Sequence record: OR776998
Source: Escherichia phage YX22
Direction: 5' to 3' (one strand)
Length of the DNA: 64,000 nucleotides
Part shown: piece by piece, positions 1 to 64,000 of the stretch
Position numbering within the stretch: the stretch's first letter is position 1
Layout: the number at the start of each line of letters is the position of its first letter
The notes under the pieces: generated by a model
What the model was told of the DNA's origin: nothing
Seen by the model: the letters and a program-made list of their open reading frames with translations, nothing else
Databases searched by the model: none
Position numbers and translations under genes: made by a program

Positions 1-1504
1 CACGGCGCAGCTGCTTGATGTTGTCAACGATTTCGTCGGCCTGCTTGCGCATGGCATCCAGTTCAGCATCCAACACAGCAATGTCAGCAACCAGCTTGTC
101 GTCCTGAGCCTTGTGATCATCGATCAGGACATTGATATCGGCGGTAACTTTGTCCAGTTGATCTAACTTCGACTGTAGTTCCTGGATCTGAGGATTGTAC
201 TCACTCTCAATCCGCGCCTTGGTGTCATCAGACACCAGTTGGGTACATGTTGGGCAAGTCCCCATATCGTGGAAGCGCTTGATGGCCGACTGATGCCCCT
301 CCATTTCAGTCTGGAACTTGATACGGAAGTTCTCACCCTGCTGGCGGCGCTGAATAGCAGCGTTCAGGGTGTCCAGGTTTGTGTTGCGCTCGGTGAGCAG
401 GGTGTTCTTGCGTTCGGCCACTGTAAAGGCGCGGTCACGCAAGACCTGAAGATCATGCTCCGCAGTAGACACTTCGATGCGCTCATAATCGTCAGCCTTG
501 TCCTGCGCGGCGTCCTTCACCGCCTGGATCTTGGCATCAAAGTCTTTCTTGACAGCCTCGATCTCCACCATGGATTCATCATGCAGGCGGCTTTCTACCG
601 TCTTCATTTCCTGGGTGGCTTCAAACTCCACAGCCGTGAGGCGGGTGCGCTCTTCATTCTGGGCGGCGATGTCAGCGTCTAGGGAAGTCAGGGCTTCCTG
701 TTGCTGTACAAGGATATCGGCCGACTGCTGTTGGATAAGGGCATTGGACCGCTCTATCTGCTGTAGCTGCTTCTTCTTGTTGGTGCGGTCAACAACCTTC
801 AACGCACATTCATTCGCTATCGTGTCCAGCTTTTCGTTCGCTTTCTTGATGGCAGCCTTGACATCTTCGTTCATCAGGCTGAAGAAGCCCAAGTCCCAGA
901 TAGTCTCCACCATGGCGCGGCGGTCGGCTGTGTACATCTCCGTGAACGGAATGAACTTCTCTTTGCCCAGCACCAGAGAGTTCTCAAACATCTTCTGGTC
1001 CACGCCGATGAGGTTCACGATGTACTTGTTCATGTCGGCTTTGGCTGCTTCGTTATCGATCTGCAACCACTTGCCGTCCACCATCTGGTAGACTTCAACA
1101 AAGTCAGGTTTAATGCCACGGCGAACCTTCCATTCGCTACCACGGCAGGCAAACTCCACCTCACCCACACATTCCTTGCGGCTCTGTGAGTTAACCAGAC
1201 CTGCCTTCTTCTCCTTCTTGCTGTATGTGTCGTTGTACAGTACGAAAAACAGCAGCCATACCAGCATCGTGGATTTACCCGCGCCGTTGTCATCAGACGT
1301 AACAAGGGTGGCCGGGTTGCGCTGATAATCAATCTCCATGAACTGATTGCCGATGGAGCGGAAGTTCTTGGCGCGGCCTTTGCGGAAGGTCAGTTTGTGT
1401 GTAACAACGTTACGCACTTCAAATGGGACTTCAACCTCGACCGGGGCGTCGGCTTCCTTCAAAAGATTACCAAATTTGGTCAAGATATCTGTGCTCTGAG
1501 TCAT
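1..1504 (-). CDS. 46: gp46-like recombination endonuclease ATPase subunit (SbcC/Rad50 family), N-terminal part; gene runs off the window start
   Basis: Own translation from ATG at 1502-1504 on minus strand: MTQSTDILTKFGNLLKEADAPVEVEVPFEVRNVV...TSDDNGAGKSTMLV (Walker A), then Q/E/L-rich coiled coil. No stop before position 1, so absent from the ORF track. Lies 2 nt downstream of the gp47 stop. Confidence 0.8.
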   Translation of the reverse strand, partial: MTQSTDILTKFGNLLKEADAPVEVEVPFEVRNVVTHKLTFRKGRAKNFRSIGNQFMEIDYQRNPATLVTSDDNGAGKSTMLVWLLFFVLYNDTYSKKEKKAGLVNSQSRKECVGEVEFACRGSEWKVRRGIKPDFVEVYQMVDGKWLQIDNEAAKADMNKYIVNLIGVDQKMFENSLVLGKEKFIPFTEMYTADRRAMVETIWDLGFFSLMNEDVKAAIKKANEKLDTIANECALKVVDRTNKKKQLQQIERSNALIQQQSADILVQQQEALTSLDADIAAQNEERTRLTAVEFEATQEMKTVESRLHDESMVEIEAVKKDFDAKIQAVKDAAQDKADDYERIEVSTAEHDLQVLRDRAFTVAERKNTLLTERNTNLDTLNAAIQRRQQGENFRIKFQTEMEGHQSAIKRFHDMGTCPTCTQLVSDDTKARIESEYNPQIQELQSKLDQLDKVTADINVLIDDHKAQDDKLVADIAVLDAELDAMRKQADEIVDNIKQLRR

Positions 1505-1505
1505 G

Positions 1506-2621
1506 TTATGCATCCAGTTTGTTCAGGCGTTGTTGGGCAGCATTATAGAAGTGCTCTGCCAGTTTACAGACGTTGTCGGGGCGCTGAATGTTGTTCCCGG
1601 CGCGGATATCCTTCTTCAGGACTTCCACCGCATCGGTCGCCACCATCTCTTCGGTGACCTCAACCTTCTCGGCAGCAACAGTAATCGTCCGGTCGATGAA
1701 GTTGTAGTCAATGCACTTACAGCGCTTCATGGCATCATAGAACTTTTCATAATGCTTAGCATTGTCACGGTTCTGTACAATAACCTTAACAATTTGCCCT
1801 TCAATACCCAAGCCTGTGTTCAACCATTCCGGGTCGATCCAATTACCTTCTTCATCAGAGGACAACTTGGTGTAATCATATTCCACATAGCGGAACAGCG
1901 TCTGGTGCTCGGCGTTCGGGATAAAGATCTCACCACCACGCATGTCGTCCACATAGAAGCCACGGTTAGTGCCGTCTTTGTAGTCTTCCCAGTTCAGGTG
2001 ATATGGAGTCCCAATATATTGAATGTTACCTTCCATCGAACGGGTATGGAAATGGCCCGTGTCGACCCTGGTAAACTTGGAAAGCAGAGCAACGTCGATC
2101 TGACCGTGATCACAAGTAGAAGACTGGTACATTTTGAACCCCGCCAGCTCCAGATGCGCAAAACAGTACTCGGCGTCTGTATCTTGTATCGCTTTAATAG
2201 ACGCATCATAGTTCTCCTTGTTGATCCAAGGCAGCAGCAGAGTCTTGACACCCTCGATCATCACTTCGGTCGGTTCGCTGTAATAGCAGTACACATCCGG
2301 GTCGAGTTCGTTCAGGTAGGATGGCCAGTTGATGCGGTTGGACTCTTCCAGGGTGATGTCATGGTTGCCCACGATGCCATTCCACTTGATACCAGCCGCT
2401 TTCAACGCAGGGGTGAGTTCATCCTTCAGCCAGTCTTTGTCGCGCCCGTACATGAATTTGCGGACATCAAACGTATCACCGAACTGCCAGACCTCTTTGA
2501 TATCAGAGTCGGCAAGTTCAGGAATGAAATAATTGATGAGATAGTTCTTGATGAAGTCGCGAACGTATCGAGAACCATTACGGCTCCCGATATGCAGATC
2601 GCCAATTTTAGCAATCGCCAT
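1506..2621 (-). CDS. 47: gp47-like recombination nuclease subunit (Mre11/SbcD calcineurin-like phosphoesterase)
   Basis: 371-aa ORF with phosphoesterase motifs GDLHIG, GDTFD, GNHD and GHFH; ATG start; order 55-47-46 as in T4. Confidence 0.9.
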   Translation of the reverse strand: MAIAKIGDLHIGSRNGSRYVRDFIKNYLINYFIPELADSDIKEVWQFGDTFDVRKFMYGRDKDWLKDELTPALKAAGIKWNGIVGNHDITLEESNRINWPSYLNELDPDVYCYYSEPTEVMIEGVKTLLLPWINKENYDASIKAIQDTDAEYCFAHLELAGFKMYQSSTCDHGQIDVALLSKFTRVDTGHFHTRSMEGNIQYIGTPYHLNWEDYKDGTNRGFYVDDMRGGEIFIPNAEHQTLFRYVEYDYTKLSSDEEGNWIDPEWLNTGLGIEGQIVKVIVQNRDNAKHYEKFYDAMKRCKCIDYNFIDRTITVAAEKVEVTEEMVATDAVEVLKKDIRAGNNIQRPDNVCKLAEHFYNAAQQRLNKLDA

Positions 2622-3399
2622 TGTTCTTTTTCTCCCGTTCTTCTAATCTTTGTTTGAGGGCTTCCCAATCTGGTTCCATCGCACAGATATCATCTTCCAG
2701 ATTGAATTGGGTTTTGCCGAAGTCTTGATCTGAATTGTCTTCGGCCTGCGCTGTTACCGTATTCTTAGCCTGCGCCATGTATTGAAGTATGCCTTTCGCA
2801 ATCTTTTTATTCGATTCTGCGAGACGAGCTGCCTCCACCTTCTCTCGCTCCTTCTGCCTTTGAGCGTCCTTTTTGTTCTCAAAGTTGCCGATACGTTCAC
2901 GGAAGTCCATGCCAATTCCTGTAGCATCAACAAAGACCTCTTGTTGGAAGTCGGGATCGTCTGCCAGGCCTGCGAACCCACCCGCCTCTTCAAATGAGCG
3001 CAATTTAATGTACGTGTGCTCTTCTTCGATATTCAGTTTACGAGCGAATGATCGATCAGCACACATGGTCACCCAAGAGAAGAAGTTGATCTTCCCTTTC
3101 TTTCCAATGTGTTCGACGTCAAATGTGTGGAGGTAACGCAGGATGTTGACGATTGCTTCAGAGACCATGTCTTCACGGAAGGGATAATCGCGATAGTTGT
3201 AGCGGGTACTCATCTTGGTGATGATGCGCTGGACCTGCAGAGCAACATAGTTGGGGATCTTTGGAAGCCTGGTGCCCTCAGCAAGTGCTTTCTTGCGAGC
3301 AGGGATCCAATCACGAAGGATACTAATGACACGCTCGTTGTCTTCGTCCGTGAAATATTTGACGACATTCTCCCCTCTGTCCACGAAGTTCATTCCCAT
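2608..3399 (-). CDS. 55: gp55-like late-transcription sigma factor
   Basis: Segment ITKMSTRYNYRDYPFREDMVSEAIVNILRYLHTFD matches the T4 gp55 core pattern (RFNFSGY...FD) recalled from memory; position upstream of 47/46; GAGG about 9 nt upstream of the ATG. Confidence 0.7.
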   Translation of the reverse strand: MGMNFVDRGENVVKYFTDEDNERVISILRDWIPARKKALAEGTRLPKIPNYVALQVQRIITKMSTRYNYRDYPFREDMVSEAIVNILRYLHTFDVEHIGKKGKINFFSWVTMCADRSFARKLNIEEEHTYIKLRSFEEAGGFAGLADDPDFQQEVFVDATGIGMDFRERIGNFENKKDAQRQKEREKVEAARLAESNKKIAKGILQYMAQAKNTVTAQAEDNSDQDFGKTQFNLEDDICAMEPDWEALKQRLEEREKKNNGDC

Positions 3400-3410
3400 T
3401 ATGATAGTCC

Positions 3411-3938
3411 TCAGATACCGATAAATTCATCAAAAGATCCAACAACCTTCTTCACCGAGATCTTGTCATTCTCAATCAGGAAGTTGCTGTCGTTTTTGGC
3501 TGCTGTAGCCCAGTCATCGGCAAGTTCGTTGCCTTCGTGTCCCGCATGACCCTTAACCCATTTTAGTTCAACATCACAAATTGAACAAACGAGATCATAG
3601 ATTCTGAACAGATCTTTGATGAGTTCAACGTTCTTTTCTGGGAAACCCTGATACTCCCACTTCGTTCGCCATTCGGTGACACTCTTGATGGCATATTGGC
3701 TGTCAGACCAAATTGTTGCCTTTGGTATTCTGCGCTCACCCTTTCCTGAGAATGCCCACAGTAGCTTCAATGCGTTGGTCACACCCAACAACTCGGCGAT
3801 ATTGTTAGTGGACGGGGGAGGTAGATGACCGAAGAACACCTTCCATTGCATACCCGTTATTGGCCTGATGACAAATGCCCAGCCTGCGGCCTGGTTGGTC
3901 TTCGGGTTAGAACCCCCGTCAGAATAAATTTCTATCAT
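3411..3938 (-). CDS. Ribonuclease HI (RNase H type 1 fold)
   Basis: Internal ATG at 3938 gives MIEIYSDGGS...; motifs SDGGS, NNIAELLGV, SDSQYA and WVKGHAGHEGNELADDWA closely match E. coli RNase HI (TDGS, TDSQYV, WVKGHAGHPENERCDELA). The upstream part of the 207-aa track ORF is probably not translated. Confidence 0.85.
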   Translation of the reverse strand: MIEIYSDGGSNPKTNQAAGWAFVIRPITGMQWKVFFGHLPPPSTNNIAELLGVTNALKLLWAFSGKGERRIPKATIWSDSQYAIKSVTEWRTKWEYQGFPEKNVELIKDLFRIYDLVCSICDVELKWVKGHAGHEGNELADDWATAAKNDSNFLIENDKISVKKVVGSFDEFIGI

Positions 3939-3940
3939 GA

Positions 3941-3952
3941 TATAAATATCCC
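3941..3952 (+). promoter_or_regulatory. Late-promoter-like element TATAAATATCCC on plus strand
   Basis: Exact T4 late core TATAAATA followed by CCC, about 32 nt upstream of the plus-strand ATG at 3984 (RBS AGAGGAA). Confidence 0.5.
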
Positions 3953-3983
3953 AAACTGGTTTTATAGAAAGAGGAATGAAACT

Positions 3984-4751
3984 ATGGCACCCCGCGCATA
4001 TCGTTTCAGTCTCACCGCCCCGCAGATTGAGCAATTGCTCCTCTCTATCTATGATGCTATCAAGTCAGAAGATATCATCTATGATTATGCTGCAGGTGGG
4101 ACTGCTGGACAAGTCGCAGCAGCTTCTGCTGTCAAGAACATGTGGTTGAAGCTCAACGAGATGGTGACAGGCCAAGGTCTCAAAGATGCCATCAACGATG
4201 CAGAAGACAGCAACGTGTTCACCGACTATTATAAGTCTTTACTGGATCGCGAAGGCTGGAAATTTATTGGATCTCCAGCAGATGAACTTCAGCGAGGCGA
4301 CATCGATACCTCGAACTTCAAAGGTGGTGAGGTCATTCTACTTCAGAAGAACGCTTCAGGCAACCCAGAATTCCAATACTGGAAGCGAACCCCTGTTGCT
4401 GGGGGTGATCCTACCTTTGCATGGGCTTCGGTCTATGAAGGGAACTCTAATGATTCCAGCATAGAGATTCCCGTGGTTGGCACCAGCGTACTCAAGGACA
4501 TCCCCAAGGCACTCTTCCATATGATCGAGTTCAGAGTGCATGTCTACGATGAGACACTGGGTCATTGGCAAGACACCGACGGGAAGGTGGGGTATCGTGG
4601 CGAGGATCTGATCTACAGTGTATACAACCATATTCAGACCAAACCTCTCGCCACCATTGACTTCAGCCAAGATACGGACAATATGACGGTTTCTGTGACG
4701 TCGTTGGAACCGAATGTCAAGTGCCATCTGTCCTTCGTTGCGGGTTACTAA
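3984..4751 (+). CDS. Hypothetical protein, probably late-expressed (possible virion protein)
   Basis: Internal ATG at 3984 (MAPRAYRFSLTAPQIEQ...) preceded by AGAGGAA and the late-promoter-like element. Protein-like composition, while the N-terminal extension of the track ORF is antisense to the RNase HI gene. Lone plus-strand gene in a minus-strand block. Confidence 0.55.
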   Translation: MAPRAYRFSLTAPQIEQLLLSIYDAIKSEDIIYDYAAGGTAGQVAAASAVKNMWLKLNEMVTGQGLKDAINDAEDSNVFTDYYKSLLDREGWKFIGSPADELQRGDIDTSNFKGGEVILLQKNASGNPEFQYWKRTPVAGGDPTFAWASVYEGNSNDSSIEIPVVGTSVLKDIPKALFHMIEFRVHVYDETLGHWQDTDGKVGYRGEDLIYSVYNHIQTKPLATIDFSQDTDNMTVSVTSLEPNVKCHLSFVAGY

Positions 4752-6466
4752 ACCTCAAACACGGCATCAGTGAACCAAGCGGGGAAGAACTCTGGGTTGC
4801 GCATCATCAGTGATTCAAAAGAAGAATCAAGGATGTACGTCGCAGCCCAGTCATTCACGCCCCTGACCGAACGCCCACACATCTGAACGATACGCAGTAC
4901 CGCCATCCTGAAGTACGCCGATGGGTCCACACTGTTGACGTGGGCCACCAGAGGATCACCAAGGTAATCATATGGCACCTTGATCAAGATCTGAAATCGA
5001 CTATAATCGCCTTTGAAGTCATACCCCTCTTCCATGGACGGACTGGCGATGACACAAGGTGTCTTCGTCCTGAACGCGTGTTCCATGATGTCCATCAGAG
5101 CCTTACGAGTACGAGGAACGTGAATCATATTCCGGTACTTACTGAACTTTTGTAGAGCCAGGGCGCGGTCATAACTGACTGTGTGAATGATGCCAGACTG
5201 CCCAGGGTGGAACGCGATAATTTCATCCACGTATTCAGCCAGCTTCTTCATCTCGTAGTCACCCATGTTCGCTGTCATCTTCATGATGGGCATGTAGTTG
5301 ACTTTCCGGTTCTCAATCGGGATAGGGTTGCCGATCTGTATCTTGTGGTACTCACCCTCGCGGATACCCAGTGACCGGGCGTACGAGTCAATCCCGCAAA
5401 TGGTAGCCGACATGTGAACGTGGTAGTCACCCTTGCGGAACAGGCCGAACTGGGATACATCAGAGGCGATGACAGGCTTGAACTGAATCATACCCTTGTC
5501 CTTCTCCTGTACGATGAAAGTGCTGGCGTTGGTCTGCCCCATGATACCACAGTAGTCGCTGAGGTTGTGAAGAGTATCAATAATATCAGACAGCTTCATC
5601 ACCTGGGCTTCAGTCAGGCGCTCGTCCTCTACCAGTTCCTCAAGAGTTTCCAACAGGGCTTCAACCTTGCCGTGCAGTTCATCAAATATCGCATGCATCT
5701 CACCAGACAGGGAATACAGCTTGCCCAATTCATAGTTATCTGTGCGGATGATGATATCCTTGATGGTCTCCACGATAGGCACTCCCTCGGGGATCGTAAG
5801 CAACCCTTCCACAGCCTTTATGTTGTATTCCATGATAGTATGCTCTAGGAGCGTAGAGGGCATCTTATGACACTCGTCAAGGATCAGCATATCGGCACGG
5901 TTTTCCGGCTTCATACAAATCGTCGTACACATCTCCACCATCATGGCGGCGTTGGTGCAGCGCAGGGAGGAGACGTCGGTCCACTGTCTACGCGCCTGAA
6001 CATATGGGCAACGATTCTTACTACAGTGGCCATCACGGCATGCCATACGGCACTGAATGGCGTTGTAGTATAGGTCGGGACTGATGTGGCAACGATAGTT
6101 CTTCTTGCCCTTCAGGATGTCTATCGCCACGGCTTTCTCTGCTGCATACTGATCCTGTAAACCTTTGGTCGGCGTCGTGATAGACGTGCGGAACTGACCA
6201 TACGGGTTGTGCTCAAGAACCAAATGGCGAAGCACGTTATGGATGGTAGTGCCGATGAGGGATTTACCTACACCAGTCGGAGCCTCGATGATCACGTGTT
6301 TGAATTTCTTATTCACAAGGGCATCGATGGCTTCAACGATGCATTCCATCTGGCCGGGGTTGGCGGTGTCATACGGGAAGAACTCAGTGGCAAGAGATTT
6401 GATGCGGTCTATGCTGACTGGTCCGACGCCGTCAAGCGCCTTGGTATATTGGTTGAATGCTGTCAC
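4748..6466 (-). CDS. DinG/XPD (Rad3)-family SF2 helicase with Fe-S cluster domain
   Basis: 572 aa; Walker A IIEAPTGVGKS; DEAH-like box ILDECH; four Cys in CHISPD...QCRMACRDGHCSKNRCPY typical of the XPD/DinG 4Fe-4S insert. Start codon is GTG at 6464-6466 preceded by strong SD AGGAGGA. Confidence 0.85.
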   Translation of the reverse strand: MTAFNQYTKALDGVGPVSIDRIKSLATEFFPYDTANPGQMECIVEAIDALVNKKFKHVIIEAPTGVGKSLIGTTIHNVLRHLVLEHNPYGQFRTSITTPTKGLQDQYAAEKAVAIDILKGKKNYRCHISPDLYYNAIQCRMACRDGHCSKNRCPYVQARRQWTDVSSLRCTNAAMMVEMCTTICMKPENRADMLILDECHKMPSTLLEHTIMEYNIKAVEGLLTIPEGVPIVETIKDIIIRTDNYELGKLYSLSGEMHAIFDELHGKVEALLETLEELVEDERLTEAQVMKLSDIIDTLHNLSDYCGIMGQTNASTFIVQEKDKGMIQFKPVIASDVSQFGLFRKGDYHVHMSATICGIDSYARSLGIREGEYHKIQIGNPIPIENRKVNYMPIMKMTANMGDYEMKKLAEYVDEIIAFHPGQSGIIHTVSYDRALALQKFSKYRNMIHVPRTRKALMDIMEHAFRTKTPCVIASPSMEEGYDFKGDYSRFQILIKVPYDYLGDPLVAHVNSVDPSAYFRMAVLRIVQMCGRSVRGVNDWAATYILDSSFESLMMRNPEFFPAWFTDAVFEV

Positions 6467-6516
6467 TTTCTTCCTCCTATGGGATTCGCCTTTAGTTTAA
6501 CCGATTCCCAGGAACG

Positions 6517-6552
6517 AAAAAGCCGGAGTACAATGCTCCGGCTTTCTCTTTT
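6517..6552. terminator. Bidirectional rho-independent terminator hairpin
   Basis: AGCCGGAG-tacaatg-CTCCGGCT stem-loop flanked by A-run upstream and T-run downstream; sits between the DinG start region and the HU gene 3' end. Confidence 0.6.
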
Positions 6553-6595
6553 GCCATGCCCTGTATTGCAGAGCCTGGCCGCGCGTCAGATAGAA

Positions 6596-6874
6596 TTACT
6601 TGCCGTTGGCAGCGTTCTTCAGACCTTCGCCCACTTTGAATTTCACAACGTTTTTCGCCGCGATCTGAATGGTCTGGCCGTTCAGAGGGTTGCGACCTTC
6701 ACGCGCTTCTTGGTGTTTCACTTCGAATGCACCGAAGCCGACCAGCTGTACAGATGCGCCTGCAGCAACTGCAGTTTTAACACCATCGATAAAGGATGCC
6801 ACTACTTTCTCCGCTTCGCCTTTGGTGATATTCTGGGTCGAAGCAATGTGGGCAACAAATTCAGTACGATTCAT
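6596..6874 (-). CDS. HU/IHF-family histone-like DNA-binding protein
   Basis: 92 aa, MNRTEFVAHIASTQNITKGEAEKVV...GFGAFEV...RNPLNGQTIQIAAKNVVKFKVGEGLK; canonical HU arm and fold signature; GGAG 9 nt upstream of ATG. Confidence 0.9.
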   Translation of the reverse strand: MNRTEFVAHIASTQNITKGEAEKVVASFIDGVKTAVAAGASVQLVGFGAFEVKHQEAREGRNPLNGQTIQIAAKNVVKFKVGEGLKNAANGK

Positions 6875-6967
6875 CTGGATTTCTCCGTTGAGTTAATGTT
6901 TACTTTCATGTTCACTACAAGAGGACTACATCTTACCTAACAAAACATATTGAATAAAGCGAAATTA

Positions 6968-7216
6968 TTAGCCTTTCGCCACGTCTTCAGTCGTCATCGT
7001 GCCATAACATCCACAGCGTTCACAAATCACTCTGACGCAAGGCTTAAAAGTCTGAATATTAGTCACAGGAACGTTCACCGCCTTTGAAGAAACTTGCATT
7101 TCGCGGACTTCAACCCGTTGTTCGGCCAGGCGCTCATCGTCCAAGAAGGTGATCGTCTTGTGAGGACAACGCATTGACGATTCACCAACCCAGATTATTG
7201 CCATGTTGGGACTCAT
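6968..7216 (-). CDS. Hypothetical small protein with Cys cluster (possible zinc ribbon)
   Basis: 82 aa ORF, ATG start, CxxC-like C-terminal cysteines (CVRVICERCGC); stop overlaps the upstream gene by 1 nt. Confidence 0.4.
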   Translation of the reverse strand: MSPNMAIIWVGESSMRCPHKTITFLDDERLAEQRVEVREMQVSSKAVNVPVTNIQTFKPCVRVICERCGCYGTMTTEDVAKG

Positions 7217-7491
7217 TATTTGACCTCCGATTTGGAGATTAACAATTCCATCTCCGGGCGACCAATGACAGTCTCAACTTTGTCTTCTTCAACCATCATT
7301 TCATTCAGAAGATCGTACCCCAGGACTTGTACACCAAAAGACTTTTTATTCAGTTCTGCCTCAATATCGAGAACTCGCTGAACCGTCAGGCCACCGGAAG
7401 AGAACGGGACCGGATAGAAAGCAGAACACACTTGCGTGCTCCCATTTACGCTGTAACGAACCAGCAAGACATCACACCATACACCAGCCAT
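7216..7491 (-). CDS. Hypothetical protein
   Basis: 91 aa ORF, ATG start, tightly packed in the minus-strand operon. Confidence 0.4.
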   Translation of the reverse strand: MAGVWCDVLLVRYSVNGSTQVCSAFYPVPFSSGGLTVQRVLDIEAELNKKSFGVQVLGYDLLNEMMVEEDKVETVIGRPEMELLISKSEVK

Positions 7492-7492
7492 G

Positions 7493-8155
7493 TCACACCT
7501 CCACCGCGTGAGACTTCAGAAGTTCATCAATCTCTTTCTGTCCCATGTATGAGAACGGGGTGCGCTGGTAGAACGCCCAGAGTACTAACTGGACAACAGC
7601 ACGGGAACGGGTTTCGGCCGTCATCACCAGGCCACTGAAATGAGGAGACTCAGCTGTCCATTGTATCTCTTCGCCCAGGTCTTGATTACAGGTCACCGAG
7701 ATGCGGAACTTGTTGCACAGATTGTCGACCTCTTTGTACGCATCGGTAGACACACGAAGTTGTTCCGCATGTGCCCACGGAGTTGTGACGATTCTTTCAC
7801 CCATCACTTTATCAGAGATAAACCAATCAATACATTCGGTAAACTCACTAAAATGGTCGATACGATAAATGCAGTCTCCCCCTTCCATAGAACGCATGGC
7901 ATGATAGCGAGCGTCGATTTCGTTGTTGTGCATCGCGTTGAAGTCGATGAACACGCGACGCGCCAGCACAACATCTTCTGGTTGAAGTGCCAGGAAATCG
8001 TTCAGGCGGCTATAATGGAGGATATTGGAACCGTCGTGGCCACGTGTGCAATATGCGTAATAGCTACCGATACGGGCGTGGGCAATATAAGACAACGGGG
8101 CGAAGAATAATCCGTCAGGATCAGGACCGACGATAATAGAATAAAGTTTTTCCAT
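7493..8155 (-). CDS. Hypothetical protein
   Basis: Internal ATG at 8155 (MEKLYSIIVGPDPDG...) preceded by GAGTGACTATATC; 220 aa; no recognisable motif. Confidence 0.5.
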   Translation of the reverse strand: MEKLYSIIVGPDPDGLFFAPLSYIAHARIGSYYAYCTRGHDGSNILHYSRLNDFLALQPEDVVLARRVFIDFNAMHNNEIDARYHAMRSMEGGDCIYRIDHFSEFTECIDWFISDKVMGERIVTTPWAHAEQLRVSTDAYKEVDNLCNKFRISVTCNQDLGEEIQWTAESPHFSGLVMTAETRSRAVVQLVLWAFYQRTPFSYMGQKEIDELLKSHAVEV

Positions 8156-8211
8156 GATATAGTCACTCAAATGAAAGGGCAGCTTTATGATAAGCCGCCC
8201 GAGGTTATTGA

Positions 8212-9078
8212 TTATTGGAAATCGCCAACATACATGTTCAGCTTGTCGTCCCAATTCAGAACGACACGGATCGTTCCAGTATCTTCTGGGAAGGTCAGTT
8301 TGTCACACATGGCGCGATTAACATAAGTCCCGCTCTGGTTGACGTTGTAGTCCTTGCCTTGCATGATACCAAAACGCTTGAAGTCGCGAGTGACCATCAT
8401 GTTCAGAGTTGTCCAAGGGATTGTATCGCGCAGGGCTTTGCACAGGACGATCTTGCCATCCGACCTGAACGACACAAACAGCTCGTTGGCGACACGACGG
8501 CGAGTAGGCGGTTCAAGTTCACGCAGGGAAATGAATTGTGAATTCTTTACCTTTTCTGCCAGCGCCTGTACTTCTGCTGGATCCGGCTTGAACGGCTCCA
8601 CTGAAGAGTCAGACTTCATCACAACGTCACCCTTGCGCTTCTCAACCAATTGCTCCACAGCCTTTTGACTCACGGGAGGGAGGTATTTGGACTTAGGAAC
8701 AACCGCTGGCTTGATGACAGGGCTTGCATCTGGTTTCGCCTTTGGAGTACTCCGAGCCGCACGCAGCTTTTCCTGGGCTTCCAGAATGCGCTCTTGACGA
8801 GAAAGCGGAGCCTTTGGGGTGATCTTCGTACTGAAGTCAGAAACGCCGACCCAGTCACCCTGGTCGTTGCGCTTGGCGACCAGGGTCAGTTTGTGGATGA
8901 TACCCTGAAGTTTGCTCTCACGTAAGTTGTCGGCATACCAGAACTTCGCACCCATCTCGAACTTCTCGGCGAAGATCACGCGAGCGTCTTCGTGTACCAA
9001 CATAACTTTGGCTGCGTTGGGGGCAAAAGTCTTATTCTTTTCGATAATCGCCGCAGCGATTGTTTTGGTCAGGAGCAT
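8212..9078 (-). CDS. Hypothetical protein
   Basis: Track ORF starts at GTG (9081); adjacent ATG at 9078 (MLLTKTIAAA...) with AAGGA upstream; about 288 aa; K/P-rich central linker. Confidence 0.5.
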   Translation of the reverse strand: MLLTKTIAAAIIEKNKTFAPNAAKVMLVHEDARVIFAEKFEMGAKFWYADNLRESKLQGIIHKLTLVAKRNDQGDWVGVSDFSTKITPKAPLSRQERILEAQEKLRAARSTPKAKPDASPVIKPAVVPKSKYLPPVSQKAVEQLVEKRKGDVVMKSDSSVEPFKPDPAEVQALAEKVKNSQFISLRELEPPTRRRVANELFVSFRSDGKIVLCKALRDTIPWTTLNMMVTRDFKRFGIMQGKDYNVNQSGTYVNRAMCDKLTFPEDTGTIRVVLNWDDKLNMYVGDFQ

Positions 9079-9117
9079 CACAGTGTATTCCTTCAGTTCA
9101 CAATGTAGGGCTAAATT

Positions 9118-9444
9118 TTAACCCGAAACTTTATTTTGAAATCCGACAAAGTCCTGGGCAATTCCCCGGCAATACATCAGGTCTTTCTTCGTTTGTGGAC
9201 TGTTGTCAGCCGCAGTCAGCATCATGGGAAGATCCAGCGCATTCTCTATCTGATCAACACTGAACAGATCAAGGCGCTTCAGCTCTCCCTCGAAGTCAGA
9301 CAGGAGGATAGATGTGTCTTTGTCATCTGGGTGGAACTGCTGATACGTCTCCATCCATGCCACACATGTGTTCAGTTTGGACGGTGGCGCAGCGTTTACA
9401 CACCCGGCTATCAGTACCAACAAGAGCAGGATTTTACATTTCAT
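9118..9444 (-). CDS. Putative lipoprotein
   Basis: ATG at 9444 gives MKCKILLLLVLIAGCVNA: signal peptide with lipobox IAGC; 108 aa. Confidence 0.5.
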   Translation of the reverse strand: MKCKILLLLVLIAGCVNAAPPSKLNTCVAWMETYQQFHPDDKDTSILLSDFEGELKRLDLFSVDQIENALDLPMMLTAADNSPQTKKDLMYCRGIAQDFVGFQNKVSG

Positions 9445-10130
9445 CACTCGTTCTCCTTCATCATATTGTCGCAGTCAACACGAGTCTGCTGGAGTTCGCG
9501 CGACATGCGGGGATCATCAAGGTTCACGCTCAGATTCGTGGCCAGGTCTTTCAGACCGTTCTGAACCCTGTCTTCAAAGTAATAATCGTTCTCAACCAGC
9601 CAGGCTCTGAGACCGAGAGCGCGAGTACGCCATTCCTTCTTCAGGACGCGATCAGAGGTCTGCGTAGCGCTGTATTCGAATACTTTGATGCACTGGTTGC
9701 CATCGTTGATAAGGTTCAGGTGGCGGCGACCAACCTGCACACCCTTCTGTAATGCCGGAGAAGGGAGCGAACGGCACTGTCTTACGGTCATTCGGCCTTG
9801 GGTGCCCATTCGGCCAGTCATGATCAAATCGCCAGCCTCCATGCCGCCTCGATTAAATTCATCGTCATTGAGGTAGCCCTTGAGGTTATAGGCTCCCTGT
9901 TTGTAACGGTTGAACTCAATTCCGGCATTGACGACAGCAGTGGAGACGTTGCCTGTGTTCCAGAGTTCAGCGAAGTTCTCTATGGAACCAGACTTGTCGA
10001 TGGCAACCGCCTGAGAGAACCCAGCACAATAGGAAAGGTCGGACCACAGTTTATCACCTGTGGAGTTCAGCTTGGCAGCGGCGGGTAATGCCAGACCAGC
10101 CAGCACAACCCCGAGGATTAAACGTTTCAT
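9444..10130 (-). CDS. Putative secreted/periplasmic protein
   Basis: Internal ATG at 10130 gives MKRLILGVVLAGLALPAAA (cleavable signal peptide); 228 aa; 1-nt stop/start overlap with the downstream lipoprotein gene. Confidence 0.5.
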   Translation of the reverse strand: MKRLILGVVLAGLALPAAAKLNSTGDKLWSDLSYCAGFSQAVAIDKSGSIENFAELWNTGNVSTAVVNAGIEFNRYKQGAYNLKGYLNDDEFNRGGMEAGDLIMTGRMGTQGRMTVRQCRSLPSPALQKGVQVGRRHLNLINDGNQCIKVFEYSATQTSDRVLKKEWRTRALGLRAWLVENDYYFEDRVQNGLKDLATNLSVNLDDPRMSRELQQTRVDCDNMMKENE

Positions 10131-10209
10131 GGCGATTCTCCTTATTTCATTGGATGAAATGATAGGCGGCTCACCATAATGAGTAAAGGGATTCAATAAA
10201 CTATCGTAT

Positions 10210-10659
10210 TCAGAAACGGGTGTCGCTGACCGTTCTGTATCGCACACCCTGAAACTGTTTAGCGAGTTTAACAAATTCCATCGCTGGCAAATCAACTTTG
10301 TAGACCTTCATGCGCTGTTTGCCGTCCATGTTCAACGCAGCGACAAATCGGTGAGAACCGTCAACAACGTAATTGTCAGAAGACACCCAAACTCGACCCA
10401 TAGGTTTCTTATTTCTGATCTGCTTCATGATCTTCCAGACCTTCATTTTATTGATTTCGTTCTGGGTAAGACGAAGCATTTTGATGGGCACTTGCACAGC
10501 ATCTATGGACACGCCGTTGTCTTCAAGATATTTGTGAAAATCTTCTTGTTTGTCGGCATCGATTTGTGGCATAGAAGAACGAGAAAGCCCGAGGTTCCCA
10601 ACAGGAATCCTCAGGCCGTTAATGATGTTCAACCAGTCAATAAAAGATGTAAGGAACAT
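10210..10659 (-). CDS. ParB-like nuclease (ParB/Srx N-terminal domain) protein
   Basis: 149 aa; VQVPIKMLRLTQNEIN...YVVDGSHRFVAA resembles the ParB N-terminal domain signature (DGxHR); GAGG 7 nt upstream of ATG. Confidence 0.45.
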   Translation of the reverse strand: MFLTSFIDWLNIINGLRIPVGNLGLSRSSMPQIDADKQEDFHKYLEDNGVSIDAVQVPIKMLRLTQNEINKMKVWKIMKQIRNKKPMGRVWVSSDNYVVDGSHRFVAALNMDGKQRMKVYKVDLPAMEFVKLAKQFQGVRYRTVSDTRF

Positions 10660-10691
10660 GACATACCTCGGGATATAGGGTTATCCCTTAG

Positions 10692-10883
10692 TTAGCGCAT
10701 CCATCGATCCTTTCTCTCTTTCTCCTTGCGTTCGCGACGTTTCTGGTCGGATCGGAATAACCAATAGAAGAAGTTCCCACCCAAGATGAAAACCACCGCG
10801 ATTATTACTAGGACACCCTTCACAATTTCCCAAACCAATTCTTTATCCAAATTATACCTCGTCTTCTTCAGGTCCACCGTCAA
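10692..10883 (-). CDS. Possible small membrane protein (TTG start)
   Basis: 63 aa ORF with hydrophobic helix VLVIIAVVFILGGNFFYWLF and basic tail; first codon is TTG, no SD, overlaps the upstream gene by 32 nt. Confidence 0.25.
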   Translation of the reverse strand: MTVDLKKTRYNLDKELVWEIVKGVLVIIAVVFILGGNFFYWLFRSDQKRRERKEKERKDRWMR

Positions 10884-11139
10884 TCAGGATACGAGCGGCG
10901 TCGAAAGTTTCCCCGCCCGTGTTCAACAGCTTGGTTAGATCATCAAGAGTACCGACAGGACCAAGATCAGCCTGGCGGAGAACGAACTCGAGAAGCCCGT
11001 AGAGCGCTGATTGGAATCGGCTGTTATCGATATCGTTCTTTATTACCATCAGGCGCAAGATGTTCTCTGACTGAGTATGGTCAACACACGCCTTGTCTCT
11101 GATCATCTCCTTGATAGAACTTCTCTCTGATGGTGTCAT
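10852..11139 (-). CDS. Hypothetical protein
   Basis: 95 aa, ATG start forming an ATGA overlap with the stop of the upstream gene. Confidence 0.4.
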   Translation of the reverse strand: MTPSERSSIKEMIRDKACVDHTQSENILRLMVIKNDIDNSRFQSALYGLLEFVLRQADLGPVGTLDDLTKLLNTGGETFDAARILIDGGPEEDEV

Positions 11140-11510
11140 AACGTACCCCCGACAGAGATCAAGAACTCTTCTTGCATGGTCTTGACCGGGTGGTGGTTGC
11201 GGGTTTCGAACATGAAGCCCCAGCCACCGTCGGCGACGTTGCCAAAGGTCTTGACGCCAAAGGACTTCGTCCCGTTAGAGCAGGAATAGATGTCCAGGAC
11301 GTATGGGCTGCCCTGATTGTCGATCCCACGATTCACGTCGTCTGATACGCAGCGCTCAATCATCTTCCCGTTCTTATACAGAACGAGGTCTTGGCCATAC
11401 GCCTTGAAAGCATAAACACCGTTGGTAGACACTCCGGTGATGACAGGAGGGGCGGAAACAGCAGCAAAGGAAGCGCCCAGCAGGGCAACAGCGAGGATTA
11501 ACTTTTTCAT
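11136..11510 (-). CDS. Putative secreted protein
   Basis: Internal ATG at 11510 gives MKKLILAVALLGASFAAVSA (signal peptide) immediately after GAGACTATATC; 124 aa. Confidence 0.5.
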   Translation of the reverse strand: MKKLILAVALLGASFAAVSAPPVITGVSTNGVYAFKAYGQDLVLYKNGKMIERCVSDDVNRGIDNQGSPYVLDIYSCSNGTKSFGVKTFGNVADGGWGFMFETRNHHPVKTMQEEFLISVGGTL

Positions 11511-11569
11511 GATATAGTCTCTTGGTTTCAAATAGACGGGGTAATCATACCCCGCCCAAAGTTATAGAA

Positions 11570-11809
11570 TTAACTGATGTGCTTCAGAAGAGCGAAGAGG
11601 ATCACAGCCTTGGCCTTTACCTTTCCTACGATGCCTGTCTCGACATCAACTTCTTCAGCAACCCAATCTTTTCCCTTCTTGCTGATGATAACGTCACGGC
11701 GCTGTGCGTAGACTTCTTTGGTCGCATACACACGACGGAACCCTTTAGCGCGGAGCAATCCCCAATTGCGATCAATCTCTACTGAAGTTTCGACCATTTT
11801 GTTCTTCAT
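11570..11809 (-). CDS. Hypothetical protein
   Basis: 79 aa ORF, ATG preceded by AGATTATATC. Confidence 0.4.
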   Translation of the reverse strand: MKNKMVETSVEIDRNWGLLRAKGFRRVYATKEVYAQRRDVIISKKGKDWVAEEVDVETGIVGKVKAKAVILFALLKHIS

Positions 11810-11890
11810 GATATAATCTTACCTTTCAACCCGGTGAACCCATCGTTCGCCAGTTATTGAATAATAGGACATTCCTTAGAGGAAGTAAAC

Positions 11891-11927
11891 CCCCTAAAAG
11901 TAAAAATCCCCAACGTTTTGTTGGGGA
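11891..11927 (-). terminator. Rho-independent terminator downstream of the ACP-like gene
   Basis: On the minus strand: stem TCCCCAAC/GTTGGGGA with 5-nt loop followed by TTTTTACTTTT. Confidence 0.6.
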
Positions 11928-11933
11928 CTTCTG

Positions 11934-12257
11934 TTATTTGCGCAGGGCAACCACGAGTTCAGCGAGTTCACCCATGGTCGGGTCATCACCTTTACTACCC
12001 AGCCAACCGTCGTCGATTTCGACCTGAAACTCTTCTTCTAGTTCCATTACGATTTCGATGGCATCCAGTTCGTCACCGCCGAGGTCTTTCTTGGTACGGA
12101 GGCCAGCCAGCTTGTCCAGGGCGTCCTCGTTCTGAGATGCCACGTCGTCCAGCAATTTGCGCTTGTCATCGTCACGCCACAGATCCAAGTTCAGATTGTC
12201 AGTGGCGTACTGAGCCAGATGACGCATGACTTCAACATATGTTGGTTTGCTGCTCAT
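11934..12257 (-). CDS. Acyl carrier protein-like protein with Ser-to-Glu substitution at the phosphopantetheine attachment site
   Basis: 107 aa; C-terminal 55 aa align with E. coli AcpP helix II: phage DLGGDELDAIEIVMELEEEFQVEIDD versus AcpP [26 protein letters not shown]. Codon checked by hand: gac gaa ctg gat = D E L D. SD GGGAGAAG 6 nt upstream of ATG. Confidence 0.65.
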   Translation of the reverse strand: MSSKPTYVEVMRHLAQYATDNLNLDLWRDDDKRKLLDDVASQNEDALDKLAGLRTKKDLGGDELDAIEIVMELEEEFQVEIDDGWLGSKGDDPTMGELAELVVALRK

Positions 12258-12299
12258 GCTACTTCTCCCAAAGAAAGGCGGGTTGCCCCGCCCGTTGGA

Positions 12300-14501
12300 T
12301 TATATTTTGATTTCTTTCTCTGTCAGTTCGGCAGTGACCTTGTACTTCACCCCATCCACTTCAACTTCCATGGTGGACTCTTCCAGGTCGAGGTCGGTGA
12401 ACCAGCCATGGCCAGCAACGATACCATACACCACTTTAGACAGTGTCTTGTTCAGGGCGCGGACTTCGGTGATGGCCGCCTTGGCAGCAGCGTCGATCCA
12501 GTTTTCGATCAGATGTTTCTGTAAGGATTCAGGCACGGCAGTGATCATAGGAGACTTCACGAATGCTTCGTACTCCTTCAGCGCATTGGCGATGAACAAG
12601 TCACCAGCATTGAGTTTCTTGTTCTCGGCAATCTTCTTCTGTACCGCTGCGATAGACGGTAGAGATGAAGCGCCAGCGATCTTCACGTTCAGCTCACGGC
12701 TCATGTAGAAGTCGGTAGACTCTTTGGTCTCAGTCTTCGGTGAGAAGCCGTAATCGCGGATGCCGTAGGAGGACAGGAACTCGGCCGCCTCAGCGCCGTA
12801 CTGTACTGCCAAGCCTTTGGCGTTACCCTTACCAACCAGGGCGTCTCGATAGAACTTCAGCACCTTCTGCTTGCCTTTCAGGGCTTCCAGACGGACATTA
12901 TCCGCAAAGAACTGAGCAGCACTGATGTTCTTGACCATGGCGCGGTTGACCAGCGGTACGCTTTCCAGGTTCAGGACAAACACTTCCGGACCACCAAACA
13001 CGTGGACACCCATTTCGATCAGCTTATGCACGACTTCGATATCAGCCTTGAACGGCAGAGTCTTCACGTTAATGATACCGTCTTTGACGATGGTGTAGTT
13101 GCGCCACTGGAAAGTATCCAGTTCTTCAGGCAGACCGAACTTCTTCTGTGCGAATTCAGGCACAGCCACAGTACCGTGTTGAATTGTACGCACACTGATG
13201 TTCGGGCGCTCGGAGTTATAGACCAAATCGCTGATTGGCACAACACCCAGGTCGTTGGTAGGTTCGAACGTCGGGTTCCACTCTTCGTGTTCTGCCAGCT
13301 TGAGAGCCAGTGCTTTACGCTCTTCTTTGGACTGAGCGTTCGCGATCTGTTCTGCCAGCTTGTCTTCGGTGTCGTCGGTTTTCTGCACAGTACCGCGCCC
13401 GATGCTCTTATAGGAGAACATCGGATGCTTGGTAGCAACAGGCACACCAGCTTCAGCCAGGTACGTCAGCACATCAACGACGGTGGTCGCATCTTCAGCC
13501 GGAACCAGGTCATAGTCAATACCGTCAACGCCGCGCAGCTGGTCGTCAACAATCGCCTGAACCAGATCGTTCTTGATGTTGGAGTAGTCCTGCTTGGTGA
13601 AGCAGTTGCTGTACTGTTTGATGAAGCGAACGTCGCCCGTTTTCTTCAGTGCAGCCCACACCAGGTCCGCGTCCATGATGTGTACGCCGTAGAACGCCAG
13701 CACGTATGCCGCCTGGATGTCCGCCAGCGCATCAAGCTGGTCGATCATGTTAGGGTTTACAACCCACAGCTTGGTGACGCTCTCAGGGATGCTCACATAG
13801 CCGACCGGGTGAGAGTCATCGTCCTGCACCGCCAGTACTGTTGCCACACCGTTTTCGACGTAGATGGCATGGGTGTAGATGACTGGGACATCAACTTTCA
13901 CCTTCGGCACTGATGACTTCAGCACGTTTTCCAGTTCGGTCTGGTATTCGGTCTGACCTTCAGCAAACACGTGGGTCGCACCGGAGCGCTCAGACATCAG
14001 AGCTAGCAGTTCGCGGTTACAGTACCAGCCATATTCGATAAATGTAATGTTATCGAAAGCAAATGGCAGGGTCTCAGCAACCAGTAGAATTTCGTTGGTA
14101 CGCCAGCAGTTGTCATACCCGTCAGTCATGAACGCCAGGTTGTTGACATAGCCAGGTTTCTTCAGGTCACGCGCAGTATCCATCGCCAGTTTCAATGGCT
14201 CAACGAAACCAGTACAGCCGGATGGTTGCAGGAAACGGTCGATCAGTTTGTTCAGCTCGCTCAGGTCAGACGCAGCACTAACCTGGCGGCCAGCGAACAC
14301 AGTACCAAAGTCGCCTTTGGAGGAGAAATACAGAACGCTCACAGTGTCTTCCGGCTTCACCAGGGATGGCAGGTTCTCCTTCAGGTGCTTGCGGACTTCA
14401 GGGAGCGCACGGTACATAGAGCCGGAAATGTCTACAACGATTACATGGTTGGACGGAGCAGCAGTCGCAACCGCATTCTTAAATTCTAATGATTCAATCA
14501 T
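12300..14501 (-). CDS. von Willebrand factor A (vWA/MIDAS) domain protein, 733 aa
   Basis: ATG at 14501 (MIESLEFKNAV...); N-terminal vWA signature VIVVDISGSM (DxSxS MIDAS), G/T-containing loop, FMTDGYDN; roughly 500 aa C-terminal region of unknown fold. Confidence 0.7.
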   Translation of the reverse strand: MIESLEFKNAVATAAPSNHVIVVDISGSMYRALPEVRKHLKENLPSLVKPEDTVSVLYFSSKGDFGTVFAGRQVSAASDLSELNKLIDRFLQPSGCTGFVEPLKLAMDTARDLKKPGYVNNLAFMTDGYDNCWRTNEILLVAETLPFAFDNITFIEYGWYCNRELLALMSERSGATHVFAEGQTEYQTELENVLKSSVPKVKVDVPVIYTHAIYVENGVATVLAVQDDDSHPVGYVSIPESVTKLWVVNPNMIDQLDALADIQAAYVLAFYGVHIMDADLVWAALKKTGDVRFIKQYSNCFTKQDYSNIKNDLVQAIVDDQLRGVDGIDYDLVPAEDATTVVDVLTYLAEAGVPVATKHPMFSYKSIGRGTVQKTDDTEDKLAEQIANAQSKEERKALALKLAEHEEWNPTFEPTNDLGVVPISDLVYNSERPNISVRTIQHGTVAVPEFAQKKFGLPEELDTFQWRNYTIVKDGIINVKTLPFKADIEVVHKLIEMGVHVFGGPEVFVLNLESVPLVNRAMVKNISAAQFFADNVRLEALKGKQKVLKFYRDALVGKGNAKGLAVQYGAEAAEFLSSYGIRDYGFSPKTETKESTDFYMSRELNVKIAGASSLPSIAAVQKKIAENKKLNAGDLFIANALKEYEAFVKSPMITAVPESLQKHLIENWIDAAAKAAITEVRALNKTLSKVVYGIVAGHGWFTDLDLEESTMEVEVDGVKYKVTAELTEKEIKI

Positions 14502-14709
14502 TGTTCTCTTCGCCTTGTGCGTAAGGGTTAAGTTCAGACTCATCAGCGGCTTCGATGCGCGTCTTTACAGAGTCCAGCATATTGTTGATAAACTCACGAG
14601 ACTGCTCCAGCTGAGCCAAGAGCACATCCTTTGGAGCATAGTTCTGAATGCAAGCCGGAATACTTTCAGACGTCGCCTTCAGGTCGGTAAAACATTCTTT
14701 CAGTATCAT
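14494..14709 (-). CDS. Hypothetical small acidic protein
   Basis: 71 aa ORF with ATG start; first gene of the three-gene cassette; its stop lies 2 nt before the vWA start. Confidence 0.4.
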   Translation of the reverse strand: MILKECFTDLKATSESIPACIQNYAPKDVLLAQLEQSREFINNMLDSVKTRIEAADESELNPYAQGEENND

Positions 14710-14774
14710 TTGATCTCACTTAACAGAGACGACGCCCTGTTGGGATTTAAAGCGGTCTTCACAGACATCAGGTT

Positions 14775-14802
14775 TCCCTCAAAACAGGGGAGTCTCCTCC
14801 CC
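14775..14802 (-). terminator. Hairpin terminator immediately downstream of the NAMPT-like gene
   Basis: On the minus strand: GGGGAG-GAGA-CTCCCC stem-loop followed by TGTTTTGAGG; separates the NAD operon from the vWA/ACP-like cassette. Confidence 0.55.
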
Positions 14803-14810
14803 TTCGGTTA

Positions 14811-16475
14811 TCAGATTTGTGAGGCCAGTTCTGTCACCAGAGGAGCGGCACGAACACGCGCATCTTCCAGAGTTTGGGTGTTGAAGAACTCGCCATCACG
14901 ATACACCAATTGGTGCTGGTTGTCGGCGTCTTGCACCTGATCAAAAGTGATACCGTCAACCAACACTAGTTTACCCTGAGGGTCTTTAATGACTTTAAGG
15001 AAACCACGCGCAGACTTTTTAGTCCCGCCTTTATCGGTCTTCGGCTCTTTGAAGATCTCACGGAATTCACCGTTCACTTTACCAGCCGTGGCTTTCACTG
15101 CTGTGCCAGTACTGTCACGGGTGTTCATCTGGTAGGTGTAGGAACCGATACCGAACACCGCGTTGATGGAAGCGAAGTTCCGGTCAGCCAGACGGCTAAA
15201 GATCTGGTCTTCACGCGCCAGGGTGATAGAATCACCGTAGATCAGGCCGATGTGCTCATCCAACAGGAAGTGCCCAGTTTCAGTCTGGGTGCCACCAAAG
15301 ATCTCCCACAGGCGCTGGATAGAGCCGACCGCTTCTGAACGGCTGATGATATTACGGTCATCTGCCATCAGAGAGTTGATCGTGCCTTCGCCTGTGATCA
15401 GGTGATAGGTGTTCGTCTCTTCGATGTGGATAACTTCGGTGCTGCTAGACACGCCGCTGATGTTCAGCGTAGCGCGGTCTTTGAACCCCTCGATGCGGTA
15501 GCCGCCGACGATGTGTACAGGGTCGCCCGAGTCAGGGCGGATCACGACTTTACCATTGCGCGCCATGATAATGTCTTTCAGGCGAGGGAGATAGTCGTCG
15601 ATGACCTGCCAGTAATCCCACGCATCAGACACGATGCTGACGATGCCATCAGGATACACGTCCTGCACCAGGCGGCGGAAGGTTTCGAATTCACCATCCT
15701 TCGTGCCCATACACATCACGGCGTGTTCGGTAGCCGCAACAGAACCAGCAACGACATAATCTTCGTCGATGTCTGCGCCATAATACTCTTCTACGAAGTC
15801 CAGGGCAGGGTTGGTATCGGTGCCTTTGAAGAACACCAGATGACCGGAACCGGAAGACGCGGCATCATGCCACCCGCTCATACCACGAAAGGAGAAGTCG
15901 TGGCCTTGGTAGTCGATGAACCAATGGTCCGGTGATACTCCCGTAGCGAGGGCAGCTTTCACCATCAGTGCCTTGTAATGCAGAGCGATGGTGGCGTTCG
16001 TCATCGGCTTCCAGATCTCAGAGCTGAACACAGTCTCCAGATAGTTGGTCAACCAGTAGAACTCCGGCAGGGTATTGAACATCACATACACCGGAACGCC
16101 ATACGGGCACATGGTGCCTTCAGGCAGCGCACGGACTTCGATAGGCAGGTAGCCGAGGTCATGCAGGGCTTCAATATGCTCTGTGCCGACGCGGCCTGGA
16201 CCCAGGACTTTGTTCATGCGACGGGCATACTTCTTCAGCACCTTGTCCTTCGGGCGCTGGAAGAATGCTTCGTCAAACAGTTCGTGGAACCAGGTCATGA
16301 AGCCCTGGATGCCCCAGACCACCACGCCGTTCTTCGGCAGGTGAGAGTTGAACAGTTTGTTAGAGCGCGGAGTTCCGTTGGAGAACACCAGCTCACTGCC
16401 TTCAGGGAACTGATAGATGTGCCCCGATTTGTAGAAGTCGATCGCATGGATTGGGTCTAAGTGGCGCATGCTCAT
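14811..16475 (-). CDS. Nicotinamide phosphoribosyltransferase family protein (NadV/NAMPT-like; candidate Namat of a NAD+ reconstitution pathway)
   Basis: 554 aa with NAMPT-like length and conserved blocks (FKGTDT, GSYTYQ, GLIYGDSIT); ATG start overlaps the stop of the Prs-like gene (ATGA). Confidence 0.8.
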   Translation of the reverse strand: MSMRHLDPIHAIDFYKSGHIYQFPEGSELVFSNGTPRSNKLFNSHLPKNGVVVWGIQGFMTWFHELFDEAFFQRPKDKVLKKYARRMNKVLGPGRVGTEHIEALHDLGYLPIEVRALPEGTMCPYGVPVYVMFNTLPEFYWLTNYLETVFSSEIWKPMTNATIALHYKALMVKAALATGVSPDHWFIDYQGHDFSFRGMSGWHDAASSGSGHLVFFKGTDTNPALDFVEEYYGADIDEDYVVAGSVAATEHAVMCMGTKDGEFETFRRLVQDVYPDGIVSIVSDAWDYWQVIDDYLPRLKDIIMARNGKVVIRPDSGDPVHIVGGYRIEGFKDRATLNISGVSSSTEVIHIEETNTYHLITGEGTINSLMADDRNIISRSEAVGSIQRLWEIFGGTQTETGHFLLDEHIGLIYGDSITLAREDQIFSRLADRNFASINAVFGIGSYTYQMNTRDSTGTAVKATAGKVNGEFREIFKEPKTDKGGTKKSARGFLKVIKDPQGKLVLVDGITFDQVQDADNQHQLVYRDGEFFNTQTLEDARVRAAPLVTELASQI

Positions 16476-17326
16476 TTTACACGTCCTGTATTTTCAGTTT
16501 TGAAAGGAAGCCCGTCGGCGGTGATGTTCTCCCACCAGACAGTGTCGGCATACACAGCATCATAGATCCCGTCGAAAACAGAGAGACCTTTGCTGAAGAT
16601 GCCATGGGTAACGAAGAGCGTCATGTGCTTAGGCTTGTGCTTCTGAAGCTCTTTGCCTAACTCAACGAACGTGCGCCCACCGTCGCAGATATCATCGACC
16701 ACCACCAGATAGCGGTCTTTGATCAGTTCAGGGTTCGTAATACTCACCCCAATGATCTCACCAGTCTTGGTGTCACGGTTCTTGTGACCGTAGACAACAG
16801 GAACACCGTCCAACGACAGACTGAGGGCTTCGGTCTTCTTAGCCGCGCCGCCGTCAGGGGCTACCAACACAGCGTTGTTCCCACGGATGAACCAGCCCAG
16901 ATACTGACGCACGATGTAATCTTGCGGGACAACATGGACGTTGTTGATCAGAGAAGACACAACATGGCTGTGAGGATCTTTGATCGCCACGCGGTCAAAG
17001 TTCATGCTATTGATGAACTCAGCCGCCCACTTCACAGACAGAGGCTCACCGAAGTCACAATGGCGGTCCTGGCGAGCATACGGGAAGTAAGGGATATACG
17101 CATGGAATGTCGTCAGACGGTCCACGTTACTCAGACCACGAACGGCGTTTACCAGAAGCGCCAGCTCAATGAAGTCGGCTGATGATTTGATGTGAGCATC
17201 AATCACCACGTTCTGAACGTGGCCGATAGGGATACCAGACTTTTGGATCTTAATATGTTCCTCACCACCTGGGAAGGTGAAGTGTTTGTAGAACACATCT
17301 TGGTCGTTCAATTTCAAACGAAACAT
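16472..17326 (-). CDS. Ribose-phosphate pyrophosphokinase (Prs) family protein (candidate Adps of a NAD+ reconstitution pathway)
   Basis: 284 aa; PRPP-binding signature LVVVDDICDGGRTF and Prs-like N-terminal half; translationally coupled to the NAMPT-like gene. Confidence 0.8.
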   Translation of the reverse strand: MFRLKLNDQDVFYKHFTFPGGEEHIKIQKSGIPIGHVQNVVIDAHIKSSADFIELALLVNAVRGLSNVDRLTTFHAYIPYFPYARQDRHCDFGEPLSVKWAAEFINSMNFDRVAIKDPHSHVVSSLINNVHVVPQDYIVRQYLGWFIRGNNAVLVAPDGGAAKKTEALSLSLDGVPVVYGHKNRDTKTGEIIGVSITNPELIKDRYLVVVDDICDGGRTFVELGKELQKHKPKHMTLFVTHGIFSKGLSVFDGIYDAVYADTVWWENITADGLPFKTENTGRVK

Positions 17327-17335
17327 AATGCAGCC

Positions 17336-17668
17336 TCATGGTGTATTGTACAGCCGTATTATACTGTGATACACAAATTGAAACGCCCAGCATTTACGCT
17401 GGACGTTATTGATATTGAAAAGGTTTTGACAAACTCGGGATTTGGAGGAAGCGCCCTTCCATGTCTGACGTTTGTAGTGGGAAGCCATGGCCATCGACCC
17501 GGCGTATTGCGTTTCACCCCTGACTACCACAGCCACAACCAGCTTATGTCGCAACAGGAAGTCCAGACCTGACTTAGACGGGATATCGCCAATGCTCAGT
17601 GGACCACGATTGTACAGGGCATACATGGTGTCAAGCGCCGCCCCGGTAAAGATAATCTCTTTAGACAT
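17336..17668 (-). CDS. Hypothetical protein
   Basis: Internal ATG at 17668 (MSKEIIFTGAALDTMYALYNRG...), 110 aa. Confidence 0.4.
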   Translation of the reverse strand: MSKEIIFTGAALDTMYALYNRGPLSIGDIPSKSGLDFLLRHKLVVAVVVRGETQYAGSMAMASHYKRQTWKGASSKSRVCQNLFNINNVQRKCWAFQFVYHSIIRLYNTP

Positions 17669-17675
17669 GGCGGTC

Positions 17676-17981
17676 TCACTTAAACGAGTCAACGATGGAT
17701 GTAAGAATTTCGGGGGTGGGTTTGGCGTCTTGTGGTTCACGGAAACCCACCTTTGCGATGCGGCCCAAGATATTGTACACTTCGCGCGGAAGGGTGTCTA
17801 CGACCGTGTCCGACATGAACGCCACGTCTTCTTGGATGGCGTTGTATTCGGCCAGTTTAGCCAGTTCTGATCCTACCAGGGACTTCAGCTTTTGCAATGG
17901 GTCGTTGCAATAGTTGAGACGGTTGCAGTTGGTGAGCGCCTGAGTTAGATTCTCAAACGCTTCTTGTATTTCCTTTGACAT
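17676..17981 (-). CDS. Hypothetical protein
   Basis: Internal ATG at 17981 (MSKEIQEAFENL...), 101 aa. Confidence 0.4.
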   Translation of the reverse strand: MSKEIQEAFENLTQALTNCNRLNYCNDPLQKLKSLVGSELAKLAEYNAIQEDVAFMSDTVVDTLPREVYNILGRIAKVGFREPQDAKPTPEILTSIVDSFK

Positions 17982-18363
17982 TGATATGTGCCTCGTATTG
18001 TTGACAGACAACAACTACTTTACGGCACATGTCGATATCGAACAAGCCAATATGACACTCTTTCTTAGTGATGCCCAGCTTATGCGCCAGCCAACTATAA
18101 GCGTCGCTCCTGCTCCTCTCTCCGCTTTTCCACAATGGGTCAAACGATCTATGGGCTTTTTGCTTCTCGGCACGGAGAGCGGCATTCGCCATCCTTCCCA
18201 GAGGCTGCCTGCCGTCGCCATGGGCATGGCAACCGACACGGGCATCACACGGGGTGCAAACCCAGAACCTCAGATTGCGGAGGTCAGGGCGATGAGGGTA
18301 GAGAACATCACCACCGACGAATTCGGCTGGGAGGCCACAGTAATCACATATAACAGGTTTCAT
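17953..18363 (-). CDS. Hypothetical zinc-finger protein
   Basis: Internal ATG at 18363 (MKPVICDYCG...WVCTPCDARVGCHAHG...): two CxxC pairs plus His; 136 aa. Confidence 0.45.
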   Translation of the reverse strand: MKPVICDYCGLPAEFVGGDVLYPHRPDLRNLRFWVCTPCDARVGCHAHGDGRQPLGRMANAALRAEKQKAHRSFDPLWKSGERSRSDAYSWLAHKLGITKKECHIGLFDIDMCRKVVVVCQQYEAHINVKGNTRSV

Positions 18364-18370
18364 ATTCTTT

Positions 18371-18399
18371 GTCCAAAAGAAACCCCGCACATGGCGGGG
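18371..18399 (-). terminator. Rho-independent terminator
   Basis: Stem CCCCGC/GCGGGG with 5-nt loop; T-run on the minus strand downstream (TTTCTTTTGG). Confidence 0.55.
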
Positions 18400-18423
18400 T
18401 TGCTCAGGCCGAGGCCAACAGGG

Positions 18424-18795
18424 TTATTTCAGCAGCGCTTCCAGTTCTTCAACAGATTTGCTTTCCAGCTCTTGCTGTTTCTTACGCTGGATCAGCTCCA
18501 GGATAATCTGGTTGTTCGCCTTACGCTCTGCCGCTTCTCTGCTGTCGTCACGTTCTTTCAGCTTAACGCCGATGATGTGCTTGACAACGTCGAAGCGCAG
18601 CTGCAGTTCGGAGTCAACGTTGCTTTTGGTGCCAATGAAATCTTCTTCATCGGTTTCTGCTGCTTTCACCTGACGGCTCAGACCTTTCGCCATTTCGTTC
18701 AGGGCAGTCAGGCTCAGGTCCCAGACCTGCTCAACAGACAGCAGACCTTTGTTAGACTCGAAGCGCAGTTTCAGACGGGTTGCTTTATCAAACAT
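18424..18795 (-). CDS. Hypothetical protein
   Basis: 123 aa, ATG start, charged helical composition. Confidence 0.45.
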   Translation of the reverse strand: MFDKATRLKLRFESNKGLLSVEQVWDLSLTALNEMAKGLSRQVKAAETDEEDFIGTKSNVDSELQLRFDVVKHIIGVKLKERDDSREAAERKANNQIILELIQRKKQQELESKSVEELEALLK

Positions 18796-18839
18796 TTTAC
18801 TATCCTCAATGATGAATGGGTCACAATTTCAAATCAGGT

Positions 18840-20858
18840 TTAGAACACAACTTTCACAGTGCGGTTGAACGAACCGCTCACCTTCACGAACACGTGGTTG
18901 CGTTGGGTGGTAGAGAATCCCAGACCGGACAGCTGCTCAGTGCTTGGCTGTACTTTAATCTTACCACCTAACATTTCAAAAACCTTGCGGTGTTTATCAA
19001 GTTCCGGCTTCAGATATTCGTTATAGAAACCACGGGTGCCGACAGGGTTAGCACAACCTTCCAGGATGAAGAACACGTGCTTGTTGCCAGTCTGCTCGCC
19101 GTCCCAATGGTTTGGTGAGTTCAGAACCAGCTGTACCTTCTGGAAGACGGAGGTCTTGATGCCCCAGATTTCCTGAGAGCGAGCGTCGTCTTTCAGGGTA
19201 GAACGGATGTCTACCACTTGTCCAGCGCGGACATCAATCACAACAGCCAGAGTGCGATCTTTGTGCTTCAGGCCAGGATGCGAAAAACGCTTGGTCTGGC
19301 CTTTGTATTCAACTTCGATTTCGAAACCAACGTCACAGGTTTCACGCTTGTTGAAGTTAGTGACATAGAACTCGTACAGACCATCACGCAGCTTGCGTTC
19401 ATCGCTGAAGAAGATGTTCTCCACCGGGCGGCGGTTGGGATCAATGCCGTCCATACCGTTCATGTCGATATCCAGGGTTGCGCCAGTTGCCGAACGACGG
19501 TTGTGATAATACACGTGGTTGTGAAGAGGATCGTTCAGGCTCAGATCCAGATCGTCGTTGTTATGCCAAGCCAGTGACACACGGAGGAAGCTGTCGACAT
19601 TGCCGCCTGCGGTCTTCACGCGCTCTTTGATGGAGTCGGCCACTTCGCCATTGTACGACCAGCTGAAGCCGTTGTTCCACTTGAACAGGTTAGGAGCGCC
19701 TGCGGTGGCCGGAGCGATCAGGGACATCAGGTTGCCAATGTGAGAGTTTTCGACCAGCACTTCCAGGGAATGCGCCTTTGGCAACACGTTGGTCAGGAAG
19801 TCGTCGATCGTGATCTCTTCAACCTTGTCCAGGGACTTGGTCGGAGTCTTCACTTCAGACGCCAGCTGAGCAAACGGGTCCATCTTCTTCTGAGCTGCTA
19901 GGTCGGCGAACAGAACGTTGTTGATGGTCAGATCGTCATACACGGCATAACGGCGACCCAGTGAATCAGTCAGACCCAGCGCTTCGACTTCTTTCTGCGC
20001 GTTTTCAATCATCGACTTCGTGACCAGCGCGGTTGGGCGCTTGTAGTTCGTCGGAGCGACTTTGGCTTCAAAGGACTTCACGGCGGTTTCCAGATCCCGA
20101 CCTTCATTGAGGTCTACCAGCAGAGAGCCAATCACGGTATTACGAATGCCGTGAGGGGTATGACCGTTTGCACGGTAGCCAGTGCGCCAAGCCCACAGAG
20201 CGCGTTTCTCTTCTGCAGTTTGTTCGTACAGGGTCTTGTTCACCACGAACGCCTGCACTGCCGCTTTGTGCTCTTCACCGCGATACAGAGAATTCTGGTC
20301 AATCAATTCCAGAACGATTTCAGCCGATTCCAGAGACAGTTCACGCAGGCCGCGCTCAAACACTTCAATCGCCTGGCGGATTTCACCCTTCTTAGAAGCG
20401 ATGGTATCTGCCCGCAGAACATAGCTGCTCAGCAGGTCGGTGTGGAAGTGGTTGTAGGTGCGGACAATACCGTCTTTCATTTCGTGATTCGACCCAACAC
20501 CAACTTTCTTGGTGTCGTTGAAGTACACATCGACGATTGCGTGCTGCTTAACATATGCTGACAGCGCCGCAGCGACAACGTCGTATTCGTTACCCAGCTG
20601 AATGTTATCCCAGATAGAGATCACGTTCAGGTCGGAGTCGATGGTGACCACACCGCCGATATTACGGATGAATTGTTTACAGCAGGTACAGTCGTGCTCG
20701 GTACGCTCACGATAAAGCGGGTTAGTGCCAGCAGGGAAAGAAGACAGATACAGATCCCACAGAGCATCTTTATCGATGTTGGTCATGAACAGACCAGTTG
20801 CTGACATGGCCAGCACATTGTTGTTAACAGCTACTGCGAAGGGCTTAAATTCTGACAT
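18840..20858 (-). CDS. Hypothetical large protein (672 aa), function unassigned
   Basis: Long minus-strand ORF with ATG start and protein-like composition; the matching plus-strand ORFs look like antisense artefacts. No motif assigned with confidence. Confidence 0.6.
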   Translation of the reverse strand: MSEFKPFAVAVNNNVLAMSATGLFMTNIDKDALWDLYLSSFPAGTNPLYRERTEHDCTCCKQFIRNIGGVVTIDSDLNVISIWDNIQLGNEYDVVAAALSAYVKQHAIVDVYFNDTKKVGVGSNHEMKDGIVRTYNHFHTDLLSSYVLRADTIASKKGEIRQAIEVFERGLRELSLESAEIVLELIDQNSLYRGEEHKAAVQAFVVNKTLYEQTAEEKRALWAWRTGYRANGHTPHGIRNTVIGSLLVDLNEGRDLETAVKSFEAKVAPTNYKRPTALVTKSMIENAQKEVEALGLTDSLGRRYAVYDDLTINNVLFADLAAQKKMDPFAQLASEVKTPTKSLDKVEEITIDDFLTNVLPKAHSLEVLVENSHIGNLMSLIAPATAGAPNLFKWNNGFSWSYNGEVADSIKERVKTAGGNVDSFLRVSLAWHNNDDLDLSLNDPLHNHVYYHNRRSATGATLDIDMNGMDGIDPNRRPVENIFFSDERKLRDGLYEFYVTNFNKRETCDVGFEIEVEYKGQTKRFSHPGLKHKDRTLAVVIDVRAGQVVDIRSTLKDDARSQEIWGIKTSVFQKVQLVLNSPNHWDGEQTGNKHVFFILEGCANPVGTRGFYNEYLKPELDKHRKVFEMLGGKIKVQPSTEQLSGLGFSTTQRNHVFVKVSGSFNRTVKVVF

Positions 20859-20973
20859 GGTGTAGTCTTCCTGTTTCAGTTCAAATGTGCGCCCCGTTTG
20901 CCAGGGCGCTTCGTTTAAGTGAGGTCAATAATACGTTGAAAAGAGTTATTGAAGAACGAAGTAAAGGGAATCT

Positions 20974-22194
20974 TTATTCAGGTTTCTTCAAACGGTCCAG
21001 CAAATTGACGGAACCACGTTTGAGCACGACTTCATCACAGCGCTTTTTGTATTCCCCACCGCCGTCATATCCAACCTTCCCGCGCGGTTTTTTACCTTTC
21101 TGTATGGCCTCTACACAACGGGTGTACTTGCTCAGTTCACAGAACATGTTCTCCAGCTGCATAACGTTCATGCACTGATCTACAGGCTCTTCGGCCGACC
21201 AGAATTTCTCGCGAACATACCCATATTGGGAGTACACTGCGTCCTGGTTGTCCCGTAGCCAGAAGATGCATTCTTCGTGGGTCATGCCATCTTTGTCCTG
21301 GAACATCAGATCAATCCCTGCGCGACAGCCTGGTCCAGCAACCGTGAAGTGGTTCTCACTGAAAGGATATCCAGGAATGTACGTGAAATCAACCCAGATC
21401 TGGTAGGCCAGGAATGGACCAAGCCCTTCGATGTCGTCATACATGCGCTGGTATACTTCCAGAGGAGTACCAAGGCGCAGCAAGTCATGGAAATAGTTTG
21501 GATACTTGTTGGCGAATGCCTTCAGGGAACGGATAACACGCATTGGCATGTACGGCTCCCAGCCTTCTATGGTGTAGAAGTCCGGCTCTGCTTCAGCAAT
21601 AGCCTTGGCTTCCTTATAATCCATGTTCTGGGTCGAACCGTCCTTACAGATCAGGTTCACCATCATCCCACCGAAGCGCTGCTCTTTGTGGTTGACAACC
21701 AACTCAGGGAAAGCCAGGCATTGCTTCAGACCACCTGTGTTGAAGGCATTGGTGAATACTTTACCGCCGTCGGCCTCGAACTTCTGAAGTCGTTCGCGGG
21801 TTGCGTCAAGGTTGATCTTGGCGAATTCTTTGATCGTCATCGCGCCGCCGATAGCCTGAATTGGATCCCAGAGGTTGAACATGCGAAACATCACGCAGTT
21901 GAACATCTTGTCGGCCATACCCAGAGCATCGTTGTTGACGATGTTGTTGATCAGGTTGAGAGACTGCCTGTCGTGCTCTCTCCGGACGTTACAGAACTTG
22001 ACCTGCCGTAATATGGAATTATCAGTCCAAGGAGCAGGAAGGCGCTGGACGTCCTTCTTGACGTGGATCTGATAACGATCGCGCATCCATTCGTAAGACA
22101 GGCAGGTATGGGTCGGACTGAGAACCGGTTTGGCCGACTTTATCTTTTCTTCACGGACACCGCAGTACGGGACGTCTAGGGCTTTATCTTTCAT
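20974..22194 (-). CDS. Hypothetical protein (406 aa), function unassigned
   Basis: Long ORF with ATG start; no confident motif; possibly a nucleotide or DNA-modification enzyme (speculative). Confidence 0.55.
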   Translation of the reverse strand: MKDKALDVPYCGVREEKIKSAKPVLSPTHTCLSYEWMRDRYQIHVKKDVQRLPAPWTDNSILRQVKFCNVRREHDRQSLNLINNIVNNDALGMADKMFNCVMFRMFNLWDPIQAIGGAMTIKEFAKINLDATRERLQKFEADGGKVFTNAFNTGGLKQCLAFPELVVNHKEQRFGGMMVNLICKDGSTQNMDYKEAKAIAEAEPDFYTIEGWEPYMPMRVIRSLKAFANKYPNYFHDLLRLGTPLEVYQRMYDDIEGLGPFLAYQIWVDFTYIPGYPFSENHFTVAGPGCRAGIDLMFQDKDGMTHEECIFWLRDNQDAVYSQYGYVREKFWSAEEPVDQCMNVMQLENMFCELSKYTRCVEAIQKGKKPRGKVGYDGGGEYKKRCDEVVLKRGSVNLLDRLKKPE

Positions 22195-22262
22195 GGTATC
22201 CTCTTAAAATACGAAAACAGAGGCCATTATAGCCTCTGTTGTTTAGTGAACAACTGTATATC

Positions 22263-23135
22263 TTAATCGATACGGGTCAATTGGGTGATAGATGATTGCA
22301 CTGGGCTGGCCACATAGATACGGACGTTGGCTTTCCATTCACCCCAGATCAACGGCAGAGTTGGGAAGTTGTCTTCATTGAAAACAAACACGGGAATGTA
22401 GCTCTCGACTGTTTCGCCAGAGAACGCCTGGAAGCCCATCTTGGTGTATCCCACGATCTCGTCAATAAAATCGAACGGAGCGAAGGCAACACCAGCGTGT
22501 TCGTTAGAACCGAGCTGGCCTGGAATGGCCGTACCCGTCAGAATGATTTCAGTGATCTGGCGCTTAGGCTCGGCGGTCAACATATCAGAGAAGTCAGGCT
22601 CTTTGAAGGTTGCCATGTTCTTCAGGAACTTGCCAGCCGGGTATTCTTTGCCGTCGACGGTGATGGTGTCCACCACTTTGATGCACGCCTGAGGGAATTC
22701 CCCTTCGATGCGTAGACTTTCGCGTGGGAATCCTTTGTTGTAGTAGTAATCCAGTGCTGGCACAACTTCACCTTCATTGCGAATGAACTTGCTCATGTTA
22801 GAGGCATACACGCGCTGTAAGCATTCGTCGCCGTCGAAACCAGCAATATGAGCCAAACCGTCGTTGACTGTTGTGATGTCGCCCTGGGCATCCATGATCT
22901 GGCGCATAATGTCTTTGATGTCGACAACAACAGGTTCTTTCAGGACTCGCGGAGATGCAGTGAACTCAATTTTCACCTCGTGGTCGAAATACGCCGCTTC
23001 CAGCAGTTCACGGGTTTCTTCCAGCACCAGTTTCGCCTGATTGCGGATCTTACCAAAGTCGGGCGATGTGACGTCGCCCTTTGCATTACCGAAAGCCAGA
23101 TTCAGATTCACGTTCTTGGAAAATGTAGTTGTCAT
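22263..23135 (-). CDS. Hypothetical protein (290 aa)
   Basis: ORF with ATG start; acidic helical N-terminus (LVLEETRELLEAAYFDHE). Confidence 0.5.
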   Translation of the reverse strand: MTTTFSKNVNLNLAFGNAKGDVTSPDFGKIRNQAKLVLEETRELLEAAYFDHEVKIEFTASPRVLKEPVVVDIKDIMRQIMDAQGDITTVNDGLAHIAGFDGDECLQRVYASNMSKFIRNEGEVVPALDYYYNKGFPRESLRIEGEFPQACIKVVDTITVDGKEYPAGKFLKNMATFKEPDFSDMLTAEPKRQITEIILTGTAIPGQLGSNEHAGVAFAPFDFIDEIVGYTKMGFQAFSGETVESYIPVFVFNEDNFPTLPLIWGEWKANVRIYVASPVQSSITQLTRID

Positions 23136-23151
23136 GATTTAGCGACTCCAG

Positions 23152-23616
23152 TTATTCGCTTTTTGCCTTCGTAGGCCGGATGATGTATTTTGGAACCAGT
23201 TTCCATTCAGGAACCTGATCGTGTTTAACCACTTTAATGCGAGACATATCGGCTGCTTCAGTGACCTGCTCAGGATGAATGACCTTCACCATGTTCCACT
23301 GCTCCAGCAGCTTGATGATTCGGTTCATCCTCAGGACATCTTCGCGGTTAAATCCGTTGTAATGCCCGTCCAGCATAAATAGATGCTTGAAGTGGACGAT
23401 ATAATACTTGCCACACTTATGAAGAATATGGCAAGTCTGATACAGAGTATTCGGCTCTTGGCGCGTGTTTACCCCAATTCGACTCAGTGTTTCCTTGATC
23501 CCCAGGAATATACCTGGCCGATCTTGGTTCAATTGAACTTCAACCATACAATCAACGATGCTGGCCTCATCGTTGACTGCTGAAATATTCAATATGTCTA
23601 GCGTATTACGCGCCAT
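23152..23616 (-). CDS. regA: RegA translational repressor
   Basis: 154 aa; LYQTCHILHKCGKYYIVHFKHLFMLDG and C-terminal EWKLVPKYI match T4 RegA (LYQSCHILQKKGLYYIVHFKEMLRMDG ... EWKLVPKYTIGN); lies downstream of 62 as in T4. Confidence 0.9.
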   Translation of the reverse strand: MARNTLDILNISAVNDEASIVDCMVEVQLNQDRPGIFLGIKETLSRIGVNTRQEPNTLYQTCHILHKCGKYYIVHFKHLFMLDGHYNGFNREDVLRMNRIIKLLEQWNMVKVIHPEQVTEAADMSRIKVVKHDQVPEWKLVPKYIIRPTKAKSE

Positions 23617-23645
23617 GACTCATTCCCCTTTTACAATAGTTTGAA

Positions 23646-24068
23646 CTATTTAGCCTTGCGCGGTTTCGCTTTGGCGTTCAGCTCAGTGCGTCTCATCTTC
23701 TCGCGTATCTCGGCCAGGACTTCCTTCGGCAAGAAACGGACGTACTCCGATGCCTTCTCCATGCTGATGTAGAAGTACTCTGAGAGTAACTTCACGTCAG
23801 GATCAATCGGACCTTTCTTAGACCATTTGTCGTAGCGTTTCCGAGCCGGAATGGTGTAAAAGGCATATGACCATTGCATCCATGGAGTGATAGCATGTAG
23901 CTTATTCATCTGTTGCGCAGCCACTAGAGTGTCTTTGCTCTGAGCTAAACCACGCCGCGTCATAAACGGGTCGAATCCTTTCAACACTTCTGGGTCATCA
24001 GACCGCAAAAGGTTTTCTTTGCTGCTGTTCAGAGCAGCCAGGTAATCGAACAATCCAAGGGCGGCCAT
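23646..24068 (-). CDS. 62: Clamp-loader small subunit gp62
   Basis: Internal ATG at 24068 (MAALGLFDY...); PARKRYDKWSKK matches T4 gp62 PRGKRYGKWAK; sits between 44 and regA. Confidence 0.75.
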   Translation of the reverse strand: MAALGLFDYLAALNSSKENLLRSDDPEVLKGFDPFMTRRGLAQSKDTLVAAQQMNKLHAITPWMQWSYAFYTIPARKRYDKWSKKGPIDPDVKLLSEYFYISMEKASEYVRFLPKEVLAEIREKMRRTELNAKAKPRKAK

Positions 24069-24072
24069 AATA

Positions 24073-25062
24073 TCACTTCCACTTGATGTTGAGCATGACA
24101 TTGGTCAGGAAAAACACAGCATGCAGCCAGACATCGCCGACTTGACGGTGTTCAATCTGAGACTGACCACATACGCATACTAGATCAGGGATAGACTCAT
24201 TCTGAACCAACATTTGCTTCTCTTTATCCTGTGGTACACAGAACTGGAAGAAGCGGGAATAGAAGTCTTCAGTGATATAGTTCTGGTTGTCGGTCACCCA
24301 CTGCTTCATCCCAGCCCAGTCATTATCCTTCAACATATTCACCAACATGCCCATATCGGCCGATTTTAACACAGCCAGTGCACGTTCGTCGATCTTGCCG
24401 TAAGTGGTGACGTTATCCTGTAGAACACCCATGATGCGGCGGTTATCAGGGAAATGGCGCTTGACAATAGCAGCCAACACAGGAGGGTCATACTCAACAC
24501 CTTCGCAGCGAAGGATTTCAGCACAGCGGCGCATGAACTGAAGTTTGACCTCATCAGCCTCGGTCTCATTCCAGATAAAGTCGATTTCACGGCAACGAGA
24601 GCGCAGAGGTTCGTTCACACGTTGCTTGGCGTTGGTGGTCAAGATGAATGAACAGTTCTTGGAGACCTTCTCCACAATACCCTTCAGCGACTCCTGTGCC
24701 GCCATAGACAGACGCTCTACTTCGTCGAGGATAACGACTTTGCGGCCACCGAATACGCTCACACCAGTAGAGTACTGAATCACGCGGTCACGGATAACGT
24801 CGATGCTGTTGTCCAGGGATGCGTTGATCATCAGTGGTTGCTTACAACCGATTTCATTACACACGGCCAGGGCGGAGGTAGTCTTGCCAGTACCAGGCTG
24901 AGGGGAGTAGAACAGCATAGACGGGATGTTGCCGTTGCCGCTGGTGATGTAGCCATGGATTTTAGCGCGGACGTCTTGAGGGATGATAATCTCGTCCAGG
25001 TTGTCAGGGCGGAAACGGTTCTCCCAGGCGTACTGGTCTTTTACAATCGTGATATTAGACAT
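24073..25062 (-). CDS. 44: Clamp-loader large subunit gp44 (AAA+ ATPase)
   Basis: 329 aa; Walker A SPQPGTGKTTSALAV; Walker B ILDEVE; its ATG overlaps the stop of the upstream homing endonuclease gene by 1 nt. Confidence 0.9.
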   Translation of the reverse strand: MSNITIVKDQYAWENRFRPDNLDEIIIPQDVRAKIHGYITSGNGNIPSMLFYSPQPGTGKTTSALAVCNEIGCKQPLMINASLDNSIDVIRDRVIQYSTGVSVFGGRKVVILDEVERLSMAAQESLKGIVEKVSKNCSFILTTNAKQRVNEPLRSRCREIDFIWNETEADEVKLQFMRRCAEILRCEGVEYDPPVLAAIVKRHFPDNRRIMGVLQDNVTTYGKIDERALAVLKSADMGMLVNMLKDNDWAGMKQWVTDNQNYITEDFYSRFFQFCVPQDKEKQMLVQNESIPDLVCVCGQSQIEHRQVGDVWLHAVFFLTNVMLNIKWK

Positions 25063-25718
25063 TATGTATTTCCATGATATAGTTTACAGAACAGAACCCA
25101 AGCGTCGTCATCATACGGGTTCCAGCCCTCTTTGAATTTGTTTAACATACTCGTTGCGGTGTTCTCTTTGATAGAGAACAAACGGGCAATTCTATGGCAC
25201 CCATCACCAGTAGAAACCCAGTGATCATACACTACCCCAGCCTTTAACCACATCGGTCTGGTGTTGTGTAGCAGCGCAGCCCCGGTGTCCCAGGGTTTTA
25301 TTCCTGCGGCGGGGTGGCTTTTACCAGTTCTTCCGTGCATGGGATGAAGATTCCCAGACTTACCCTTCAACCAACTCGAGACACCAACTCGGTGATGTTT
25401 GGGTCCCGCTGACCTACCGTTGGCGATACCACAACCCAGTGGCTGAAATGATTTGTTTAAACATTTTGGGTGATCAATGTTCTCACTAATCAACTGCTGC
25501 TCTCTCCAATATGCTTCTTCTGGGGAGTCAAACAGTTCTACGAATTCTACATCAAAGAAATCAGAACCTTTCTTAGATATGATTTCCTTGACTGTTTGTG
25601 AAGAAGTGAAATATGAAGTGAACAATTGTAAAGGATGTGCACCCAATTTCGTTCTAGAACCAAAATAGAAAGAACCATCCTTCCCTAACAAATGATATAC
25701 AAACGGTTGGTTCCTCAT
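25062..25718 (-). CDS. GIY-YIG family homing endonuclease (Seg-like), free-standing between genes 45 and 44
   Basis: ATG at 25718 preceded by GAGG (5-nt spacer); N-terminal PFVYHLLGKDGSFYFGSRT (GIY...YIG module); C-terminal basic G/K/H-rich repeats resembling NUMOD-like DNA-binding motifs; T4 has rpbA at this position. Confidence 0.65.
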   Translation of the reverse strand: MRNQPFVYHLLGKDGSFYFGSRTKLGAHPLQLFTSYFTSSQTVKEIISKKGSDFFDVEFVELFDSPEEAYWREQQLISENIDHPKCLNKSFQPLGCGIANGRSAGPKHHRVGVSSWLKGKSGNLHPMHGRTGKSHPAAGIKPWDTGAALLHNTRPMWLKAGVVYDHWVSTGDGCHRIARLFSIKENTATSMLNKFKEGWNPYDDDAWVLFCKLYHGNT

Positions 25719-25751
25719 TTCAGCCTCGTGTAGAAGAATCATTTCAAATAG

Positions 25752-25770
25752 GCGGGGAACGCCCCCGCCC
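25752..25770 (-). terminator. Hairpin between gene 45 and the homing endonuclease gene
   Basis: Stem GGCGGGG/CCCCGCC with 5-nt loop, followed on the minus strand by TATTTGAAATG; a TGcTATAAT-like -10 sequence sits just upstream on the minus strand (about 25775-25786). Confidence 0.5.
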
Positions 25771-25799
25771 ACACATTATAGCATCAGGCTGGAGATTGA

Positions 25800-26468
25800 T
25801 TACTCAATCTGTGCGCCGACGAAGTAATTGATCGTCGCGTCGGATGATTGGAAGTTCACCATCTGTAGATCAGCACATGCACGCAGAGTGTAGTTGCCTT
25901 CGATCATTTTCAGGTTGGCAACATCCAGCGGCATTACGAAGTCCGGCAGCGCGGTTTCGCCCAGCTCAACAGTGTAGTTGTTGGAGTTGTCCAGGGTAGT
26001 GGTGGTTGCAACCAGGCGTGTTTTGCCACCCTGAGCAACCAGGCGCACAGTCTTGTGTCCGAGGGTAGAACAGGCGCGGGTCAGTTCTTTCATCTTCTCT
26101 GGAGTGATGATCGCTTCAAAGTCGACAGACGGCAGCTCAATGGTGTCAGCCGGAACAACAGTGAGTTCTTTAGCAGAACGCCAGAATTGCAGCTGAGAAC
26201 TTTCGCCCTTCAACAGGATGTAGTCCTGATGGAATTCGGCTTTGGCACCTTTGAAGGAAGGTAGGCGCTGGATGGCCAGAAGTTTGGTCAGGTCCAGAAT
26301 CGGGAACTCAAACGGGAAGTCTTCTTCGATCTGCGCCACGGCGATCACAGTAGAAGAATCATTAATACTGCGCAGCATCTTGCCCGGTGTCAGAACGATA
26401 GATGGGTTGATGGTCTCAAAGTTGGCCAGCAACTGAAGTGTACGTTCGGAGAGAGTGATCTCTTGCAT
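25800..26468 (-). CDS. 45: Sliding clamp gp45
   Basis: 222 aa; begins MQEITLSERTLQLLANFETINPSIVL, parallel to T4 gp45 (MKLSKDTTALLKNFATINSGIML); length and position agree. Confidence 0.9.
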   Translation of the reverse strand: MQEITLSERTLQLLANFETINPSIVLTPGKMLRSINDSSTVIAVAQIEEDFPFEFPILDLTKLLAIQRLPSFKGAKAEFHQDYILLKGESSQLQFWRSAKELTVVPADTIELPSVDFEAIITPEKMKELTRACSTLGHKTVRLVAQGGKTRLVATTTTLDNSNNYTVELGETALPDFVMPLDVANLKMIEGNYTLRACADLQMVNFQSSDATINYFVGAQIE

Positions 26469-26578
26469 TTGTATGTATCCTCAAAATATAGTGGGGGTTC
26501 AAGTCATGTTTGACGAAATCTAGTATCGCTGTGTTTTGCTTATAGAACAAGTGGCAAATTGCGCTACGCGTTATTAAT

Positions 26579-26595
26579 AAATGCCTTCGGCATTT
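26579..26595. other. Small hairpin (AAATGCC-ttc-GGCATTT) in the gene 45 upstream region
   Basis: Perfect 7-bp inverted repeat in the AT-rich intergenic region. Confidence 0.4.
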
Positions 26596-26600
26596 ATGGA

Positions 26601-26650
26601 CTTTATTAAAGATAATAACCTTTATTAAAGATAATAATCTTTATTAATCC
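26601..26650. repeat. Tandem direct repeat, 19-bp unit CTTTATTAAAGATAATAA(C/T), about 2.6 copies
   Basis: Read directly: ctttattaaagataataac ctttattaaagataataat ctttattaatcc, inside the 360-bp AT-rich intergenic region upstream of gene 45. Confidence 0.8.
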
Positions 26651-26829
26651 TATTCGCTTCGCTCATAAAACAAATACTCGTTGTTCGCTAACGCTCACAA
26701 CTCGTATAATACCACGCCATTGTTCAACAAGAAAGCAGTTTTTATTCAACAGCAAAATTAATTTATTTGGTCTAAACATGCACGCGAAATAATATGTATG
26801 TCATGTTAACCAACACACGAGAGTAATAT

Positions 26830-27201
26830 ATGAAACAGTTCGTAGGATTATACGCAGTTGGGTGTAGTAAGCCAGACGCCAACCTCACCACAGGTCAATT
26901 TATCACAGGCACCCCAGTTTATCTGACACAGCTGGCGTCAGACAAGAACTTACCATCGGAGCCGCGATTTGTCCCCCTTGGCTTGATGACAGGCCTGAAA
27001 GTTGGTCTGTATGTTGGCGTTGTGACGTTTGATAACGGCATCGAAGCGAAGGTTCTGCCATTCCAATTGAACAGCGAACAAATGCTGAAGGATACGATCA
27101 GTGAACACCTGAACGCACAATGTCTGGCTTCTCTGGACAAATTGTTCGGTGTAGTAACTGATGAAGGCGAGGCCACCCCCGCCTATGTGAATCAAGATTA
27201 A
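26830..27201 (+). CDS. Hypothetical protein (plus strand)
   Basis: 123 aa ORF with ATG start and GAGAG upstream; convergent with uvsW; minus-strand ORFs over this span look like antisense artefacts. Confidence 0.5.
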   Translation: MKQFVGLYAVGCSKPDANLTTGQFITGTPVYLTQLASDKNLPSEPRFVPLGLMTGLKVGLYVGVVTFDNGIEAKVLPFQLNSEQMLKDTISEHLNAQCLASLDKLFGVVTDEGEATPAYVNQD

Positions 27202-28706
27202 TCGTGATTACCCAGCGCCACCTTCATGAACTCCACAGGGTGGCGCTCTGCCAGGTAAAACTTGTAACGCTCGTGAGAGTGCCTAAGAGCGTGGTTCGTG
27301 CTGGCGTTGTACGATGCATCATCCACTAAGTCCCATATCCACGCGACGTCCTTAGAGGAGTGCTGACGCATCAGACGACCCAATGTCTGTATGACGCGGA
27401 TATATGACTTGCTCGGGTGTGCCAGTACAAGGTGGTGTAGCTTCTTGATCGACACTCCCTGCTGCATTGTCCCGTATGATGCCAACAGGGTGATGTCCTC
27501 TCCATCCTCCATCGCTTTCTGTATGCGGCGGCGGTCTTCGATCTTTACTTCCCCGTTGATGACAAACACGTTGGGCTTGACCGCGCTCAGCATATCATAC
27601 ACGACCATCATGTGACCATCAATACGTTCGAACATGATGGCCACGTTTCCTTTCAGATTCAGTGCCATCTTGGCGATCAGTTCGTTGCGGGACTGGTGTG
27701 TGATAAGGTATTCTATTTCCTTGGAATAATCCCCGTCCAGACCAACAGCATCCGCCGGAGTGTGCTTCAGCTGGATCATCTTCACTTTGATGTCAGTGGC
27801 GTACCCGAGATTGATAAGATCGCGAGCCGTGATGATCTTATGGTACGCCCCGAAGTGAGCCACCACCTGAAGCCCGGCAACTTTGGTATTCGCCAGCGTA
27901 CCTGTAACCCCCAGGCGCTGGTCGGCATAGATGCAGTTGTTTAGGATGTAAGACAGTTTCTCAGACTTGGAGGTGTGCACTTCATCCACCACGATATCAC
28001 CGAACTGGTGGAACCATTCCTTCGGCTGGTCTTGAATGCCTTGCCATGTACTGATGACGATTGGTTTGCTGATATCCTTTGTCGCGCCCTCAAAAATCAG
28101 CTGGGTGTTAACAACGGGCTTCCAATCACTGCCATGTGCATACTCTTCGAAGTTGTCGTACAGCTGAGTGACTAGGTGGATTGACGGCACCACGATAAGC
28201 GTCTTCAGAGGACTTTCGAGAGCTTCTCTGCGCCGCCTGTAGTACCGCGCCATGACATACAGAATAAAGGACTTACCGGCACTCGTAGCCAGTTCACAGA
28301 CGCATCTGGTTTGACGCATAGCCTTGGCGATGGTGTCGTACTGGTAGTCACGAGTCTCGGCATCGATATATTCGTGATTTTCGGTGCGGATCTTTGGATG
28401 CAGACTGTCGATGAAGTCACGGATTTCTTCATCTGGGATGTCCTGAATGTACTTCAGTGCCGGATCCAGTTCAATGGTGTATCCGTTGTTCTTACAGAAC
28501 TTAAATACCTCAAACAGCAGACCGATATCGATTAGACCAGATGACTTGGTAAATAGGCGGACAACCCCGTCCCATTTAGAAAAGGGGTTGGGAACGAAGT
28601 TCGGGTCTTCGAATTTGAAGTAGTCATTAAGTTCTTCCCTGATAGAAAGATCTGCGATGCAACGCATGCGGACTTCGTTAACCTTAACAATCTGAATGTC
28701 TGCCAT
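27198..28706 (-). CDS. uvsW: UvsW-like SF2 DNA helicase
   Basis: Internal ATG at 28706 (MADIQIVKVNEVRM...); Walker A ELATSAGKSF; DEVH box VVDEVH; C-terminal WDLVDD as in T4 UvsW (WDLIDD); SD GGGAG 7 nt upstream. Confidence 0.85.
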   Translation of the reverse strand: MADIQIVKVNEVRMRCIADLSIREELNDYFKFEDPNFVPNPFSKWDGVVRLFTKSSGLIDIGLLFEVFKFCKNNGYTIELDPALKYIQDIPDEEIRDFIDSLHPKIRTENHEYIDAETRDYQYDTIAKAMRQTRCVCELATSAGKSFILYVMARYYRRRREALESPLKTLIVVPSIHLVTQLYDNFEEYAHGSDWKPVVNTQLIFEGATKDISKPIVISTWQGIQDQPKEWFHQFGDIVVDEVHTSKSEKLSYILNNCIYADQRLGVTGTLANTKVAGLQVVAHFGAYHKIITARDLINLGYATDIKVKMIQLKHTPADAVGLDGDYSKEIEYLITHQSRNELIAKMALNLKGNVAIMFERIDGHMMVVYDMLSAVKPNVFVINGEVKIEDRRRIQKAMEDGEDITLLASYGTMQQGVSIKKLHHLVLAHPSKSYIRVIQTLGRLMRQHSSKDVAWIWDLVDDASYNASTNHALRHSHERYKFYLAERHPVEFMKVALGNHD

Positions 28707-28725
28707 ACAAAATCTCCCAAGGATT

Positions 28726-28738
28726 ATGGGGTATTTAG
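28726..28738 (-). promoter_or_regulatory. Late-promoter-like element CACTAAATACCCCAT (minus strand)
   Basis: Variant of the T4 late core; about 25 nt upstream of the uvsW start (T4 uvsW is late-expressed). Confidence 0.5.
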
Positions 28739-29481
28739 TGATCCGGCCAGACTCCGTTTTGTTCTTTATCCATGCGATGATACAGACGAACACGCTCAAA
28801 CATCTTTGTCAGAATGTCATCACGGTTGAACTCAATGACGGTTGGTAGAGGGGAAGACTCGTTGGCGATCACGTTGATGAGGCGGGTGATCTTGACGCCG
28901 AACATCTGCTGGAACATGACCGAATATAAGCATAGCTGGATACTGTAATCCTCGATCATGCCCCGCGTCTTCATGGTGTTCGATGTCTTGAAGTCGATGA
29001 CAGCAGGTTTACCCTCATAAACCCCGATAAGGTCTACACGACCTGCAAGACCAAGCACCTCGCTATATAATGGGATCTCCTGAGCATAGATCTTTGTCAT
29101 CTTGTTCAGGTAAGGGAACAGCTGCTTGAACATGAACATGTATTCGCCAGCCGCTTCCAACACTTCTTTCATTGGGCGGTTCTTTAGATACAGTTCACAC
29201 GCAAGGTGCAGCTTCTCCCCTCGGTCAGCACAGCGCATGGTCTCAAGGTCAGCGGCCTCTGCGCCCAGCTTCTTCCTCCAAGACTCAAGCCATTCATGAT
29301 CTCCAGTGCGTCCCAGCATAGTCGTGACGGATGTCAGTTTTACACCAGACGGTGAAACGTAATGACGACCATTCTCCGTCGTAACACACTCCAGTTCCTT
29401 GTAAGGAAGTTCGTATTGCTGGAATGTGTAATGACGGTTTTCGAAGTCGTTCAGCTTGCGTAGATCTTGGAGGGATGCCAT
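28735..29481 (-). CDS. PD-(D/E)XK superfamily nuclease (RecB/Cas4-like fold)
   Basis: 248 aa; GRVDLIGVYEGKPAVIDFKTSN carries the D...E-x-K catalytic signature; lies between uvsY and uvsW. Confidence 0.5.
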   Translation of the reverse strand: MASLQDLRKLNDFENRHYTFQQYELPYKELECVTTENGRHYVSPSGVKLTSVTTMLGRTGDHEWLESWRKKLGAEAADLETMRCADRGEKLHLACELYLKNRPMKEVLEAAGEYMFMFKQLFPYLNKMTKIYAQEIPLYSEVLGLAGRVDLIGVYEGKPAVIDFKTSNTMKTRGMIEDYSIQLCLYSVMFQQMFGVKITRLINVIANESSPLPTVIEFNRDDILTKMFERVRLYHRMDKEQNGVWPDH

Positions 29482-29496
29482 TATGTGTGATCCTCG

Positions 29497-29949
29497 TTAT
29501 ACACCATCAATATATTTTCTCCACTCAATAGCATTTTTCACTTCGTATCCCAGTTTGTTCAGGCGATCCAAACAAGTCTCTATGAACTTGACTTTTGCTT
29601 TTTGTTCTTGTAACAGAACAGACAACTCCACATAGTCATCGTCTGCTTTGACCCATGTATCTAGGTCAGACTTCAGGGGGCGAACCTTCAGGGGGCGCTC
29701 TGCGTAGATGTTAGGGGGTAACTCCCCTGCATAGTAGCGGCGCAGATAGAGATCGATCTGGCGGAAGCGCCCGTTGAGAAATTCAAGATAACGCCCCTCG
29801 CGCAGATAATGCCGCTGTACAGCCATCCAAGAGCGCCCGATTTTCAGTGAGATCTGGTCAAGGTTCATGTCTTCTGGGTCCACTGTGATCAGCGGCTCCA
29901 GTTCGTTCATGATGTCCTCGGTAGCCATTGTCTGTAGTTGTTCTTTCAT
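29497..29949 (-). CDS. uvsY: UvsY-like recombination mediator
   Basis: 150 aa; LYLRRYYAGELP and C-terminal KFIETCLDRLNKLGYEVKNAIEWRKY parallel T4 UvsY (RLDYYSGRGDGDEF ... GILLDFCSGALDAIKSRGFAIKHIQDMR). Confidence 0.65.
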   Translation of the reverse strand: MKEQLQTMATEDIMNELEPLITVDPEDMNLDQISLKIGRSWMAVQRHYLREGRYLEFLNGRFRQIDLYLRRYYAGELPPNIYAERPLKVRPLKSDLDTWVKADDDYVELSVLLQEQKAKVKFIETCLDRLNKLGYEVKNAIEWRKYIDGV

Positions 29950-29979
29950 AAAATATCCCAGCTTGTCAATGTCATAGAA

Positions 29980-30492
29980 TTATACCGCATTTCGCGGATT
30001 AGAATCAATCGCCTTCCCACCAGATAGTGGAACCAGCTGTTGGAACTTGAAGGTCACTGTCGTCACCAGCTGAGGTACAGCTGCGTCTACGTCCACCAGT
30101 ACGTTGTCCAAAGCAGTCGGGCGGGCTTCCTCCAGCACGAGAGTGAGGCCAATCGGTCGGTTGAGGTTATCCAGCAATTCAATGGTAATGTCCTTGCTGA
30201 CAGGCAAATCCTTGCCGACGTTGCTGGTAATCCATTGGTGGATCTGTAACCATGATTTCCAGTCCTCGTCTATAACGAAAGTAAATACGACGGGATCATA
30301 GGTTAAACGCTCTGAAGGTATAGAAACCAACACGTCACCAGGAGACGGACCATCGATGCCTTCGGAGTACACCCCTGGTATACTGAAGTCGTGGATGTTA
30401 CGGGTTAGGAGTACAAGGTCTCCGATAGTCAGACGCCACTTATCGGACGCCGCGAAATTAGGGTTTTCGTTCTTAAATTGTACGTTGGACAT
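29980..30492 (-). CDS. Hypothetical protein, possibly structural; start uncertain (alternative ATG at 30765)
   Basis: Internal ATG at 30492 (MSNVQFKNENPNFAASDKW...) with AAAGGTG 7 nt upstream; the reading frame stays open to 30795, so a longer product of up to 261 aa is possible. Confidence 0.45.
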   Translation of the reverse strand: MSNVQFKNENPNFAASDKWRLTIGDLVLLTRNIHDFSIPGVYSEGIDGPSPGDVLVSIPSERLTYDPVVFTFVIDEDWKSWLQIHQWITSNVGKDLPVSKDITIELLDNLNRPIGLTLVLEEARPTALDNVLVDVDAAVPQLVTTVTFKFQQLVPLSGGKAIDSNPRNAV

Positions 30493-30763
30493 AATAGCAC
30501 CTTTGCTGTGGAGATATTTTGTGACCCTGATGCGCGGGATCAGTAGATTGTTGTTGGCATGCTCGATGCTCTTGTTTACGAGCTGTCGCATCTTTGTCAC
30601 GCCAATAATTTCTGTTTCCGAACTCTGGAACCCAGAAGTGCGCACTGTACCTGTGACGTTGTCGGCCAGCGTTCCCACTTGTAACAAGGGTATGCTGGAC
30701 ATCATCGTGCAAGAGTTCCAGCCCTTCCAGAAGCTCGTACCTTTAGGTTGCTTTGATGAGAAC

Positions 30764-31171
30764 ATGAGCACCCTCAAGCCATACTGGAAGACCACAATTC
30801 CTCTCCTGCGGCATGGCGATGAAGGGAAGATTCCATACCTATCAGCAAGTATTTATTACTCTCAGAATAACAGCATCATTATCACTTTTAATCCATCATT
30901 CCATGCCAAGCTGAAGCAACACATGGTTGGGCGACTGGATACAACATCAGATATAATCGTGACGTTCAAGATCATGAATGACTCAGATAAACCAGTACGA
31001 ATCGCAACTCAGGGTGTGTTCGTTAACAACGACGCGGTTGGAAATGGGATGAGTATCTTTGAAGTTAACCCAGGGGGAACGATCTTGATCAGACTGAGTA
31101 ATGTGGGTGTGAACTCCCTGCTGTTGGATGGCATCGAACCAGTGGGAGTTCTTCCGGCGCGGGAGCACTGA
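30764..31171 (+). CDS. Hypothetical protein (plus strand), 135 aa
   Basis: ATG at 30764-30766 (MSTLKPYWKTTIPLL...); the upstream part of the track ORF is antisense to the preceding gene; convergent with the 31172-31900 gene. Confidence 0.45.
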   Translation: MSTLKPYWKTTIPLLRHGDEGKIPYLSASIYYSQNNSIIITFNPSFHAKLKQHMVGRLDTTSDIIVTFKIMNDSDKPVRIATQGVFVNNDAVGNGMSIFEVNPGGTILIRLSNVGVNSLLLDGIEPVGVLPAREH

Positions 31172-31900
31172 TTACTTCAGCGCGTTCTTCAGATTATCGG
31201 AACCAATGCTGTTGATGACACCTCCGGCGCAGATATCTTTCGCCCACTCTGATATCACGTTGGCAAAAGAGAAGTTAAGACACTTACCAACCATGTCTTG
31301 GATATGGGCTAACTCTGCTGCAATACCGTTCGTGATGTCTTGAGCAATAGAGGCTACTGATGCGACAGCAGTGTCGATGGCTTGAGTAACTTCAGCAGCC
31401 AGTGCCCGAATAGCATCAAGACCAGCACTGACACCCTGAGCTACCAACTCAGCCAGCTCATTCATCTTGTTTGTGATAGTTGTGAGAACACTTTGCATGG
31501 TGTTGATCCACTGTTTGCCGAGGTTCTGAATAACCCCAAATGCATTATTGATCAGATCACAGTTGTTCGGTTCTCGACCTATAGACTTCAGGGCGGACTT
31601 ATACGACACAGATGTACCGATGCGGGAATATGCCTCGTTCACTGACTGGTCGCCATAGTTGTTCAAAGTAGTGATGCTGTTGTTGGCTGAGTTGAACATT
31701 GCTGTAGATTCGTTGAGTTTGGCTGTAGTCAACCCACCTGCCGTCAGCGCTTCCTGAATCTGCGCATTTCCGGTGTTAGCCAGTGACGCTGTAGTCGCCT
31801 TACCACTGGTGATTAACCCCTGTGAGGCGCTGCTGAGGGACGGGAGAGGATTGGTAAAGGCGTTGCCCTGTGATAGGGCGTCATAGATCTGTGCGTTCAT
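31172..31900 (-). CDS. Hypothetical protein, S/T/A/N-rich (possible virion protein), late-expressed
   Basis: Internal ATG at 31900 (MNAQIYDALSQGNAFT...) lies downstream of the late-promoter element at 31921-31934; low-complexity, helix-rich sequence. Confidence 0.5.
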   Translation of the reverse strand: MNAQIYDALSQGNAFTNPLPSLSSASQGLITSGKATTASLANTGNAQIQEALTAGGLTTAKLNESTAMFNSANNSITTLNNYGDQSVNEAYSRIGTSVSYKSALKSIGREPNNCDLINNAFGVIQNLGKQWINTMQSVLTTITNKMNELAELVAQGVSAGLDAIRALAAEVTQAIDTAVASVASIAQDITNGIAAELAHIQDMVGKCLNFSFANVISEWAKDICAGGVINSIGSDNLKNALK

Positions 31901-31920
31901 AAGAAAATACCCCCATGGAT

Positions 31921-31934
31921 GATGGGGGTATTTA
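31921..31934 (-). promoter_or_regulatory. Late-promoter-like element CCCTAAATACCCCCAT within an 11-bp inverted repeat
   Basis: aaataccccca-tggatga-tgggggtattt (31904-31932) read directly; the promoter core is one arm. Confidence 0.5.
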
Positions 31935-32150
31935 GGGATCATGGTAGTTTGTAAACGAAGTTGGACCAGAACTTACGAACAAACTTCTTGACATAAACCA
32001 TTCGGTTGGCGTATTCCCCATCCTTCAGGTCATTGTAGGTCTCAATCCCTACCGCGCCCAAGAAGTACGCCGTGAAGATGTAACAGAACAGATTGATGAC
32101 GACAAACATGATGTATCTCCGCTGTGTATACTCAAATTATTTATGATATG

Positions 32151-32573
32151 TTACAAAAGGCGCTTGGTCTTCGGCTTACCCATTAGAGTGATATCCACAG
32201 GGAGGCCAGCTTTCTTGCAACGGTTGATCATGTCCAGGGTGCCAGTGGACGAACCATCCCACATCGCAATCGGATACACTTCCAGCTTGGTCTGCCTGAC
32301 GAGATCCAATGCCTTGTCTAACATGTCCTGATTGCGTTTGTTGCCCATCCCTTTCCCATACTTTTCATAATAGCTCGGAGGTATTGGCATAGGAGTGATA
32401 TGAACATAATTGATTTCAGCCCAGTCACGGCAAATCTTGTCCACACCAGAGGCTTCACCCTCAATCAGTGTATAGACCTCATGAGGATCGAGGAGTTCGT
32501 CCAGCTTGGCGAATACCTTATCCCGCTCGGTGATTGAGCGGGAACCCGTAATGAGAACGATATACTTCTTCAT
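32151..32573 (-). CDS. SLOG-like (DUF2493-type) Rossmann protein
   Basis: Internal ATG at 32573 (MKKYIVLITGSRSITERD...EGEASGVDKICRDWA): ITGSR and EGxxxGxD pattern typical of SLOG/LOG-like nucleotide-binding proteins; assignment by motif only. Confidence 0.45.
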   Translation of the reverse strand: MKKYIVLITGSRSITERDKVFAKLDELLDPHEVYTLIEGEASGVDKICRDWAEINYVHITPMPIPPSYYEKYGKGMGNKRNQDMLDKALDLVRQTKLEVYPIAMWDGSSTGTLDMINRCKKAGLPVDITLMGKPKTKRLL

Positions 32574-32578
32574 AGAAC

Positions 32579-32923
32579 TCACAGCGCCCCAAGATTGCCG
32601 ATTACGTACAGGGAGCACAGAGGAGTGCCTGACGAACGCGGTTCGATCGTCATCCCGCTCAGGCGGATCAGTTCCAGTAAGCCGTCAGTGGTCTGATACG
32701 CGCGTGTCGAACCGTTCGGTCGATATAGCTCCAGCTCAGTTCGCCCTTCCTTTATTGCATTTCGAATGCGAGTGAACACGCTGTGGTCGCCGAACTTCTG
32801 TTTCAGAAGATCCAGCTTGGTGACCAGGCGGCGCGTTTTGCGTGGCTTGCGCTCACTCGGCTTTTCGAATTTGACGATGTGGGGGATCTCCACGGATTTG
32901 TTCAGTTTGGTGTCTGCTGCCAT
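32579..32923 (-). CDS. Hypothetical basic protein
   Basis: 114 aa, ATG start. Confidence 0.4.
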   Translation of the reverse strand: MAADTKLNKSVEIPHIVKFEKPSERKPRKTRRLVTKLDLLKQKFGDHSVFTRIRNAIKEGRTELELYRPNGSTRAYQTTDGLLELIRLSGMTIEPRSSGTPLCSLYVIGNLGAL

Positions 32924-33076
32924 GGTAAAGTCCTCTATTTGTAGGGGATAGGGTATGCGGTTAACATACCCTGTTCAAAGGTTTAGAACAAATTGCTGCA
33001 ATGTTACTTTGTAACGAGATTGGTGATAGTCCCTTCATTTCAGAGTCAGTGTTGTGCTGCTTATGGAATGAAGTAT

Positions 33077-33105
33077 ACGGGGTTTATTGAAGAATTAAAC
33101 CCCGT
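33077..33105. other. Perfect 10-bp stem hairpin (ACGGGGTTTA/TAAACCCCGT, 9-nt loop)
   Basis: Read directly; followed on the plus strand by an AT-rich tract; intergenic between 32579-32923 and 33126-33362. Confidence 0.5.
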
Positions 33106-33125
33106 TTATTGAATAAATTTAAAAT

Positions 33126-33362
33126 TTATTTGAAGCGATCAGGAAGGGTGTCGTGAACCTCGGCGCTCAGCACCAGAAACTTACCATCCGTCGTTGGGAA
33201 GCAATAGTCTTTCTTGATGTGACGCAAGTGTTCAGCTACAGCTGCCACGCAGTCATCTGTCACGTCGGTCTTCTCACCAACCCACATGCTGGTTTTGGTG
33301 TTCAACCTGCCCTGGAATATAGTACCAGTGAGAGGACTTGCGCCGATCTTTTTGATAATCAT
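33126..33362 (-). CDS. Hypothetical protein
   Basis: 78 aa, ATG start. Confidence 0.4.
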   Translation of the reverse strand: MIIKKIGASPLTGTIFQGRLNTKTSMWVGEKTDVTDDCVAAVAEHLRHIKKDYCFPTTDGKFLVLSAEVHDTLPDRFK

Positions 33363-33370
33363 GTTTAACC

Positions 33371-33814
33371 TCAGTTGTTAATGCGGAACAGTTGTGGATA
33401 ACCACCTGGATGCCCTTCTCCGGTCACGAAGACCTCGTACCGGGCACCTTTAACCAAACCGGGCAAATTGCCTGAGTCGAGTAGATATCGGATTTTATCC
33501 ATAGTGTCCATCCAGGACTTAGCAGGTTCAGCTTCAGCCTCTCCACGATTGAGGACGAGTTCACCTTCAGAATAATACTTCCCGCTGTCCTTCATGTAGT
33601 ACAGCTTGATATGGATATACTGAGGGGATGGAACTTCTGTCCAACCCTCATCGTTCAAATCCTGGCGATCATTGTCGAAACTCTGAAAATCAACATCACC
33701 ACATGCCAGGCGATAATCTTTGAATTTACGGAAACCTTCCACCTTGTCCCCAACGGAGCTACGGAAGAACTGTTTCTTGGCGGGACTAATGAAAATGAAA
33801 TTCTTGTTACACAT
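33371..33814 (-). CDS. Hypothetical protein
   Basis: Internal ATG at 33814 (MCNKNFIFISPAKK...), 147 aa. Confidence 0.4.
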   Translation of the reverse strand: MCNKNFIFISPAKKQFFRSSVGDKVEGFRKFKDYRLACGDVDFQSFDNDRQDLNDEGWTEVPSPQYIHIKLYYMKDSGKYYSEGELVLNRGEAEAEPAKSWMDTMDKIRYLLDSGNLPGLVKGARYEVFVTGEGHPGGYPQLFRINN

Positions 33815-33831
33815 GATATAGATCCTTCCTT

Positions 33832-34056
33832 TCAAAGAATGTTGTGTTCGTCGATATCGGACTGCGTTGCAATCTCCCAGCGGACGACATTTTCGGTTGT
33901 GACGAAATCACGGTTCAGGTGAGAGGCTGGCACATACACCATCGTGTCGACCATGAAGTAACACTGCTCATTGTTACAAGAATCAACGTAAACCTCGATG
34001 AGGCGCACCTCGGCAACACCGGCTTTCGGCTTCTTCACGATCTTTTTCAAGTACAT
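33832..34056 (-). CDS. Hypothetical protein
   Basis: Internal ATG at 34056 (MYLKKIVKKPK...), 74 aa. Confidence 0.35.
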   Translation of the reverse strand: MYLKKIVKKPKAGVAEVRLIEVYVDSCNNEQCYFMVDTMVYVPASHLNRDFVTTENVVRWEIATQSDIDEHNIL

Positions 34057-34080
34057 GGTACAACCCTCGGATAGTAGACG

Positions 34081-34113
34081 GGGCAATAATACCTCTCACC
34101 CCGTTATTGAAAA
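34081..34113 (-). promoter_or_regulatory. Repeated promoter-like element (copy 1)
   Basis: Minus strand TTCAATAACGGGGTGAGAGGTATTATTGCC; second copy at 34345-34383; each sits just upstream of a small-gene start. Confidence 0.4.
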
Positions 34114-34116
34114 CTG

Positions 34117-34317
34117 TTATCCTTCTTGTTCTTCCCAACCCCATTCATCTTCCCAAGACTGGCGAGGTGTCTTGCCCGCTTCGTAGTCATCACGCCAGGC
34201 GTCGGCGTCGGCGGCTGAACCACCCTGGCTTTTCGCGACTTTACATAATACGTCGTGCCACTCACGGAAGGTGGAGTTGGCGACTGTGGTGTTTACAGAA
34301 TCTTCTTTCAGGCTCAT
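34117..34317 (-). CDS. Hypothetical acidic, W-rich small protein
   Basis: 66 aa, ATG start. Confidence 0.4.
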   Translation of the reverse strand: MSLKEDSVNTTVANSTFREWHDVLCKVAKSQGGSAADADAWRDDYEAGKTPRQSWEDEWGWEEQEG

Positions 34318-34344
34318 TGCGATTTCCTCGATTAATAGAGAGGG

Positions 34345-34383
34345 TAATGATACCTTTCGCCCCGTTATTGAAATGTTCTTTTA
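34345..34383 (-). promoter_or_regulatory. Repeated promoter-like element (copy 2)
   Basis: Minus strand TTCAATAACGGGGCGAAAGGTATCATTACC, about 45 nt upstream of the ATG at 34317. Confidence 0.4.
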
Positions 34384-35853
34384 GTTCAAGACATATTTGA
34401 TCAGTCCACAATTCCAAATCCTGACCAACCCGGCTTCGGTTGCTAATTGGCTTTCTGTTTTGCCTTCTACGTCATACCCCATGCGAGCAAATGAACCTTT
34501 TCTGAAACCGAATTTGTGCTCACGCATAAATGTGCCAGGCTTGTGATATTTGTAGTCTGGCTTCTGTACTTCCTCTTCTACGAATCCGTGGGATAGGTAA
34601 ATGTTGGACAACCTGCTTACAACACACCTATCCCCAAAGGAATAGATTTTGGTGCCGGTAAATTTTCTTCTGAAGTGTGAAAGAAGTTTACTGAATGCCC
34701 CGTGGCAATCATTAGAGGCAAATCTGACTAATTCCAGGCCATCTTTCCTTTTAGTGAATAGCATCACGGCTTGTATGGCCCCACTCTTGTCAATTAACGA
34801 CAAATGGTGGGTGGAAGAAACGGAACCTTGTATGTGGTGGTTGTCTAAAAACTCCCTCAAGCCGCTTATATTTCCCCAAACGACTTTGTGTTGGCGAGCA
34901 TATGACGCAGGCGTTTTAATTCCAAGTTTAGCTTTCAGAAGAGATTTTACCACTTCCTGTTTCTCAACCCATTCATCTTCCCAGATGTGGATCAACTGGA
35001 TACCCTGAGTTTCACATATTTCAGTCTTTTCCAGGTGATAATGTTTCTCTTTAAAAACTTCTGAATGCCAGTACAGGCCATTAAATTCAATCGCCAATTT
35101 GTGTTCAGGGCAATAGATATCCAGTTGTTTACCGGATAATATACTGTAATCAGAAACAGTGTTTACAACTCCCATTGATGTGAGAAACTCGGATATTTCC
35201 TTTTCATAAGAAGATTTCTTGTTCCTGATAGAACCATTGCTGAACAACGCACGTTTTAGTATGTTCGAATTTTTCATAGGGTTGTCAACACCATAACGTT
35301 CTTGTAACGTTGCCAACGCCTTCTCCCTCACACCAGGTAATTGTAGTGTGGAGCAGCTTCCGTATTTGGATATATTCGAAGTCTCTATGGCTTTCCGACC
35401 AATCCCACCTTTACACATAGAAACCTGATAACATTCTTCAGAACAATATGTTCTGTAATCTTTATTATTGATGTAAAAGTTGGTTTCCTTGGAACACACC
35501 GGGCATATTTTCACGGTTCTATTGTACAGCCAAGCTGTGACTTTACAAGCCAAATCTTGTAGGGTGTTGTGGGTATTGGCGAACACTAAAAGGTCTACAT
35601 TGATGTGCTTCATAAGCAGTTCAGATTTGCATTTTTGGATATCCAATTTGTTGTTCTTGGTAAACATATATTTGTAGAAAAATTGGCGATATGATTCCTC
35701 GTCAGACAATTCATTCACTGCTTCAAGGAAACCTTCCGGGAGGTTCTTTAGGGTGTTCGATGCGAAGGTCTTGCAAGCATCTGAACAAAATTTCTTATCT
35801 TTCCTGGATGCTTTGAACTGTTCATGGCAGACACTACAGATTACCTGATACAT
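34381..35853 (-). CDS. Putative homing endonuclease with Vsr-like PD-(D/E)XK domain and N-terminal zinc fingers
   Basis: ATG at 35853 with SD GGAGGAG; N-terminal CxxC...CxxC pairs (CSVCHEQ...CSDACK; CPVCSKE...CSEECY); central DIYCPEHKLAIEFNGLYWHSE resembles the Vsr/DUF559 motif (FVDGCFWH); inserted just downstream of gp23. Confidence 0.55.
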   Translation of the reverse strand: MYQVICSVCHEQFKASRKDKKFCSDACKTFASNTLKNLPEGFLEAVNELSDEESYRQFFYKYMFTKNNKLDIQKCKSELLMKHINVDLLVFANTHNTLQDLACKVTAWLYNRTVKICPVCSKETNFYINNKDYRTYCSEECYQVSMCKGGIGRKAIETSNISKYGSCSTLQLPGVREKALATLQERYGVDNPMKNSNILKRALFSNGSIRNKKSSYEKEISEFLTSMGVVNTVSDYSILSGKQLDIYCPEHKLAIEFNGLYWHSEVFKEKHYHLEKTEICETQGIQLIHIWEDEWVEKQEVVKSLLKAKLGIKTPASYARQHKVVWGNISGLREFLDNHHIQGSVSSTHHLSLIDKSGAIQAVMLFTKRKDGLELVRFASNDCHGAFSKLLSHFRRKFTGTKIYSFGDRCVVSRLSNIYLSHGFVEEEVQKPDYKYHKPGTFMREHKFGFRKGSFARMGYDVEGKTESQLATEAGLVRIWNCGLIKYVLN

Positions 35854-35900
35854 AATTATTCTCCTCCATATGGTATCTAGTATAACCTGTTCGATAATAT

Positions 35901-35930
35901 GAACAAATAAAAACCCCGCCGAAGCGGGGT
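35901..35930 (-). terminator. Rho-independent terminator after gp23
   Basis: Minus strand: ACCCCGC-ttcg-GCGGGGT followed by TTTTATTTG. Confidence 0.7.
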
Positions 35931-35957
35931 TTGTCAGGGTTAAGGACAACTATTCGA

Positions 35958-37280
35958 TTAGAAAAGTCCTTTAATTAACCCTTTGCGGAAATACACGTTG
36001 GTGTCCTTGGCGATACCATCCGCAGTCACATAGACCTGTGGATCCTGGTTCGCTGGGATCTGAACGAATGGGTTAGCACAAATCCCGTAGCGGGTCTTGA
36101 ACGCCATACGTGGTGCGAAGGTGGTTTCACCCTGGGTGCGGTACATTTCCAGCGGTACATACGGTGCGAAGAAGATACCAGCATCCAGCGCGGTTGCGCC
36201 TTTGTATGCCAGGGTGATGTATTCTGCTACTGCATACGGGTCGATGTAGACACGCATACCGTTAGACAGCACACCAGCGAAGGTCTGGCCAGTCGGATCA
36301 ATCGCCAGCTTGGTGTTTTCCTGCAGCGCCGGAGCATAATCCAGCATGCCGGACATCGCCAGAGCGGATGCTACGTTCGGGGAGCACAGAACACGGTTGC
36401 CTTTACCACGACGGGTGTCAACACCGATGCCGTTCGCTTCGACTTCCAGCATGAAAGTCATGTACTTCCATTTTTCCAGCGCCCAACGACCGGAGATGTC
36501 AGTGGAGATATCTACGATACCGTTGGTGCCGAATTTTTTGAAGCGTACTGCGCTGAAGTTCATGGTGCGGATAAACTCACGGTTCATCTCTGCCTGAATT
36601 TCAGTTACCATCACGTCGGACAGGATGCTGTCAACGTCTTCGCCGTGGATCGCCATCATGTCCTGGCGCAGTTCGTGGCTGTAGTCAGCGTACAGGCCGC
36701 GAGACTTCGCAGTCACGGTTGCTTTCTGAACGGTGATACCAACACGTGCCCATGGGTTGGTGGTGGTGCCCAGCAGTTCAGCGTCGGAGGTTGACATGCC
36801 TTTACCGATGGTGGTGGTAGCAGCGCCGGAACCTTCGATTTCAGTCTGGGAGAAGCCAGATGGGTCGCCAGCCTGTGCAGTATCGTCACCGGAGTAACCG
36901 GAGTTGGCTTCGTTCATGAACAGCTCAGCGCGGGACTGGGCAGTGTTGGAGCCGTCTGCAACGCCCTGGCGAGCACGCAGTGCGAAGATCTGACCGTCAG
37001 GACCAGACAGCGGCTGAACGCCGAAGAAGTCCATCGCGATGTTGACCGGAGCCAGACGTTTGGCCATGTCGATCAGGACTGGCTGCCATTTGCCCACAGA
37101 GGCGTTCACGGAGCCAGGAGCGTCGGATTCGCCCAGGTTTTTGGCGTTCCACTCAGCCTGGTTTTGCAGCAGACGGACGGCAACGTTTTCGGCAGAAAGC
37201 GGCTGGATGCTTTCAGATTCTTTCTGAAGAACTGGCAGCCACTGCTCGCGCATTTGTTCGGTAACAAGTTTCTTAGCCAT
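35958..37280 (-). CDS. 23: Major capsid protein gp23
   Basis: ATG at 37280 (MAKKLVTEQMREQWLPVL...), 440 aa; position downstream of the scaffold and protease genes as in T4; size and composition fit a T4-type capsid protein. Confidence 0.85.
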   Translation of the reverse strand: MAKKLVTEQMREQWLPVLQKESESIQPLSAENVAVRLLQNQAEWNAKNLGESDAPGSVNASVGKWQPVLIDMAKRLAPVNIAMDFFGVQPLSGPDGQIFALRARQGVADGSNTAQSRAELFMNEANSGYSGDDTAQAGDPSGFSQTEIEGSGAATTTIGKGMSTSDAELLGTTTNPWARVGITVQKATVTAKSRGLYADYSHELRQDMMAIHGEDVDSILSDVMVTEIQAEMNREFIRTMNFSAVRFKKFGTNGIVDISTDISGRWALEKWKYMTFMLEVEANGIGVDTRRGKGNRVLCSPNVASALAMSGMLDYAPALQENTKLAIDPTGQTFAGVLSNGMRVYIDPYAVAEYITLAYKGATALDAGIFFAPYVPLEMYRTQGETTFAPRMAFKTRYGICANPFVQIPANQDPQVYVTADGIAKDTNVYFRKGLIKGLF

Positions 37281-37371
37281 GATGGTCATTCCTTACATTG
37301 ATATTCAGTTAAGTTGAAATTACTTAGTAGTTCAAAATCAAGCCCCCTTTCGAGGGCTGTGGCTGCTAAAA

Positions 37372-38223
37372 TTAGCCGTTGATGCCGAAGCGACGATTAT
37401 AGTCGGCCAACTGACGCTTGATAGATTCTTTCAGCTCTTTGTCTGTTTCATCTTCATCGTCATCTTCATCGCCTTCTTTCTTAGGCTTTTTGCCTTCGGC
37501 TTTAACATCTTTGTTGTCGTCATCGCCGTCTTTTCCGCCGACTTTGTCCTGGAAGTCATCGTCATCGTCATCGCCTTCTTTCTTCACGGACTTACCTTCT
37601 ACCAGGTTGCGGAAGGTGTGTACGCGGGAAGCGAATTCGCTTTCGGTGGTGAACTGCACCGCTTCCAGCAGATTGACAACCGTTGCTTTCTTGGTATCGA
37701 CCATACCTTCACAGATACGGGCGATCACAGAGTCACGCAGAGTCGCATTCGCGGCTTCTTTGATTTGACGGTTTTCGCTTTCAGCAGCCGCAGCGCGTTG
37801 TTCTGCTTCGGCCAGGCGGGCAGTCAACGCAGCGATCTGGCCGTTTTCGTCGGTGGCAAAGTTAATACCAGCTTCTTTCAGAACACCAGTCAGGCCAGTC
37901 AGCAGGTTTTCAGCCGCTTCACGTTTGATCTGAGCATCGATTGCAGGAGCGTTCTTGTTAGCCCACTCTTCTACAACAGCATTCAGGAAGCCATCGACTT
38001 TCGTCGCGATTTCCATCAAGTGAGACTCTTTCAGCTGAGCAATCTCAGCCTGATGAGCTTCAACCAGACGCAGGCGCTCAATATTGGCAGCGTTTTCGGT
38101 TTCTTGAATAGCGGTCAGGCGAGCGGCTTCTACTTTAGATTCCAGCAGACCAGACACTTTATCCAAGAAGTCGGTGCTGAGGCCGTTAACGCCCTCAAAC
38201 AGTTTTTGCAATTCAGGTTTCAT
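37372..38223 (-). CDS. 22: Prohead core scaffold protein gp22
   Basis: 283 aa, coiled-coil with a very acidic D/E/K-rich C-terminal stretch (KEGDDDDDDFQDK...); sits between gp21 and gp23. Confidence 0.8.
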   Translation of the reverse strand: MKPELQKLFEGVNGLSTDFLDKVSGLLESKVEAARLTAIQETENAANIERLRLVEAHQAEIAQLKESHLMEIATKVDGFLNAVVEEWANKNAPAIDAQIKREAAENLLTGLTGVLKEAGINFATDENGQIAALTARLAEAEQRAAAAESENRQIKEAANATLRDSVIARICEGMVDTKKATVVNLLEAVQFTTESEFASRVHTFRNLVEGKSVKKEGDDDDDDFQDKVGGKDGDDDNKDVKAEGKKPKKEGDEDDDEDETDKELKESIKRQLADYNRRFGING

Positions 38224-38250
38224 GATTGTTTCCTTCTGAACGATTTTCAG

Positions 38251-38258
38251 TATTTAGT
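38251..38258 (-). promoter_or_regulatory. Late-promoter-like element (CACTAAATACTG) upstream of gp22
   Basis: CTAAATA core about 28 nt upstream of the gp22 ATG. Confidence 0.4.
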
Positions 38259-38268
38259 GAGGCTGAAT

Positions 38269-38937
38269 TCAGCCCAGATGTTTCAATGCGATATCGAGGC
38301 GGCGCAGGAAGTCGTCTTCTAACTGAATATTGGTTTTCACCAATGAATCGACCACATGCCCCTTAATGTCCTTAGGAACCCAAATTCCTGAAGATTCATC
38401 AAGCTGCCATTCCACAGATTCGCTCACAGCCTTTACATAACAAACTTGTCCAGAAGGACGGTCGACTGCATCAACAGCAGTGAGCATAAAGCCGGGTTGA
38501 ACGTCATCATAGCCGTTCACTGACTTGGTCTCACCAAGGCCACGTGTAGACACGGCCAGGTTGAAGTCTGCTTCAGCCAGAGCACGAATGATCTGACCTT
38601 TCGGTGTATTCAGGATCCGCGCTCGACCGATAGCGTTGGTGCCTTCCCAGCGCAAAGATTCGGTTTTGAGTGCAGCGTGTTCGATATCGGGGAAAGGATA
38701 ATCCGGATGCTTGAGTTCACCGATTGCACGACGATCCTGGATATACTCTTTGTCGTATGCTTCGACAGCAGGGATACCCACCTTTTGGAGATCGTAGTTG
38801 CGACCATTACGGTTCACCTGGTTACACATCACGAATGGACCTTCGATGTACATGGCCTTGCCGCCAGTAGCCGTGGCCGCTTCACCAATCTGAAGGTCTT
38901 TCCCTATCGCAGTGATCTCACGCAACAGTTTCATCAT
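38269..38937 (-). CDS. 21: Prohead protease gp21
   Basis: 222 aa; position between the gp68-like and gp22 genes; T4 gp21 is about 212 aa. Confidence 0.75.
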   Translation of the reverse strand: MMKLLREITAIGKDLQIGEAATATGGKAMYIEGPFVMCNQVNRNGRNYDLQKVGIPAVEAYDKEYIQDRRAIGELKHPDYPFPDIEHAALKTESLRWEGTNAIGRARILNTPKGQIIRALAEADFNLAVSTRGLGETKSVNGYDDVQPGFMLTAVDAVDRPSGQVCYVKAVSESVEWQLDESSGIWVPKDIKGHVVDSLVKTNIQLEDDFLRRLDIALKHLG

Positions 38938-38944
38938 TCGCTCC

Positions 38945-39250
38945 TTAACTCAGCCCCATCATACGACGGAACTTCATTGCTTTTTTCTTACGACGCTCGA
39001 TTTTGCGCTGGTATCCCATACCCATGCGTTTCTTGGCTCGGATCGCCTTGCGGTTGCCCAGCTTGCGAGTACGGCGCTCACTGGCGACCATCACTTCACA
39101 ACGGGAACCATCCGCAGACAGTTTGAAACCAGGAGCACACTGCAGACGGCGACGGCGTTTGCCTTTTGCGTTCACCTTGTCAATGACTTTCTGCTCATCC
39201 ATGCGGGAAGCCAGGAAATCAGCGAACGTTGCAACTTCTTCGATTTCCAT
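38945..39250 (-). CDS. 68: Prohead core protein, gp68-like (highly basic)
   Basis: 101 aa, R/K-rich C-terminus; position 20-67-68-21 as in T4. Confidence 0.55.
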   Translation of the reverse strand: MEIEEVATFADFLASRMDEQKVIDKVNAKGKRRRRLQCAPGFKLSADGSRCEVMVASERRTRKLGNRKAIRAKKRMGMGYQRKIERRKKKAMKFRRMMGLS

Positions 39251-39262
39251 GATACATTCCTC

Positions 39263-39433
39263 TTACTGGTCGTCGCCGAAAGGACCCATGTCTTGGCTCA
39301 GGGAGTTCAAGACATATTCAGTACCCTGCTGGACCAGTTCTTGGGCGCGAGCGGATAGCTCCATTTCGCATTCAGCAGCAGCGGCATCAGTATCACCAGC
39401 GATGATTGCTTTTACCAGATCGATAGCGGCCAT
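39263..39433 (-). CDS. 67: Prohead core protein, gp67-like (small acidic)
   Basis: Internal ATG at 39433 (MAAIDLVKAIIAGDTDAAAAE...) with AGAGGA 7 nt upstream; about 56 aa. Confidence 0.5.
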   Translation of the reverse strand: MAAIDLVKAIIAGDTDAAAAECEMELSARAQELVQQGTEYVLNSLSQDMGPFGDDQ

Positions 39434-39470
39434 GTTCATATCCTCTAAATGTTTTCTATACTTAGTCGAA

Positions 39471-41165
39471 TTATTCTTCACCACCAGGAGGGTTAGTCGC
39501 TGGGATGACGTTAGGTCTGAATTTCAGTGGACTGACTTCCCCGCTGCCGAAGCCGCCGGACTCATCTGCCTGTACTTCAGGATATTTGCCTTCTTTCTTC
39601 TCTTTCGCGATCTTCTCTTGCTGGTCTTTGATGTCTTCATCAGACATGCGCAGCAGATTGCGTTGAGCAAAATCGATAGAGAAGAGAGTGCCGATATATG
39701 GTTCGATCTGACCGAGAGCCGCCATACGCTGCGACAAGATTTCGTTCTCTTGTTGTTCACGGATGAAGCTGTCAGAAGTGAATTCGAACTTGACGAACGG
39801 CTTGATCTTCTCATTCCAGTCAGCCTGGTCTGTAATGCCTTTTAATATCAGATGGCGACGCAGAAGTTCCAGGAAGATACCAGAAGAATAACGACGGCGC
39901 AGGCTCGCACAGAACTTGTTGAAGCGCAATTCTTCCTGCGTAATTTCAGCAAGATTGGAACCACCGATGTTGATGGAACCTTCCTCTTGCAGGCGGCTCT
40001 TAGGGATCATCAGAGCCTCGTAGAGTTTCTCGCGGAAGTATACCACATGATCCATTTGACCCAGTTGGTCGCCACCGCCTACGTTGGAGATCTCGGTTGC
40101 GTTCTGTCCTTCGCGACGTGGTAGCCAGTAGTCCTCAGCGATACCCATCAAATGAGTGTTACCAGCCACCTTACCAGTGGTGCGATCATACGCCAGACGG
40201 TTCTTGAATTTGCCCATCATGGCTTGCATGTATTCTTCGGCCGACTTCTTACCCAGCGTACCCACGTCGAGATAGAACGCTCGCTTCTCAGGAGCACGTG
40301 TGATCGCATAGATCACCGTTGCATCTTCAGTTGTAACAAGGTTGTTCAGGGGACGGATAGCTGGGTTCAGCAGGCTTGGTACAACCCCATTCGCCAGAGG
40401 CTCTTCACCACTGTCCAGATACACTATGCTCTCATCATCAAACACCAGCTCTTGCTGTGACGGTTGGAAGTTCTGAGACGTACCGGACTGGCCAGTGAAT
40501 TGGTTGCGGTTGTAGTTCGGGTTGTAGTAGTATTGAAGTTTTACGTCATTGATGACTTCGATACCGTCGCGCATCGCTTTTTGAACGATGTACACTGGGC
40601 GGATACAGCGTGAGTCCATCATGATGAGTTTGGCGATACCCGCTTTCTTGTTCTTCGGGTCCACTACAACGTGGAATGCCTGACGGCCTTCAATATACCA
40701 TTTGCGGATCTTCTGATACGCCGTGTTGTCAAAGTCAAGGAGATGCATGATCTCTTTGAATGCGTCAGTGATCTTCTCTTTGACTTCGTCTGTGATGCCA
40801 TCTACCTTTTCCAGGTTGATGGTTACAGGAGTCTCTTCCTCTTCACAGGTGACGATGTCGTTGACAATGATATCCACAGCTTTACGAATCTCAGGCTGCT
40901 GAGCCATAGACTGGTACTCTTCGACCAGCTGTTTGACGTTGAGCAACTCATTCTCAACACCAACGAAATTGAATGTGTTCGCGCCGCCCTGGAGGATGAT
41001 CGAGCCATCCTGAGAATCGTCCAGCGCAACAACAGTCGCTTTTGAAAGCAACTTCTCTTCTTGGTTCGTGACCATCTTGTCGGTATCAATCGGCGCTTCT
41101 ACTTTGCCGCCTCTACCGAACAGGCCGAAGAACCCATTTCCGAATGCACCATTTCCGAATGCCAT
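39471..41165 (-). CDS. 20: Portal vertex protein gp20
   Basis: 564 aa, ATG start; size and position (upstream of 67/68/21/22/23, downstream of 19) as in T4. Confidence 0.85.
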   Translation of the reverse strand: MAFGNGAFGNGFFGLFGRGGKVEAPIDTDKMVTNQEEKLLSKATVVALDDSQDGSIILQGGANTFNFVGVENELLNVKQLVEEYQSMAQQPEIRKAVDIIVNDIVTCEEEETPVTINLEKVDGITDEVKEKITDAFKEIMHLLDFDNTAYQKIRKWYIEGRQAFHVVVDPKNKKAGIAKLIMMDSRCIRPVYIVQKAMRDGIEVINDVKLQYYYNPNYNRNQFTGQSGTSQNFQPSQQELVFDDESIVYLDSGEEPLANGVVPSLLNPAIRPLNNLVTTEDATVIYAITRAPEKRAFYLDVGTLGKKSAEEYMQAMMGKFKNRLAYDRTTGKVAGNTHLMGIAEDYWLPRREGQNATEISNVGGGDQLGQMDHVVYFREKLYEALMIPKSRLQEEGSINIGGSNLAEITQEELRFNKFCASLRRRYSSGIFLELLRRHLILKGITDQADWNEKIKPFVKFEFTSDSFIREQQENEILSQRMAALGQIEPYIGTLFSIDFAQRNLLRMSDEDIKDQQEKIAKEKKEGKYPEVQADESGGFGSGEVSPLKFRPNVIPATNPPGGEE

Positions 41166-41199
41166 GATTAAGTCCTCAACATTTTCTTGTAATTAGTGA

Positions 41200-41217
41200 G
41201 GGGGAATAAGATCCCCC
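41200..41217 (-). other. Hairpin between gp19 and gp20 (GGGGGA/TCCCCC stem)
   Basis: Read directly; no strong T-run, so more likely an RNA structural element than a terminator. Confidence 0.35.
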
Positions 41218-41230
41218 AGCACTGAGGACA

Positions 41231-41764
41231 TTAGAGAGACTTGTCTGAGATGGCCTGGAAGTAACGCAGGTCAACAGTGAACTGAGTATAAGAGTCCATT
41301 GCAGACATGTCCAGTTCCAGCTGACCGAGGTTCTGAGGCCAGGTGCCCTGAAGGGTCCAGGTCTTGGTGACGTTGTCATTCGCATCCAGCAGTTCCATGA
41401 TTACATCACGGAAATAATCATCTGGGTTAGCAGACGCACGGTTGTTGTTGCTGCCGTTGATGTACTGCTGCCAGACTTCGAATGCGTTGTACGGGGCGTT
41501 GTCCACGACGTTGATGAACGTCACAGGCAGCGCCTCGAAACGACGGTCACCTGGGAATGGAAGTTCACGACCACCCCATGGGACGAGTATTTCTCCGAGC
41601 TGGCCTGTTGGGGTATTTGTGGTCACCGCCAACAGCGAAACATCACGGATAGTATCGCTTCCAGCCACGAAGGAAGGGAAGTTAACAGTCACACGCCAAC
41701 GGTGTTGGCGCTGAACGCCACCCCCGCGTGACATAGCTGCTCTGAATTCATTAACTGTAGCCAT
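41231..41764 (-). CDS. 19: Tail tube protein gp19
   Basis: 177 aa; size and position between sheath and portal genes as in T4. Confidence 0.8.
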   Translation of the reverse strand: MATVNEFRAAMSRGGGVQRQHRWRVTVNFPSFVAGSDTIRDVSLLAVTTNTPTGQLGEILVPWGGRELPFPGDRRFEALPVTFINVVDNAPYNAFEVWQQYINGSNNNRASANPDDYFRDVIMELLDANDNVTKTWTLQGTWPQNLGQLELDMSAMDSYTQFTVDLRYFQAISDKSL

Positions 41765-41784
41765 TATAGATTCTCCAGAAAGAG

Positions 41785-42498
41785 TTACACAATTCTAATT
41801 AGCTGCCAACCCGTCGTGTTCAAACGCTCTGCGGTCGCAGTTTTCCTATGATACACAGACGGTGGTGGAACTGGAATACCCTTGTCGATGTAATCATAGA
41901 GTGCTGAATATTTAAGTCCCAACCTCTCCACATATTCACGACAGTTCCCGTGGATTTCGTGTTCTTCACCGGAAGGAGATACCAATTTGAATCGCTTTGC
42001 ATGACCGTTGTTCTTGCCCTTTCTGATTCCAGTTTCAATGCATTTTCGACTAAATGATAATTTACCTTCTTCTTTCCATTCAACCCCGATCCGACAGCTA
42101 ATGATTTCTCCTGTTTTCCACCGTGGATCATCGCAATCAACTAAACCGAGATGTTCACCAGTAGAAGTCAAAACTGCTCCGTGTTTATTGGAAAATGTGG
42201 ACCCGTCTCCACCCCAGGTCTTGTTGTACCCTTTCTGAGTTGACATGTGGGTTCCGTGTTGCTTTATAAGAATGATTTCCAATTCTTTTAGATCTTCCAG
42301 GGATTTGGTCTGGGCTAACACTTGAACAGAAAAGGACTCTTCTCCGTACTTTCTTATTGCTTGGTGAATAAAGTAATCAGATCCCTTCTGAGCACTATTG
42401 CAGTGCTCCCACCACCTTTGCATAGGGTCTCTCGTCGTTATCCCAATATAGGCTTTCTGATTTACTAGATTTGTAATTTTGTAAACACTTCCGATCAT
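41785..42498 (-). CDS. GIY-YIG family homing endonuclease, free-standing between gp18 and gp19
   Basis: 237 aa; N-terminal SVYKITNLVNQKAYIGITTRD...RWWEH is a textbook GIY-YIG module; C-terminal basic region. Confidence 0.8.
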   Translation of the reverse strand: MIGSVYKITNLVNQKAYIGITTRDPMQRWWEHCNSAQKGSDYFIHQAIRKYGEESFSVQVLAQTKSLEDLKELEIILIKQHGTHMSTQKGYNKTWGGDGSTFSNKHGAVLTSTGEHLGLVDCDDPRWKTGEIISCRIGVEWKEEGKLSFSRKCIETGIRKGKNNGHAKRFKLVSPSGEEHEIHGNCREYVERLGLKYSALYDYIDKGIPVPPPSVYHRKTATAERLNTTGWQLIRIV

Positions 42499-42580
42499 TT
42501 CGATGCTCTCTCAGTAAAATCGTTCCATTTTAACCCGCGAGAGACCATTGAAATGCCCTCCGAAGAGGGCATGGGGTAAA

Positions 42581-44476
42581 TTAAGAAGCGGCTACGATAC
42601 CACCACCGGATTCGATCTCACTGAATTCCATGTCTGGACGCACGGAAGCAAAATCAAGATACACCCAATTTATACTGTATTCTGGTTTCAGCCAGATACC
42701 CGCGACCATGGTGTTGGCTGCGATAACATCAGCGGTGTTGTTGTCCTCGTCACACTTCACCATCCCGTCATAGATCGCGCCCATGTTGGCCAACTGGCGG
42801 ATATATGGGCGGACAGCGTTGCTGAACAACCCACGAGTGAATGCATCGTTGTTCTCACCAAGGTAGTATTTGGCGATGGCTGCGATGTTCTGCTCTGCCA
42901 TAATGAACAGACCACGAACGTTGATGCGGTCGAACGCAGATGGGCGGGTCAGACCAGTCTTGTCGCCGTACAACACGATGCCTTCGTTGGAGAAGGTGAC
43001 GATGCTGTTTATCTGGTTGCGATACAGCACAGCACGCTCATCAGAAGACGCAGACCACGCCATTCGATTATAGTTGTTGTATTTACCACGGTTGTGGAAC
43101 GCCGGAGATTTGTAGATACCCGCGATTTCAATGCTTCGCGCCCAAACACCTGCGGTGCCACCACAAGCCGGAATCCAACGCATTTTGTCGTTGTACTTGT
43201 CGTACACATACGCCCAGTTGTCATCCATGAAGAAGTAGGAGGAGTCGCGAACAAGGCTTTCACGCCAGGCCACAACATCATCCATCTCACGGCCACGGTT
43301 TCCGACGACCGTATCGCGAAGAGGAGACACGAAGGACACTGTGTCTTTACGCTCAGTGGACAGGTCGATCAGTGCCTGCTGCTCAATCAGTTCTTCACAG
43401 AAACCGAACACTGGCTTGGCATCATACGCTTCGGCGTTGTTCAGTGCCTGGATAGCCGCAACACGGTTCCCAGTGTAATCGTCTACACCACCTTCGAGTT
43501 CAATCACACCAGCAGCCAGGGTAGTGGCGAAGGTGTACACCCAATTTGAGTTGCCGTTGATCACGTCTTTGAAGTACGCATTGGATCCATCAGATTTCTT
43601 AGAACCCTGAGCGGTCTGCACCAGTTCATACTTCTCGATGATCGTACCGGAAGCACCAACAGTGGTGACGGCAGCGGTAGCAGTCAGACCATTCGCGTCT
43701 GGAACAATCGCAGTCGCAGCCTGAGGACCGATTGCTTTGTGAGTGACGGTGACGGTGTTGGACTTCACGACAACAGAAGAATACACGTCAGTCAGAGCCG
43801 TCAACGCAGTGCCGATTTTGGTCGCCAGGGTGGCCGGGGTGTCAGTGTCAGTGTACGCCACGTCTTCGCCAGCAACAGAGATTGAGCCTGCACCAGTAGC
43901 CGTACCGGATACAGAGATACGATCAACCTGACCAACAGCACCGGAAGAATCTGTGATGCGACCTACTTTGTCAACGATGGCGATATGGTACTCGCCATCC
44001 TGCGGAGCATATGCGAAGTTGTTACGGAATTCCCAGGTCGGGAACAGCGCAGCGTCACAGATGTTCACAGCAATGTCGTTACCCAGAGAGCCAGCATAGC
44101 GGCCTGTCCAGGTAATAGACGCAGATGGGGACGCAGTTTCGAAGTCTAGTTTGTTGCGGATAAGGATTGCAGTCTGACCTTTGGTTACAGCGTTGCGTGC
44201 CGCCGGACCGACCACACGGGTCACCCATGCAACAGAGCTGTAAGACAGGAAGTCAGCAATCACCAAGAAGTCGGTGGCAGTTGCATCGTTTGGCTTGAAG
44301 AATTTCTTCACCAGACCAGTTTCGCCACCAGTGACCAACACAGGGAGTTCTGCTTCACCCCATTGGAATTTGCCGACAGTCGCACCCTGAACAACAACGG
44401 ATGGAGACGTCTGAAGCGTGGCATCACGCTCAGTCCACTGTACGGACGGCGCAACGCTGAAGCTTTGAGTTGCCAT
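42581..44476 (-). CDS. 18: Tail sheath protein gp18
   Basis: Internal ATG at 44476 (MATQSFSVAPSVQW...); C-terminal motifs YDKYNDKMRW, VLYGDKTGLTRPSAFDRINVRGLF and NDAFTR match T4 gp18 (YDKYNDVNRW, VLYGDKTATSVPSPFDRINVRRLF, NNAFTR). Confidence 0.9.
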   Translation of the reverse strand: MATQSFSVAPSVQWTERDATLQTSPSVVVQGATVGKFQWGEAELPVLVTGGETGLVKKFFKPNDATATDFLVIADFLSYSSVAWVTRVVGPAARNAVTKGQTAILIRNKLDFETASPSASITWTGRYAGSLGNDIAVNICDAALFPTWEFRNNFAYAPQDGEYHIAIVDKVGRITDSSGAVGQVDRISVSGTATGAGSISVAGEDVAYTDTDTPATLATKIGTALTALTDVYSSVVVKSNTVTVTHKAIGPQAATAIVPDANGLTATAAVTTVGASGTIIEKYELVQTAQGSKKSDGSNAYFKDVINGNSNWVYTFATTLAAGVIELEGGVDDYTGNRVAAIQALNNAEAYDAKPVFGFCEELIEQQALIDLSTERKDTVSFVSPLRDTVVGNRGREMDDVVAWRESLVRDSSYFFMDDNWAYVYDKYNDKMRWIPACGGTAGVWARSIEIAGIYKSPAFHNRGKYNNYNRMAWSASSDERAVLYRNQINSIVTFSNEGIVLYGDKTGLTRPSAFDRINVRGLFIMAEQNIAAIAKYYLGENNDAFTRGLFSNAVRPYIRQLANMGAIYDGMVKCDEDNNTADVIAANTMVAGIWLKPEYSINWVYLDFASVRPDMEFSEIESGGGIVAAS

Positions 44477-44516
44477 AATCTTATTCCTTCTCTGTAGAGT
44501 TTCGCTCAATTTGAAA

Positions 44517-44526
44517 GATATTTAGT
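44517..44526 (-). promoter_or_regulatory. Late-promoter-like element (GATCACTAAATATC) upstream of gp18
   Basis: CTAAATAT core about 45 nt upstream of the gp18 ATG, between the gp17 stop and the gp18 start. Confidence 0.45.
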
Positions 44527-44528
44527 GA

Positions 44529-46739
44529 TCACCGTCTCAGCCATTCTTCCATAGACATACCAGAGCGTTCATCATAAACCTGAATTCCACCGAACCCTGA
44601 GATGTTCTCCACAGAGTGAGGATCTGGCGTCGACATCATACCCCCAAATGGTAGCATCTGAGATTCTTCCATCGCAGACAACCGTCCTCTCATGTCCACA
44701 GAGATATTTGAATTGGTGAGATCACTAAACCATTCTTGTTTCACCGCCCATGCATACAACACGAGGGGCATTACACAGTCATCATGACAACCATCATCGG
44801 CTTCATACCTTGTTCCAGTCCATACGAATGTACTGAGTTCATCTATCGTGTCCTGGTCATCTATCACCAGCATTTCACGTTCAATCAGGGCTTTCAGGTT
44901 GGCACAGCCGTTTGTGCGCACCTTCTTGTTGGTATTGATACCAGGTTCAGGGCGGCGACCACCGATTCTCTTGCCTGTACCCTTGGTATCTGTTGTGGTG
45001 AAGATGATCTCTGGATATTCAATTTCTTGGTATAGAATTGTGATTACCTGACCACCCACGTCGTTGTTGGTCTCGACTAGCATCGGGCACGTTCCATACT
45101 TCTCACCCATATCGGCGATTGTGTACGCATACATCATTGGAGGTATCGTGTTATTTCGATACTTGGCTGCGATCTTGTGAGGATAGTCTGTGATGTCGAT
45201 AATGGTCAGCACAGAATAATCCCCTTCGACACCCTTGCCTGTATCTGCGATACCCATATAGATGCGCTTAGGATCGTAGTCGTGATAAATCTTGGTGAAC
45301 TCGTTCGGCTCCTGATACAGCTTCGAGGTCATCTTGTCCAGACACTTGGCAGGTATCAGTGATCCCACAGAACCACGGAACTTAATGCCAAATTCTTGAT
45401 CGAAACGTGCATCACCCAGCTTCGCCCTTTGTTTGGATTCCCAGTCTGGATCTTTGGTGTACGTTGGAACACGATACCATGGGACCTCGGTGAGTTTGAA
45501 GTCGTTGTATTGTGGGTGTTCTGGGTTCGCCTTGGTGACGATGTCGTAGAACAACCCGCGCTGACCTTTCGGCGTACTGGTCAGAATACAACGTGAAGTC
45601 TCTGCAGATGCAATCGCCGGGAATGTAGACTCCCAGAATTCAAAGTCGTTTTCAATGAACGCCACTTCGTCCACATACAGGAGCGATACAGATCGACCAC
45701 GGATGGAGTCGGAAGATGTCGCATAGGCGTAGATCTTTGATCCGTTTTCGAACTCTATCAGCGTGGAACCGAACTTCTCACAACCCTGTTGGAGGAAGAA
45801 TGGCAAATCTTGATATGCTTTGCGAATACGATCTAGGATTTCAATCGCCTGCTTCTCTTTGTTCGCCAGTACTGCGATCTCTTTGTCGGAGTGGAACATC
45901 GCATACCAGAGCAGGAACGCTGCCACGACAGTCGTGTTGTGGCTGAGGAAGCCGTTGGTGTAGTAGCGCTGATCACTAGATTTCACCTGTAGGTCATACA
46001 TGTGATGCGTCTCACCAGTCTGCCAAACCTCACGGATTTCTTCTGGACCTTCTGACGTCATGATGTATGACCCAGCATTCAGGTCTTTGGCAAATATCTC
46101 CTTCATTTCCGGAGTGAAGAATATATGTTCGTCGGCCACGTTAATTCGCCGCCCAGTAACAGTCACAATAACGAATTCCGCATATTTCTTCGTCTTATGC
46201 GCTGCGATAACCGGAACCCAGCCACTATCGGATTGCACAAAGTAACGTTTGCCGAAGCGGCTGTCCACGAACTTGTCATGGTTGCCAATGGTATTCAGCG
46301 GCACAGCGTGGTTGACGTCCTCGAAGCGGCTGTGAAGCTCCCCTATGGTCAGGAGCAACTGCTCTTGGCTGAGAGTATCGTAAACTGTGACAAGCGTGTC
46401 ACCTTTTACACATTTCCCAGACTGACGAGCCTGGACGACCGCATTGAATCGATAGTCCTGGAAGTCATGGAACAACTGCTTCTGGTAATCGTGCATGTCA
46501 AAGAGGATGAAGCCTTTATCGATGGTCGTGATCTTGTAGTAGTTGGCGGCGAAGTAATGGGCGTCCATCGCACACTCGACGAACTCCGATTCTTGTTCGT
46601 CGGTTAGCATCAACTCCACACGAGGTGCACGCACAGACGGCTTGCGCATGAACGTTTGGTCCATACGCAGTCTGACGTCTTCTGTCTTAAACCCCGTCTT
46701 GAGCGGGGCGTATTCTACATCACGCTTCTGATACGCCAT
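44529..46739 (-). CDS. 17: Terminase large subunit gp17, interrupted by a mini-intein
   Basis: Track ORF starts at GTG (46748); ATG at 46739 (MAYQKRDV...) with AAGGAAGAAGGTG upstream. Exteins join as ARQSGK|TTVVAAFLLW, matching T4 gp17 Walker A SRQLGKTTVVAIFLAHF; C-terminal nuclease region matches T4 (HDDCVMPLVLY versus HDDLVMSLVIF). Confidence 0.9.
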   Translation of the reverse strand: MAYQKRDVEYAPLKTGFKTEDVRLRMDQTFMRKPSVRAPRVELMLTDEQESEFVECAMDAHYFAANYYKITTIDKGFILFDMHDYQKQLFHDFQDYRFNAVVQARQSGKCVKGDTLVTVYDTLSQEQLLLTIGELHSRFEDVNHAVPLNTIGNHDKFVDSRFGKRYFVQSDSGWVPVIAAHKTKKYAEFVIVTVTGRRINVADEHIFFTPEMKEIFAKDLNAGSYIMTSEGPEEIREVWQTGETHHMYDLQVKSSDQRYYTNGFLSHNTTVVAAFLLWYAMFHSDKEIAVLANKEKQAIEILDRIRKAYQDLPFFLQQGCEKFGSTLIEFENGSKIYAYATSSDSIRGRSVSLLYVDEVAFIENDFEFWESTFPAIASAETSRCILTSTPKGQRGLFYDIVTKANPEHPQYNDFKLTEVPWYRVPTYTKDPDWESKQRAKLGDARFDQEFGIKFRGSVGSLIPAKCLDKMTSKLYQEPNEFTKIYHDYDPKRIYMGIADTGKGVEGDYSVLTIIDITDYPHKIAAKYRNNTIPPMMYAYTIADMGEKYGTCPMLVETNNDVGGQVITILYQEIEYPEIIFTTTDTKGTGKRIGGRRPEPGINTNKKVRTNGCANLKALIEREMLVIDDQDTIDELSTFVWTGTRYEADDGCHDDCVMPLVLYAWAVKQEWFSDLTNSNISVDMRGRLSAMEESQMLPFGGMMSTPDPHSVENISGFGGIQVYDERSGMSMEEWLRR
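45936..46412 (-). mobile_element. Mini-intein (159 aa, Hint domain only) inserted in the terminase Walker A motif
   Basis: Begins with Cys immediately after GK (CVKGDTLV...) and ends with HN before Thr (...GFLSHN|TTVV); block-B-like GRRINVADEHIFF; no endonuclease domain by length. Confidence 0.8.
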
Positions 46740-47427
46740 TGTCTTCACCTTCTTCCTTCGGCTGCGGCTCGGCCTGAACGTCGATTACATCTTCTTCGGG
46801 TTCAGGTCCTTTGGACGCAGCTTTCGCTGCAGCACGTTCTTCAGCACGTTTACGGGCGTCTTCGATGGTCTTCAGTAGATCACGGGAAGACCTGGCCTGT
46901 TTACCGACGTTGACCGTGGTTGTGCCATCAGGGGACGTGGTGACCTCGACGGTTGTTTCATCTCCAGGAGGTGGCTCTCTGTCGCCCGTGACCGCCTTGA
47001 TAGTTTTCTGGTTCTCCATCAGGTCTTTGTTCAGGCCGCGCATGAGTTCACCCAACTCTTTGAAGACTGTAAAGGCACGGGGTGCTTCAGTCGTCGTCGC
47101 AAGTTTGGCTGCCTGTCCCATCATGAACATCGTGGCTTCCTGCATGGCATAAGTCGTGTCACGGATGCGTTTGTAGTCGGTGGTGGCATCAGTGTCTTCG
47201 AAGTCTGGAACCTTAGACTCCTTGGGCTTCAGCTCTTCTGGGTCCAATGAAGGAGGAAACACCACAGGCTCATACCCCGCAGGCTTTTCACCCAACCATT
47301 CGCCTGTATCCGGATCGTAATCTTTTCCGGCCATAGGCGAGGTCTTCTCCATGACTTCTTGAGCGACCTCATCCCGCGCTTGGATAGCACTGAGGGTGGA
47401 TAATAGGCGTTCTGACATAGCACTCAT
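46720..47427 (-). CDS. 16: Terminase small subunit gp16
   Basis: Track ORF starts at TTG (47433); ATG at 47427 (MSAMSERLL...) with GGAG 8 nt upstream; central DYKRIRDTTYAMQEATMFMMGQAAKLA parallels T4 gp16; overlaps the gp17 start. Confidence 0.7.
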   Translation of the reverse strand: MSAMSERLLSTLSAIQARDEVAQEVMEKTSPMAGKDYDPDTGEWLGEKPAGYEPVVFPPSLDPEELKPKESKVPDFEDTDATTDYKRIRDTTYAMQEATMFMMGQAAKLATTTEAPRAFTVFKELGELMRGLNKDLMENQKTIKAVTGDREPPPGDETTVEVTTSPDGTTTVNVGKQARSSRDLLKTIEDARKRAEERAAAKAASKGPEPEEDVIDVQAEPQPKEEGEDNGVSEA

Positions 47428-47429
47428 AA

Positions 47430-48125
47430 TCAATCTCCAGGATGATGTACACCGTCTTTGTCAACACGGAACCACTCCGGCAGTTCCGTCCACGGTGTTT
47501 TCAAATCATTAGACATTTCGATAATTATCTCTTTGATCCCGTTAGGATCCCCGCCTCCCTCGTTGTCCACCCAATAGTCATACCCGTAGATGAAGCCGCT
47601 CAGCTGGAACATGAAGGAGCAGTCGACGTGTGGTGAATCAGAAGCATCCCCTTCCCAGTTATCGGACATCTGGTGGCTGACCAGTTGGATCTTGATCTTC
47701 TGGTCTTGCTGTAGTGTATCGTTGTCCTTGATACCACAGTCTAGAGAGGGAGTGAATACCGAATAAACCTGCTCTAGCACCTGTAACATCTCAACTAATT
47801 TCTTGGTTCGGATATTGTACTCAAAATCGATAATCAGGGGGATTCGCTGCTTCGCCCCTGCTGTTGGTGTCGATTGTCGATTGTGGTACGTCTTCGTCAC
47901 CTGTTTGTTGATCTCAAACTGACCAAAAGAGAAGGTCGCAAATGGAAGCATGTTGGACGGCACGTTCCTGTTGAGGTCATTGCGTCTCCCGATGGCCATG
48001 TGTAATGGGACTTCCATAAGACCACGCTCTGTGTTCACCTTCAGATCAGACATAATGGTGGCAAACAGATTGATGTATTTCATCAATGAATCATGGTAGA
48101 AGTAATTTTCAAATGGTCTGGCCAT
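47430..48125 (-). CDS. 15: Tail sheath stabiliser/tail completion protein gp15
   Basis: 231 aa; N-terminal FYHDSLMKYINLFATIMSDL parallels T4 gp15 (FYNSSFRRYATLMGDLFSNI); position 13-14-15-16. Confidence 0.7.
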   Translation of the reverse strand: MARPFENYFYHDSLMKYINLFATIMSDLKVNTERGLMEVPLHMAIGRRNDLNRNVPSNMLPFATFSFGQFEINKQVTKTYHNRQSTPTAGAKQRIPLIIDFEYNIRTKKLVEMLQVLEQVYSVFTPSLDCGIKDNDTLQQDQKIKIQLVSHQMSDNWEGDASDSPHVDCSFMFQLSGFIYGYDYWVDNEGGGDPNGIKEIIIEMSNDLKTPWTELPEWFRVDKDGVHHPGD

Positions 48126-48127
48126 GA

Positions 48128-48778
48128 TTATTCTCCAAAGTCGATCTTCATATCGTCTGTTGCAAGCCCCTTCTCAAGATCATCTGCTAAAGCATTGTCA
48201 GTCTGTAGAGAAGAATCCTTGTACACGTCCGGTTCGTTCTCTTCGTCCAAGATGGACAGACGTTTGTCGATATCGTCGATCTCCGGAACGCCCGTATCGA
48301 AGTTTTCGTTGCCGTACTGGAACAACGTGCACGGCAGAGAGAACGTATACCATTTGCCAAATTGCATGAAGTCTTCATCGTTGTTCGGGTTGTTGACCTT
48401 GAAGATCTTGTTCGCCAGTGGTAGATAGATCAGGTCACCTTCCTGAGGTTGTTGTTCAATCCCAACACCGTTGCCTATCACCTCGGCAAATCGGCGGCGC
48501 GAGATAGAGAACGTCACTTCGTCTTGCAATTGGATACCCCCAAACTTCTCCCACATCTGGGTGTTGAAGCCCTGATAATCCTGCATGTACGCTTCGATGT
48601 CGAACGCCTGGTCGAATCTGTGGTTAGCATCGTTGGTGATAGGAAATTTTTCAACGATGGAACGGGGTATATACTTGATGTCTATCCCGCGCAACTCAAT
48701 CATTTCCTGTACCAAATCTTCAATCAGCTTCTGTGTGCCTTGGTGATTGGTGGCGTTGAAATATTTAGAAGTGGCCAT
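48128..48778 (-). CDS. 14: Neck protein gp14
   Basis: 216 aa; assigned mainly by conserved position between 13 and 15. Confidence 0.6.
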   Translation of the reverse strand: MATSKYFNATNHQGTQKLIEDLVQEMIELRGIDIKYIPRSIVEKFPITNDANHRFDQAFDIEAYMQDYQGFNTQMWEKFGGIQLQDEVTFSISRRRFAEVIGNGVGIEQQPQEGDLIYLPLANKIFKVNNPNNDEDFMQFGKWYTFSLPCTLFQYGNENFDTGVPEIDDIDKRLSILDEENEPDVYKDSSLQTDNALADDLEKGLATDDMKIDFGE

Positions 48779-48799
48779 ATCGATACCCTCAATTTTGAA

Positions 48800-48810
48800 G
48801 GTATTTAGTC
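48800..48810 (-). promoter_or_regulatory. Late-promoter-like element (CGACTAAATACC) upstream of gp14
   Basis: CTAAATAC core about 25 nt upstream of the gp14 ATG. Confidence 0.45.
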
Positions 48811-48837
48811 GAAGTTTATTCTTTTGAGGAATAGCTC

Positions 48838-49050
48838 ATGCAAGTGGAAGACATCAAAGAAGTTCGCAGCGGTCGTCGCGTCCGAATCATCTGTGTGGAC
48901 GCCAAGATTGGAGGTGGTGATTACGACATCGTCGGTCTGGTGAAAGAAGTAGATGGCACAGACTTCATTGAGTGGTGGAACTCCAAAGATAAGACAGAAG
49001 ACGGTCTGCTGCGTGGTAGTGGCGACGGAAACCTGGATTTGAAAATCTAA
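48838..49050 (+). CDS. Hypothetical small protein (plus strand) between gp14 and gp13
   Basis: 70 aa ORF with ATG and GAGGAA 9 nt upstream; glycine-rich. Confidence 0.4.
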   Translation: MQVEDIKEVRSGRRVRIICVDAKIGGGDYDIVGLVKEVDGTDFIEWWNSKDKTEDGLLRGSGDGNLDLKI

Positions 49051-49077
49051 AAGAAGGGCGGGTAATCCCGCCTTTCC

Positions 49078-49836
49078 TTATCCCATGTAGAAGTCGATAG
49101 GGTACTGCTGACCAGTACGCAATTCTTCCTCTAAACGCTCGATCTCCGCTTCAGCCTCACTGAACATACTATCGCCATCCAGCTCGATACCGCCAGGGAG
49201 ACGGATGCCTCTTGCCTTCTTGAGCACTTCTGCCCAGCGGCGCTTGACCAACGCAGTTGCATATGCCTTCAGCCACATATCATTCCATGCTTCTTCATTA
49301 CCCTCAACCTCTGGGTCGATGTTCTGGAAGCATTTGAACGCCAACACCTCGTCCTTTGTCAGGGCGAATTGTGGGTAGAGTTTGCGCTGGAATTTCTTGT
49401 AAACGAAGGTGCGCTTCACGTTCAGCACACTGGTGATGTCAGACAAACGCTGTTGCATTGAAACATAGTCGACCAAGCGGATGGAAACGAGGGCGGCCTT
49501 TGGTACCAACATGGCTTGGGCCATCTGCCATTGAGGGGTTGCCCAGTTACCGATCGATTCAATCGGAGGGCCAACGATGACTTCAACCACGTCGTCGATG
49601 TCTTTGGGGAATTCGATGTAACCGTTGGTGATAGTTTCTTCAGTCACCTGGTGAACAAAGAATGCGTCCTGACTGCCATCACGATGATACTCCCAAAACT
49701 TCTGTAGAGCATCGTCTACAGCATCCGAAACTTGCGTTGGGTCAAGGTTGATCTGAATTACAGGTGCCCCCAATTTCTTGAGAATGTAATTCATAAATCC
49801 TTTACGATCAACAATAGAATTAACGGCCATTGCCAT
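49078..49836 (-). CDS. 13: Neck protein gp13
   Basis: 252 aa; LKKLGAPVIQINLDPTQV, YATALVKRRW and LPGGIELDG parallel T4 gp13 (LRRLGAPIINVELTPDQI, YATALAKE, LPGGVTIDG). Confidence 0.85.
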   Translation of the reverse strand: MAMAVNSIVDRKGFMNYILKKLGAPVIQINLDPTQVSDAVDDALQKFWEYHRDGSQDAFFVHQVTEETITNGYIEFPKDIDDVVEVIVGPPIESIGNWATPQWQMAQAMLVPKAALVSIRLVDYVSMQQRLSDITSVLNVKRTFVYKKFQRKLYPQFALTKDEVLAFKCFQNIDPEVEGNEEAWNDMWLKAYATALVKRRWAEVLKKARGIRLPGGIELDGDSMFSEAEAEIERLEEELRTGQQYPIDFYMG

Positions 49837-50158
49837 TCCCCTTGTTGCTCTGGATATCAGCGACGGTGATACGTAAAGTGCGAACGTCGTCGGATAGACT
49901 GTTGCTATTGAGTTTCAACTCAGCAACGTTCTGCTTGACGTAGTTAACGTCTGTGTTTAACACAGCAATCTTCTCATTCATATCGTTCACCTTGGTGAGG
50001 ATTAGGTCGACCTTGTTGGAGTCACGCTCAACCACATCAAGGCGATTCTCAAATTTACCCATCATCCAAACAACCGAGCCAACAGAGACTATCGTCGCCG
50101 TCAGCACCCCGGTGAGGATCGCTTTCACATCGATCATAGTGTCAGTTTGGGTTGCCAT
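49820..50158 (-). CDS. Membrane-anchored coiled-coil protein (type II topology)
   Basis: Internal ATG at 50158 (MATQTDTMIDVKAILTGVLTATIVSVGSVVWMMG...): one N-terminal TM helix then heptad-like sequence; 112 aa. Confidence 0.45.
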   Translation of the reverse strand: MATQTDTMIDVKAILTGVLTATIVSVGSVVWMMGKFENRLDVVERDSNKVDLILTKVNDMNEKIAVLNTDVNYVKQNVAELKLNSNSLSDDVRTLRITVADIQSNKGNGNGR

Positions 50159-50390
50159 CTTGGCCTCCTGACGGGAGTTCAATCCCGAGGTGTTCCGCCA
50201 TGAGTTGTACCATCGCTGTTAGTTGATCTATTTGCGCTGCCTGCGCTGCAATAGTTCTGTCCTTTTCTTCCTGATTTCGACGAGCGTTCAGTGCTGCCAA
50301 ACCGGCAGCATTGTCTGTGCAGATGATAGCCCCAGGGCAAGAGCTACTTCTCATCATCGATGCATGCCCTTGTACTTTTACACCACGCAT
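50142..50390 (-). CDS. Hypothetical small protein
   Basis: 82 aa, ATG preceded by GAGGATATTATC; overlaps the downstream gene by 16 nt. Confidence 0.4.
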   Translation of the reverse strand: MRGVKVQGHASMMRSSSCPGAIICTDNAAGLAALNARRNQEEKDRTIAAQAAQIDQLTAMVQLMAEHLGIELPSGGQDGNPN

Positions 50391-50439
50391 GATAATATCC
50401 TCTGTTAATGGCGGGGTTGCCCCGCCTTGTTAATACTAC

Positions 50440-53400
50440 TTATGCCAGAGCAATCAAACGGAAATCTTTGAATGACGGCGGTGCTATACGGTTGCCTCTG
50501 ACCAGCAGGCGGATCTTCAGGCCAACGAAAGGATTGGTGCTGTCTACAGTCTTGTCATACTCATATTCGAAGAATGCAGAACCGTCATTGACCAGAGGGG
50601 ATGTCGGTGTCACAGTTTCCCATGCCACATTATCCATCTCCTGACCTGCGCGCAGCAGTTTAACCTGCACAGTCATTGAAGACTGAGAAGGTAGCATCGC
50701 GCCGAAGTATTGCTTCAGAGTGGTGCAAGGGTTATCGAATCCGATATCCTTGGTCACATAGCTGAACACATCTTCAAACGGATCCACACCGTAGGTGTTG
50801 AAGATGATAGTGAAATCATCACCGTCGATCATTGGAGCCGTGTAGACATTACTCTCGTTGCGAGTCATGGTTGCACGAACCTGGAAGTCGCCCACCTGAC
50901 GATAGATACCTTCCGTCGGCAGAGACACGTCCGTATCGGATTCGAACTCAACCCAATCAGAGAATGAGTTGGAGGTCGCATCGCGATAGCGGTATTCCAG
51001 TTTCAACACAGATCCTTCCAGGGCTGAATTGGTGACGCTTGCGTAGAACATGTCTACCAAGTAGTTGCCTAGGAAAGAAGCCGCTTCACCACCAATCTGA
51101 CCGTCGGAGTCGGCGTTGGAACTCAGAACGAATTTGAACGTCGTGAACGTCGCATCAGTCACAGTGTGTTGAGCGTTCAGTTGCTCAGGAGTGAAACCGC
51201 AACCACCCGTCAGACCAGACAGAGTAACACTTTCGCCCGCAGTCAGGCCATGCCCCGGAGCGTACACAGTAACAGTTGAAGAACCATTGACACATTTCAC
51301 GGTGTTCAGACCCAGAGGGCGGATCTTCGGACCGACTTTAGCATCGAAGGTCACGATGTTTGAACCAGCGGAGAAGTTACAGCGATACACACGGAACTTC
51401 ATATCGGCAGTCTGGTTTGGAGTCCAGGTCGTACCATTTGAAGATGTGAAGAACACGCCAGTGTACGGCTGTTTGGCAATGAACTCGTTGGTCAGCAAGT
51501 TCTTCTTGCCCATCTCTGCGATGTATGCGTTGTAGTCCTGAGTGTTGGCCAAGAGAACAATCGCGAACTCAGTCTGCGCCTGCAGATACACAGGATAATC
51601 AAACTTGAACATCGTCGGCACAGAAGAGTCTGTGGAGACGGAAACTTCTGATGGATTCAAAGTCTTACGAGTGACGACAGTCGTCGCTGGCAGACCATTG
51701 CTCATCTCACGGATTTCCAAAGTGATTGGAATATCGCGAGACTTGGTAGAGAAGAACACTTCGATGCCTTCGATGTATTCGCCGCCGATATTGGTGGCAA
51801 CCATAAAGGACTGGGCGATAGGATCTTTCCACTTCGCGACTTCAACCGTCTCTGTTTTGTTTTCCGTAGACTTGGTCGCAGTGTATCCCAGGACGCGGGT
51901 GTTGACATAAGTCTTCTGGATGCCCTGTTTCTTACCGAAGGACTTATGAACAGCCTCAGCATTGGTCAGGGTATCATCAGCAGACTTGCTGTCCACAGGA
52001 CTGTCAGTCAGACGGAAGACATTGTCACCCGTGTTAAACTTGATAGTCTCGTTCTGAGGAACCGCAAACACGCCTTTGATGTTGCCGTTGGCGTCAGTAT
52101 TCAACGCACCACCCAGAGCGCCACCGTTTGGGGTACAGTACGCGCTCACATCACGCCCAGAGAAGAACGGATACACACGAGTGAACGGACGCAGGCCTGT
52201 GGCTTCGAAGTTGATGTTCGTTTTGCGCATGTATGGGATTACCTGCGTTTCAACGATCTGCTCGCCAGTCAGGGTAGTGGTCGTCTTGTCGGTGTACGTG
52301 TACGTGGTGACGTCACGGGTAGACACAGTCGTGCGGTAGCGATAGCCCCACCATACACCACCTGCACCATGCGGTTCCCACACACGCTCAGACACGGACA
52401 CAGTACGCCATGTGCCATACACAGAACCTTCTTTGATCGCACCACGGGTGTTGATCGTTTCGTTGATCACACGTGGAGTAACATAGTAGTTCTCAAACCA
52501 GTAATCAGTAGTTGGGTTCAGTTTCAGGAATCCTTCCCAGTTGAACACCGCATACGGGTTCACGTTGATGGTCGTGGTTGCATAGTCCTGGCGGACAGAG
52601 ATCTCACGGGTGTAGTTGCATACAACCATGCCATCCTGAACGTTGTTCCAACCGACTGGCGTCAGGTCAATCGCGTTCTGCTGAACAAACGGACGCAGAC
52701 GACCATTATCAGTGTCGATTGAACCCACCCAGTCTGCAGACAAATCGTCGATCAGGCGGAAGTCTTTGAACGGGTCTGCTGCGATACCGTTCTTGAAGCG
52801 CGGGTTGCCAGTAATTGGATCGAACACCTGTTGTGACATCGCCGAGGATTCCAGCTGAGACAGTGAGGTGTAATATTCGACATTGGAGATACGGGTCTCC
52901 AGTTTACCGATATCGCGCATCGTGTAGCGGCGGTTGTCGATAGTACGAATCTGGATGTCGTCAATGTTGGCCGTGTAAGGCGGGATCATCAATTCATACA
53001 GGCGCATGCCGTTGTCTGGGATCGCAGGGGAAGCCAGGTTGTTGGAACTCACACCACGAGCAACGTTGAACACACCGTTGTCTGCCAGATACACAGCATC
53101 AATACGAGGCAGATAGTACTCTGCATCTAGGATGATCGCGGTGTTCGGGCGAACCATGTCCGTGTCAGACGCTCCGCTGGTGATCTTGGGACGGAAGTCC
53201 AGACTGTCGGCCAACCCATACACAGTACCAGAACTGGATGAAACATAGTTCGGGATGTCTGGATAGTTGATGGACGAATAGGAGTCCGCTGTGAAGAAAT
53301 CACCAGAGCTGTGAGCGAAATACTGATACACCACCGTGAACGTCCCTGAAATGGCTCCAGTGGACGATATGAGGTTAGAAAGGTAGTATGCCGCATCGCG

Positions 53401-55278
53401 TTGACCACCGTCCAGAGTGAAGTTAGAGGTGACGTCAGCGCCATTTGCGTTCTTCACGCTGATCAGCTTGTAACCATCATGGTTCCCAAGTTGTGCGCTG
53501 GCTGTCGCAGTAAACGTCACAGTCTCGGTGGCTTCGGTAACAGTCTTGGTCTTGATCGTCGCTGTGGTGCGGACCATCAATGCCAACAGGTTGATAGACT
53601 GGTTGGCGTACCCCGCGCCCAGGGAAATCTGCAGTGCTGAACCAACCGGAGTACCAGCCAGAGACAGTCCCGAAGAGATATCAAACTGAGCTGCAGTGCC
53701 ATCTGCTTTCGCTGCGGAGTACAGTGAAAACTCAGGGCTGAAGCTGTAACCCAGAGGAGCAGAAATTGAGCCTGCACCAGCAGCGTTCAACGTGATCTTG
53801 TTTGACCGCAGGACAGTGTAGTTGATGTCGATGGTGCCTGTAGGTGCTAGAGTCTTCACACCAAATACAGGCAGAGGGAAGATCAGGTCAATTGCTGAAC
53901 TCTGACTGAACTGATTGGACTCCAGTTCGCAGGAGAACATCGTTGTACCGCTTTCTTCATAAGCGACTTTGGTAACAGTACCCATGTCCCCAGTCACAAC
54001 CAGGTCGCGCATATACAGACGGAATTCAGTACCAGAGCGCTCTGCCGAAATCAGCAGGGCGGTGGCCTGCACATCGCTGGATGCGTTCAGGAACTTGTAG
54101 CGGATTGTGCGGGAGACAACCGGAACCCCTTTGGAGTTCTTGGACACCAGATAGTTGCCAGTCGAAACAGCCACAGGGTTGTTGTTCAGGATATCAGTGT
54201 CACGGGCTTTGTCAATTATGACCAGCTCTTCGCCGAGGTTTTCGATACGACGACCACGAACGTAGGAAATGCCTGGCTTCATAACCGCCACGAATTTGCT
54301 TTCATCACCACCTTCAGCCGGAGTGTAAACGCCGCCGTTGTTGTTCTGTTTCAGATGTTCGCGCAGGTCGATCTGGTGAGTAGAGACGTTGTAGTCACCA
54401 TTGGTCTCATAGGTACGCTGAGCCATGGCGTCTTCGAGGATGTTGTACGTTGACTGGGTGACCATGGACTGAACACGACCGTCTTTCACCTTCGCCAGTT
54501 CAACGAAGTCGGCCACTTCTTCATCATAACCGTAGCGAGACAACACGAGGTCGACGCGCAGGCGATGCGCACCAGGGGCTTTAGAGTTCGGAGTACCCTG
54601 AGCATTGGAGAACAGACTTTCATCTTCTGCTTCGGTCACGATTGTTTCTGTAACTTTGAAGCCAATGCGGTGAGATGTAGAGTTCGATGCGTTGTCTACG
54701 ATCAGAGTGGCTGGTTCAACATCCAGGAACATACCACGAACGAAATAAACACCCTTTGTCATGCGAGCGACAATCGAACCGCCAACAGTATCGGCCACAC
54801 CATAGCCGACACGGATGAAGTTATCGTTCACGTCATAGGTGTTGAAATATAGATTGTCGCCAGCTTCGAAACCGTCTGAACTACCACTCTCAGTCATCTC
54901 TAAGATGGCATACATTGTATCTGGCTCAGCCGGATAACGTTCCAAGGACAGGACGCGTGCTTTCGCATTGTTGTCCTTGCCCAGAACATAGAGTTCGGAG
55001 ATACCTTCCAGATCAGTGAACTCACTACCACCAGCCAGAGTGAACTTCATGGACACAGCAGTGTTGGTGATCGTTAGGCCGCCGGGGATAACCATTGAAC
55101 CGTCTTTGAACAGATGGTTGCCAAGTTTCTCCAGTTGATCCTGGAAGATGGTCTGCATCTGGTTCAGTTCACGCGTCTGAACTTTGATAGGTGCCGGACG
55201 GAATAGGATGCGCGAAAAACGCTTCTCTGGATTCCAGTCATCCCAATATGGGCGGCGGTTGAGGTTCATTTCTTGCAT
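50440..55278 (-). CDS. Giant virion-associated protein (1612 aa), putative tail fibre/baseplate-associated
   Basis: Internal ATG at 55278 (MQEMNLNRRPYWDDW...) downstream of the late-promoter element at 55312-55321, with GGAG 8 nt upstream; located at the head of the neck/tail late block. Confidence 0.6.
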   Translation of the reverse strand: MQEMNLNRRPYWDDWNPEKRFSRILFRPAPIKVQTRELNQMQTIFQDQLEKLGNHLFKDGSMVIPGGLTITNTAVSMKFTLAGGSEFTDLEGISELYVLGKDNNAKARVLSLERYPAEPDTMYAILEMTESGSSDGFEAGDNLYFNTYDVNDNFIRVGYGVADTVGGSIVARMTKGVYFVRGMFLDVEPATLIVDNASNSTSHRIGFKVTETIVTEAEDESLFSNAQGTPNSKAPGAHRLRVDLVLSRYGYDEEVADFVELAKVKDGRVQSMVTQSTYNILEDAMAQRTYETNGDYNVSTHQIDLREHLKQNNNGGVYTPAEGGDESKFVAVMKPGISYVRGRRIENLGEELVIIDKARDTDILNNNPVAVSTGNYLVSKNSKGVPVVSRTIRYKFLNASSDVQATALLISAERSGTEFRLYMRDLVVTGDMGTVTKVAYEESGTTMFSCELESNQFSQSSAIDLIFPLPVFGVKTLAPTGTIDINYTVLRSNKITLNAAGAGSISAPLGYSFSPEFSLYSAAKADGTAAQFDISSGLSLAGTPVGSALQISLGAGYANQSINLLALMVRTTATIKTKTVTEATETVTFTATASAQLGNHDGYKLISVKNANGADVTSNFTLDGGQRDAAYYLSNLISSTGAISGTFTVVYQYFAHSSGDFFTADSYSSINYPDIPNYVSSSSGTVYGLADSLDFRPKITSGASDTDMVRPNTAIILDAEYYLPRIDAVYLADNGVFNVARGVSSNNLASPAIPDNGMRLYELMIPPYTANIDDIQIRTIDNRRYTMRDIGKLETRISNVEYYTSLSQLESSAMSQQVFDPITGNPRFKNGIAADPFKDFRLIDDLSADWVGSIDTDNGRLRPFVQQNAIDLTPVGWNNVQDGMVVCNYTREISVRQDYATTTINVNPYAVFNWEGFLKLNPTTDYWFENYYVTPRVINETINTRGAIKEGSVYGTWRTVSVSERVWEPHGAGGVWWGYRYRTTVSTRDVTTYTYTDKTTTTLTGEQIVETQVIPYMRKTNINFEATGLRPFTRVYPFFSGRDVSAYCTPNGGALGGALNTDANGNIKGVFAVPQNETIKFNTGDNVFRLTDSPVDSKSADDTLTNAEAVHKSFGKKQGIQKTYVNTRVLGYTATKSTENKTETVEVAKWKDPIAQSFMVATNIGGEYIEGIEVFFSTKSRDIPITLEIREMSNGLPATTVVTRKTLNPSEVSVSTDSSVPTMFKFDYPVYLQAQTEFAIVLLANTQDYNAYIAEMGKKNLLTNEFIAKQPYTGVFFTSSNGTTWTPNQTADMKFRVYRCNFSAGSNIVTFDAKVGPKIRPLGLNTVKCVNGSSTVTVYAPGHGLTAGESVTLSGLTGGCGFTPEQLNAQHTVTDATFTTFKFVLSSNADSDGQIGGEAASFLGNYLVDMFYASVTNSALEGSVLKLEYRYRDATSNSFSDWVEFESDTDVSLPTEGIYRQVGDFQVRATMTRNESNVYTAPMIDGDDFTIIFNTYGVDPFEDVFSYVTKDIGFDNPCTTLKQYFGAMLPSQSSMTVQVKLLRAGQEMDNVAWETVTPTSPLVNDGSAFFEYEYDKTVDSTNPFVGLKIRLLVRGNRIAPPSFKDFRLIALA

Positions 55279-55311
55279 TTTGATGCTCCATCGATAGGTG
55301 CCATTATAGAG

Positions 55312-55321
55312 ATATTTAGTA
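55312..55321 (-). promoter_or_regulatory. Late-promoter-like element (TATACTAAATATC) upstream of the giant structural gene
   Basis: CTAAATAT core about 35 nt upstream of the ATG at 55278. Confidence 0.45.
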
Positions 55322-55384
55322 TACAACCAACCGAGGAATAGAAAGAAATAAGCCCGAAGGGGCTTTGATTATCTTTCTGTGGTT

Positions 55385-55516
55385 ATGGTCATGGATTCGA
55401 GACCTCTGCCATTCATGGTAGATGGTATTCAATTAGGTATGTTTAATATATCAGGTCAGACTATTACCTTAACTGCTGTATCGATTAGGGTAATGCAAAC
55501 AGTAAACTCTATATAA
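55385..55516 (+). CDS. Small plus-strand ORF, truncated paralogue of the 60275-60514 ORF
   Basis: Own translation MVMDSRPLPFMVDGIQLGMFNISGQTITLTAVSIRVMQTVNSI (43 aa, below the ORF-track threshold); C-terminal 35 aa nearly identical to the 60275-60514 product with mostly synonymous nucleotide differences. Confidence 0.4.
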   Translation: MVMDSRPLPFMVDGIQLGMFNISGQTITLTAVSIRVMQTVNSI

Positions 55517-55539
55517 AAAGTATTATTAATAAGTAAAAA

Positions 55540-55569
55540 CAACCCCATAGAAGTGGGGTTGTTTTTAAG
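55540..55569. terminator. Bidirectional terminator hairpin
   Basis: CAACCCCA-tagaag-TGGGGTTG followed by TTTTT on plus, with a T-run on minus as well; sits between the small plus ORF and the end of the 55580-57493 tailspike gene. Confidence 0.65.
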
Positions 55570-55579
55570 TGATTATTAC

Positions 55580-57493
55580 TTACATAACAACTGCGGCAGA
55601 TATGTATCCTGAATCTTGATACGATCCAGAAAGGTCAAAAACTTCTAAGTTAAAAGAGTCAGGGGATGTACTTACGGCATTAATTACTAATTTCCCTCCG
55701 CTAGTGGTATTGCCAACACTGCATAAAACAGCATAAGCAGAGGAGGGCATAGTATTAGATAGGTTGACGGTATATTTACCGGTCCCGGTTTTAGTTACAG
55801 TTGCTCCATCCGCATACACTAACGACCCCGAAATTCCATTAAAATTGATCATTGCCCGTGTACATGCACTCGACCTTTTTGCGACGGTAGACCCAATAAA
55901 TGCGTATTCTTGGGCCTTGTTAATATAAATCTTATTAACAGAAGTGTCAGGTACTTGTAAGACGTTGTCTATAACAACATTACAGGCTGTTGCTCCAGAT
56001 ACGGTAGAGCATCTATCTATCTCATAATTGTCGATATTAATAGCCCTTACAAAACCTATACCCCCAAATGCTGACCAGTTTTGTTTAACAAGAACACCGG
56101 AAATACCGGACAGGAAAATAAGATCGCCTGTCGTATCTTTGCTAAACGTGTTGTTGGTTATTGAAACAGAAGAAGAACGCGGTGAGTGACTATCATCTGC
56201 AACATATACCCTGGCTAAAGAAGAAGCAGTATTCTCTTCAAAGTAGTTACCATCTACCAGTAACTGCTGTGCACCCCCGGCGACAACACCTACGTCATAG
56301 CCCGTGTTTGCTTCAAATAGAGAGTCTCTGACTATGAAATTTCGTACACTACTTGCAGTACCTGAGTCTCCGATAAGAACACCGTTAACACCATCAAAGA
56401 AAGTACAATTATCAACTTTAACTACGTTGATATCTACCTTTGACGTTTTTACACCATTTGCACATTTAGCGAAATAGCATGAAGTTAGTTCAGCTACTCC
56501 GGAAAAATAGTCTGGGCTATCGTAATGTAAATAGACCCCATATCGAGCGTTTCTGACAACGCAATCTTGAAGTTTTAAATACCAAGCCCCACCGAAATCA
56601 AAGCCATCAGATGATGAATCCTGGATATCCAGAAAAAGTCCAGAAATCTTAGCTCCTATCGCACCACCTTGAACCCGAATGGCGGGTGACGCTAACCCGG
56701 TAAACTTAATTACTGAACCTGTTGTTTGGTCATTAACATGTCCAAAACTATTACCAACAATACATAGACTATCAGTGGCAGTTATGATTAAAGTAGAGCT
56801 TATAAGATAAATACCATCCGGTATGTATAAACTCTTTTTCGAATCTATTGCTGCCTGAAACGCGGCGGTATCATCGGTCACACCGTCGCCAACAGCCCCG
56901 AAGTCCTTGACTGACACCAGGTCTTTATTTTTATCATATAGTGTTCGCTTAATGGAGTTGGCCAGAGGTGACTTAAATCCGACCAGACCAGCGCCATCAT
57001 CAGATGCAAGATTGATTCTCAAGGCTGCATCACCAACACTAACCCATTTGCCTAACCCAGTACCACCAGCACTTTCAGGAGTTGAGCCAGAAGAAACGGT
57101 TTTAGGTAACTCGCCATCCCAGCGATACTTACCTGTTGTATGGGTAAGCAATTCATTTTTAACATTAAGTGTAGCACCAGTGTCAAACGACCCAGGCAAT
57201 GTAACGTATTCTTCACGGGATACGGCTAATTCCCCAAGATCTATGGAACCAGCTGAATGTACAAGTACAGCATTAGTACCAAGACTTACAGCAGTAGTTC
57301 CTGCCGGAAGTACAGGTAATGAGTAAGCTCGTTGAGTAGTCTTATCGTAAATGACCTTGTAACCACCTAAGTCTACACCTACAGCAAAGTAGACTACTTC
57401 ATTCTGCTTAACACCAAACTTACGGGCAATGGCTTGCTTATTGGTAAGAATACCAGTGGAGCCTTTACCACCTTGGGAGAACATCTCGTTCAT
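55580..57493 (-). CDS. Tailspike protein with parallel beta-helix (pectate-lyase-like) depolymerase domain
   Basis: 637 aa; N-terminal 150 aa conserved with the 60567-63593 protein (anchor module); C-terminal region has repetitive beta-helix coil signatures (NCTFFDGVNGV, GNYFEEN, ITNNTF). Confidence 0.75.
   Translation of the reverse strand: MNEMFSQGGKGSTGILTNKQAIARKFGVKQNEVVYFAVGVDLGGYKVIYDKTTQRAYSLPVLPAGTTAVSLGTNAVLVHSAGSIDLGELAVSREEYVTLPGSFDTGATLNVKNELLTHTTGKYRWDGELPKTVSSGSTPESAGGTGLGKWVSVGDAALRINLASDDGAGLVGFKSPLANSIKRTLYDKNKDLVSVKDFGAVGDGVTDDTAAFQAAIDSKKSLYIPDGIYLISSTLIITATDSLCIVGNSFGHVNDQTTGSVIKFTGLASPAIRVQGGAIGAKISGLFLDIQDSSSDGFDFGGAWYLKLQDCVVRNARYGVYLHYDSPDYFSGVAELTSCYFAKCANGVKTSKVDINVVKVDNCTFFDGVNGVLIGDSGTASSVRNFIVRDSLFEANTGYDVGVVAGGAQQLLVDGNYFEENTASSLARVYVADDSHSPRSSSVSITNNTFSKDTTGDLIFLSGISGVLVKQNWSAFGGIGFVRAINIDNYEIDRCSTVSGATACNVVIDNVLQVPDTSVNKIYINKAQEYAFIGSTVAKRSSACTRAMINFNGISGSLVYADGATVTKTGTGKYTVNLSNTMPSSAYAVLCSVGNTTSGGKLVINAVSTSPDSFNLEVFDLSGSYQDSGYISAAVVM
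57040..57493 (-). repeat. Diverged direct repeat: tailspike N-terminal anchor module (copy A)
   Basis: Nucleotide and protein similarity to 63125-63593 over about 450 nt, for example shared ELAVSREEYVTLPGSFDTGATLNVKNELLTH. Confidence 0.7.
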
Positions 57494-57550
57494 AACAACC
57501 TCTTTGTTTTTCTAGTAAACCACCCCTTATGGGGGTGGGGGAGTAGTTGA

Positions 57551-60229
57551 TTAGCTTAATGGTTTTACTTCCCATCGCTTGTCATAGTAATGTGCAAAAC
57601 CACAGTAGGATACAGACAGATGAACGATTGCATTTACTAGGCTTGCTGTAGGTAATGCAATTCTGACAAATGTTTTACCGTCACGTACCAGTTTAGTTAC
57701 TGTTACCCCGGAAAGAGATTTATCACCAGCAATCATATTAGACCAGACTGCACCAGAGGCTACATTTTCCTGTGTGCTACCGGATAGCCCAAACAGAATA
57801 CTGCCCCCTGATTCAGTACCAGCCAAACCATTTTTGTTAACTGGAATGATATCTGCACGCCCAGCAACGAAGCAACCATCTGGGATTTTAGTCTCTTCCC
57901 CTACAGCACAGAGAAATATATCCAAAGCCCTGTTCCATGGAACCAGTACAGTAGCTTCCTTGTGGTCAACACTCCGGAAGAACGAACTGCTATTAGAGTG
58001 AATTGCCGACAAAGTAGTGCCTGTATATGAGTTACGACCCTGTACAATATCTTCTCCATATACCCTGCCCCGGTAAAGGTTACCACGGTTATATGTAGAT
58101 ATTGTGTAGGAACCATCGCTAACTTTTAAAAATTCAAAATTACTATTTAATGTAACACTACGCCCAATATACTGGTTACTTGGAGAAGTGGTATTCTCCA
58201 TCAATTTGATAGCATAGTCAGAGTTAACGTAACCACTGTCAAAGATAATCCTACCAGCCTGGTACTCATTAGTAGGTAACTCAATAAAATGAGTTACACC
58301 AGTATTCATTTTAGACTGAATCCAACAAGAAACATCTCTGAATACGATTGTTGTTTGTGCAGCAGGGGAAGCTAACTGTGAGAAGTCTAATGCCACTGGC
58401 CCATTTATCCCTTCAATACCGAAGCCAGAGAATGAGAGGCTACGAATATCTCCATAAAATTTATGAGGTAAAATGCAACCATCTGCTGCAATGTTGCTAG
58501 TAGCAACATACATGACAGGCAATCCATTACTGACTGGCTCATATGTAGTACGGTTAATGGCAGCTCCCCATAAAAAACCAATGTCACAATGGTGTGCCCA
58601 AATAGATGACATATCCGTACTAGTGCTTCCATTGATACCAAAACCATAGGTACAGTCATATGCATACAAATTGGTCATAACACTAACAAAGCAAGCCATA
58701 GGCAAAGCGAACTTATAGTGGTAAAAGTCCACATCATGCACATTAAATGTCTTACCGCCACCACCTATGCCATTGCTTAAATCGAATGAACTAATAACAA
58801 GAGGACTACCTACGTAATCAGAATCAGCATTTCGGAAAGAGAGGCGACCAATAGTAATATTGTGTCCCCATCTGGTAGAGATGAATCCACCCTTACCTGA
58901 TGTATAAATAATACTTTGTCTCTGACCAAGACCCGTAATGGATAGAGATCTGCCAGTCCAACGCTGATTGCTAATATCAATCTGTGTATCACCAATATAC
59001 ATTGGTTGGGTAATTTTGATATTCAACCCATTAGCTACAGCATATGAATAGGTTGCTAACAAAGCATCCCCATCATTGTGCACACCAGTCAGGTCAGCAG
59101 CCCCCATACTTGGTGCTTTAGGATACGGACCGCCCTGAATGGTGCTGCCGTCGATATATGGGGCGTCCATCCACGCACCAAACATAGATGGGGTAACTTC
59201 GGTGCTACCACGTAAATCACGTACCCAACGTTTGCCGGATGCAGTAACAATAGTCATACCATTATCATCTGCTGATGTAACAGATGGTTTATATACAAAA
59301 TACCCGCCACCTAAATCACCGGCATTGGTTGCAATCATACCGTCAGTATGGGCTTCTACGTAAATACGTTGTTCAGCATAGGTAGGCTCAATTGTTCGCA
59401 GTACTGCAATATTGGGGCATGTACCAATCAGCTTACTACCATCAGGCTTGCTCAGGTCTTCTCTGAGACTAGCACCAGAATTTGGGACTTCCATCAAATC
59501 TACGGTAATGTTACCTGGACTGTAGGTTAACTGACCATTAGACACAGAACTAATATAGACATTGGTCGGTAATGAAGGCAGGCCATAAATTTTCTGAGCA
59601 GCTGCATCGAAGATAACTTTCTTGTTATCGAGTACTTGAGATGTATCCGTATTAAGAATTACCTCAGAATCTTTTACATTAGCTGAACGAGCGATTTCTT
59701 GAATACTTCGGTCAAACAACGGACTGATATTCGGTTGTTTAACAGACATTTCAGCGACTACCCAAACGCCTGCAGTCAGCGCAGTTTGTAAAGACACTTT
59801 CCCTGTCGTGCTGTCATAGGAATATTCAATTTCTGGTGTTTTGTACTCACCACCGATATAAAGAGATTGGACTCCATAAGATGTGTAATCAGGAGTGAAC
59901 TCGGTTTCACCTCCTATAGCCTGAAACTTATAGATTCGAATCCCGGTTTTATAATCTTCTGGAGACAGAATCTTATCAAACAGACAGAACACAACGTCAC
60001 CTTTGGATAATGCACACCCGAGATTCAACGTATTTCCATCGATTTCAAAGTTGTCTAACGGAACTTGCATACCACCGTTGATTGTGACTATACCCGTGAC
60101 AGGGTAGAAAGGGAGGGAGATAAACTTCTCTCCGCCCGTTGCTGTGTAAGTGTATGGAATCTGGTGCGGAGCTGTTACGACCGCTCCAAAGATGCTCTCG
60201 ACGTTTCTGGTCATTTGAAGATACCCCAT
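57551..60229 (-). CDS. Tailspike/tail fibre protein (892 aa)
   Basis: Long late ORF preceded by a late-promoter element; G/S/T-rich beta-rich sequence typical of receptor-binding proteins; alternative start at 60214 (MTRNV...). Confidence 0.7.
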   Translation of the reverse strand: MGYLQMTRNVESIFGAVVTAPHQIPYTYTATGGEKFISLPFYPVTGIVTINGGMQVPLDNFEIDGNTLNLGCALSKGDVVFCLFDKILSPEDYKTGIRIYKFQAIGGETEFTPDYTSYGVQSLYIGGEYKTPEIEYSYDSTTGKVSLQTALTAGVWVVAEMSVKQPNISPLFDRSIQEIARSANVKDSEVILNTDTSQVLDNKKVIFDAAAQKIYGLPSLPTNVYISSVSNGQLTYSPGNITVDLMEVPNSGASLREDLSKPDGSKLIGTCPNIAVLRTIEPTYAEQRIYVEAHTDGMIATNAGDLGGGYFVYKPSVTSADDNGMTIVTASGKRWVRDLRGSTEVTPSMFGAWMDAPYIDGSTIQGGPYPKAPSMGAADLTGVHNDGDALLATYSYAVANGLNIKITQPMYIGDTQIDISNQRWTGRSLSITGLGQRQSIIYTSGKGGFISTRWGHNITIGRLSFRNADSDYVGSPLVISSFDLSNGIGGGGKTFNVHDVDFYHYKFALPMACFVSVMTNLYAYDCTYGFGINGSTSTDMSSIWAHHCDIGFLWGAAINRTTYEPVSNGLPVMYVATSNIAADGCILPHKFYGDIRSLSFSGFGIEGINGPVALDFSQLASPAAQTTIVFRDVSCWIQSKMNTGVTHFIELPTNEYQAGRIIFDSGYVNSDYAIKLMENTTSPSNQYIGRSVTLNSNFEFLKVSDGSYTISTYNRGNLYRGRVYGEDIVQGRNSYTGTTLSAIHSNSSSFFRSVDHKEATVLVPWNRALDIFLCAVGEETKIPDGCFVAGRADIIPVNKNGLAGTESGGSILFGLSGSTQENVASGAVWSNMIAGDKSLSGVTVTKLVRDGKTFVRIALPTASLVNAIVHLSVSYCGFAHYYDKRWEVKPLS

Positions 60230-60293
60230 AGAGGATTTGCCAATATGGGGTATTTAGTCTGAACTAATAAATTTATGAACAAAGGTATAACAA
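60218..60293. repeat. Repeated promoter cassette (copy 1), about 75 bp
   Basis: Near-identical to 63597-63672: ...ccaatatggggtatttag(t/g)ctgaactaataaatttatgaacaaaggtataacaag; contains the late-promoter core and a 9-bp inverted repeat ATACCCCAT/ATGGGGTAT spanning the tailspike start codon. Confidence 0.8.
60245..60257 (-). promoter_or_regulatory. Late-promoter-like element CAGACTAAATACCCCAT
   Basis: About 20 nt upstream of the tailspike ATG at 60229. Confidence 0.5.
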
Positions 60294-60514
60294 GGAGAAC
60301 CAATGGAACTACAATAGTAGGTTCAGATGCCAGTACCAAAGTTCAGGGTGTAGATATAGCCAACAGGGATAACGTTTTAGCTACTTACACACTAGGTTCA
60401 GCAGACCCTTTCATGGTGGATGGTATACAGTTAGGTATGTTCAACATATCAGGTCAGACTATTACCTTAACTGCTGTATCAGTAAGGGTAATGCAAACAG
60501 TAAACTCTATATAA
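60275..60514 (+). CDS. Small plus-strand protein (79 aa) embedded between tailspike genes
   Basis: ATG at 60275; C-terminus conserved with the 55385-55516 paralogue, mostly synonymous differences; followed by a plus-strand terminator. Confidence 0.5.
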   Translation: MNKGITRRTNGTTIVGSDASTKVQGVDIANRDNVLATYTLGSADPFMVDGIQLGMFNISGQTITLTAVSVRVMQTVNSI

Positions 60515-60530
60515 AAAGTATTATTAATAA

Positions 60531-60568
60531 GTAAAAACTAACCCCGCCGAAGCGGGGTTTTGTTTATT
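60531..60568. terminator. Bidirectional terminator hairpin (ACCCCGC-cgaa-GCGGGGT)
   Basis: Followed by TTTTGTTTATT on plus and preceded by a T-run on minus; the same stem sequence occurs at 35913-35930. Confidence 0.7.
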
Positions 60569-63500
60569 ACTTCTGTTCAAGAGCAGAAAGTCTGGCTTCG
60601 ATTCTTTCCAGTTTTCTTCGCTGATAAGCAGCTTCAGCAAAGAAAATTCCGTCAGGCCGCACGCCCCACTCCTCACCCTCTTCGTGAATAACCACCTCAG
60701 TGAATACAGGCTCTTCCGTGGTGGTGACATTACCCTCCTCGTCAGTGTGTTCAACGATTTCATTGTGCGAAAATACCATATCGGTCATCCGTGGATACTT
60801 GTCATAGCACAGAACGGCATAACGACAATCCGTACTGTTTTCGTCCATCAGACCATGTGCAATGAATACATCACGAATTTGCTGAGCAATAACCCCGAAG
60901 TGAATACGAGCTTCATTGCCTTTCAGTTGAACAGCATCTAACCACTGGTACATGATGTAGTGAACGTCACCCCAGGCATCCAGGAAAGCATCATCAAAAA
61001 CTACCGGCTCCGTTTTCTTCTCTCCGTTAGAAGTAACAATAGGGTTGCTTCCGAGGTATGCAGTGGTGAAACGGTTGCTGGGCCCACCAAGAGCAATAGC
61101 GTTATCGTTATAAGGCTTAACATCAGCAGTCTGGAACAGGTGCTCAGCTCCGTTGTAAACTATCCTGCGAGAAGCTGTGTTATTCGCACCGTAAAGCGTA
61201 ATCTGTGCACCAGTAGAAGAACTGGTTCCTTCTCCACCGCAAAATATGGTGCGCTGTCCTGCTGGGTTATTAGTAGGTACAGATTTCCCAATAAACCCAT
61301 ACTCGCCTTCCAGTAGCATTTCAGAGCGAATGTTATTACTGGTGCTGGCCCTAAGGGTCACATGACCTAAACCCAAATCTCCTGTAAATTCCATTGGCGC
61401 AGGGACAGTGCGAACCCCATTCGTATCAAAAAACACGGGAACAGCTCTGTCAGGTACAGCACCATATCTGAAATCCCTGGAAACACGATTGTCTGGGCCA
61501 ATCTTCATTTTGTAGCAATACAAATCTGAGGGATGACCATCTGATTTGAATGGGTCTTTCGCTGAGTTATCTCCATATGTCCAGGGGTTCAGATGGTCTT
61601 CCCCACCGAACATGTAATAGATATAACTATCCTTAACAACCACTGAGCCAACACCGACTCCAGAGTTGACAATACCGCCCTGATAAATCTGGTCAGTGAT
61701 ATTCACCCACTGAGTATTATCCAGGTTCCAGGTGTCTAGGTTCACTCGCGTGTAGAACGTTCGTGGATAAGAAGTAAAGTATCGTTGATCAGGTACATTG
61801 GCTTCCCATTCGTTATCAGCACGCTCTGTGGCGAAAATGATTAGTTCATTACCGACTTTAGCGAACGGCAACGTAGAGTGGTGAACATTATTAGGAAATC
61901 TGAGTGATTCCCAAGTCATGCCCAAATCATGACTACGATGCAACGAACTCCCCAAACGATCTGAACGAGTACCACGAGTTAAGACATAAAGAACGCCATC
62001 AAAATATTTAACGCAAGGCTCTGCCGCATCAGGTTCATAATCAGCAGGAATACGACGTTTTTGGTATAAACCCGGGTTATTAAACGCATCCGGGAAATAC
62101 AACATGCCAACTTCACGAGGAGCAACATCACCTTGGTGATACCCCATCATGAATGAATCATTATTGATGGCGGTAAAACTATGAACTTCAGTCACCATTG
62201 GGATTAACCCAAGGCTGGTTTTACGCCACGGCGACTCATGGAACGATGTACCCATATGCCAACGGCTGGTAGAATTATTTTGGTCAAACGCCTGTTGATT
62301 TGGCGTGGTAACTGTGAAAGTGTTGCGGTCAATAACTGAAGTTACAGTCATATTCCCTGAAACTCCAGTCACCCCAGAGTTTGAGAAGTTAACAAAATCC
62401 CCAGCAAAAAGACCGTGTTCAGGGATAGTAATTACAGCCACAGGCTGGTTGGCGGCTTTAGTGATACCGCCTGTCGGATGGTAGTTACGGGACATGGGGC
62501 GATCCCACAACTCACAGGTTACCAGTGCGTTAGATGCCAATGTACGGGTCTCAATCATCGCAAAGAGACGATTACGCATCACCCCCATACTCATGCAGTG
62601 GTAGTTAACTGTCGGATAGTCAGGATGTAGGTCGGTTAACCACTCCGGGGTTGTCCAGGTCTGTCCGTCATCCCCTGAACGAACCCAGGATACATGCAGC
62701 CTGCTAACCCCATGTCTATCACTAGCCATGAACGGACAGTAAATAACATCGTCGTAAACGAACGCTTTATCTTGTGGCCACGCATTGTAATAAGGGGTGT
62801 CCGTTATTTTGAACAGCTCGCCCTGAACAAATTCTTCAGAGGCATAATAAAGCGGCTGACCAGGAATACGCTCATAAACAAAACGAGTGTTGACGAATCG
62901 ACTAATGTCAGGCAAGGATGTGACCTTATATGTCTTCCCATTGCCATTAATTTTCTGACCAACTGGTGCGGCGTTTAATACGCCATTAAGCGCTGAGGTG
63001 TCATCGGTGACCCCATCACCTTTTGCATTCCACCCGCGCGGGTCGAATGTGTCTCTCCATCTTGCGATCTGCAAATCTGGATATTTTGTTGCGCCATCAG
63101 GGTCAGAAAGCTGGCTTCTTAATGAAGCATCACCAACACTAACCCATGCACCAGTTCCAGTGCCACCAGTACTCCCAGGAGTTGAACCAGCTGGAACTGT
63201 TTTAGGGAATTCACCCTCCCAACGATACTTACCCGCTACATGAGTAAGGAGTTCATTTTTAACATTAAGTGTAGCACCAGTATCAAACGACCCAGGTAAA
63301 GTCACATATTCTTCGCGACTTACGGCTAACTCCCCAAGGTCTACAGAACCAGCCGAATGAGCGAGGATTGCCTGTTCGTTCAGACTAACAGCAGTCGTTC
63401 CTGAAACAATACCTGAAGGAAGAGAATAAGCCCGTTGGGTAGACTCATCATAAATTACTTTAAATCCACTGAGATCAATACCAGCAGTGAAATAAACGAC

Positions 63501-63593
63501 TTCGTCTTCTTTGACACCGAAATTTCGAGCGATAGATTGTTTGTTAACTTCTATGGAAGTGGAGCCGCGTGGTTGATTGAATTGAGAAATCAT
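60567..63593 (-). CDS. Tailspike protein with BNR/Asp-box (sialidase-like beta-propeller) domain, 1008 aa
   Basis: N-terminal anchor module shared with the 55580-57493 protein; Asp-box-like motifs SGDDGQTW and SHDLGMTW; late-promoter element upstream. Confidence 0.7.
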   Translation of the reverse strand: MISQFNQPRGSTSIEVNKQSIARNFGVKEDEVVYFTAGIDLSGFKVIYDESTQRAYSLPSGIVSGTTAVSLNEQAILAHSAGSVDLGELAVSREEYVTLPGSFDTGATLNVKNELLTHVAGKYRWEGEFPKTVPAGSTPGSTGGTGTGAWVSVGDASLRSQLSDPDGATKYPDLQIARWRDTFDPRGWNAKGDGVTDDTSALNGVLNAAPVGQKINGNGKTYKVTSLPDISRFVNTRFVYERIPGQPLYYASEEFVQGELFKITDTPYYNAWPQDKAFVYDDVIYCPFMASDRHGVSRLHVSWVRSGDDGQTWTTPEWLTDLHPDYPTVNYHCMSMGVMRNRLFAMIETRTLASNALVTCELWDRPMSRNYHPTGGITKAANQPVAVITIPEHGLFAGDFVNFSNSGVTGVSGNMTVTSVIDRNTFTVTTPNQQAFDQNNSTSRWHMGTSFHESPWRKTSLGLIPMVTEVHSFTAINNDSFMMGYHQGDVAPREVGMLYFPDAFNNPGLYQKRRIPADYEPDAAEPCVKYFDGVLYVLTRGTRSDRLGSSLHRSHDLGMTWESLRFPNNVHHSTLPFAKVGNELIIFATERADNEWEANVPDQRYFTSYPRTFYTRVNLDTWNLDNTQWVNITDQIYQGGIVNSGVGVGSVVVKDSYIYYMFGGEDHLNPWTYGDNSAKDPFKSDGHPSDLYCYKMKIGPDNRVSRDFRYGAVPDRAVPVFFDTNGVRTVPAPMEFTGDLGLGHVTLRASTSNNIRSEMLLEGEYGFIGKSVPTNNPAGQRTIFCGGEGTSSSTGAQITLYGANNTASRRIVYNGAEHLFQTADVKPYNDNAIALGGPSNRFTTAYLGSNPIVTSNGEKKTEPVVFDDAFLDAWGDVHYIMYQWLDAVQLKGNEARIHFGVIAQQIRDVFIAHGLMDENSTDCRYAVLCYDKYPRMTDMVFSHNEIVEHTDEEGNVTTTEEPVFTEVVIHEEGEEWGVRPDGIFFAEAAYQRRKLERIEARLSALEQK
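63125..63593 (-). repeat. Diverged direct repeat: tailspike N-terminal anchor module (copy B)
   Basis: Paralogous to 57040-57493. Confidence 0.7.
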
Positions 63594-63596
63594 GAT

Positions 63597-63672
63597 AATA
63601 CCCCATAAAGGATGACCAATATGGGGTATTTAGGCTGAACTAATAAATTTATGAACAAAGGTATAACAAGAA
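63597..63672. repeat. Repeated promoter cassette (copy 2)
   Basis: Near-identical to 60218-60293; here the small plus ORF is reduced to a 33-codon remnant running into a hairpin. Confidence 0.8.
63621..63633 (-). promoter_or_regulatory. Late-promoter-like element CAGCCTAAATACCCCAT
   Basis: About 30 nt upstream of the tailspike ATG at 63593. Confidence 0.5.
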
Positions 63673-63695
63673 CCCTGCCGAAGAGGGGGTTAGTT

Positions 63696-64000
63696 TTACG
63701 GGTAAGCACTCTCGAACTTACAGAACCAAGTCGTTCCTCCATCAGTTGTTGACAACCTAAAAACTTGTGTTCCAGCTGCTGTCAAAGATGGGGTACTACT
63801 TGCTAATATAACATTTGCACCAAATGTTATTGTTTTAGATGTTGTTGAATAGACAGCCAAAAGAACCTCAACATAACCAATTAGTGTATTTGTTAATACT
63901 GCTGGAGTTATTGTTACATCTCCTGTAACTGTAGCTGCGATGTAAGATGCGTCTGAAAAGTCAGGCGCATAACTTGCTGTTGGCGTCTCGAACTTTGGAT
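63696..64000 (-). CDS. C-terminal end of a further minus-strand gene (probable additional tail fibre/tailspike); start beyond the window end
   Basis: Own translation of the minus strand is open from the window end to TAA at 63696-63698, ending ...TDGGTTWFCKFESAYP; T/S/G-rich like receptor-binding proteins; not in the ORF track because no start lies in the window. Confidence 0.45.
   Translation of the reverse strand, partial: PKFETPTASYAPDFSDASYIAATVTGDVTITPAVLTNTLIGYVEVLLAVYSTTSKTITFGANVILASSTPSLTAAGTQVFRLSTTDGGTTWFCKFESAYP

Follow-up and report, generated by a model that had tools for sequence, protein, structure and literature searches.

The 64,000 nt stretch of DNA analysed here (the window) derives from an Ackermannviridae phage (ViI-like, Aglimvirinae) with 97.8% identity to Escherichia phage RPN242, and its gene orientation is that of the minus strand. 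At 8153..8169 (-) lies the translation initiation region (TIR) of a gene encoding a hypothetical protein of 220 aa, in which an SD-like GAGTGA is followed by the spacer CTATATC and the ATG at 8155-8153 (start string GAGTGACTATATC-ATG). The TIR is located directly after a terminator-like hairpin (8200-8177) plus a T-run, and the alignment of the gene product with PHROG 5426 begins at residue 1. A scan of IMG/VR for deep orthologues yielded nine loci, and the TIR was shown to be kept as GAGAGAC(C)TATATC/T-ATG in seven of nine IMG/VR relatives.

Similar strings were observed at the starts of further genes, all on the minus strand. The TIR of a 124-aa hypothetical gene (11508..11523; AAGAGA, CTATATC, ATG; string GAGACTATATC-ATG at 11510) is identical in LIMEstone1. 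The TIR of a 79-aa hypothetical gene (11807..11825) consists of AAGGTAAGA, TTATATC and ATG (string AGATTATATC-ATG at 11809); this gene represents the first ORF after an early-promoter-like site (11889-11861), and the PHROG 804 alignment of its longer form begins at residue 1. The TIR of the RNase H gene (PF00075; 3936..3952) is composed of GGGA, TATTTATATC and ATG (string GGGATATTTATATC-ATG at 3938), and its reverse complement includes TATAAATA, which resembles a late promoter of the divergent gene that starts from 3984(+), with the LIMEstone1 annotation placing a late promoter at the equivalent position. A 147-aa hypothetical gene (33812..33829; GGAAGGA, TCTATATC, ATG; string GGATCTATATC-ATG at 33814) was missing from the sites listed in an earlier note on this DNA; its orthologues carry CACATC in LIMEstone1 and TATATT in ViI. 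Furthermore, the TIR of a 56-aa gene (32107..32122) combines GCGGAGA with the variant TACATC before its ATG.

A looser class of starts shares the ATC triplet at positions -3 to -1. For example, the TIR of a late gene encoding an 82-aa virion structural protein (50388..50402 (-)) consists of GAGGA, TATTATC and ATG (string GAGGATATTATC-ATG at 50390), while that of the tail-spike/tail-fibre gene (63591..63604 (-)) consists of GGGG, TATTATC and ATG (string GGGGTATTATC-ATG at 63593). In the latter, GGGG forms the 3' and CCCC the 5' arm of a hairpin, the CCCC being part of a CTAAATACCCC late-promoter-like site (63627-63633). Other looser-class ATC starts were found at 37280 (major capsid), 38223 (scaffold), 39250, 41165 (portal) and 48125 (tail sheath stabiliser), and the pyrophosphohydrolase gene starts with CTAAATC-ATG (23133..23138 (-)), again with ATC at -3 to -1. 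One copy, CTATATCATG (25073..25081 (-)), is not at a gene start: AAACTATATC-ATG (25075) lies 13 nt before the ATG of gene 44 (25062) and opens a mini-ORF of six codons within the 3'-terminal part of an inserted HNH gene, and the same sequence is present upstream of gene 44 in LIMEstone1.

The start-adjacent strings described in the earlier note were all recovered on the minus strand, each directly before a start codon. Its gp55 copy was less robust, as GAGGACTATCATA-ATG (3399) is a weak resemblance that becomes GAGGGATTTCATA in RPN242 and is not conserved, and the copies that it had placed further upstream of genes (10659 and gene 45) were likewise found to be weak resemblances, two sites at -19 and -23. 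Within the -70 to -1 windows, CTATAT occurred outside position -7 five times, compared with ~2 expected as estimated from its genome-wide frequency.

The recurrence of the motif at starts was quantified in the window and in RPN242 (complete genome), LIMEstone1, ViI, T4 and E. coli. TATATCATG has six matches in the window, none of them on the plus strand, compared with 0.42 expected (six or more in 0 of 100 shuffles), and five of the six adjoin genuine starts. For RPN242 (complete genome, both strands), all eight copies adjoin a start codon, as do 14 of the 17 copies of TAYATCATG, and TATWATCATG is represented in the window by two matches versus 0.19 expected. Enrichment relative to start codons, which had been put forward as a check on the motif, was indeed observed, with ATC at -3 to -1 of 14 of 69 starts in the window (20%), compared with 48 of 2256 non-start ATGs (2.1%; binomial p = 2e-10). 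The hexamer ATCATG as such was not enriched overall (62 versus 53.6 expected), indicative of a positional rather than a compositional signal. ATC was shown to be the most frequent triplet at -3 to -1 in RPN242 (32 of 194 starts, 16.5%), LIMEstone1 (25 of 143, 17.5%) and ViI (19 of 134, 14.2%), and to be rare at starts of T4 (5 of 139, 3.6%) and E. coli (4 of 96, 4.2%). The RPN242 value represents a twofold excess over the 8.3% predicted from single-position frequencies.

The starts concerned are genuine, as their N-termini match RPN242 proteins and PHROG profiles from residue 1. A gene-caller artefact was ruled out, since an annotation-free predictor that is blind to positions -4 to -1 still ranked ATC first (22 of 151). 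The genes were confirmed to be unrelated, as had been proposed, because BLASTP among 33 ATC-class proteins returned no match, which also rules out paralogy of the downstream genes.

The layout of these sites was shown to consist of (T)TGA..RGGA, zero to three bases, TAYATC and ATG, with the SD core ending 7-8 nt before the AUG, which is also the most frequent spacing in the ATC class as a whole, and with G or A in 80-90% of cases at positions -11 to -8. Of the 54 starts without a gap to the upstream gene (overlapping or abutting), only one has ATC, compared with 32 of the 139 that have such a gap, and 12 of 14 TAYATC sites lie within gaps of >40 nt. The strict TAYATC form is confined to non-structural genes and is present at six of seven first ORFs after early-promoter-like TTTACT-N17-TATACT/TATTAT sites. 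The ATC context is found in all temporal classes, including the major capsid, scaffold, portal, neck and tail spike genes. Start regions exhibited mean MFE values of -4.9 to -5.8 kcal/mol (-4.9 for ATC starts and -3.5 for TAYATC sites), compared with -8.6 kcal/mol for random coding 50-mers. ATC starts and other start regions did not differ significantly in structure (p = 0.27), and a distinct structural class of ATC starts was rejected for that reason.

The motif is common to three genera. Orthologous sites interchange TATATC, TACATC and TATATT, and gains of ATC sites in single lineages were also observed. Between RPN242 and ViI, spacer identity at -1, -3 and -6 was 93%, 86% and 93% for the ATC class, compared with 64%, 62% and 70% for other spacers. 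Conserved copies were also observed 12-13 nt upstream of the true start of gene 44 (window and LIMEstone1) and of g042 (three genera).

We consider it fairly probable that the motif represents the core of a consensus TIR of the Ackermannviridae, read in cis as RNA by the host 30S subunit. This agrees with the suggestion in the earlier note of a translational enhancer or start context, as the motif separates a purine-rich SD from genuine AUGs in free leaders. The consensus would read 5'-(U)UGA..RGGA, 0-3 nt, U-A-Y-A-U-Y, AUG. Judging from its properties, the spacer, which is G-poor and alternates between pyrimidine and purine, would set the SD core at 7-8 nt from the AUG, provide A and U for positions -3 and -2, respectively, and keep the structure of the start region weak. 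Members of the Ackermannviridae would thus prefer AUY, mainly AUC, at -3 to -1 unless an overlapping upstream gene constrains the leader, and the full TAYAUC would mark non-structural genes that come first after early-promoter-like sites or directly follow terminators, positions that presumably need strong independent ribosome entry. We infer that the motif sequence increases initiation efficiency. Reporter data from E. coli rank A/U-rich spacers (AUAU, for example) among the most efficient, and C is unfavourable in the spacer (PMC7264876); U is favoured over C at -1 (PMC10018350). In T4, AUY-AUG is present at 18 of 139 starts, mostly as AUU (ATT 13, ATC 5), suggesting that the choice between C and U at -1 may follow genome composition.

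Several observations sit less easily with a consensus TIR. The 7-9-mer ACTATATC-ATG is more exact than an efficient spacer usually requires, and C at -1 is contrary to the E. coli optimum, host genes having ATC at 4 of 96 starts. In addition, two conserved copies precede the real start by 12-13 nt (gene 44 and g042), and ATC regions are structured like other starts (p = 0.27).

The exactness of the motif, which exceeds a generic spacer need, and its C at -1, which is not the host optimum, would be accommodated if UAYAUC-AUG were an operator on early mRNAs for the RegA homologue, or for another phage repressor or endoribonuclease, that competes with the 30S subunit and later shuts off early genes. 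The candidate trans-acting factor is encoded at 23152..23616 (-) as a complete protein of 154 aa (PF01818, E = 2e-34, profile positions 1-121 of 122; PHROG 242, E = 3e-53), which has 43% identity to T4 RegA and retains T18, R21 and W81. T4 RegA sites are located at or just 5' of the AUG and are A/U-rich and unstructured, with no sharp consensus (PMC3014915), and the first three of these properties are shared by the motif. The restriction of TAYATC to non-structural genes, including six of the seven first ORFs behind early-promoter-like sites, points in the same direction, as does the conservation of the copies before gene 44, a classical T4 RegA target, and g042, neither of which uses the AUG of the copy as its main start. 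However, the motif is absent from the orthologues of the T4 RegA targets 44, 45, 62, regA, dexA and rIIB in RPN242 and ViI; among target orthologues, only gene 44 of the window and of LIMEstone1 is preceded by a copy, at a distance of 13 nt. The TIR of the RegA homologue itself (AAAAGGGGAATGAGTC-ATG) is without the motif. Known RegA ligands comprise AAAAUUGUUAUGUAA and 5' poly(A) for T4 and UAA repeats for RB69 (PMC3014915), whereas CUAUAUCAUG contains neither a poly(A) tract nor UAA and includes two C residues. The homologue has also diverged, with an N-terminal extension of 23 residues and with G and H in place of K14 and F106 (K14G, F106H), two residues linked to RNA binding or cross-linking in T4. 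Finally, the broader ATC preference reaches late structural genes, outside T4 RegA control, and orthologous sites drift among TATATC, TACATC, TATATT and non-motif spacers.

Given that the motif is missing from target orthologues and that late structural genes have the ATC context too, the proposal in the earlier note of a RegA operator is not supported, and we regard an early-mRNA operator for RegA or a comparable factor as unlikely. The narrower version, in which UAYAUC-AUG would be a sequence-specific RNA operator on the first ORFs of early units, bound by the diverged RegA homologue or cut by a phage nuclease, we likewise hold to be rather improbable. If an operator were nonetheless at work, the Ackermannviridae would possess a sharply defined early shut-off signal, compared with the diffuse signal of T4 RegA, and the non-start copies before gene 44 and g042 would be operators; binding by RegA or another protein would give a repressor family with hitherto ill-defined natural sites a well-defined, testable RNA target. 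Our literature search on Ackermannviridae promoters, transcription start sites and ribosome-binding sites revealed no account of the start context, and no expression data for the family were found in the literature searched. The authors of the CBA120 study reported that early promoters of the Ackermannviridae were not identifiable to them (PMC3184105).

Common descent of the leaders is a further explanation, in which a cassette of terminator hairpin, early promoter, leader of ~45 nt and TIR would have spread by duplication or recombination to unrelated genes, like the promoter-stem-loop cassettes of T4-type phages, the heptamer being shared as a consequence. TAYATC leaders do resemble each other beyond the heptamer (g071 and g087 have GGAACTATATCATGACA and TTGAAnAGC in common), the promoters share TTTACTTCTTCAATA, and the proteins encoded downstream are unrelated. 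Conversely, the motif also follows plain terminators without a promoter-like site and is present at late genes, and single lineages have independently gained ATC at orthologous starts. Moreover, spacer positions are conserved above flanking leader positions across genera, indicative of continuing selection on the sequence itself. Such a cassette is doubtful as an explanation of the motif; it would account for spread and not for function, and is compatible with a consensus TIR.

A very improbable alternative is selection on the opposite strand, where CAT-G-N-TATA-N-T, the reverse complement of A-N-TATA-N-C-ATG, would act as an extended -10 element (TGnTATAnT) for the host sigma-70 polymerase and direct antisense transcripts away from gene starts. 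The consensus positions A-8, T-6, A-5, T-4, A-3, C-1 and A+1 each map to a specified position of TGnTATAAT, which would account for C at -1, and a perfect extended -10 is present at 11807-11817(+) (TGATATAAT), where a promoter scan made a call with the TG. However, six of 14 TAYATC sites are TACATC, in which the essential -11 A of the antisense element becomes G, and the sites at 8155 and 11510 have no -35 element and only a partial match (TATAGT). The motif is also always oriented with the gene and needs an SD before it. The free exchange of TATATC, TACATC and TATATT at orthologous sites, TATATT removing the TG, led to rejection of the antisense extended -10 as a class.

Three further candidates were dismissed. 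A gp55-type late promoter (TATAAATA/CTAAATA) does not apply, since CTATATC is located at -7 of non-structural genes and deviates from the late consensus; 16 of 20 CTAAATA copies lie 30-49 nt upstream of starts, a distance also seen for TATAAATA. Pairing of C(-1) with a phage initiator tRNA was rejected, as the only tRNA(CAU), encoded in RPN242 outside the window, is not an initiator: it has a paired G1:C72, A37 and an anticodon stem without three consecutive G:C pairs, and presumably resembles E. coli ileX. No tRNA was found in a tRNA search of the window. Extended SD/anti-SD pairing, with AUC opposite GAU of 16S rRNA, is in the wrong register, as contiguous pairing needs GGAGGUGAUC and AUC sits 4-6 nt downstream of the SD-pairing register, with only a few GTGATC sites matching.

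For annotation of Ackermannviridae genomes, the motif provides a reliable gene-start marker; in the annotation of RPN242, for example, gp110 probably lacks its first 12 nt. Together with TTTACT-N17-TATACT sites, the motif points to early genes of this family. As many Ackermannviridae phages are used in biocontrol and therapy, it also represents a ready-made, strong candidate TIR for engineering. As regards start-site selection, the conserved C at -1 is contrary to the reported U preference of E. coli.

Compared with SD-led TIRs of E. coli and coliphages, such as that of T7 gene 10 (AAGGAGAUAUACAU-AUG), the Ackermannviridae TIR shares a purine-rich SD at 7-8 nt from the AUG and a G-poor, A/U-rich, weakly structured spacer with A at -3, but is distinguished by the exact recurrence of its heptamer and by AUC at -3 to -1 in 14-20% of starts. 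The T4 context (UGAGGAAAUU-AUG type) similarly combines a UGAGGA-type SD with an A/U spacer that ends in AU-pyrimidine. However, T4 has A-runs and U at -1 (ATT 13, ATC 5), whereas the Ackermannviridae have alternating UAYAU and C at -1 (ATC 32, ATT 14 in RPN242), and the diffuse T4 context contrasts with an exact 9-mer, including the ATG, that occurs eight times per genome and only there. With the RegA operators of T4 and RB69, the motif shares its position at or abutting the AUG of early mRNAs and its A/U-rich, unstructured nature, and the gene for the RegA homologue adjoins clamp-loader genes as in T4. Conversely, it is sharply defined rather than degenerate, has no poly(A) or UAA, is missing from most RegA-target orthologues and extends, as ATC, to late genes. 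The promoter-early stem-loop (PeSL) cassettes of T4-type phages are likewise conserved modules of promoter, hairpin and leader before unrelated small early ORFs; unlike in these cassettes, the recurrent element described here is the TIR itself, which is also present without a promoter-like site.

Over positions 7000-13000, the window (G+C content ~49%) exhibited 97.8% identity to Escherichia phage vB_EcoM-RPN242 (Ackermannviridae, Aglimvirinae); its relatives also include Ag3, SKML-39 and ViI-like phages. Nearly all genes are carried by the minus strand, so that the start-abutting strings quoted in an earlier note on this DNA represent minus-strand reads; all were found in the window, each abutting a start codon. 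The 9-mer TATATCATG was present in six copies, all on the minus strand (expected 0.42), and TATWATCATG in two (expected 0.19). Five TATATCATG copies represent genuine starts (3938, 8155, 11510, 11809 and 33814), with products that align from residue 1 to RPN242 proteins and PHROG profiles, and the sixth (25075) corresponds to a six-codon mini-ORF in the 3′ end of an inserted HNH ORF upstream of gene 44. The proteins encoded downstream of the motif are unrelated to one another. In the complete RPN242 genome (195 annotated CDS, both strands), all eight copies of the 9-mer abut a start, so the motif is not similarly frequent inside genes, and TAYATCATG was located at starts in 14 of 17 cases. The ATCATG hexamer itself was not over-represented (62 vs 53.6 expected), indicating that the signal resides in its position. 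The TAT(A/T)ATC sites at 50390 and 63593, quoted as members of the same group, do abut starts but belong to a looser class defined by ATC at -3 to -1 (ATC class); even RPN242 does not preserve the gp55 string, and the supposed upstream copies (10659 and gene 45) are isolated, at -19 and -23, and barely exceed chance.

Alignment of all RPN242 starts revealed a Shine-Dalgarno (SD) sequence at -11 to -8, followed by A-3 (54%), T-2 (44%) and C-1 (35%). ATC was the most frequent -3 to -1 triplet, being observed at 32 of 194 starts (16.5%, twice the prediction from single-position frequencies) compared with 2.0% of 5458 non-start ATGs. Similarly, ATC preceded 14 of 69 window starts (20%) vs 2.1% of non-start ATGs (p = 2e-10). 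It remained the top triplet (22/151) when starts were predicted using ORF length and SD as sole inputs, thereby ruling out an annotation artefact. The ATC class was shown to prefer T at -6, A/T at -5, T/C at -4 and A at -8, yielding RGGA-(N)-TAYATC-ATG. Late genes with ATC differ in the preceding bases (major capsid, CCATC; scaffold, CAATC; portal, TAATC; tail spike, TTATC).

Where a start overlaps or abuts the upstream gene, ATC was found in one of 54 cases, compared with 32 of 139 where a gap intervenes, indicative of a dependence on a free leader; gaps of >40 nt precede 12 of the 14 TAYATC sites. The 14 RPN242 TAYATC genes encompass RNase H and small or hypothetical non-structural genes. 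Several are located directly downstream of a terminator hairpin and T-run (e.g. 8200-8177 in the window), and others ~45 nt downstream of a conserved sigma-70-like element, TTTACT(TC)-N17-TATACT/TATTAT, of which RPN242 carries eight copies (1.4 expected). The first ORF behind six of seven credible sites starts with TAYATC-ATG. These early-promoter-like elements, often preceded by a hairpin, are located at RPN242 record positions 140513, 76186, 61328, 55296, 48218, 37178 and 29212, and the scan placed one in the window at 11889-11861(-), upstream of the 11809 gene; for phage CBA120, early promoters could not be identified by its authors (PMC3184105). Leader similarity extends past the heptamer for g071 and g087, and promoters have TTTACTTCTTCAATA in common, suggesting a spread of regulatory cassettes to positions ahead of unrelated genes, which may account for part of the heptamer's exactness.

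The motif most likely represents the SD-to-AUG spacer of an Ackermannviridae consensus translation initiation region; of the two readings offered in the earlier note, translational enhancer or RegA operator, the sequence data fit the first. This spacer, poor in G, would keep a distance of 7-8 nt between the SD core and the AUG. The RNA around it folds weakly (-3.5 to -4.9 vs -8.6 kcal/mol for coding 50-mers), and A/U spacers such as AUAU rank among the best in E. coli reporters (PMC7264876). Promoter- and terminator-proximal genes, for which translational coupling is unavailable, would need strong independent ribosome entry, and the concentration of the motif on such genes fits this need. Two features fit a spacer role less well, namely the unusual exactness of the heptamer and the C at -1: U at -1 is the reported optimum, by pairing with A37 of initiator tRNA (PMC10018350), and C is unfavourable in spacers (PMC7264876). 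Genome composition may explain the use of C rather than U.

It is unlikely that the motif is instead an operator for RegA, as the earlier note had proposed, or for another factor. The window encodes a RegA homologue (23152-23616(-); PF01818, E = 2e-34; PHROG 242), adjoining the clamp-loader genes as in T4. It exhibits 43% identity to T4 RegA and retains T18, R21 and W81, while the RNA-contact residues K14 and F106 are replaced by G and H, respectively; at the N-terminus it is extended by 23 residues compared with T4 RegA, and the internal Met24 is not preceded by an SD. RegA acts in competition with ribosomes on ~30 mRNAs of the early or middle class, at A/U-rich, unstructured sites without clear consensus that overlap or precede the AUG, and SELEX yielded AAAAUUGUUAUGUAA for T4 RegA and UAA repeats for RB69 RegA (Uzan and Miller review, PMC3014915). 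The motif resembles such sites in position and absence of structure, its strict form is found on early-type genes, and a conserved CTAYATCATG, with an AUG that does not serve as the main start, precedes the real start by 12-13 nt both at gene 44 (in the window and in LIMEstone1) and at g042 (in three genera). However, its sequence is unlike known RegA ligands, the ATC context is equally common in late structural genes, and most RegA-target orthologues lack the motif (45, 62, regA, dexA and rIIB, and gene 44 in RPN242 and ViI), which together speak against the proposal. The motif represents a reasonable candidate target for testing with an Ackermannviridae RegA protein.

Between genes 45 and 44, the window carries an HNH-endonuclease-like ORF (25062-25772(-), 236 aa; 28% identity to RPN242 HNH gp011), the stop codon of which overlaps the gene 44 ATG (TAATG). 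This insertion is absent from RPN242. Its last codons contain a CTATATCATG copy (25073-25081(-)), and the same junction sequence occurs in LIMEstone1 (record position 85637), where no HNH gene is annotated between 45 and 44.

An antisense promoter was also considered, as A-N-TATA-N-C-ATG, read on the other strand, gives an extended -10 promoter (TGnTATAnT), with a perfect match at 11807-11817(+) called by the promoter scan. This reading was rejected: orthologous sites freely interchange TATATC with TACATC (-11A lost) and TATATT (TG lost), which argues against selection on the antisense strand. A late promoter was likewise rejected, since CTAAATA rather than the motif is the most enriched upstream 7-mer in RPN242, with 16 of 20 copies 30-49 nt from starts; the 10659 and gene 45 copies lie too near the ATG for this distribution. 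A special initiator tRNA was dismissed, as the phage tRNA(CAU) is not an initiator. In the RPN242 'tRNA-Met' (CAU; sequence L002, 21705-21781, outside the window), positions 1 and 72 are paired, and the anticodon stem and loop presumably resemble those of E. coli ileX; rather than a Met tRNA, it is probably a tRNA-Ile2 that reads AUA.

CTAAATA(C)CCC, which looks like the gp55-type late promoter of Ackermannviridae phages, occurs in ten window copies, all on the gene strand (23647-23653, 28732-28738, 31929-31935, 38251-38257, 44519-44525, 48762-48768, 48802-48808, 55313-55319, 60251-60257 and 63627-63633, all (-)). At three composite signals (31900-31936(-), 60214-60258(-) and 63593-63634(-)), an 8-bp hairpin takes its 5′ arm from the CCCC(C) of the late-promoter-like CTAAATACCCC, and its 3′ arm, (AT)GGGG(G)T, doubles as the SD of the gene that follows; a T-rich tail and the ATG come next. 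Judged from this arrangement, read-through transcripts could terminate or have a hidden SD, while in those begun at the late promoter the 5′ arm would be missing and the SD exposed. The 45-nt divergent region between RNase H (-) and a structural-protein gene (+) (3936-3984) has a dual use: on the opposite strand, the RNase H spacer TATTTATATC reads GATATAAATA, a stretch that holds the T4 late-promoter consensus TATAAATA for the plus-strand gene.

Two further regions diverge from RPN242. ORFs of 554 and 284 aa at 14811-17326(-) lack a full counterpart, the latter matching gp114 over its first 65 residues only, and this region is a strain-specific replacement or insertion. Tail-spike/tail-fibre genes at 55580-63593(-) share only N-terminal parts (~135-254 residues, 52-88% identity), representing the receptor-binding module exchange usual in Ackermannviridae.

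The motif is of use in start-codon annotation and in phage engineering. For gp110 (RPN242 sequence L001, 11668-11907; window 11570-11809(-)), the RPN242 annotation uses the second ATG; the upstream ATG, in a TTATATC context, yields a 79-aa product matching PHROG 804 from residue 1, and the true start probably lies 12 nt upstream of the deposited one.

Comparison with LIMEstone1 (Limestonevirus) and ViI (Kuttervirus), 150 kb each, showed ATC-ATG at 17.5% of 143 and 14.2% of 134 orthologue-mapped starts, respectively. Orthologous sites are partly conserved and partly turned over among RPN242, LIMEstone1 and ViI (g009, TACATC/TACATT/TATATC; g138, TATATC/CACATC/TATATT; g087, TATATC/TACATC), with single-lineage gains of ATC at g003, g055, g079, g097, g146 and g152. 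TATATC or TATATT is present in eight of nine IMG/VR relatives of the 8155 gene, seven of them with the fuller GAGAGAC(C) context, and the upstream hairpin displays compensatory substitutions across this set. Between RPN242 and ViI, ATC-class spacers are 93%, 86% and 93% conserved at -1, -3 and -6, compared with 64%, 62% and 70% for other spacers. Such a pattern marks continuing selection on the RNA-strand sequence, with interchangeable pyrimidines at -4 and -1.

The motif is a real, family-wide and sharply defined translation-initiation context, and an element of a well-known rather than a new kind; the genome papers of CBA120 and LIMEstone make no mention of it. In the outgroups (100 kb each), ATC-ATG accounted for 3.6% of 139 T4 starts and 4.2% of 96 E. 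coli K-12 starts (Fisher p = 0.00015 and 0.002, respectively; pooled 6e-6). T4 prefers ATT, AAT, AAA and ATA at -3 to -1. With C and U pooled, AUY occupies these positions at 24% of Ackermannviridae, 13% of T4 and 7% of E. coli starts, indicating that Ackermannviridae have a T4-like AU-pyrimidine habit, but with the use of C and a much sharper consensus.

Follow-up and report, generated by a model that had tools for sequence, protein, structure and literature searches.

What do the exported proteins encoded among the replication genes of Escherichia phage YX22 do, and are two of them the spanins that databases call them? The window, by which we mean the whole 64,000-nucleotide stretch of DNA analysed, belongs to an Agtrevirus-like phage of the Ackermannviridae (~98% identity to Escherichia phage A221). 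Vi01- and CBA120-like members of this family have found wide use in biocontrol and therapy; of their lysis and exclusion functions, only the endolysin is known. A sequence-only reading of the window had proposed a cluster of one lipoprotein and two signal-peptide proteins in an early region; it missed that two of these form a coupled, family-wide pair that is already annotated as a spanin, an annotation that fails when tested. The pair, hereafter the large (228-aa) and small (108-aa) subunits, might form a conserved periplasmic complex of orphan fold, which would offer a concrete experimental target for work on exclusion, lysis or host takeover.

Three exported proteins and their setting

The three open reading frames proposed to encode exported proteins (Table 1) are all present on the minus strand and all begin with N-terminal export signals. 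When all six frames of the 64 kb were crudely scanned, they proved to be the only ATG-started ones with strong signal peptides, and a single frame carried a credible lipobox; a second or embedded lipoprotein gene was looked for in the window and not found. The 228-aa and 124-aa proteins display the features of Sec export and signal peptidase I processing, namely a positive n-region, a hydrophobic region of ~10–15 residues and small residues at -3 and -1, and these are kept in both families. The large subunit starts with MKRLILGVVLAGLALPAAA/KLN, that is, MKR, 12 residues and PAAA/K, with an uncharged run from L4 to A19 that ends in LPAAA/K; the 124-aa protein starts with MKKLILAVALLGASFAAVSA/PPV, in which MKK and a hydrophobic region are followed by VSA/PP. 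Based on the (-3,-1) rule, the length of the hydrophobic region and conservation, cleavage is predicted to remove residues 1–19 of the former (nt 10074-10130), leaving a mature periplasmic protein of 209 aa, and residues 1–20 of the latter (nt 11451-11510), leaving ~104 aa. The two signal peptides had been described as near-identical; they are indeed similar, but only 9 of 19 positions are identical. Across homologues the signal-peptide sequences diverge and yet the export signals are kept in all of them, which argues that these are real, selected export signals.

In line with the early region that had been proposed, the three genes lie within an early/middle replication-gene block, where their same-strand neighbours encode a helicase, HU, RNase H, gp55, gp46/47, regA and the clamp loader. 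Two of the three exported genes are one coupled unit, which leaves about two independent units over six genes, and for this reason the clustering is only weakly significant. Also located between the exported genes is that of a 52-aa membrane protein, whose acidic N-terminus is followed by ~22 hydrophobic residues and a strongly basic C-terminal tail.

Table 1. Coordinates of the genes and candidate signals at the locus
Feature	Position	Strand	Remarks
Terminator-like hairpin (candidate)	8177..8200	-	9-bp stem, 6 GC pairs, T-rich tail
Small subunit gene, 108 aa	9118..9444	-	ORF; phrog_3843 ('Rz-like spanin')
Large subunit gene, 228 aa	9444..10130	-	ORF; phrog_4260 (unknown function)
Ribosome-binding site AAGGAG of small gene	9453..9458	-	embedded in last codons of large gene
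Sigma-70-like promoter candidate TTTACT-17 nt-TATCAT	10159..10187	-	9/12 matches; 29 nt upstream of large-gene start
Membrane protein, 52 aa, single-pass, TTG start	10692..10850	-	phrog_14464 (membrane protein); Marshall_92
Third exported protein, 124 aa	11136..11510	-	ORF; phrog_5474

Coupling, conservation and fold of the pair

The stop codon of the large gene overlaps the ATG of the small gene in the pentanucleotide TGATG (9442-9446), and an overlap of 1 or 4 nt recurs in 21 of 21 IMG/VR loci. The AAGGAG that precedes the small gene is invariant at the DNA level in five aligned phages of three genera. The embedded AAGGAG and the TGATG overlap together indicate translational coupling of the two genes. 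The pair is syntenic in Kuttervirus, Agtrevirus, Limestonevirus, Taipeivirus, Miltonvirus and Nezavisimistyvirus as well as in two metagenomic relatives, and no relatives outside the Ackermannviridae were recovered from IMG/VR, from 1.84 billion representative proteins (large subunit only) or from 5.8 billion proteins. Judged by its sequences, the coupled exported pair is thus specific to the Ackermannviridae and conserved family-wide.

The hexamers of the candidate promoter upstream of the large gene are kept in Marshall, Vi01, RC-2014 and AG3, and also in Klebsiella phage Magnus, whose spacer has diverged. The T4-type late promoter motif (TATAAATA, at most one mismatch) does not occur on the same strand between 8000 and 14800. 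The consensus match of the promoter suggests early timing of the pair; a literature search for published Ackermannviridae transcriptomes found nothing usable. The candidate hairpin comes after a 289-aa gene (8212-9081), the next gene beyond the pair, and probably marks the end of the pair's transcription unit.

The large subunit is 85–99% identical across four genera, in phages of Escherichia, Salmonella, Dickeya and Klebsiella, against 31–80% for neighbouring genes; its being so much better kept implies a conserved binding partner. Every homologue, including those only 32–36% identical, has a hydrophobic region of 12–16 residues followed by Pro and AxA, with close relatives keeping (L/I)PAxA/K and distant ones showing AWS/E, ASA/A, ANA/G or VHA/R. 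The protein (mature pI 6.8) contains four invariant cysteines, at positions 35, 119, 147 and 220, one pair per domain, and the 126-aa version of Serratia phage 3M retains the N-domain pair alone; such conserved pairs, presumably disulfide-bonded, fit folding in an oxidising compartment. Its AlphaFold model is a compact all-alpha structure of nine helices (pLDDT 84, pTM 0.72), obtained once three distant relatives, at 32–34% identity, from an exhaustive HMMER search were added to 19 close homologues, which by themselves had given a pLDDT of 37.5. The fold has no solved relative, and no cellular homologues were detected among the 1.84 billion representative proteins.

The small subunit begins with MKCKILLLLVLIAGC/VNA/APP. 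The lipobox attributed to it is canonical in the window gene (L-I-A-G-C, nt 9400-9414, with I-A-G-C at residues 12–15), placing Cys15 before a Val at +2, and a site of the signal peptidase I type, VNA/AP, follows four residues past it. The predicted mature protein is acidic, ~90 aa long, with a pI of 4.4 and conserved Cys27 and Cys92. Of 45 small-subunit sequences, 8 have the lipobox, as do 3 of 21 IMG/VR loci; Vi01, RC-2014, Magnus, 3M, Bue1 and the two metagenomic relatives lack it, and in one close relative Ser replaces its Cys. All 45 sequences possess a (-3,-1) site, 4–16 residues (mostly 7–8) upstream of the conserved Cys. These comparisons indicate that a 15-nt signal-peptide deletion gave rise to the lipobox, which is particular to a lineage of Agtrevirus, Marshall and Maynard, rather than a trait of the family. 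The locus would accordingly illustrate neatly how a secreted protein can become a lipoprotein through so short a deletion.

The spanin label

Databases label the large subunit 'i-spanin' and the small one 'Rz-like spanin'. The latter name is found in most of the 85 phage records among the matches listed, in RefSeq particularly, and extends to proteins that lack the lipobox Cys. The match to the profile phrog_3843 covers residues 2–103 of 108 (profile positions 4–105 of 106, E 1.3e-54), and as it spans the whole small subunit we take this to be the family's own PHROG. By published definitions an i-spanin sits in the inner membrane in type II topology, held by an N-terminal transmembrane domain that is not cleaved; its periplasmic domain is commonly, not universally, extended and largely coiled-coil, and an o-spanin is an outer-membrane lipoprotein with a lipobox Cys and a +2 residue other than Asp (Kongari et al. 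2018, PMC6139136).

If the pair were a canonical two-component spanin, the 228-aa protein would be the inner-membrane i-spanin and the 108-aa lipoprotein the o-spanin, the two fusing the membranes at lysis. The arrangement of the genes resembles that of lambda Rz/Rz1 and T4 PseT.3/PseT.2 in that the two are adjacent or overlapping, are coupled and start with the larger one; the T4 spanin genes are likewise found among early genes, both YX22 products have periplasmic cysteines, and the downstream product in YX22 is predicted to be an outer-membrane-type lipoprotein. Moreover, Marshall_94 and Marshall_95 are annotated as i-spanin and o-spanin, a published survey places Marshall among the singleton two-component spanins (Kongari et al. 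2018, PMC6139136), and no other spanin is recognised in the Ackermannviridae. However, although the window's small subunit has the o-spanin type of lipoprotein signal, this character is not conserved among orthologues, the lipobox being missing in 37 of 45 sequences and 18 of 21 loci, that is, in most of the family. In all homologues the N-terminus of the large subunit is predicted to be a cleavable signal peptide and not a type II anchor (the anchor of T4 PseT.3, for comparison, has 19–20 residues without AxA), its model is compact, globular and helical rather than an extended coiled coil, and the promoter is of early type. Profile comparison by hhalign with T4 PseT.2 and PseT.3 returns a probability of 0.1–0.2%, there is no Pfam Rz or Rz1 match and none in NCBIfam, and no sequence or profile similarity to the known two-component spanins emerges. 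Further, Maynard, Vi01, CBA120, AG3 and RC-2014 were called spanin-less in the same survey (Kongari et al. 2018, PMC6139136) and the Maynard pair is identical to the Marshall pair, while two later Vi01-like genome announcements (Texas A&M) identified no spanin complex. On predicted topology the spanin reading is largely refuted, and overall we regard it as highly improbable. The failure of the label removes a false lysis annotation and leaves open how Ackermannviridae breach the outer membrane.

Possible roles at the host envelope

Searches of Pfam, NCBIfam, PADLOC and the PDB, by sequence and by profile, gave no match for any of the proteins. Of the early periplasmic proteins and lipoproteins of phages that have been characterised, most serve in exclusion or lysis inhibition; T4 Sp, Imm and RI, T5 Llp, P1 Sim and Cor are examples. 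The reading that we tentatively place first, as possible rather than probable, is that the pair is an early-expressed periplasmic complex with a superinfection-exclusion or spackle-like role at the envelope. It agrees with the functional guess of the sequence-only reading, which also named receptor masking. A dedicated sigma-70-type promoter, lying among the early/middle replication genes, would let host RNA polymerase transcribe the pair, and the stop/start overlap would fix the translation ratio of large and small subunits. Both would be secreted, with signal peptidase I freeing the large subunit and, in most genera, the small one; in the Agtrevirus/Marshall/Maynard lineage the small subunit would probably be lipidated at Cys15 and, given the Val at +2, reside in the inner leaflet of the outer membrane. 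Joined, most likely, in a single complex, the two subunits would work on a conserved target in the envelope and shield the already infected cell by a logic of superinfection exclusion or resistance to lysis from without, as with T4 Spackle and T5 Llp. Counting against exclusion, the pair belongs to the core of the entire family, a pattern more usual for essential functions than for exclusion genes, and it has no sequence, profile or fold link to known exclusion proteins.

T4 Spackle (Sp, gp61.3), the periplasmic inhibitor of the gp5 tail lysozyme, is like the small subunit in a number of generic features: mature length (90 aa in YX22 versus 75 aa), pI (4.4 versus 4.6), charge (-6 versus -5), one Cys near each end, a Sec signal peptide and a gene in the replication region; in T4 Sp, too, a lipobox-like LASC precedes AxA. 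Ackermannviridae also carry a gp5-like hub with lysozyme (PMC10892097). The YX22 protein differs in having an obligatory, larger and better conserved partner, in its predicted lipidation and in the lack of detectable homology. A remote homology of the small subunit to Spackle was considered and rejected, the weak signal being traced to the signal peptide: Pfam T4_Spackle (PF25676) matches one of 22 family members (E 0.09, 13.7 bits versus a cut-off of 27) and not the window protein, and hhalign between the two families gives 12.7% with signal peptides and 0.1–0.2% without them. T4 gp61.2, which is coupled to sp, was likewise rejected as a match for the large subunit. Another set of analogues, T5 Llp and T1/phi80 Cor, are outer-membrane lipoproteins made early, whose action is to obstruct the receptor of the phage. 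They share with the YX22 protein the small lipoprotein form, a non-Asp residue at +2, a virulent phage as carrier and the plausible logic of protecting the infected cell and the progeny; in contrast to them, the lipid anchor is dispensable in the YX22 family, most members being soluble, a partner protein is present, and no receptor-binding protein gene is linked to the small gene.

A proposal nearly as likely is that the complex takes over the host envelope or counters defence, inhibiting a conserved periplasmic or outer-membrane component (a hydrolase, a protease, a trans-envelope machine or a membrane-associated defence sensor) so as to help replication rather than exclude phages. The near-constancy of the large subunit in phages of four host genera, its orphan fold devoid of cellular homologues, and the early-type location and promoter would all suit such an inhibitor; against it, no candidate target has emerged and there is neither similarity to known inhibitors nor a PADLOC-related match. 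Unlikely, in our view, is a non-canonical part in lysis, by which an anchor-less periplasmic pair would weaken the outer membrane late in infection or regulate lysis timing like the RI antiholin. T4 RI is a small, secreted, helical protein made early that acts in the periplasm, and the small subunit, predicted to be exported and early and probably helical by composition, would resemble it in these respects. Such a role would also sit well with the pair being core to a family in which no holin, antiholin or spanin has been identified, and with the strong conservation of the large subunit, suggestive of a conserved host envelope target. However, hhalign gives a probability of 0.3% against T4 RI, indicating no homology; the small-subunit signal peptide ends in AxA and lacks the Ala/Gly/Ser-rich signal-anchor-release region of RI; and Ackermannviridae have no identified T-type holin. 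In addition, the pair is unlinked to the endolysin and has an early-type promoter with no late motif, a soluble pair cannot bridge two membranes, and the two mature proteins, neutral or acidic in character, show no apparent disruptin-type amphipathic cationic segment. That the pair is an unrecognised anchor-independent periplasmic lysis device, operating by outer-membrane disruption or lysis-timing control, strikes us as a long shot; were it true, it would account for host lysis by the 'spanin-less, holin-less' Ackermannviridae, and the YX22 lineage would have been caught acquiring a lipid anchor.

The third exported protein stands apart from the pair. It has conserved Cys54 and Cys77, is apparently beta-rich by composition, and is found in 104 phage records versus 281 for the small subunit, being absent from most Kuttervirus. 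It appears to be an accessory, not a core, periplasmic protein of unknown function, and under the exclusion reading it would act separately from the pair as an accessory factor of the same general class.

Export signals and gene neighbourhood of the three secreted proteins

The sequence-only reading had described a cluster of three exported proteins, and the ORF sequences, a crude scan of the window in all six frames and conservation in relatives all bear this out, including the N-termini. These read MKCKILLLLVLIAGC/VNA/APP in the 108-aa (small) protein, where a lipobox is present, MKRLILGVVLAGLALPAAA/KLN in the 228-aa (large) protein and MKKLILAVALLGASFAAVSA/PPV in the 124-aa protein. In the scan these were the only ORFs with both a strong signal peptide and an ATG start, and a single ORF had a credible lipobox. 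The signal peptides of the large and 124-aa proteins, earlier called near-identical, share 9 of 19 residues and are hence only similar. The best evidence here that the export signals are functional is that they are retained in all homologues while the sequences drift. The signal peptide of T4 Spackle (sp region, L012 3259-3552) has a lipobox-like L-A-S-C before its AxA cleavage site, the same double arrangement as in the small protein (LIAGC ... VNA/A); the Cys of this motif is retained in six of the seven homologues aligned (alignment A7).

The minus strand carries every gene from ~8.2 to 14.5 kb, and the small gene is followed by a 289-aa ORF and then a terminator-like hairpin. The surrounding genes are of the T4-like replication and recombination type, namely helicase, HU, RNase H, gp55, gp46/47, primase, regA, clamp and clamp loader. 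Escherichia phage A221 and related Agtrevirus-like Ackermannviridae share 97-98% identity with the window DNA; for Salmonella phages Marshall and Maynard the figure is ~92%.

Genes around the exported proteins, with a candidate promoter of the large gene
Feature	Position	Strand	Basis
124-aa ORF, exported	11136-11510	-	ORF call
95-aa ORF	10852-11139	-	ORF call
52-aa single-pass membrane protein, TTG start	10692-10850	-	ORF call
149-aa ParB-like protein	10210-10659	-	ORF call
Sigma-70-like promoter candidate, TTTACT-17-TATCAT	29 nt upstream of large gene	-	consensus match
228-aa ORF, large protein of the pair	9444-10130	-	ORF call
108-aa ORF, small protein of the pair	9118-9444	-	ORF call

Both hexamers of the candidate promoter are retained in Klebsiella phage Magnus, with a diverged spacer, and the late motif TATAAATA (allowing one mismatch) is absent from the minus strand between 8000 and 14800. 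As the promoter scan overall showed no enrichment over shuffles (8 found against 6 expected), early expression of the pair is something we only infer. At 12276-12326 (minus strand), ahead of the acyl-carrier-protein gene, the best sigma-70-like match of the region, CTGACA-16-TATAAT (11/12), falls within the final vWFA codons with a terminator-like hairpin directly after it, an odd promoter-then-terminator order.

Architecture and distribution of the coupled pair

The stop codon of the large gene overlaps the start of the small gene (TGATG), and the ribosome-binding site of the latter, AAGGAG (9453-9458), sits within the final codons of the former and does not vary in the DNA of five aligned phages of three genera. 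The two genes overlap by 1 or 4 nt in all 21 IMG/VR loci, every one of which is on a contig of 152-161 kb. The order vWFA ... ParB-like, large, small ... HU, helicase is conserved in Kuttervirus (Vi01), Agtrevirus (AG3), Limestonevirus (RC-2014), Taipeivirus (Magnus), Miltonvirus (3M), Nezavisimistyvirus (Bue1) and two divergent metagenomic contigs. Searches of 5.8 billion proteins, of 1.84 billion representatives for the large protein (11 matches) and of IMG/VR recovered no homologues outside Ackermannviridae; the first of these gave 30 clusters for the large, 37 for the small and 10 for the 124-aa protein. In 3M (126 aa) and Bue1 (165 aa) the large protein comprises just the N-terminal domain and retains one Cys pair, and thus the full protein looks like two domains with one pair each. 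Its identity is 85-99% across four genera, against 31-80% for its neighbours. Downstream of the pair, Bue1 encodes a lipoprotein with an LLAGC lipobox (gp092, L010 3554-4333; ~650 nt away) and a metagenomic relative encodes a Band-7 (PF01145) protein two genes on (L004 7237-8028); in the window the next gene is that of an unrelated 289-aa protein.

The spanin annotation and alternative functions

In the Marshall record the two proteins are named i-spanin and o-spanin, and the label "Rz-like spanin" has been carried across the family by RefSeq and PHROGs and repeated in later papers. A survey of spanins enters Marshall as a two-component spanin, a singleton whose periplasmic length is the greatest of all those surveyed, and Maynard, Vi01, SFP10, SJ2, SJ3, AG3, CBA120, ECML-4, PhaxI and RC-2014 as spanin-less (Kongari et al. 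2018, PMC6139136). Yet the Maynard and Marshall pairs, which its Tables 3, 4 and 10 class oppositely, are identical (L001 versus L002). By the criteria of the same study an i-spanin has an uncleaved N-terminal membrane anchor and an o-spanin is a lipoprotein. Gene adjacency and, in this lineage, a small protein with a lipobox and hence predicted lipidation are the only spanin features of the pair. In the large protein a hydrophobic region of ~12 residues precedes Pro and AxA, whereas T4 PseT.3 has an anchor of 19-20 residues without a (-3,-1) site; the (-3,-1) pattern recurs in every large-protein homologue, including those only 32-36% identical (AWS/E, ASA/A, ANA/G, VHA/R), and argues against an anchor. 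The lipobox is found in 8 of 45 small-protein sequences (3 of 21 loci) and missing from the other 37 (18 loci), and is possible in at most ~27 of 281 phage records as judged from identity bands. Small proteins lacking it, those of Vi01, RC-2014, Magnus, 3M and Bue1 among them, carry ordinary signal-peptidase I sites, and in one close relative Ser replaces the lipobox Cys. Relative to the Limestonevirus allele, the one with the lipobox lacks 15 nt of the signal peptide, an in-frame deletion; the mature parts of the two are ~95% identical. Pfam and comparisons with T4 PseT.2 and PseT.3 gave no homology to known spanins. The database annotation is hence not supported, and a canonical spanin is the least probable reading by far.

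The pair is better described, on its predicted features, as two secreted Cys-containing proteins that are core to the family and for which a lipid anchor is optional. The two would be made in a fixed ratio which, with their family-wide presence, the strong conservation of the large subunit and the optional lipid anchor, points to a periplasmic complex that might act on a conserved envelope target. Early periplasmic phage proteins characterised so far are mostly exclusion or lysis-inhibition factors, and in its size, charge and placement of Cys the small mature protein is similar to T4 Spackle. For these reasons we tentatively place an envelope-guarding, exclusion-type role first, and the earlier guess of superinfection exclusion, Spackle-like or receptor-masking factors appears plausible. 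Tests for homology to T4 Spackle, RI and gp61.2 found none, a weak signal between Spackle and the small protein being lost once signal peptides were trimmed. A takeover of the host envelope by the pair, ranked a close second, is possible but likewise tentative, and a non-canonical lysis function, ranked third, is unlikely. The family stays without a known spanin, and the pair is a well-defined candidate for an envelope role that experiments can address.

Other proteins and the ParB-like junction

The 124-aa protein, in which the signal peptide and two Cys are conserved, has no match in Pfam, NCBIfam, PADLOC or PDB. It occurs in 104 phage records from Agtrevirus, Limestonevirus, Taipeivirus and a few Salmonella phages and is lacking in most Kuttervirus; it is predicted to be an accessory periplasmic protein. 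In the late structural module a 112-aa ORF (49820-50158, minus strand; phrog_3961) encodes a short cytoplasmic N-terminus, one ~21-residue transmembrane segment and an 80-residue tail that by eye appears helical and rich in heptads. This predicted type II topology is that expected for an i-spanin or holin-like protein; no lipoprotein gene adjoins it, and BLASTP against T4 PseT.3 was not significant.

A mosaic boundary falls at 10130-10210, where the large-subunit and ParB-like genes meet. Vi01 has a ParB-like protein 99% identical to the one here, against 83-85% for those of Marshall and AG3, while for the large subunit the values are 99% with Marshall and AG3 and 95% with Vi01; these differing identities suggest inter-genus recombination at this intergenic site. 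The close relatives A221, fGh-Ecl02, ZQ1 and AV101 have an extra 0.55-0.85 kb in this interval (in A221 an 873-nt ORF, within L003 21226-22423) that is absent from the window, and thus the interval may be an insertion hot spot or harbor a mobile gene. The 52-aa membrane protein is acidic at its N-terminus and extremely basic in its C-tail (RSDQKRRERKEKERKDRWMR), and its Pfam matches are weak and sub-threshold, a holin family (E 0.06) among them. Among nine loci tblastn (E <= 0.001) recovered it in Marshall and AG3 only, such a short divergent peptide being easily missed, and RefSeq places a "membrane protein" at its position in Maynard and Magnus.

Follow-up and report, generated by a model that had tools for sequence, protein, structure and literature searches.

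A ParB/Srx-fold protein of Escherichia phage YX22 with orthologues in virions: a candidate injected, nucleotide-dependent effector from an uncurated phage family

Introduction

The N-domains of the chromosome and plasmid proteins ParB, Noc and KorB, which bind CTP or CDP, share their core fold with sulfiredoxin (Srx). Known DGHHR-type phosphotransferases include Srx, SerK and SbnI. Among phage proteins a close counterpart is DdrB of phage P1 (PF18763; PMC5512222), whose phage-confined ParB/Srx-fold domain occurs alone or in polyvalent proteins and is found close to late or virion genes. DdrB travels in the P1 head, and a late promoter drives the P1 dar operon as one transcript with lysis genes. 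A second point of comparison is given by the T4-type internal proteins (Ip1–3 and relatives) and Alt, which are packaged in the capsid and injected as anti-defence or host-modifying proteins; Ip1–3 are injected inhibitors of GmrSD enzymes (PMC12373910). Proteins that a phage carries in its virion are at work ahead of all phage gene expression; functions are known for very few of them.

Here, we describe a 149-residue protein of Escherichia phage YX22 (sequence record OR776998), analysed within a stretch of 64,000 nucleotides (the window) in which position 1 is the first letter. It has the core fold of canonical ParB, Noc, KorB and sulfiredoxin, with the phosphate-binding turn at the same position. 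Unlike canonical ParB, it has neither a helix–turn–helix (HTH) nor a C-terminal dimerization domain, and DGSHR stands in place of GERRxRA; no box III of the ENLxR type was seen when the boxes were mapped by eye. It does not match PF08857, the family of ParBc_2 proteins (e.g. Atu1540; PDB entry 2hwj), and it lacks the C-terminal domain of SerK and SbnI. Like P1 DdrB, its family is phage-confined, found alone or in polyvalent proteins and near late or virion genes, and its gene precedes spanin-like genes; the two families have no significant sequence relation, the motif being SGNGR in DdrB and DG(H/S)HR here, and the R-x-x-M-P-Q arm belongs to the present family only. With the T4-type internal proteins it shares small size, basic character and presence in virions, whereas the known Ips are non-enzymatic inhibitors without a ParB/Srx fold. 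Papers on the SNIPE nuclease and on T4 Ips were followed up as leads on ParB and discarded; in them ParB is an imaging tool only or refers to host GmrSD.

The assignment to the ParB/Srx superfamily is already known, and a ParB/Srx-fold protein in virions is already present in databases and papers; the family itself is uncurated. What is new here is the definition of a large sister family that has a distinct motif and stands apart from the DdrB-like ParB domains, its fusions to Acb1, statistically supported CTS (capsid-targeting) tags and evidence for a late promoter.

Results

The gene and its neighbours

The window comes from an Ackermannviridae phage of the ViI/Kuttervirus-like kind, and the region of the gene is 98% identical to Enterobacter phage fGh-Ecl02 and Escherichia phage A221. 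The ORF with DGSHR and LRLTQNEIN reported in the preliminary description is present (Table 1). A full-length orthologue was found in 275 phage records at E ≤ 1e-60, and dN/dS values of 0.03–0.06 were obtained against the orthologues in Guerrero, ViI and Dickeya phage JA15; the gene is real and under strong purifying selection. A search for related loci with a narrow alignment returned almost exclusively Ackermannviridae-like genomes. There is no paralogue within the 64-kb window.

Table 1. Features of the ParB/Srx-fold gene of phage YX22 and its surroundings (window positions)
Feature	Position	Strand	Basis or remark
Lipoprotein with lipobox (LIAGC), 109 aa, downstream	9118-9447	minus	matches Rz-like spanin PHROG
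Signal-peptide protein, 228 aa, downstream	9444-10130	minus	sequence
CDS, ParB/Srx-fold protein, 149 aa, 17.3 kDa, pI 9.9, zero Cys	10210-10659	minus	ATG 10659, stop 10210
DGSHR, residues 100-104	10348-10362	minus	strand-to-helix turn
LRLTQNEIN, residues 62-70	10450-10476	minus	first core strand; ends in near-invariant Q66 and E68
R27-S-S-M-P-Q-I33, family-specific N-terminal arm motif R-x-x-M-P-Q	10561-10581	minus	conservation in family
Amphipathic N-terminal helix, residues 2-15	10615-10656	minus	structure model
Conserved upstream block, begins with late-promoter-like CTAACTA (10689-10695)	10660-10695	minus	orthologue comparison
RBS GAGG, 7 nt before ATG	10667-10670	minus	sequence; invariant in 6 orthologous loci
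Small membrane protein, upstream	10692-10883		sequence
Signal-peptide protein, upstream	11136-11510		sequence

Signal-peptide and lipoprotein genes surround the gene on both sides, as had been described. The neighbourhood differs between phage groups and is not kept in distant phages, so that gene context offers no functional clue. The two genes immediately downstream form a putative spanin pair with a 4-nt overlap. The 228-aa member is annotated as i-spanin in Marshall and Guerrero, matches only a PHROG of unknown function and has an apparent cleavable signal peptide (LPAAA followed by KL) where a membrane anchor is expected. By analogy with phage P1 dar and lydA plus lydB, the 149-aa gene may be co-transcribed with these spanin-like genes. 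An annotation as 'RNA polymerase ADP-ribosylase' in this region belongs to a separate gene that is inserted in some relatives and absent from YX22.

Fold and relation to curated families

At the fold level, structure comparison places the protein in the ParB/Srx superfamily (an α/β core with a strand, a G-x-x-R helix turn and four strands), with matches to the N-domain of CTP/CDP-bound ParB, Noc and KorB. The model has a strand at residues 97–100 and helices at 102–111 and 2–15; D8 in the latter is conserved at 90% or more. The core ParB/Srx domain spans residues 50–140 and a family-specific N-terminal arm residues 17–58. The likeness to ParB/sulfiredoxin N-terminal domains that had been proposed from the motifs is thus borne out by structure comparison, but profile searches against the PDB lent it no significance: the protein alone and a 20-sequence profile gave noise only (vWF, MAGE), and with a 61-sequence profile SerK and 1vk1 ranked first, at non-significant scores.

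None of the curated ParB families that were searched accounts for the protein. PF02195 (ParB_N) was not matched at E ≤ 10, and matched one of 61 relatives at E 0.032; the 2025 survey of the ParB-CTPase fold, which was seeded with PF02195, would therefore not have included the family. PF08857 (ParBc_2; gathering threshold 23.6 bits) did not match it either. Twenty of the 61 relatives gave sub-threshold PF08857 hits (best E 5.4e-5) and the tandem-domain relative P0191 scored 29 bits; judged from these scores, ParBc_2 looks like a borderline sister family. PF18763 (DdrB-like ParB) gave weak matches to three of 61 relatives (best E 0.014), and hhalign of the family against P1 DdrB returned a probability of 0.08; P1 DdrB itself scores 2e-39 on PF18763. 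A sulfiredoxin is excluded by residue content: the catalytic Cys of GGCHR is absent, with Ser or His in its place, and the protein has no Cys at all. When the family profile was aligned with the free serine kinase, the invariant Q66 fell on the catalytic base E30 of SerK (E ~0.4, a non-significant alignment); the kinases SerK and SbnI use a catalytic Glu where this family apparently has Gln. The C-terminal substrate domain of SerK and SbnI is absent.

The orthologue in Klebsiella phage phi1_146021 (PP889471.1, 36276-36656) is annotated as 'cytidyltransferase'. This label is likely a mis-annotation, probably transferred from phrog_3041, a 678-position profile in which the ParB/Srx domain is the C-terminal part (positions 559–675).

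Family size and conserved residues

An exhaustive search at E ≤ 1e-3 gave a family of 2,581 representative clusters. In a set of 170 divergent domain copies, 72 belong to solo proteins no longer than 200 aa, 55 to proteins of 200–500 aa and 43 to proteins above 500 aa; 12 proteins carry more than one copy. The near-invariant positions are R27, P31, Q32, Q66, E/D68, K73, S93, D95, D100, G101, H103 and R104. Within the DGSHR turn, D100 is kept in 98% of the 170 copies, G101 in 99%, H103 in 98% and R104 in 89%. Position 102 is His in 74% and Ser in 16%; with His the commonest residue there, the family motif is the classic DGHHR. Q66 and E/D68 are kept in 97 and 89%, respectively. Among the copies that bear the residue, R27 and P31 are conserved in 155 of 155 each and Q32 in 153 of 155, and the lengths of the fold-hit alignments suggest that this R-x-x-M-P-Q arm is absent from canonical ParB, Srx and SerK. 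So many conserved polar residues at ~30% identity indicate an active site, and the fold predicts that phosphate would be bound by the DG(S/H)HR turn.

Presence in virions

Orthologues of the YX22 protein are present in virions according to two independent proteomic studies. In phage LIMEstone1 the orthologue (HE600015, 73878-74327) carries the GenBank note 'confirmed structural protein'; the LIMEstone1 paper reports five unique peptides and 35.6% coverage for an unknown structural protein of 17.31 kDa, and states that all 12 unknown structural proteins have ViI structural counterparts. CsCl-purified virions of Sajous1 yielded 11 spectra of gp192, which is 98.7% identical to the YX22 protein; baseplate proteins gave similar numbers. 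In ViI, the orthologue Vi01_117c bears the annotation 'phage associated protein'.

Transcription

The gene had been placed in an early accessory region. The proteomic data on its orthologues together with a late-promoter-like element 30 nt upstream contradict this label, which is not supported. Near the gene there is no copy of the T4 late promoter consensus TATAAATA, and a simple scan for σ70 promoters and terminators gave chance-level results. Upstream of structural genes, CTAAATA(C/T) occurs in nine exact copies between 28.7 and 63.6 kb, on the coding strand only (1.95 expected; none of 100 shuffles reached nine). These copies (28731-63633, minus strand; e.g. 38250-38257, 44518-44525, 60250-60257 and 63626-63633) lie mostly 20–35 nt before start codons, and the element looks like the −10 element of YX22 late promoters, a variant of T4 TATAAATA. 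The major capsid and portal genes have the position-5 variants CTAAGTA and CTAATTA at 25–32 nt before the ATG.

Within the first 23 kb, CTAANTA occurs once, as the CTAACTA that lies 30 nt before the ATG of the 149-aa gene. Six orthologous loci from three genera (Kuttervirus, Agtrevirus and Limestonevirus) share an invariant block that begins exactly at CTAACTAAGGGATAA, and the sequence further upstream is unrelated. CTAACTA, a one-position variant of the motif, is thus a suggestive candidate for the late promoter of the gene; the total count of the degenerate motif shows no enrichment, so the case for a dedicated late promoter is suggestive and falls short of proof. No Kuttervirus transcriptome was found in the literature. 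An exact T4-type TATAAATA is present at 3941-3948 (plus strand), ~36 nt before the only plus-strand structural gene here (~3984-4751); the LIMEstone1 orthologue of that gene is confirmed by mass spectrometry (MS), and its annotated late promoter reads GATATAAATATCC.

Domain fusions and capsid-targeting tags

The domain is also a module of polyvalent proteins. In the 3,164-aa protein of Ralstonia phage Claudette, which adjoins virion structural genes, it occupies approximately residues 1084–1192 beside SLT, LPD3 and LPD38 domains, a combination that fits the definition given by Iyer et al. for polyvalent proteins (PMC5512222); 43 of the 170 copies lie in proteins larger than 500 aa. Fusion partners include an AAA_33/zeta-toxin-type kinase, GNAT, cytidylyltransferase with Hint, RelA/SpoT and a region matching a head-maturation-protease PHROG. 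In four clusters, the anti-CBASS phosphodiesterase Acb1 (57–75 bits; cutoff 27) is followed by the ParB/Srx domain with all motifs intact.

Three of the four Acb1 fusions start with MKTYLQFIAES, MKTYVEFIAES or MKTYSQFLVEN. The T4-like internal protein Ip9 of IME08 starts with MKTYQEFIAES, and ordinary Acb1 with MKTEDFAQGLY. In IPIII the first 10 residues suffice for head targeting, with residues 4 and 7 acting in targeting and 8 and 10 in cleavage (PMC9026906). A loose test for an [LI]xE propeptide was discarded, as its 23 of 123 positives were at chance level (~19% expected by our own estimate). It was replaced by a strict positional test with shuffles, in which a CTS of ~10 residues had to be hydrophobic at positions 4 and 7 with (I/L)-x-E at 8–10. 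This pattern was found in 20 of 183 diverse relatives, including solo proteins with the tag directly before the domain; shuffled N-termini gave 0.68 ± 0.82 (maximum five in 2,000 shuffles) and internal-Met controls predicted 1.4. Twenty tagged relatives against ~0.7 expected make deliberate packaging into the capsid a recurrent trait of the family.

Many homologues thus carry a propeptide of the form MKT(Y/F)xx(F/I)(I/L)xE. The YX22 protein has no recognizable T4-type propeptide; it starts with MFLTSFIDWL and has no Glu before residue 39. Its N-terminal helix sits where many homologues have the propeptide, and a role in targeting is speculative. In YX22, [LI]xE motifs are found in the scaffold and the prohead protease.

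Natural fusions of CTS, Acb1 and ParB/Srx domain are represented by the proteins P0214, P0210, P0209 and P0206 (locus L043, 8001-8894; JGI metagenome contig Ga0642623_00855), and both HxT motifs of the 2H fold are visible in P0214. These fusions imply an anti-CBASS effector that is packaged in the head and injected. No full fusion of this kind occurs in the cultured phages of the collection.

Discussion

The reading that best accommodates these data is a nucleotide-dependent enzyme delivered by the virion at the onset of infection; taken as one package, we consider this somewhat probable. The gene product would be made late in infection and incorporated into the virion, from which it would most likely enter the next host cell along with the DNA. 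A conserved nucleotide-binding pocket is probably formed by the family-specific R27/Q32 arm together with Q66/E68, S93/D95 and DG(S/H)HR, the last at the N-terminus of a helix. The pocket would bind a nucleoside triphosphate or a nucleotide-derived molecule, leading to hydrolysis or phosphoryl transfer, and the effect would be host takeover or the blunting of a nucleotide-based defence ahead of phage gene expression. That the substrate is a nucleotide or a small molecule is favoured by the nucleotide-centred fusion partners and by the phosphotransferases with DGHHR-type motifs; these partners are a theme of the family and do not define the substrate of the 149-aa protein. We group the protein, as a candidate, with the phage effectors, injected or polyvalent, that are based on the ParB/Srx fold.

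The main competing reading, which we regard as possible but unlikely, keeps the 'ParB-like nuclease' of the preliminary description: a DNA nickase or DNase regulated by NTP and without sequence specificity, or a DNA binder gated by NTP, that is delivered with the genome and targets DNA of the host or of competitors, or else the ends of the phage genome. The protein is very basic, and its pI of 9.9 fits a DNA-directed role equally well; the conserved acidic residues D95, D100 and E68 could bind metal. Among ParB/Srx relatives, Osa, Bce_0392 and GmrS are reported as DNases/NTPases, and an NTP-regulated DNase activity is predicted for the DdrB-like ParB domains in polyvalent proteins that are packaged (PMC5512222). 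Yet its 149 residues hold neither a DNA-binding HTH nor a second nuclease domain, the fusion partners mostly metabolize nucleotides rather than cut DNA, and Iyer et al. favour NTP sensing or degradation as the key function (PMC5512222). A CTP-dependent sliding clamp of the canonical ParB type, the other role suggested at the outset, or a partition or centromere-binding protein has the shared N-domain fold in its favour and is rejected on architecture, as the protein is a single domain without the parts needed for DNA recognition and dimerization and without a PF02195 match, DGSHR replaces GERRxRA, and the phage is lytic with no parA annotated in the syntenic 50 kb; we give it almost no credence.

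Two further readings explain the virion data without an injected enzyme. The protein could be a non-enzymatic structural or DNA-condensing component, internal to the head or in the tail or baseplate, that reuses a ParB/Srx scaffold. The 'structural protein' annotation from proteomics and the basic pI agree with this, as does the homologue in Stenotrophomonas phage BUCT608, whose gene immediately precedes one for a baseplate hub. A scaffold is not expected to keep near-invariant polar residues in the canonical nucleotide pocket among ~30%-identical homologues, and the domain also serves as a module in multi-enzyme polyvalent proteins and in Acb1 fusions; we consider a structural role improbable. 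Thymidine is hypermodified in ViI-like phages and in PhiW-14, and both carry the 149-aa gene. An activator of or accessory to thymidine hypermodification, found in virions only by sticking to DNA, would fit this distribution, the presence of aGPT-Pplase1 ~10 kb away and a 2026 paper in which phage ParB-fold proteins activate 5mYOX T-dioxygenases in T-hypermodification clusters (PMC13229309). The gene nevertheless has no adjacent modification genes, the 5mYOX activators are PF02195 proteins with a C-terminal dimerization domain (PMC13229309) that is absent here, homologues occur in many phages and polyvalent proteins without such a link, and the CTS tags on homologues argue for deliberate packaging; we consider this reading very improbable.

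Beyond the injected nucleotide-dependent enzyme itself, a bolder extension, which we hold to be rather unlikely, would make the 149-aa protein the founding solo member of a large and uncurated family, whose ParB/Srx enzymes are delivered by the capsid and have a new activity directed at nucleotide-based immunity. Such an activity would consist, for example, in phosphorylating, hydrolysing or sequestering cyclic-nucleotide or NTP-derived signals, or in poisoning DUF262/GmrS-type NTPase restriction enzymes that attack modified DNA. If this were true, delivery from the virion would neutralize defence before any phage transcription, and the CTS-Acb1-ParB/Srx fusions would be two-pronged injected anti-signalling effectors.

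Among the 275 Ackermannviridae-like records of the collection searched are phages considered for therapy or biocontrol of Salmonella, E. coli O157, Klebsiella and Dickeya, and the family of ~2,600 clusters has been missed by current Pfam models and by the 2025 survey of the ParB-CTPase fold. Virion proteomics, CTS tags, fusions to Acb1 and other nucleotide enzymes, and polyvalent proteins turn a 'hypothetical protein' into a testable candidate for an injected anti-defence enzyme, and the misleading annotations 'early', 'partition protein', 'nuclease' and 'cytidyltransferase' are corrected.

Other features of the window

A 747-aa protein with a von Willebrand A domain (vWA) is encoded at 12300-14543 (minus), followed by an acyl carrier protein (ACP) at 11934-12257 (minus). 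The vWA orthologue is MS-confirmed in LIMEstone1 virions (six peptides), making this a second unusual virion protein, ~2 kb upstream of the 149-aa gene. At the end of the vWA gene (12276-12326, minus) is a σ70-like promoter, CTGACA-16-TATAAT (11 of 12 consensus positions), immediately followed by a GC-rich hairpin, and a strong palindromic terminator-like hairpin follows the ACP gene at 11907-11927. By synteny with Guerrero (coordinate offset alone), the 406-aa ORF at 20974-22194 (minus) would be aGPT-Pplase clade 1, a thymidine hypermodification enzyme; it adjoins a 672-aa protein annotated as 'DNA-directed RNA polymerase' (18840-20858). Compared with Guerrero, YX22 has ~3.5 kb extra between the 149-aa gene (10659) and the major capsid gene (37289), with offsets of 67,618 and 64,059.
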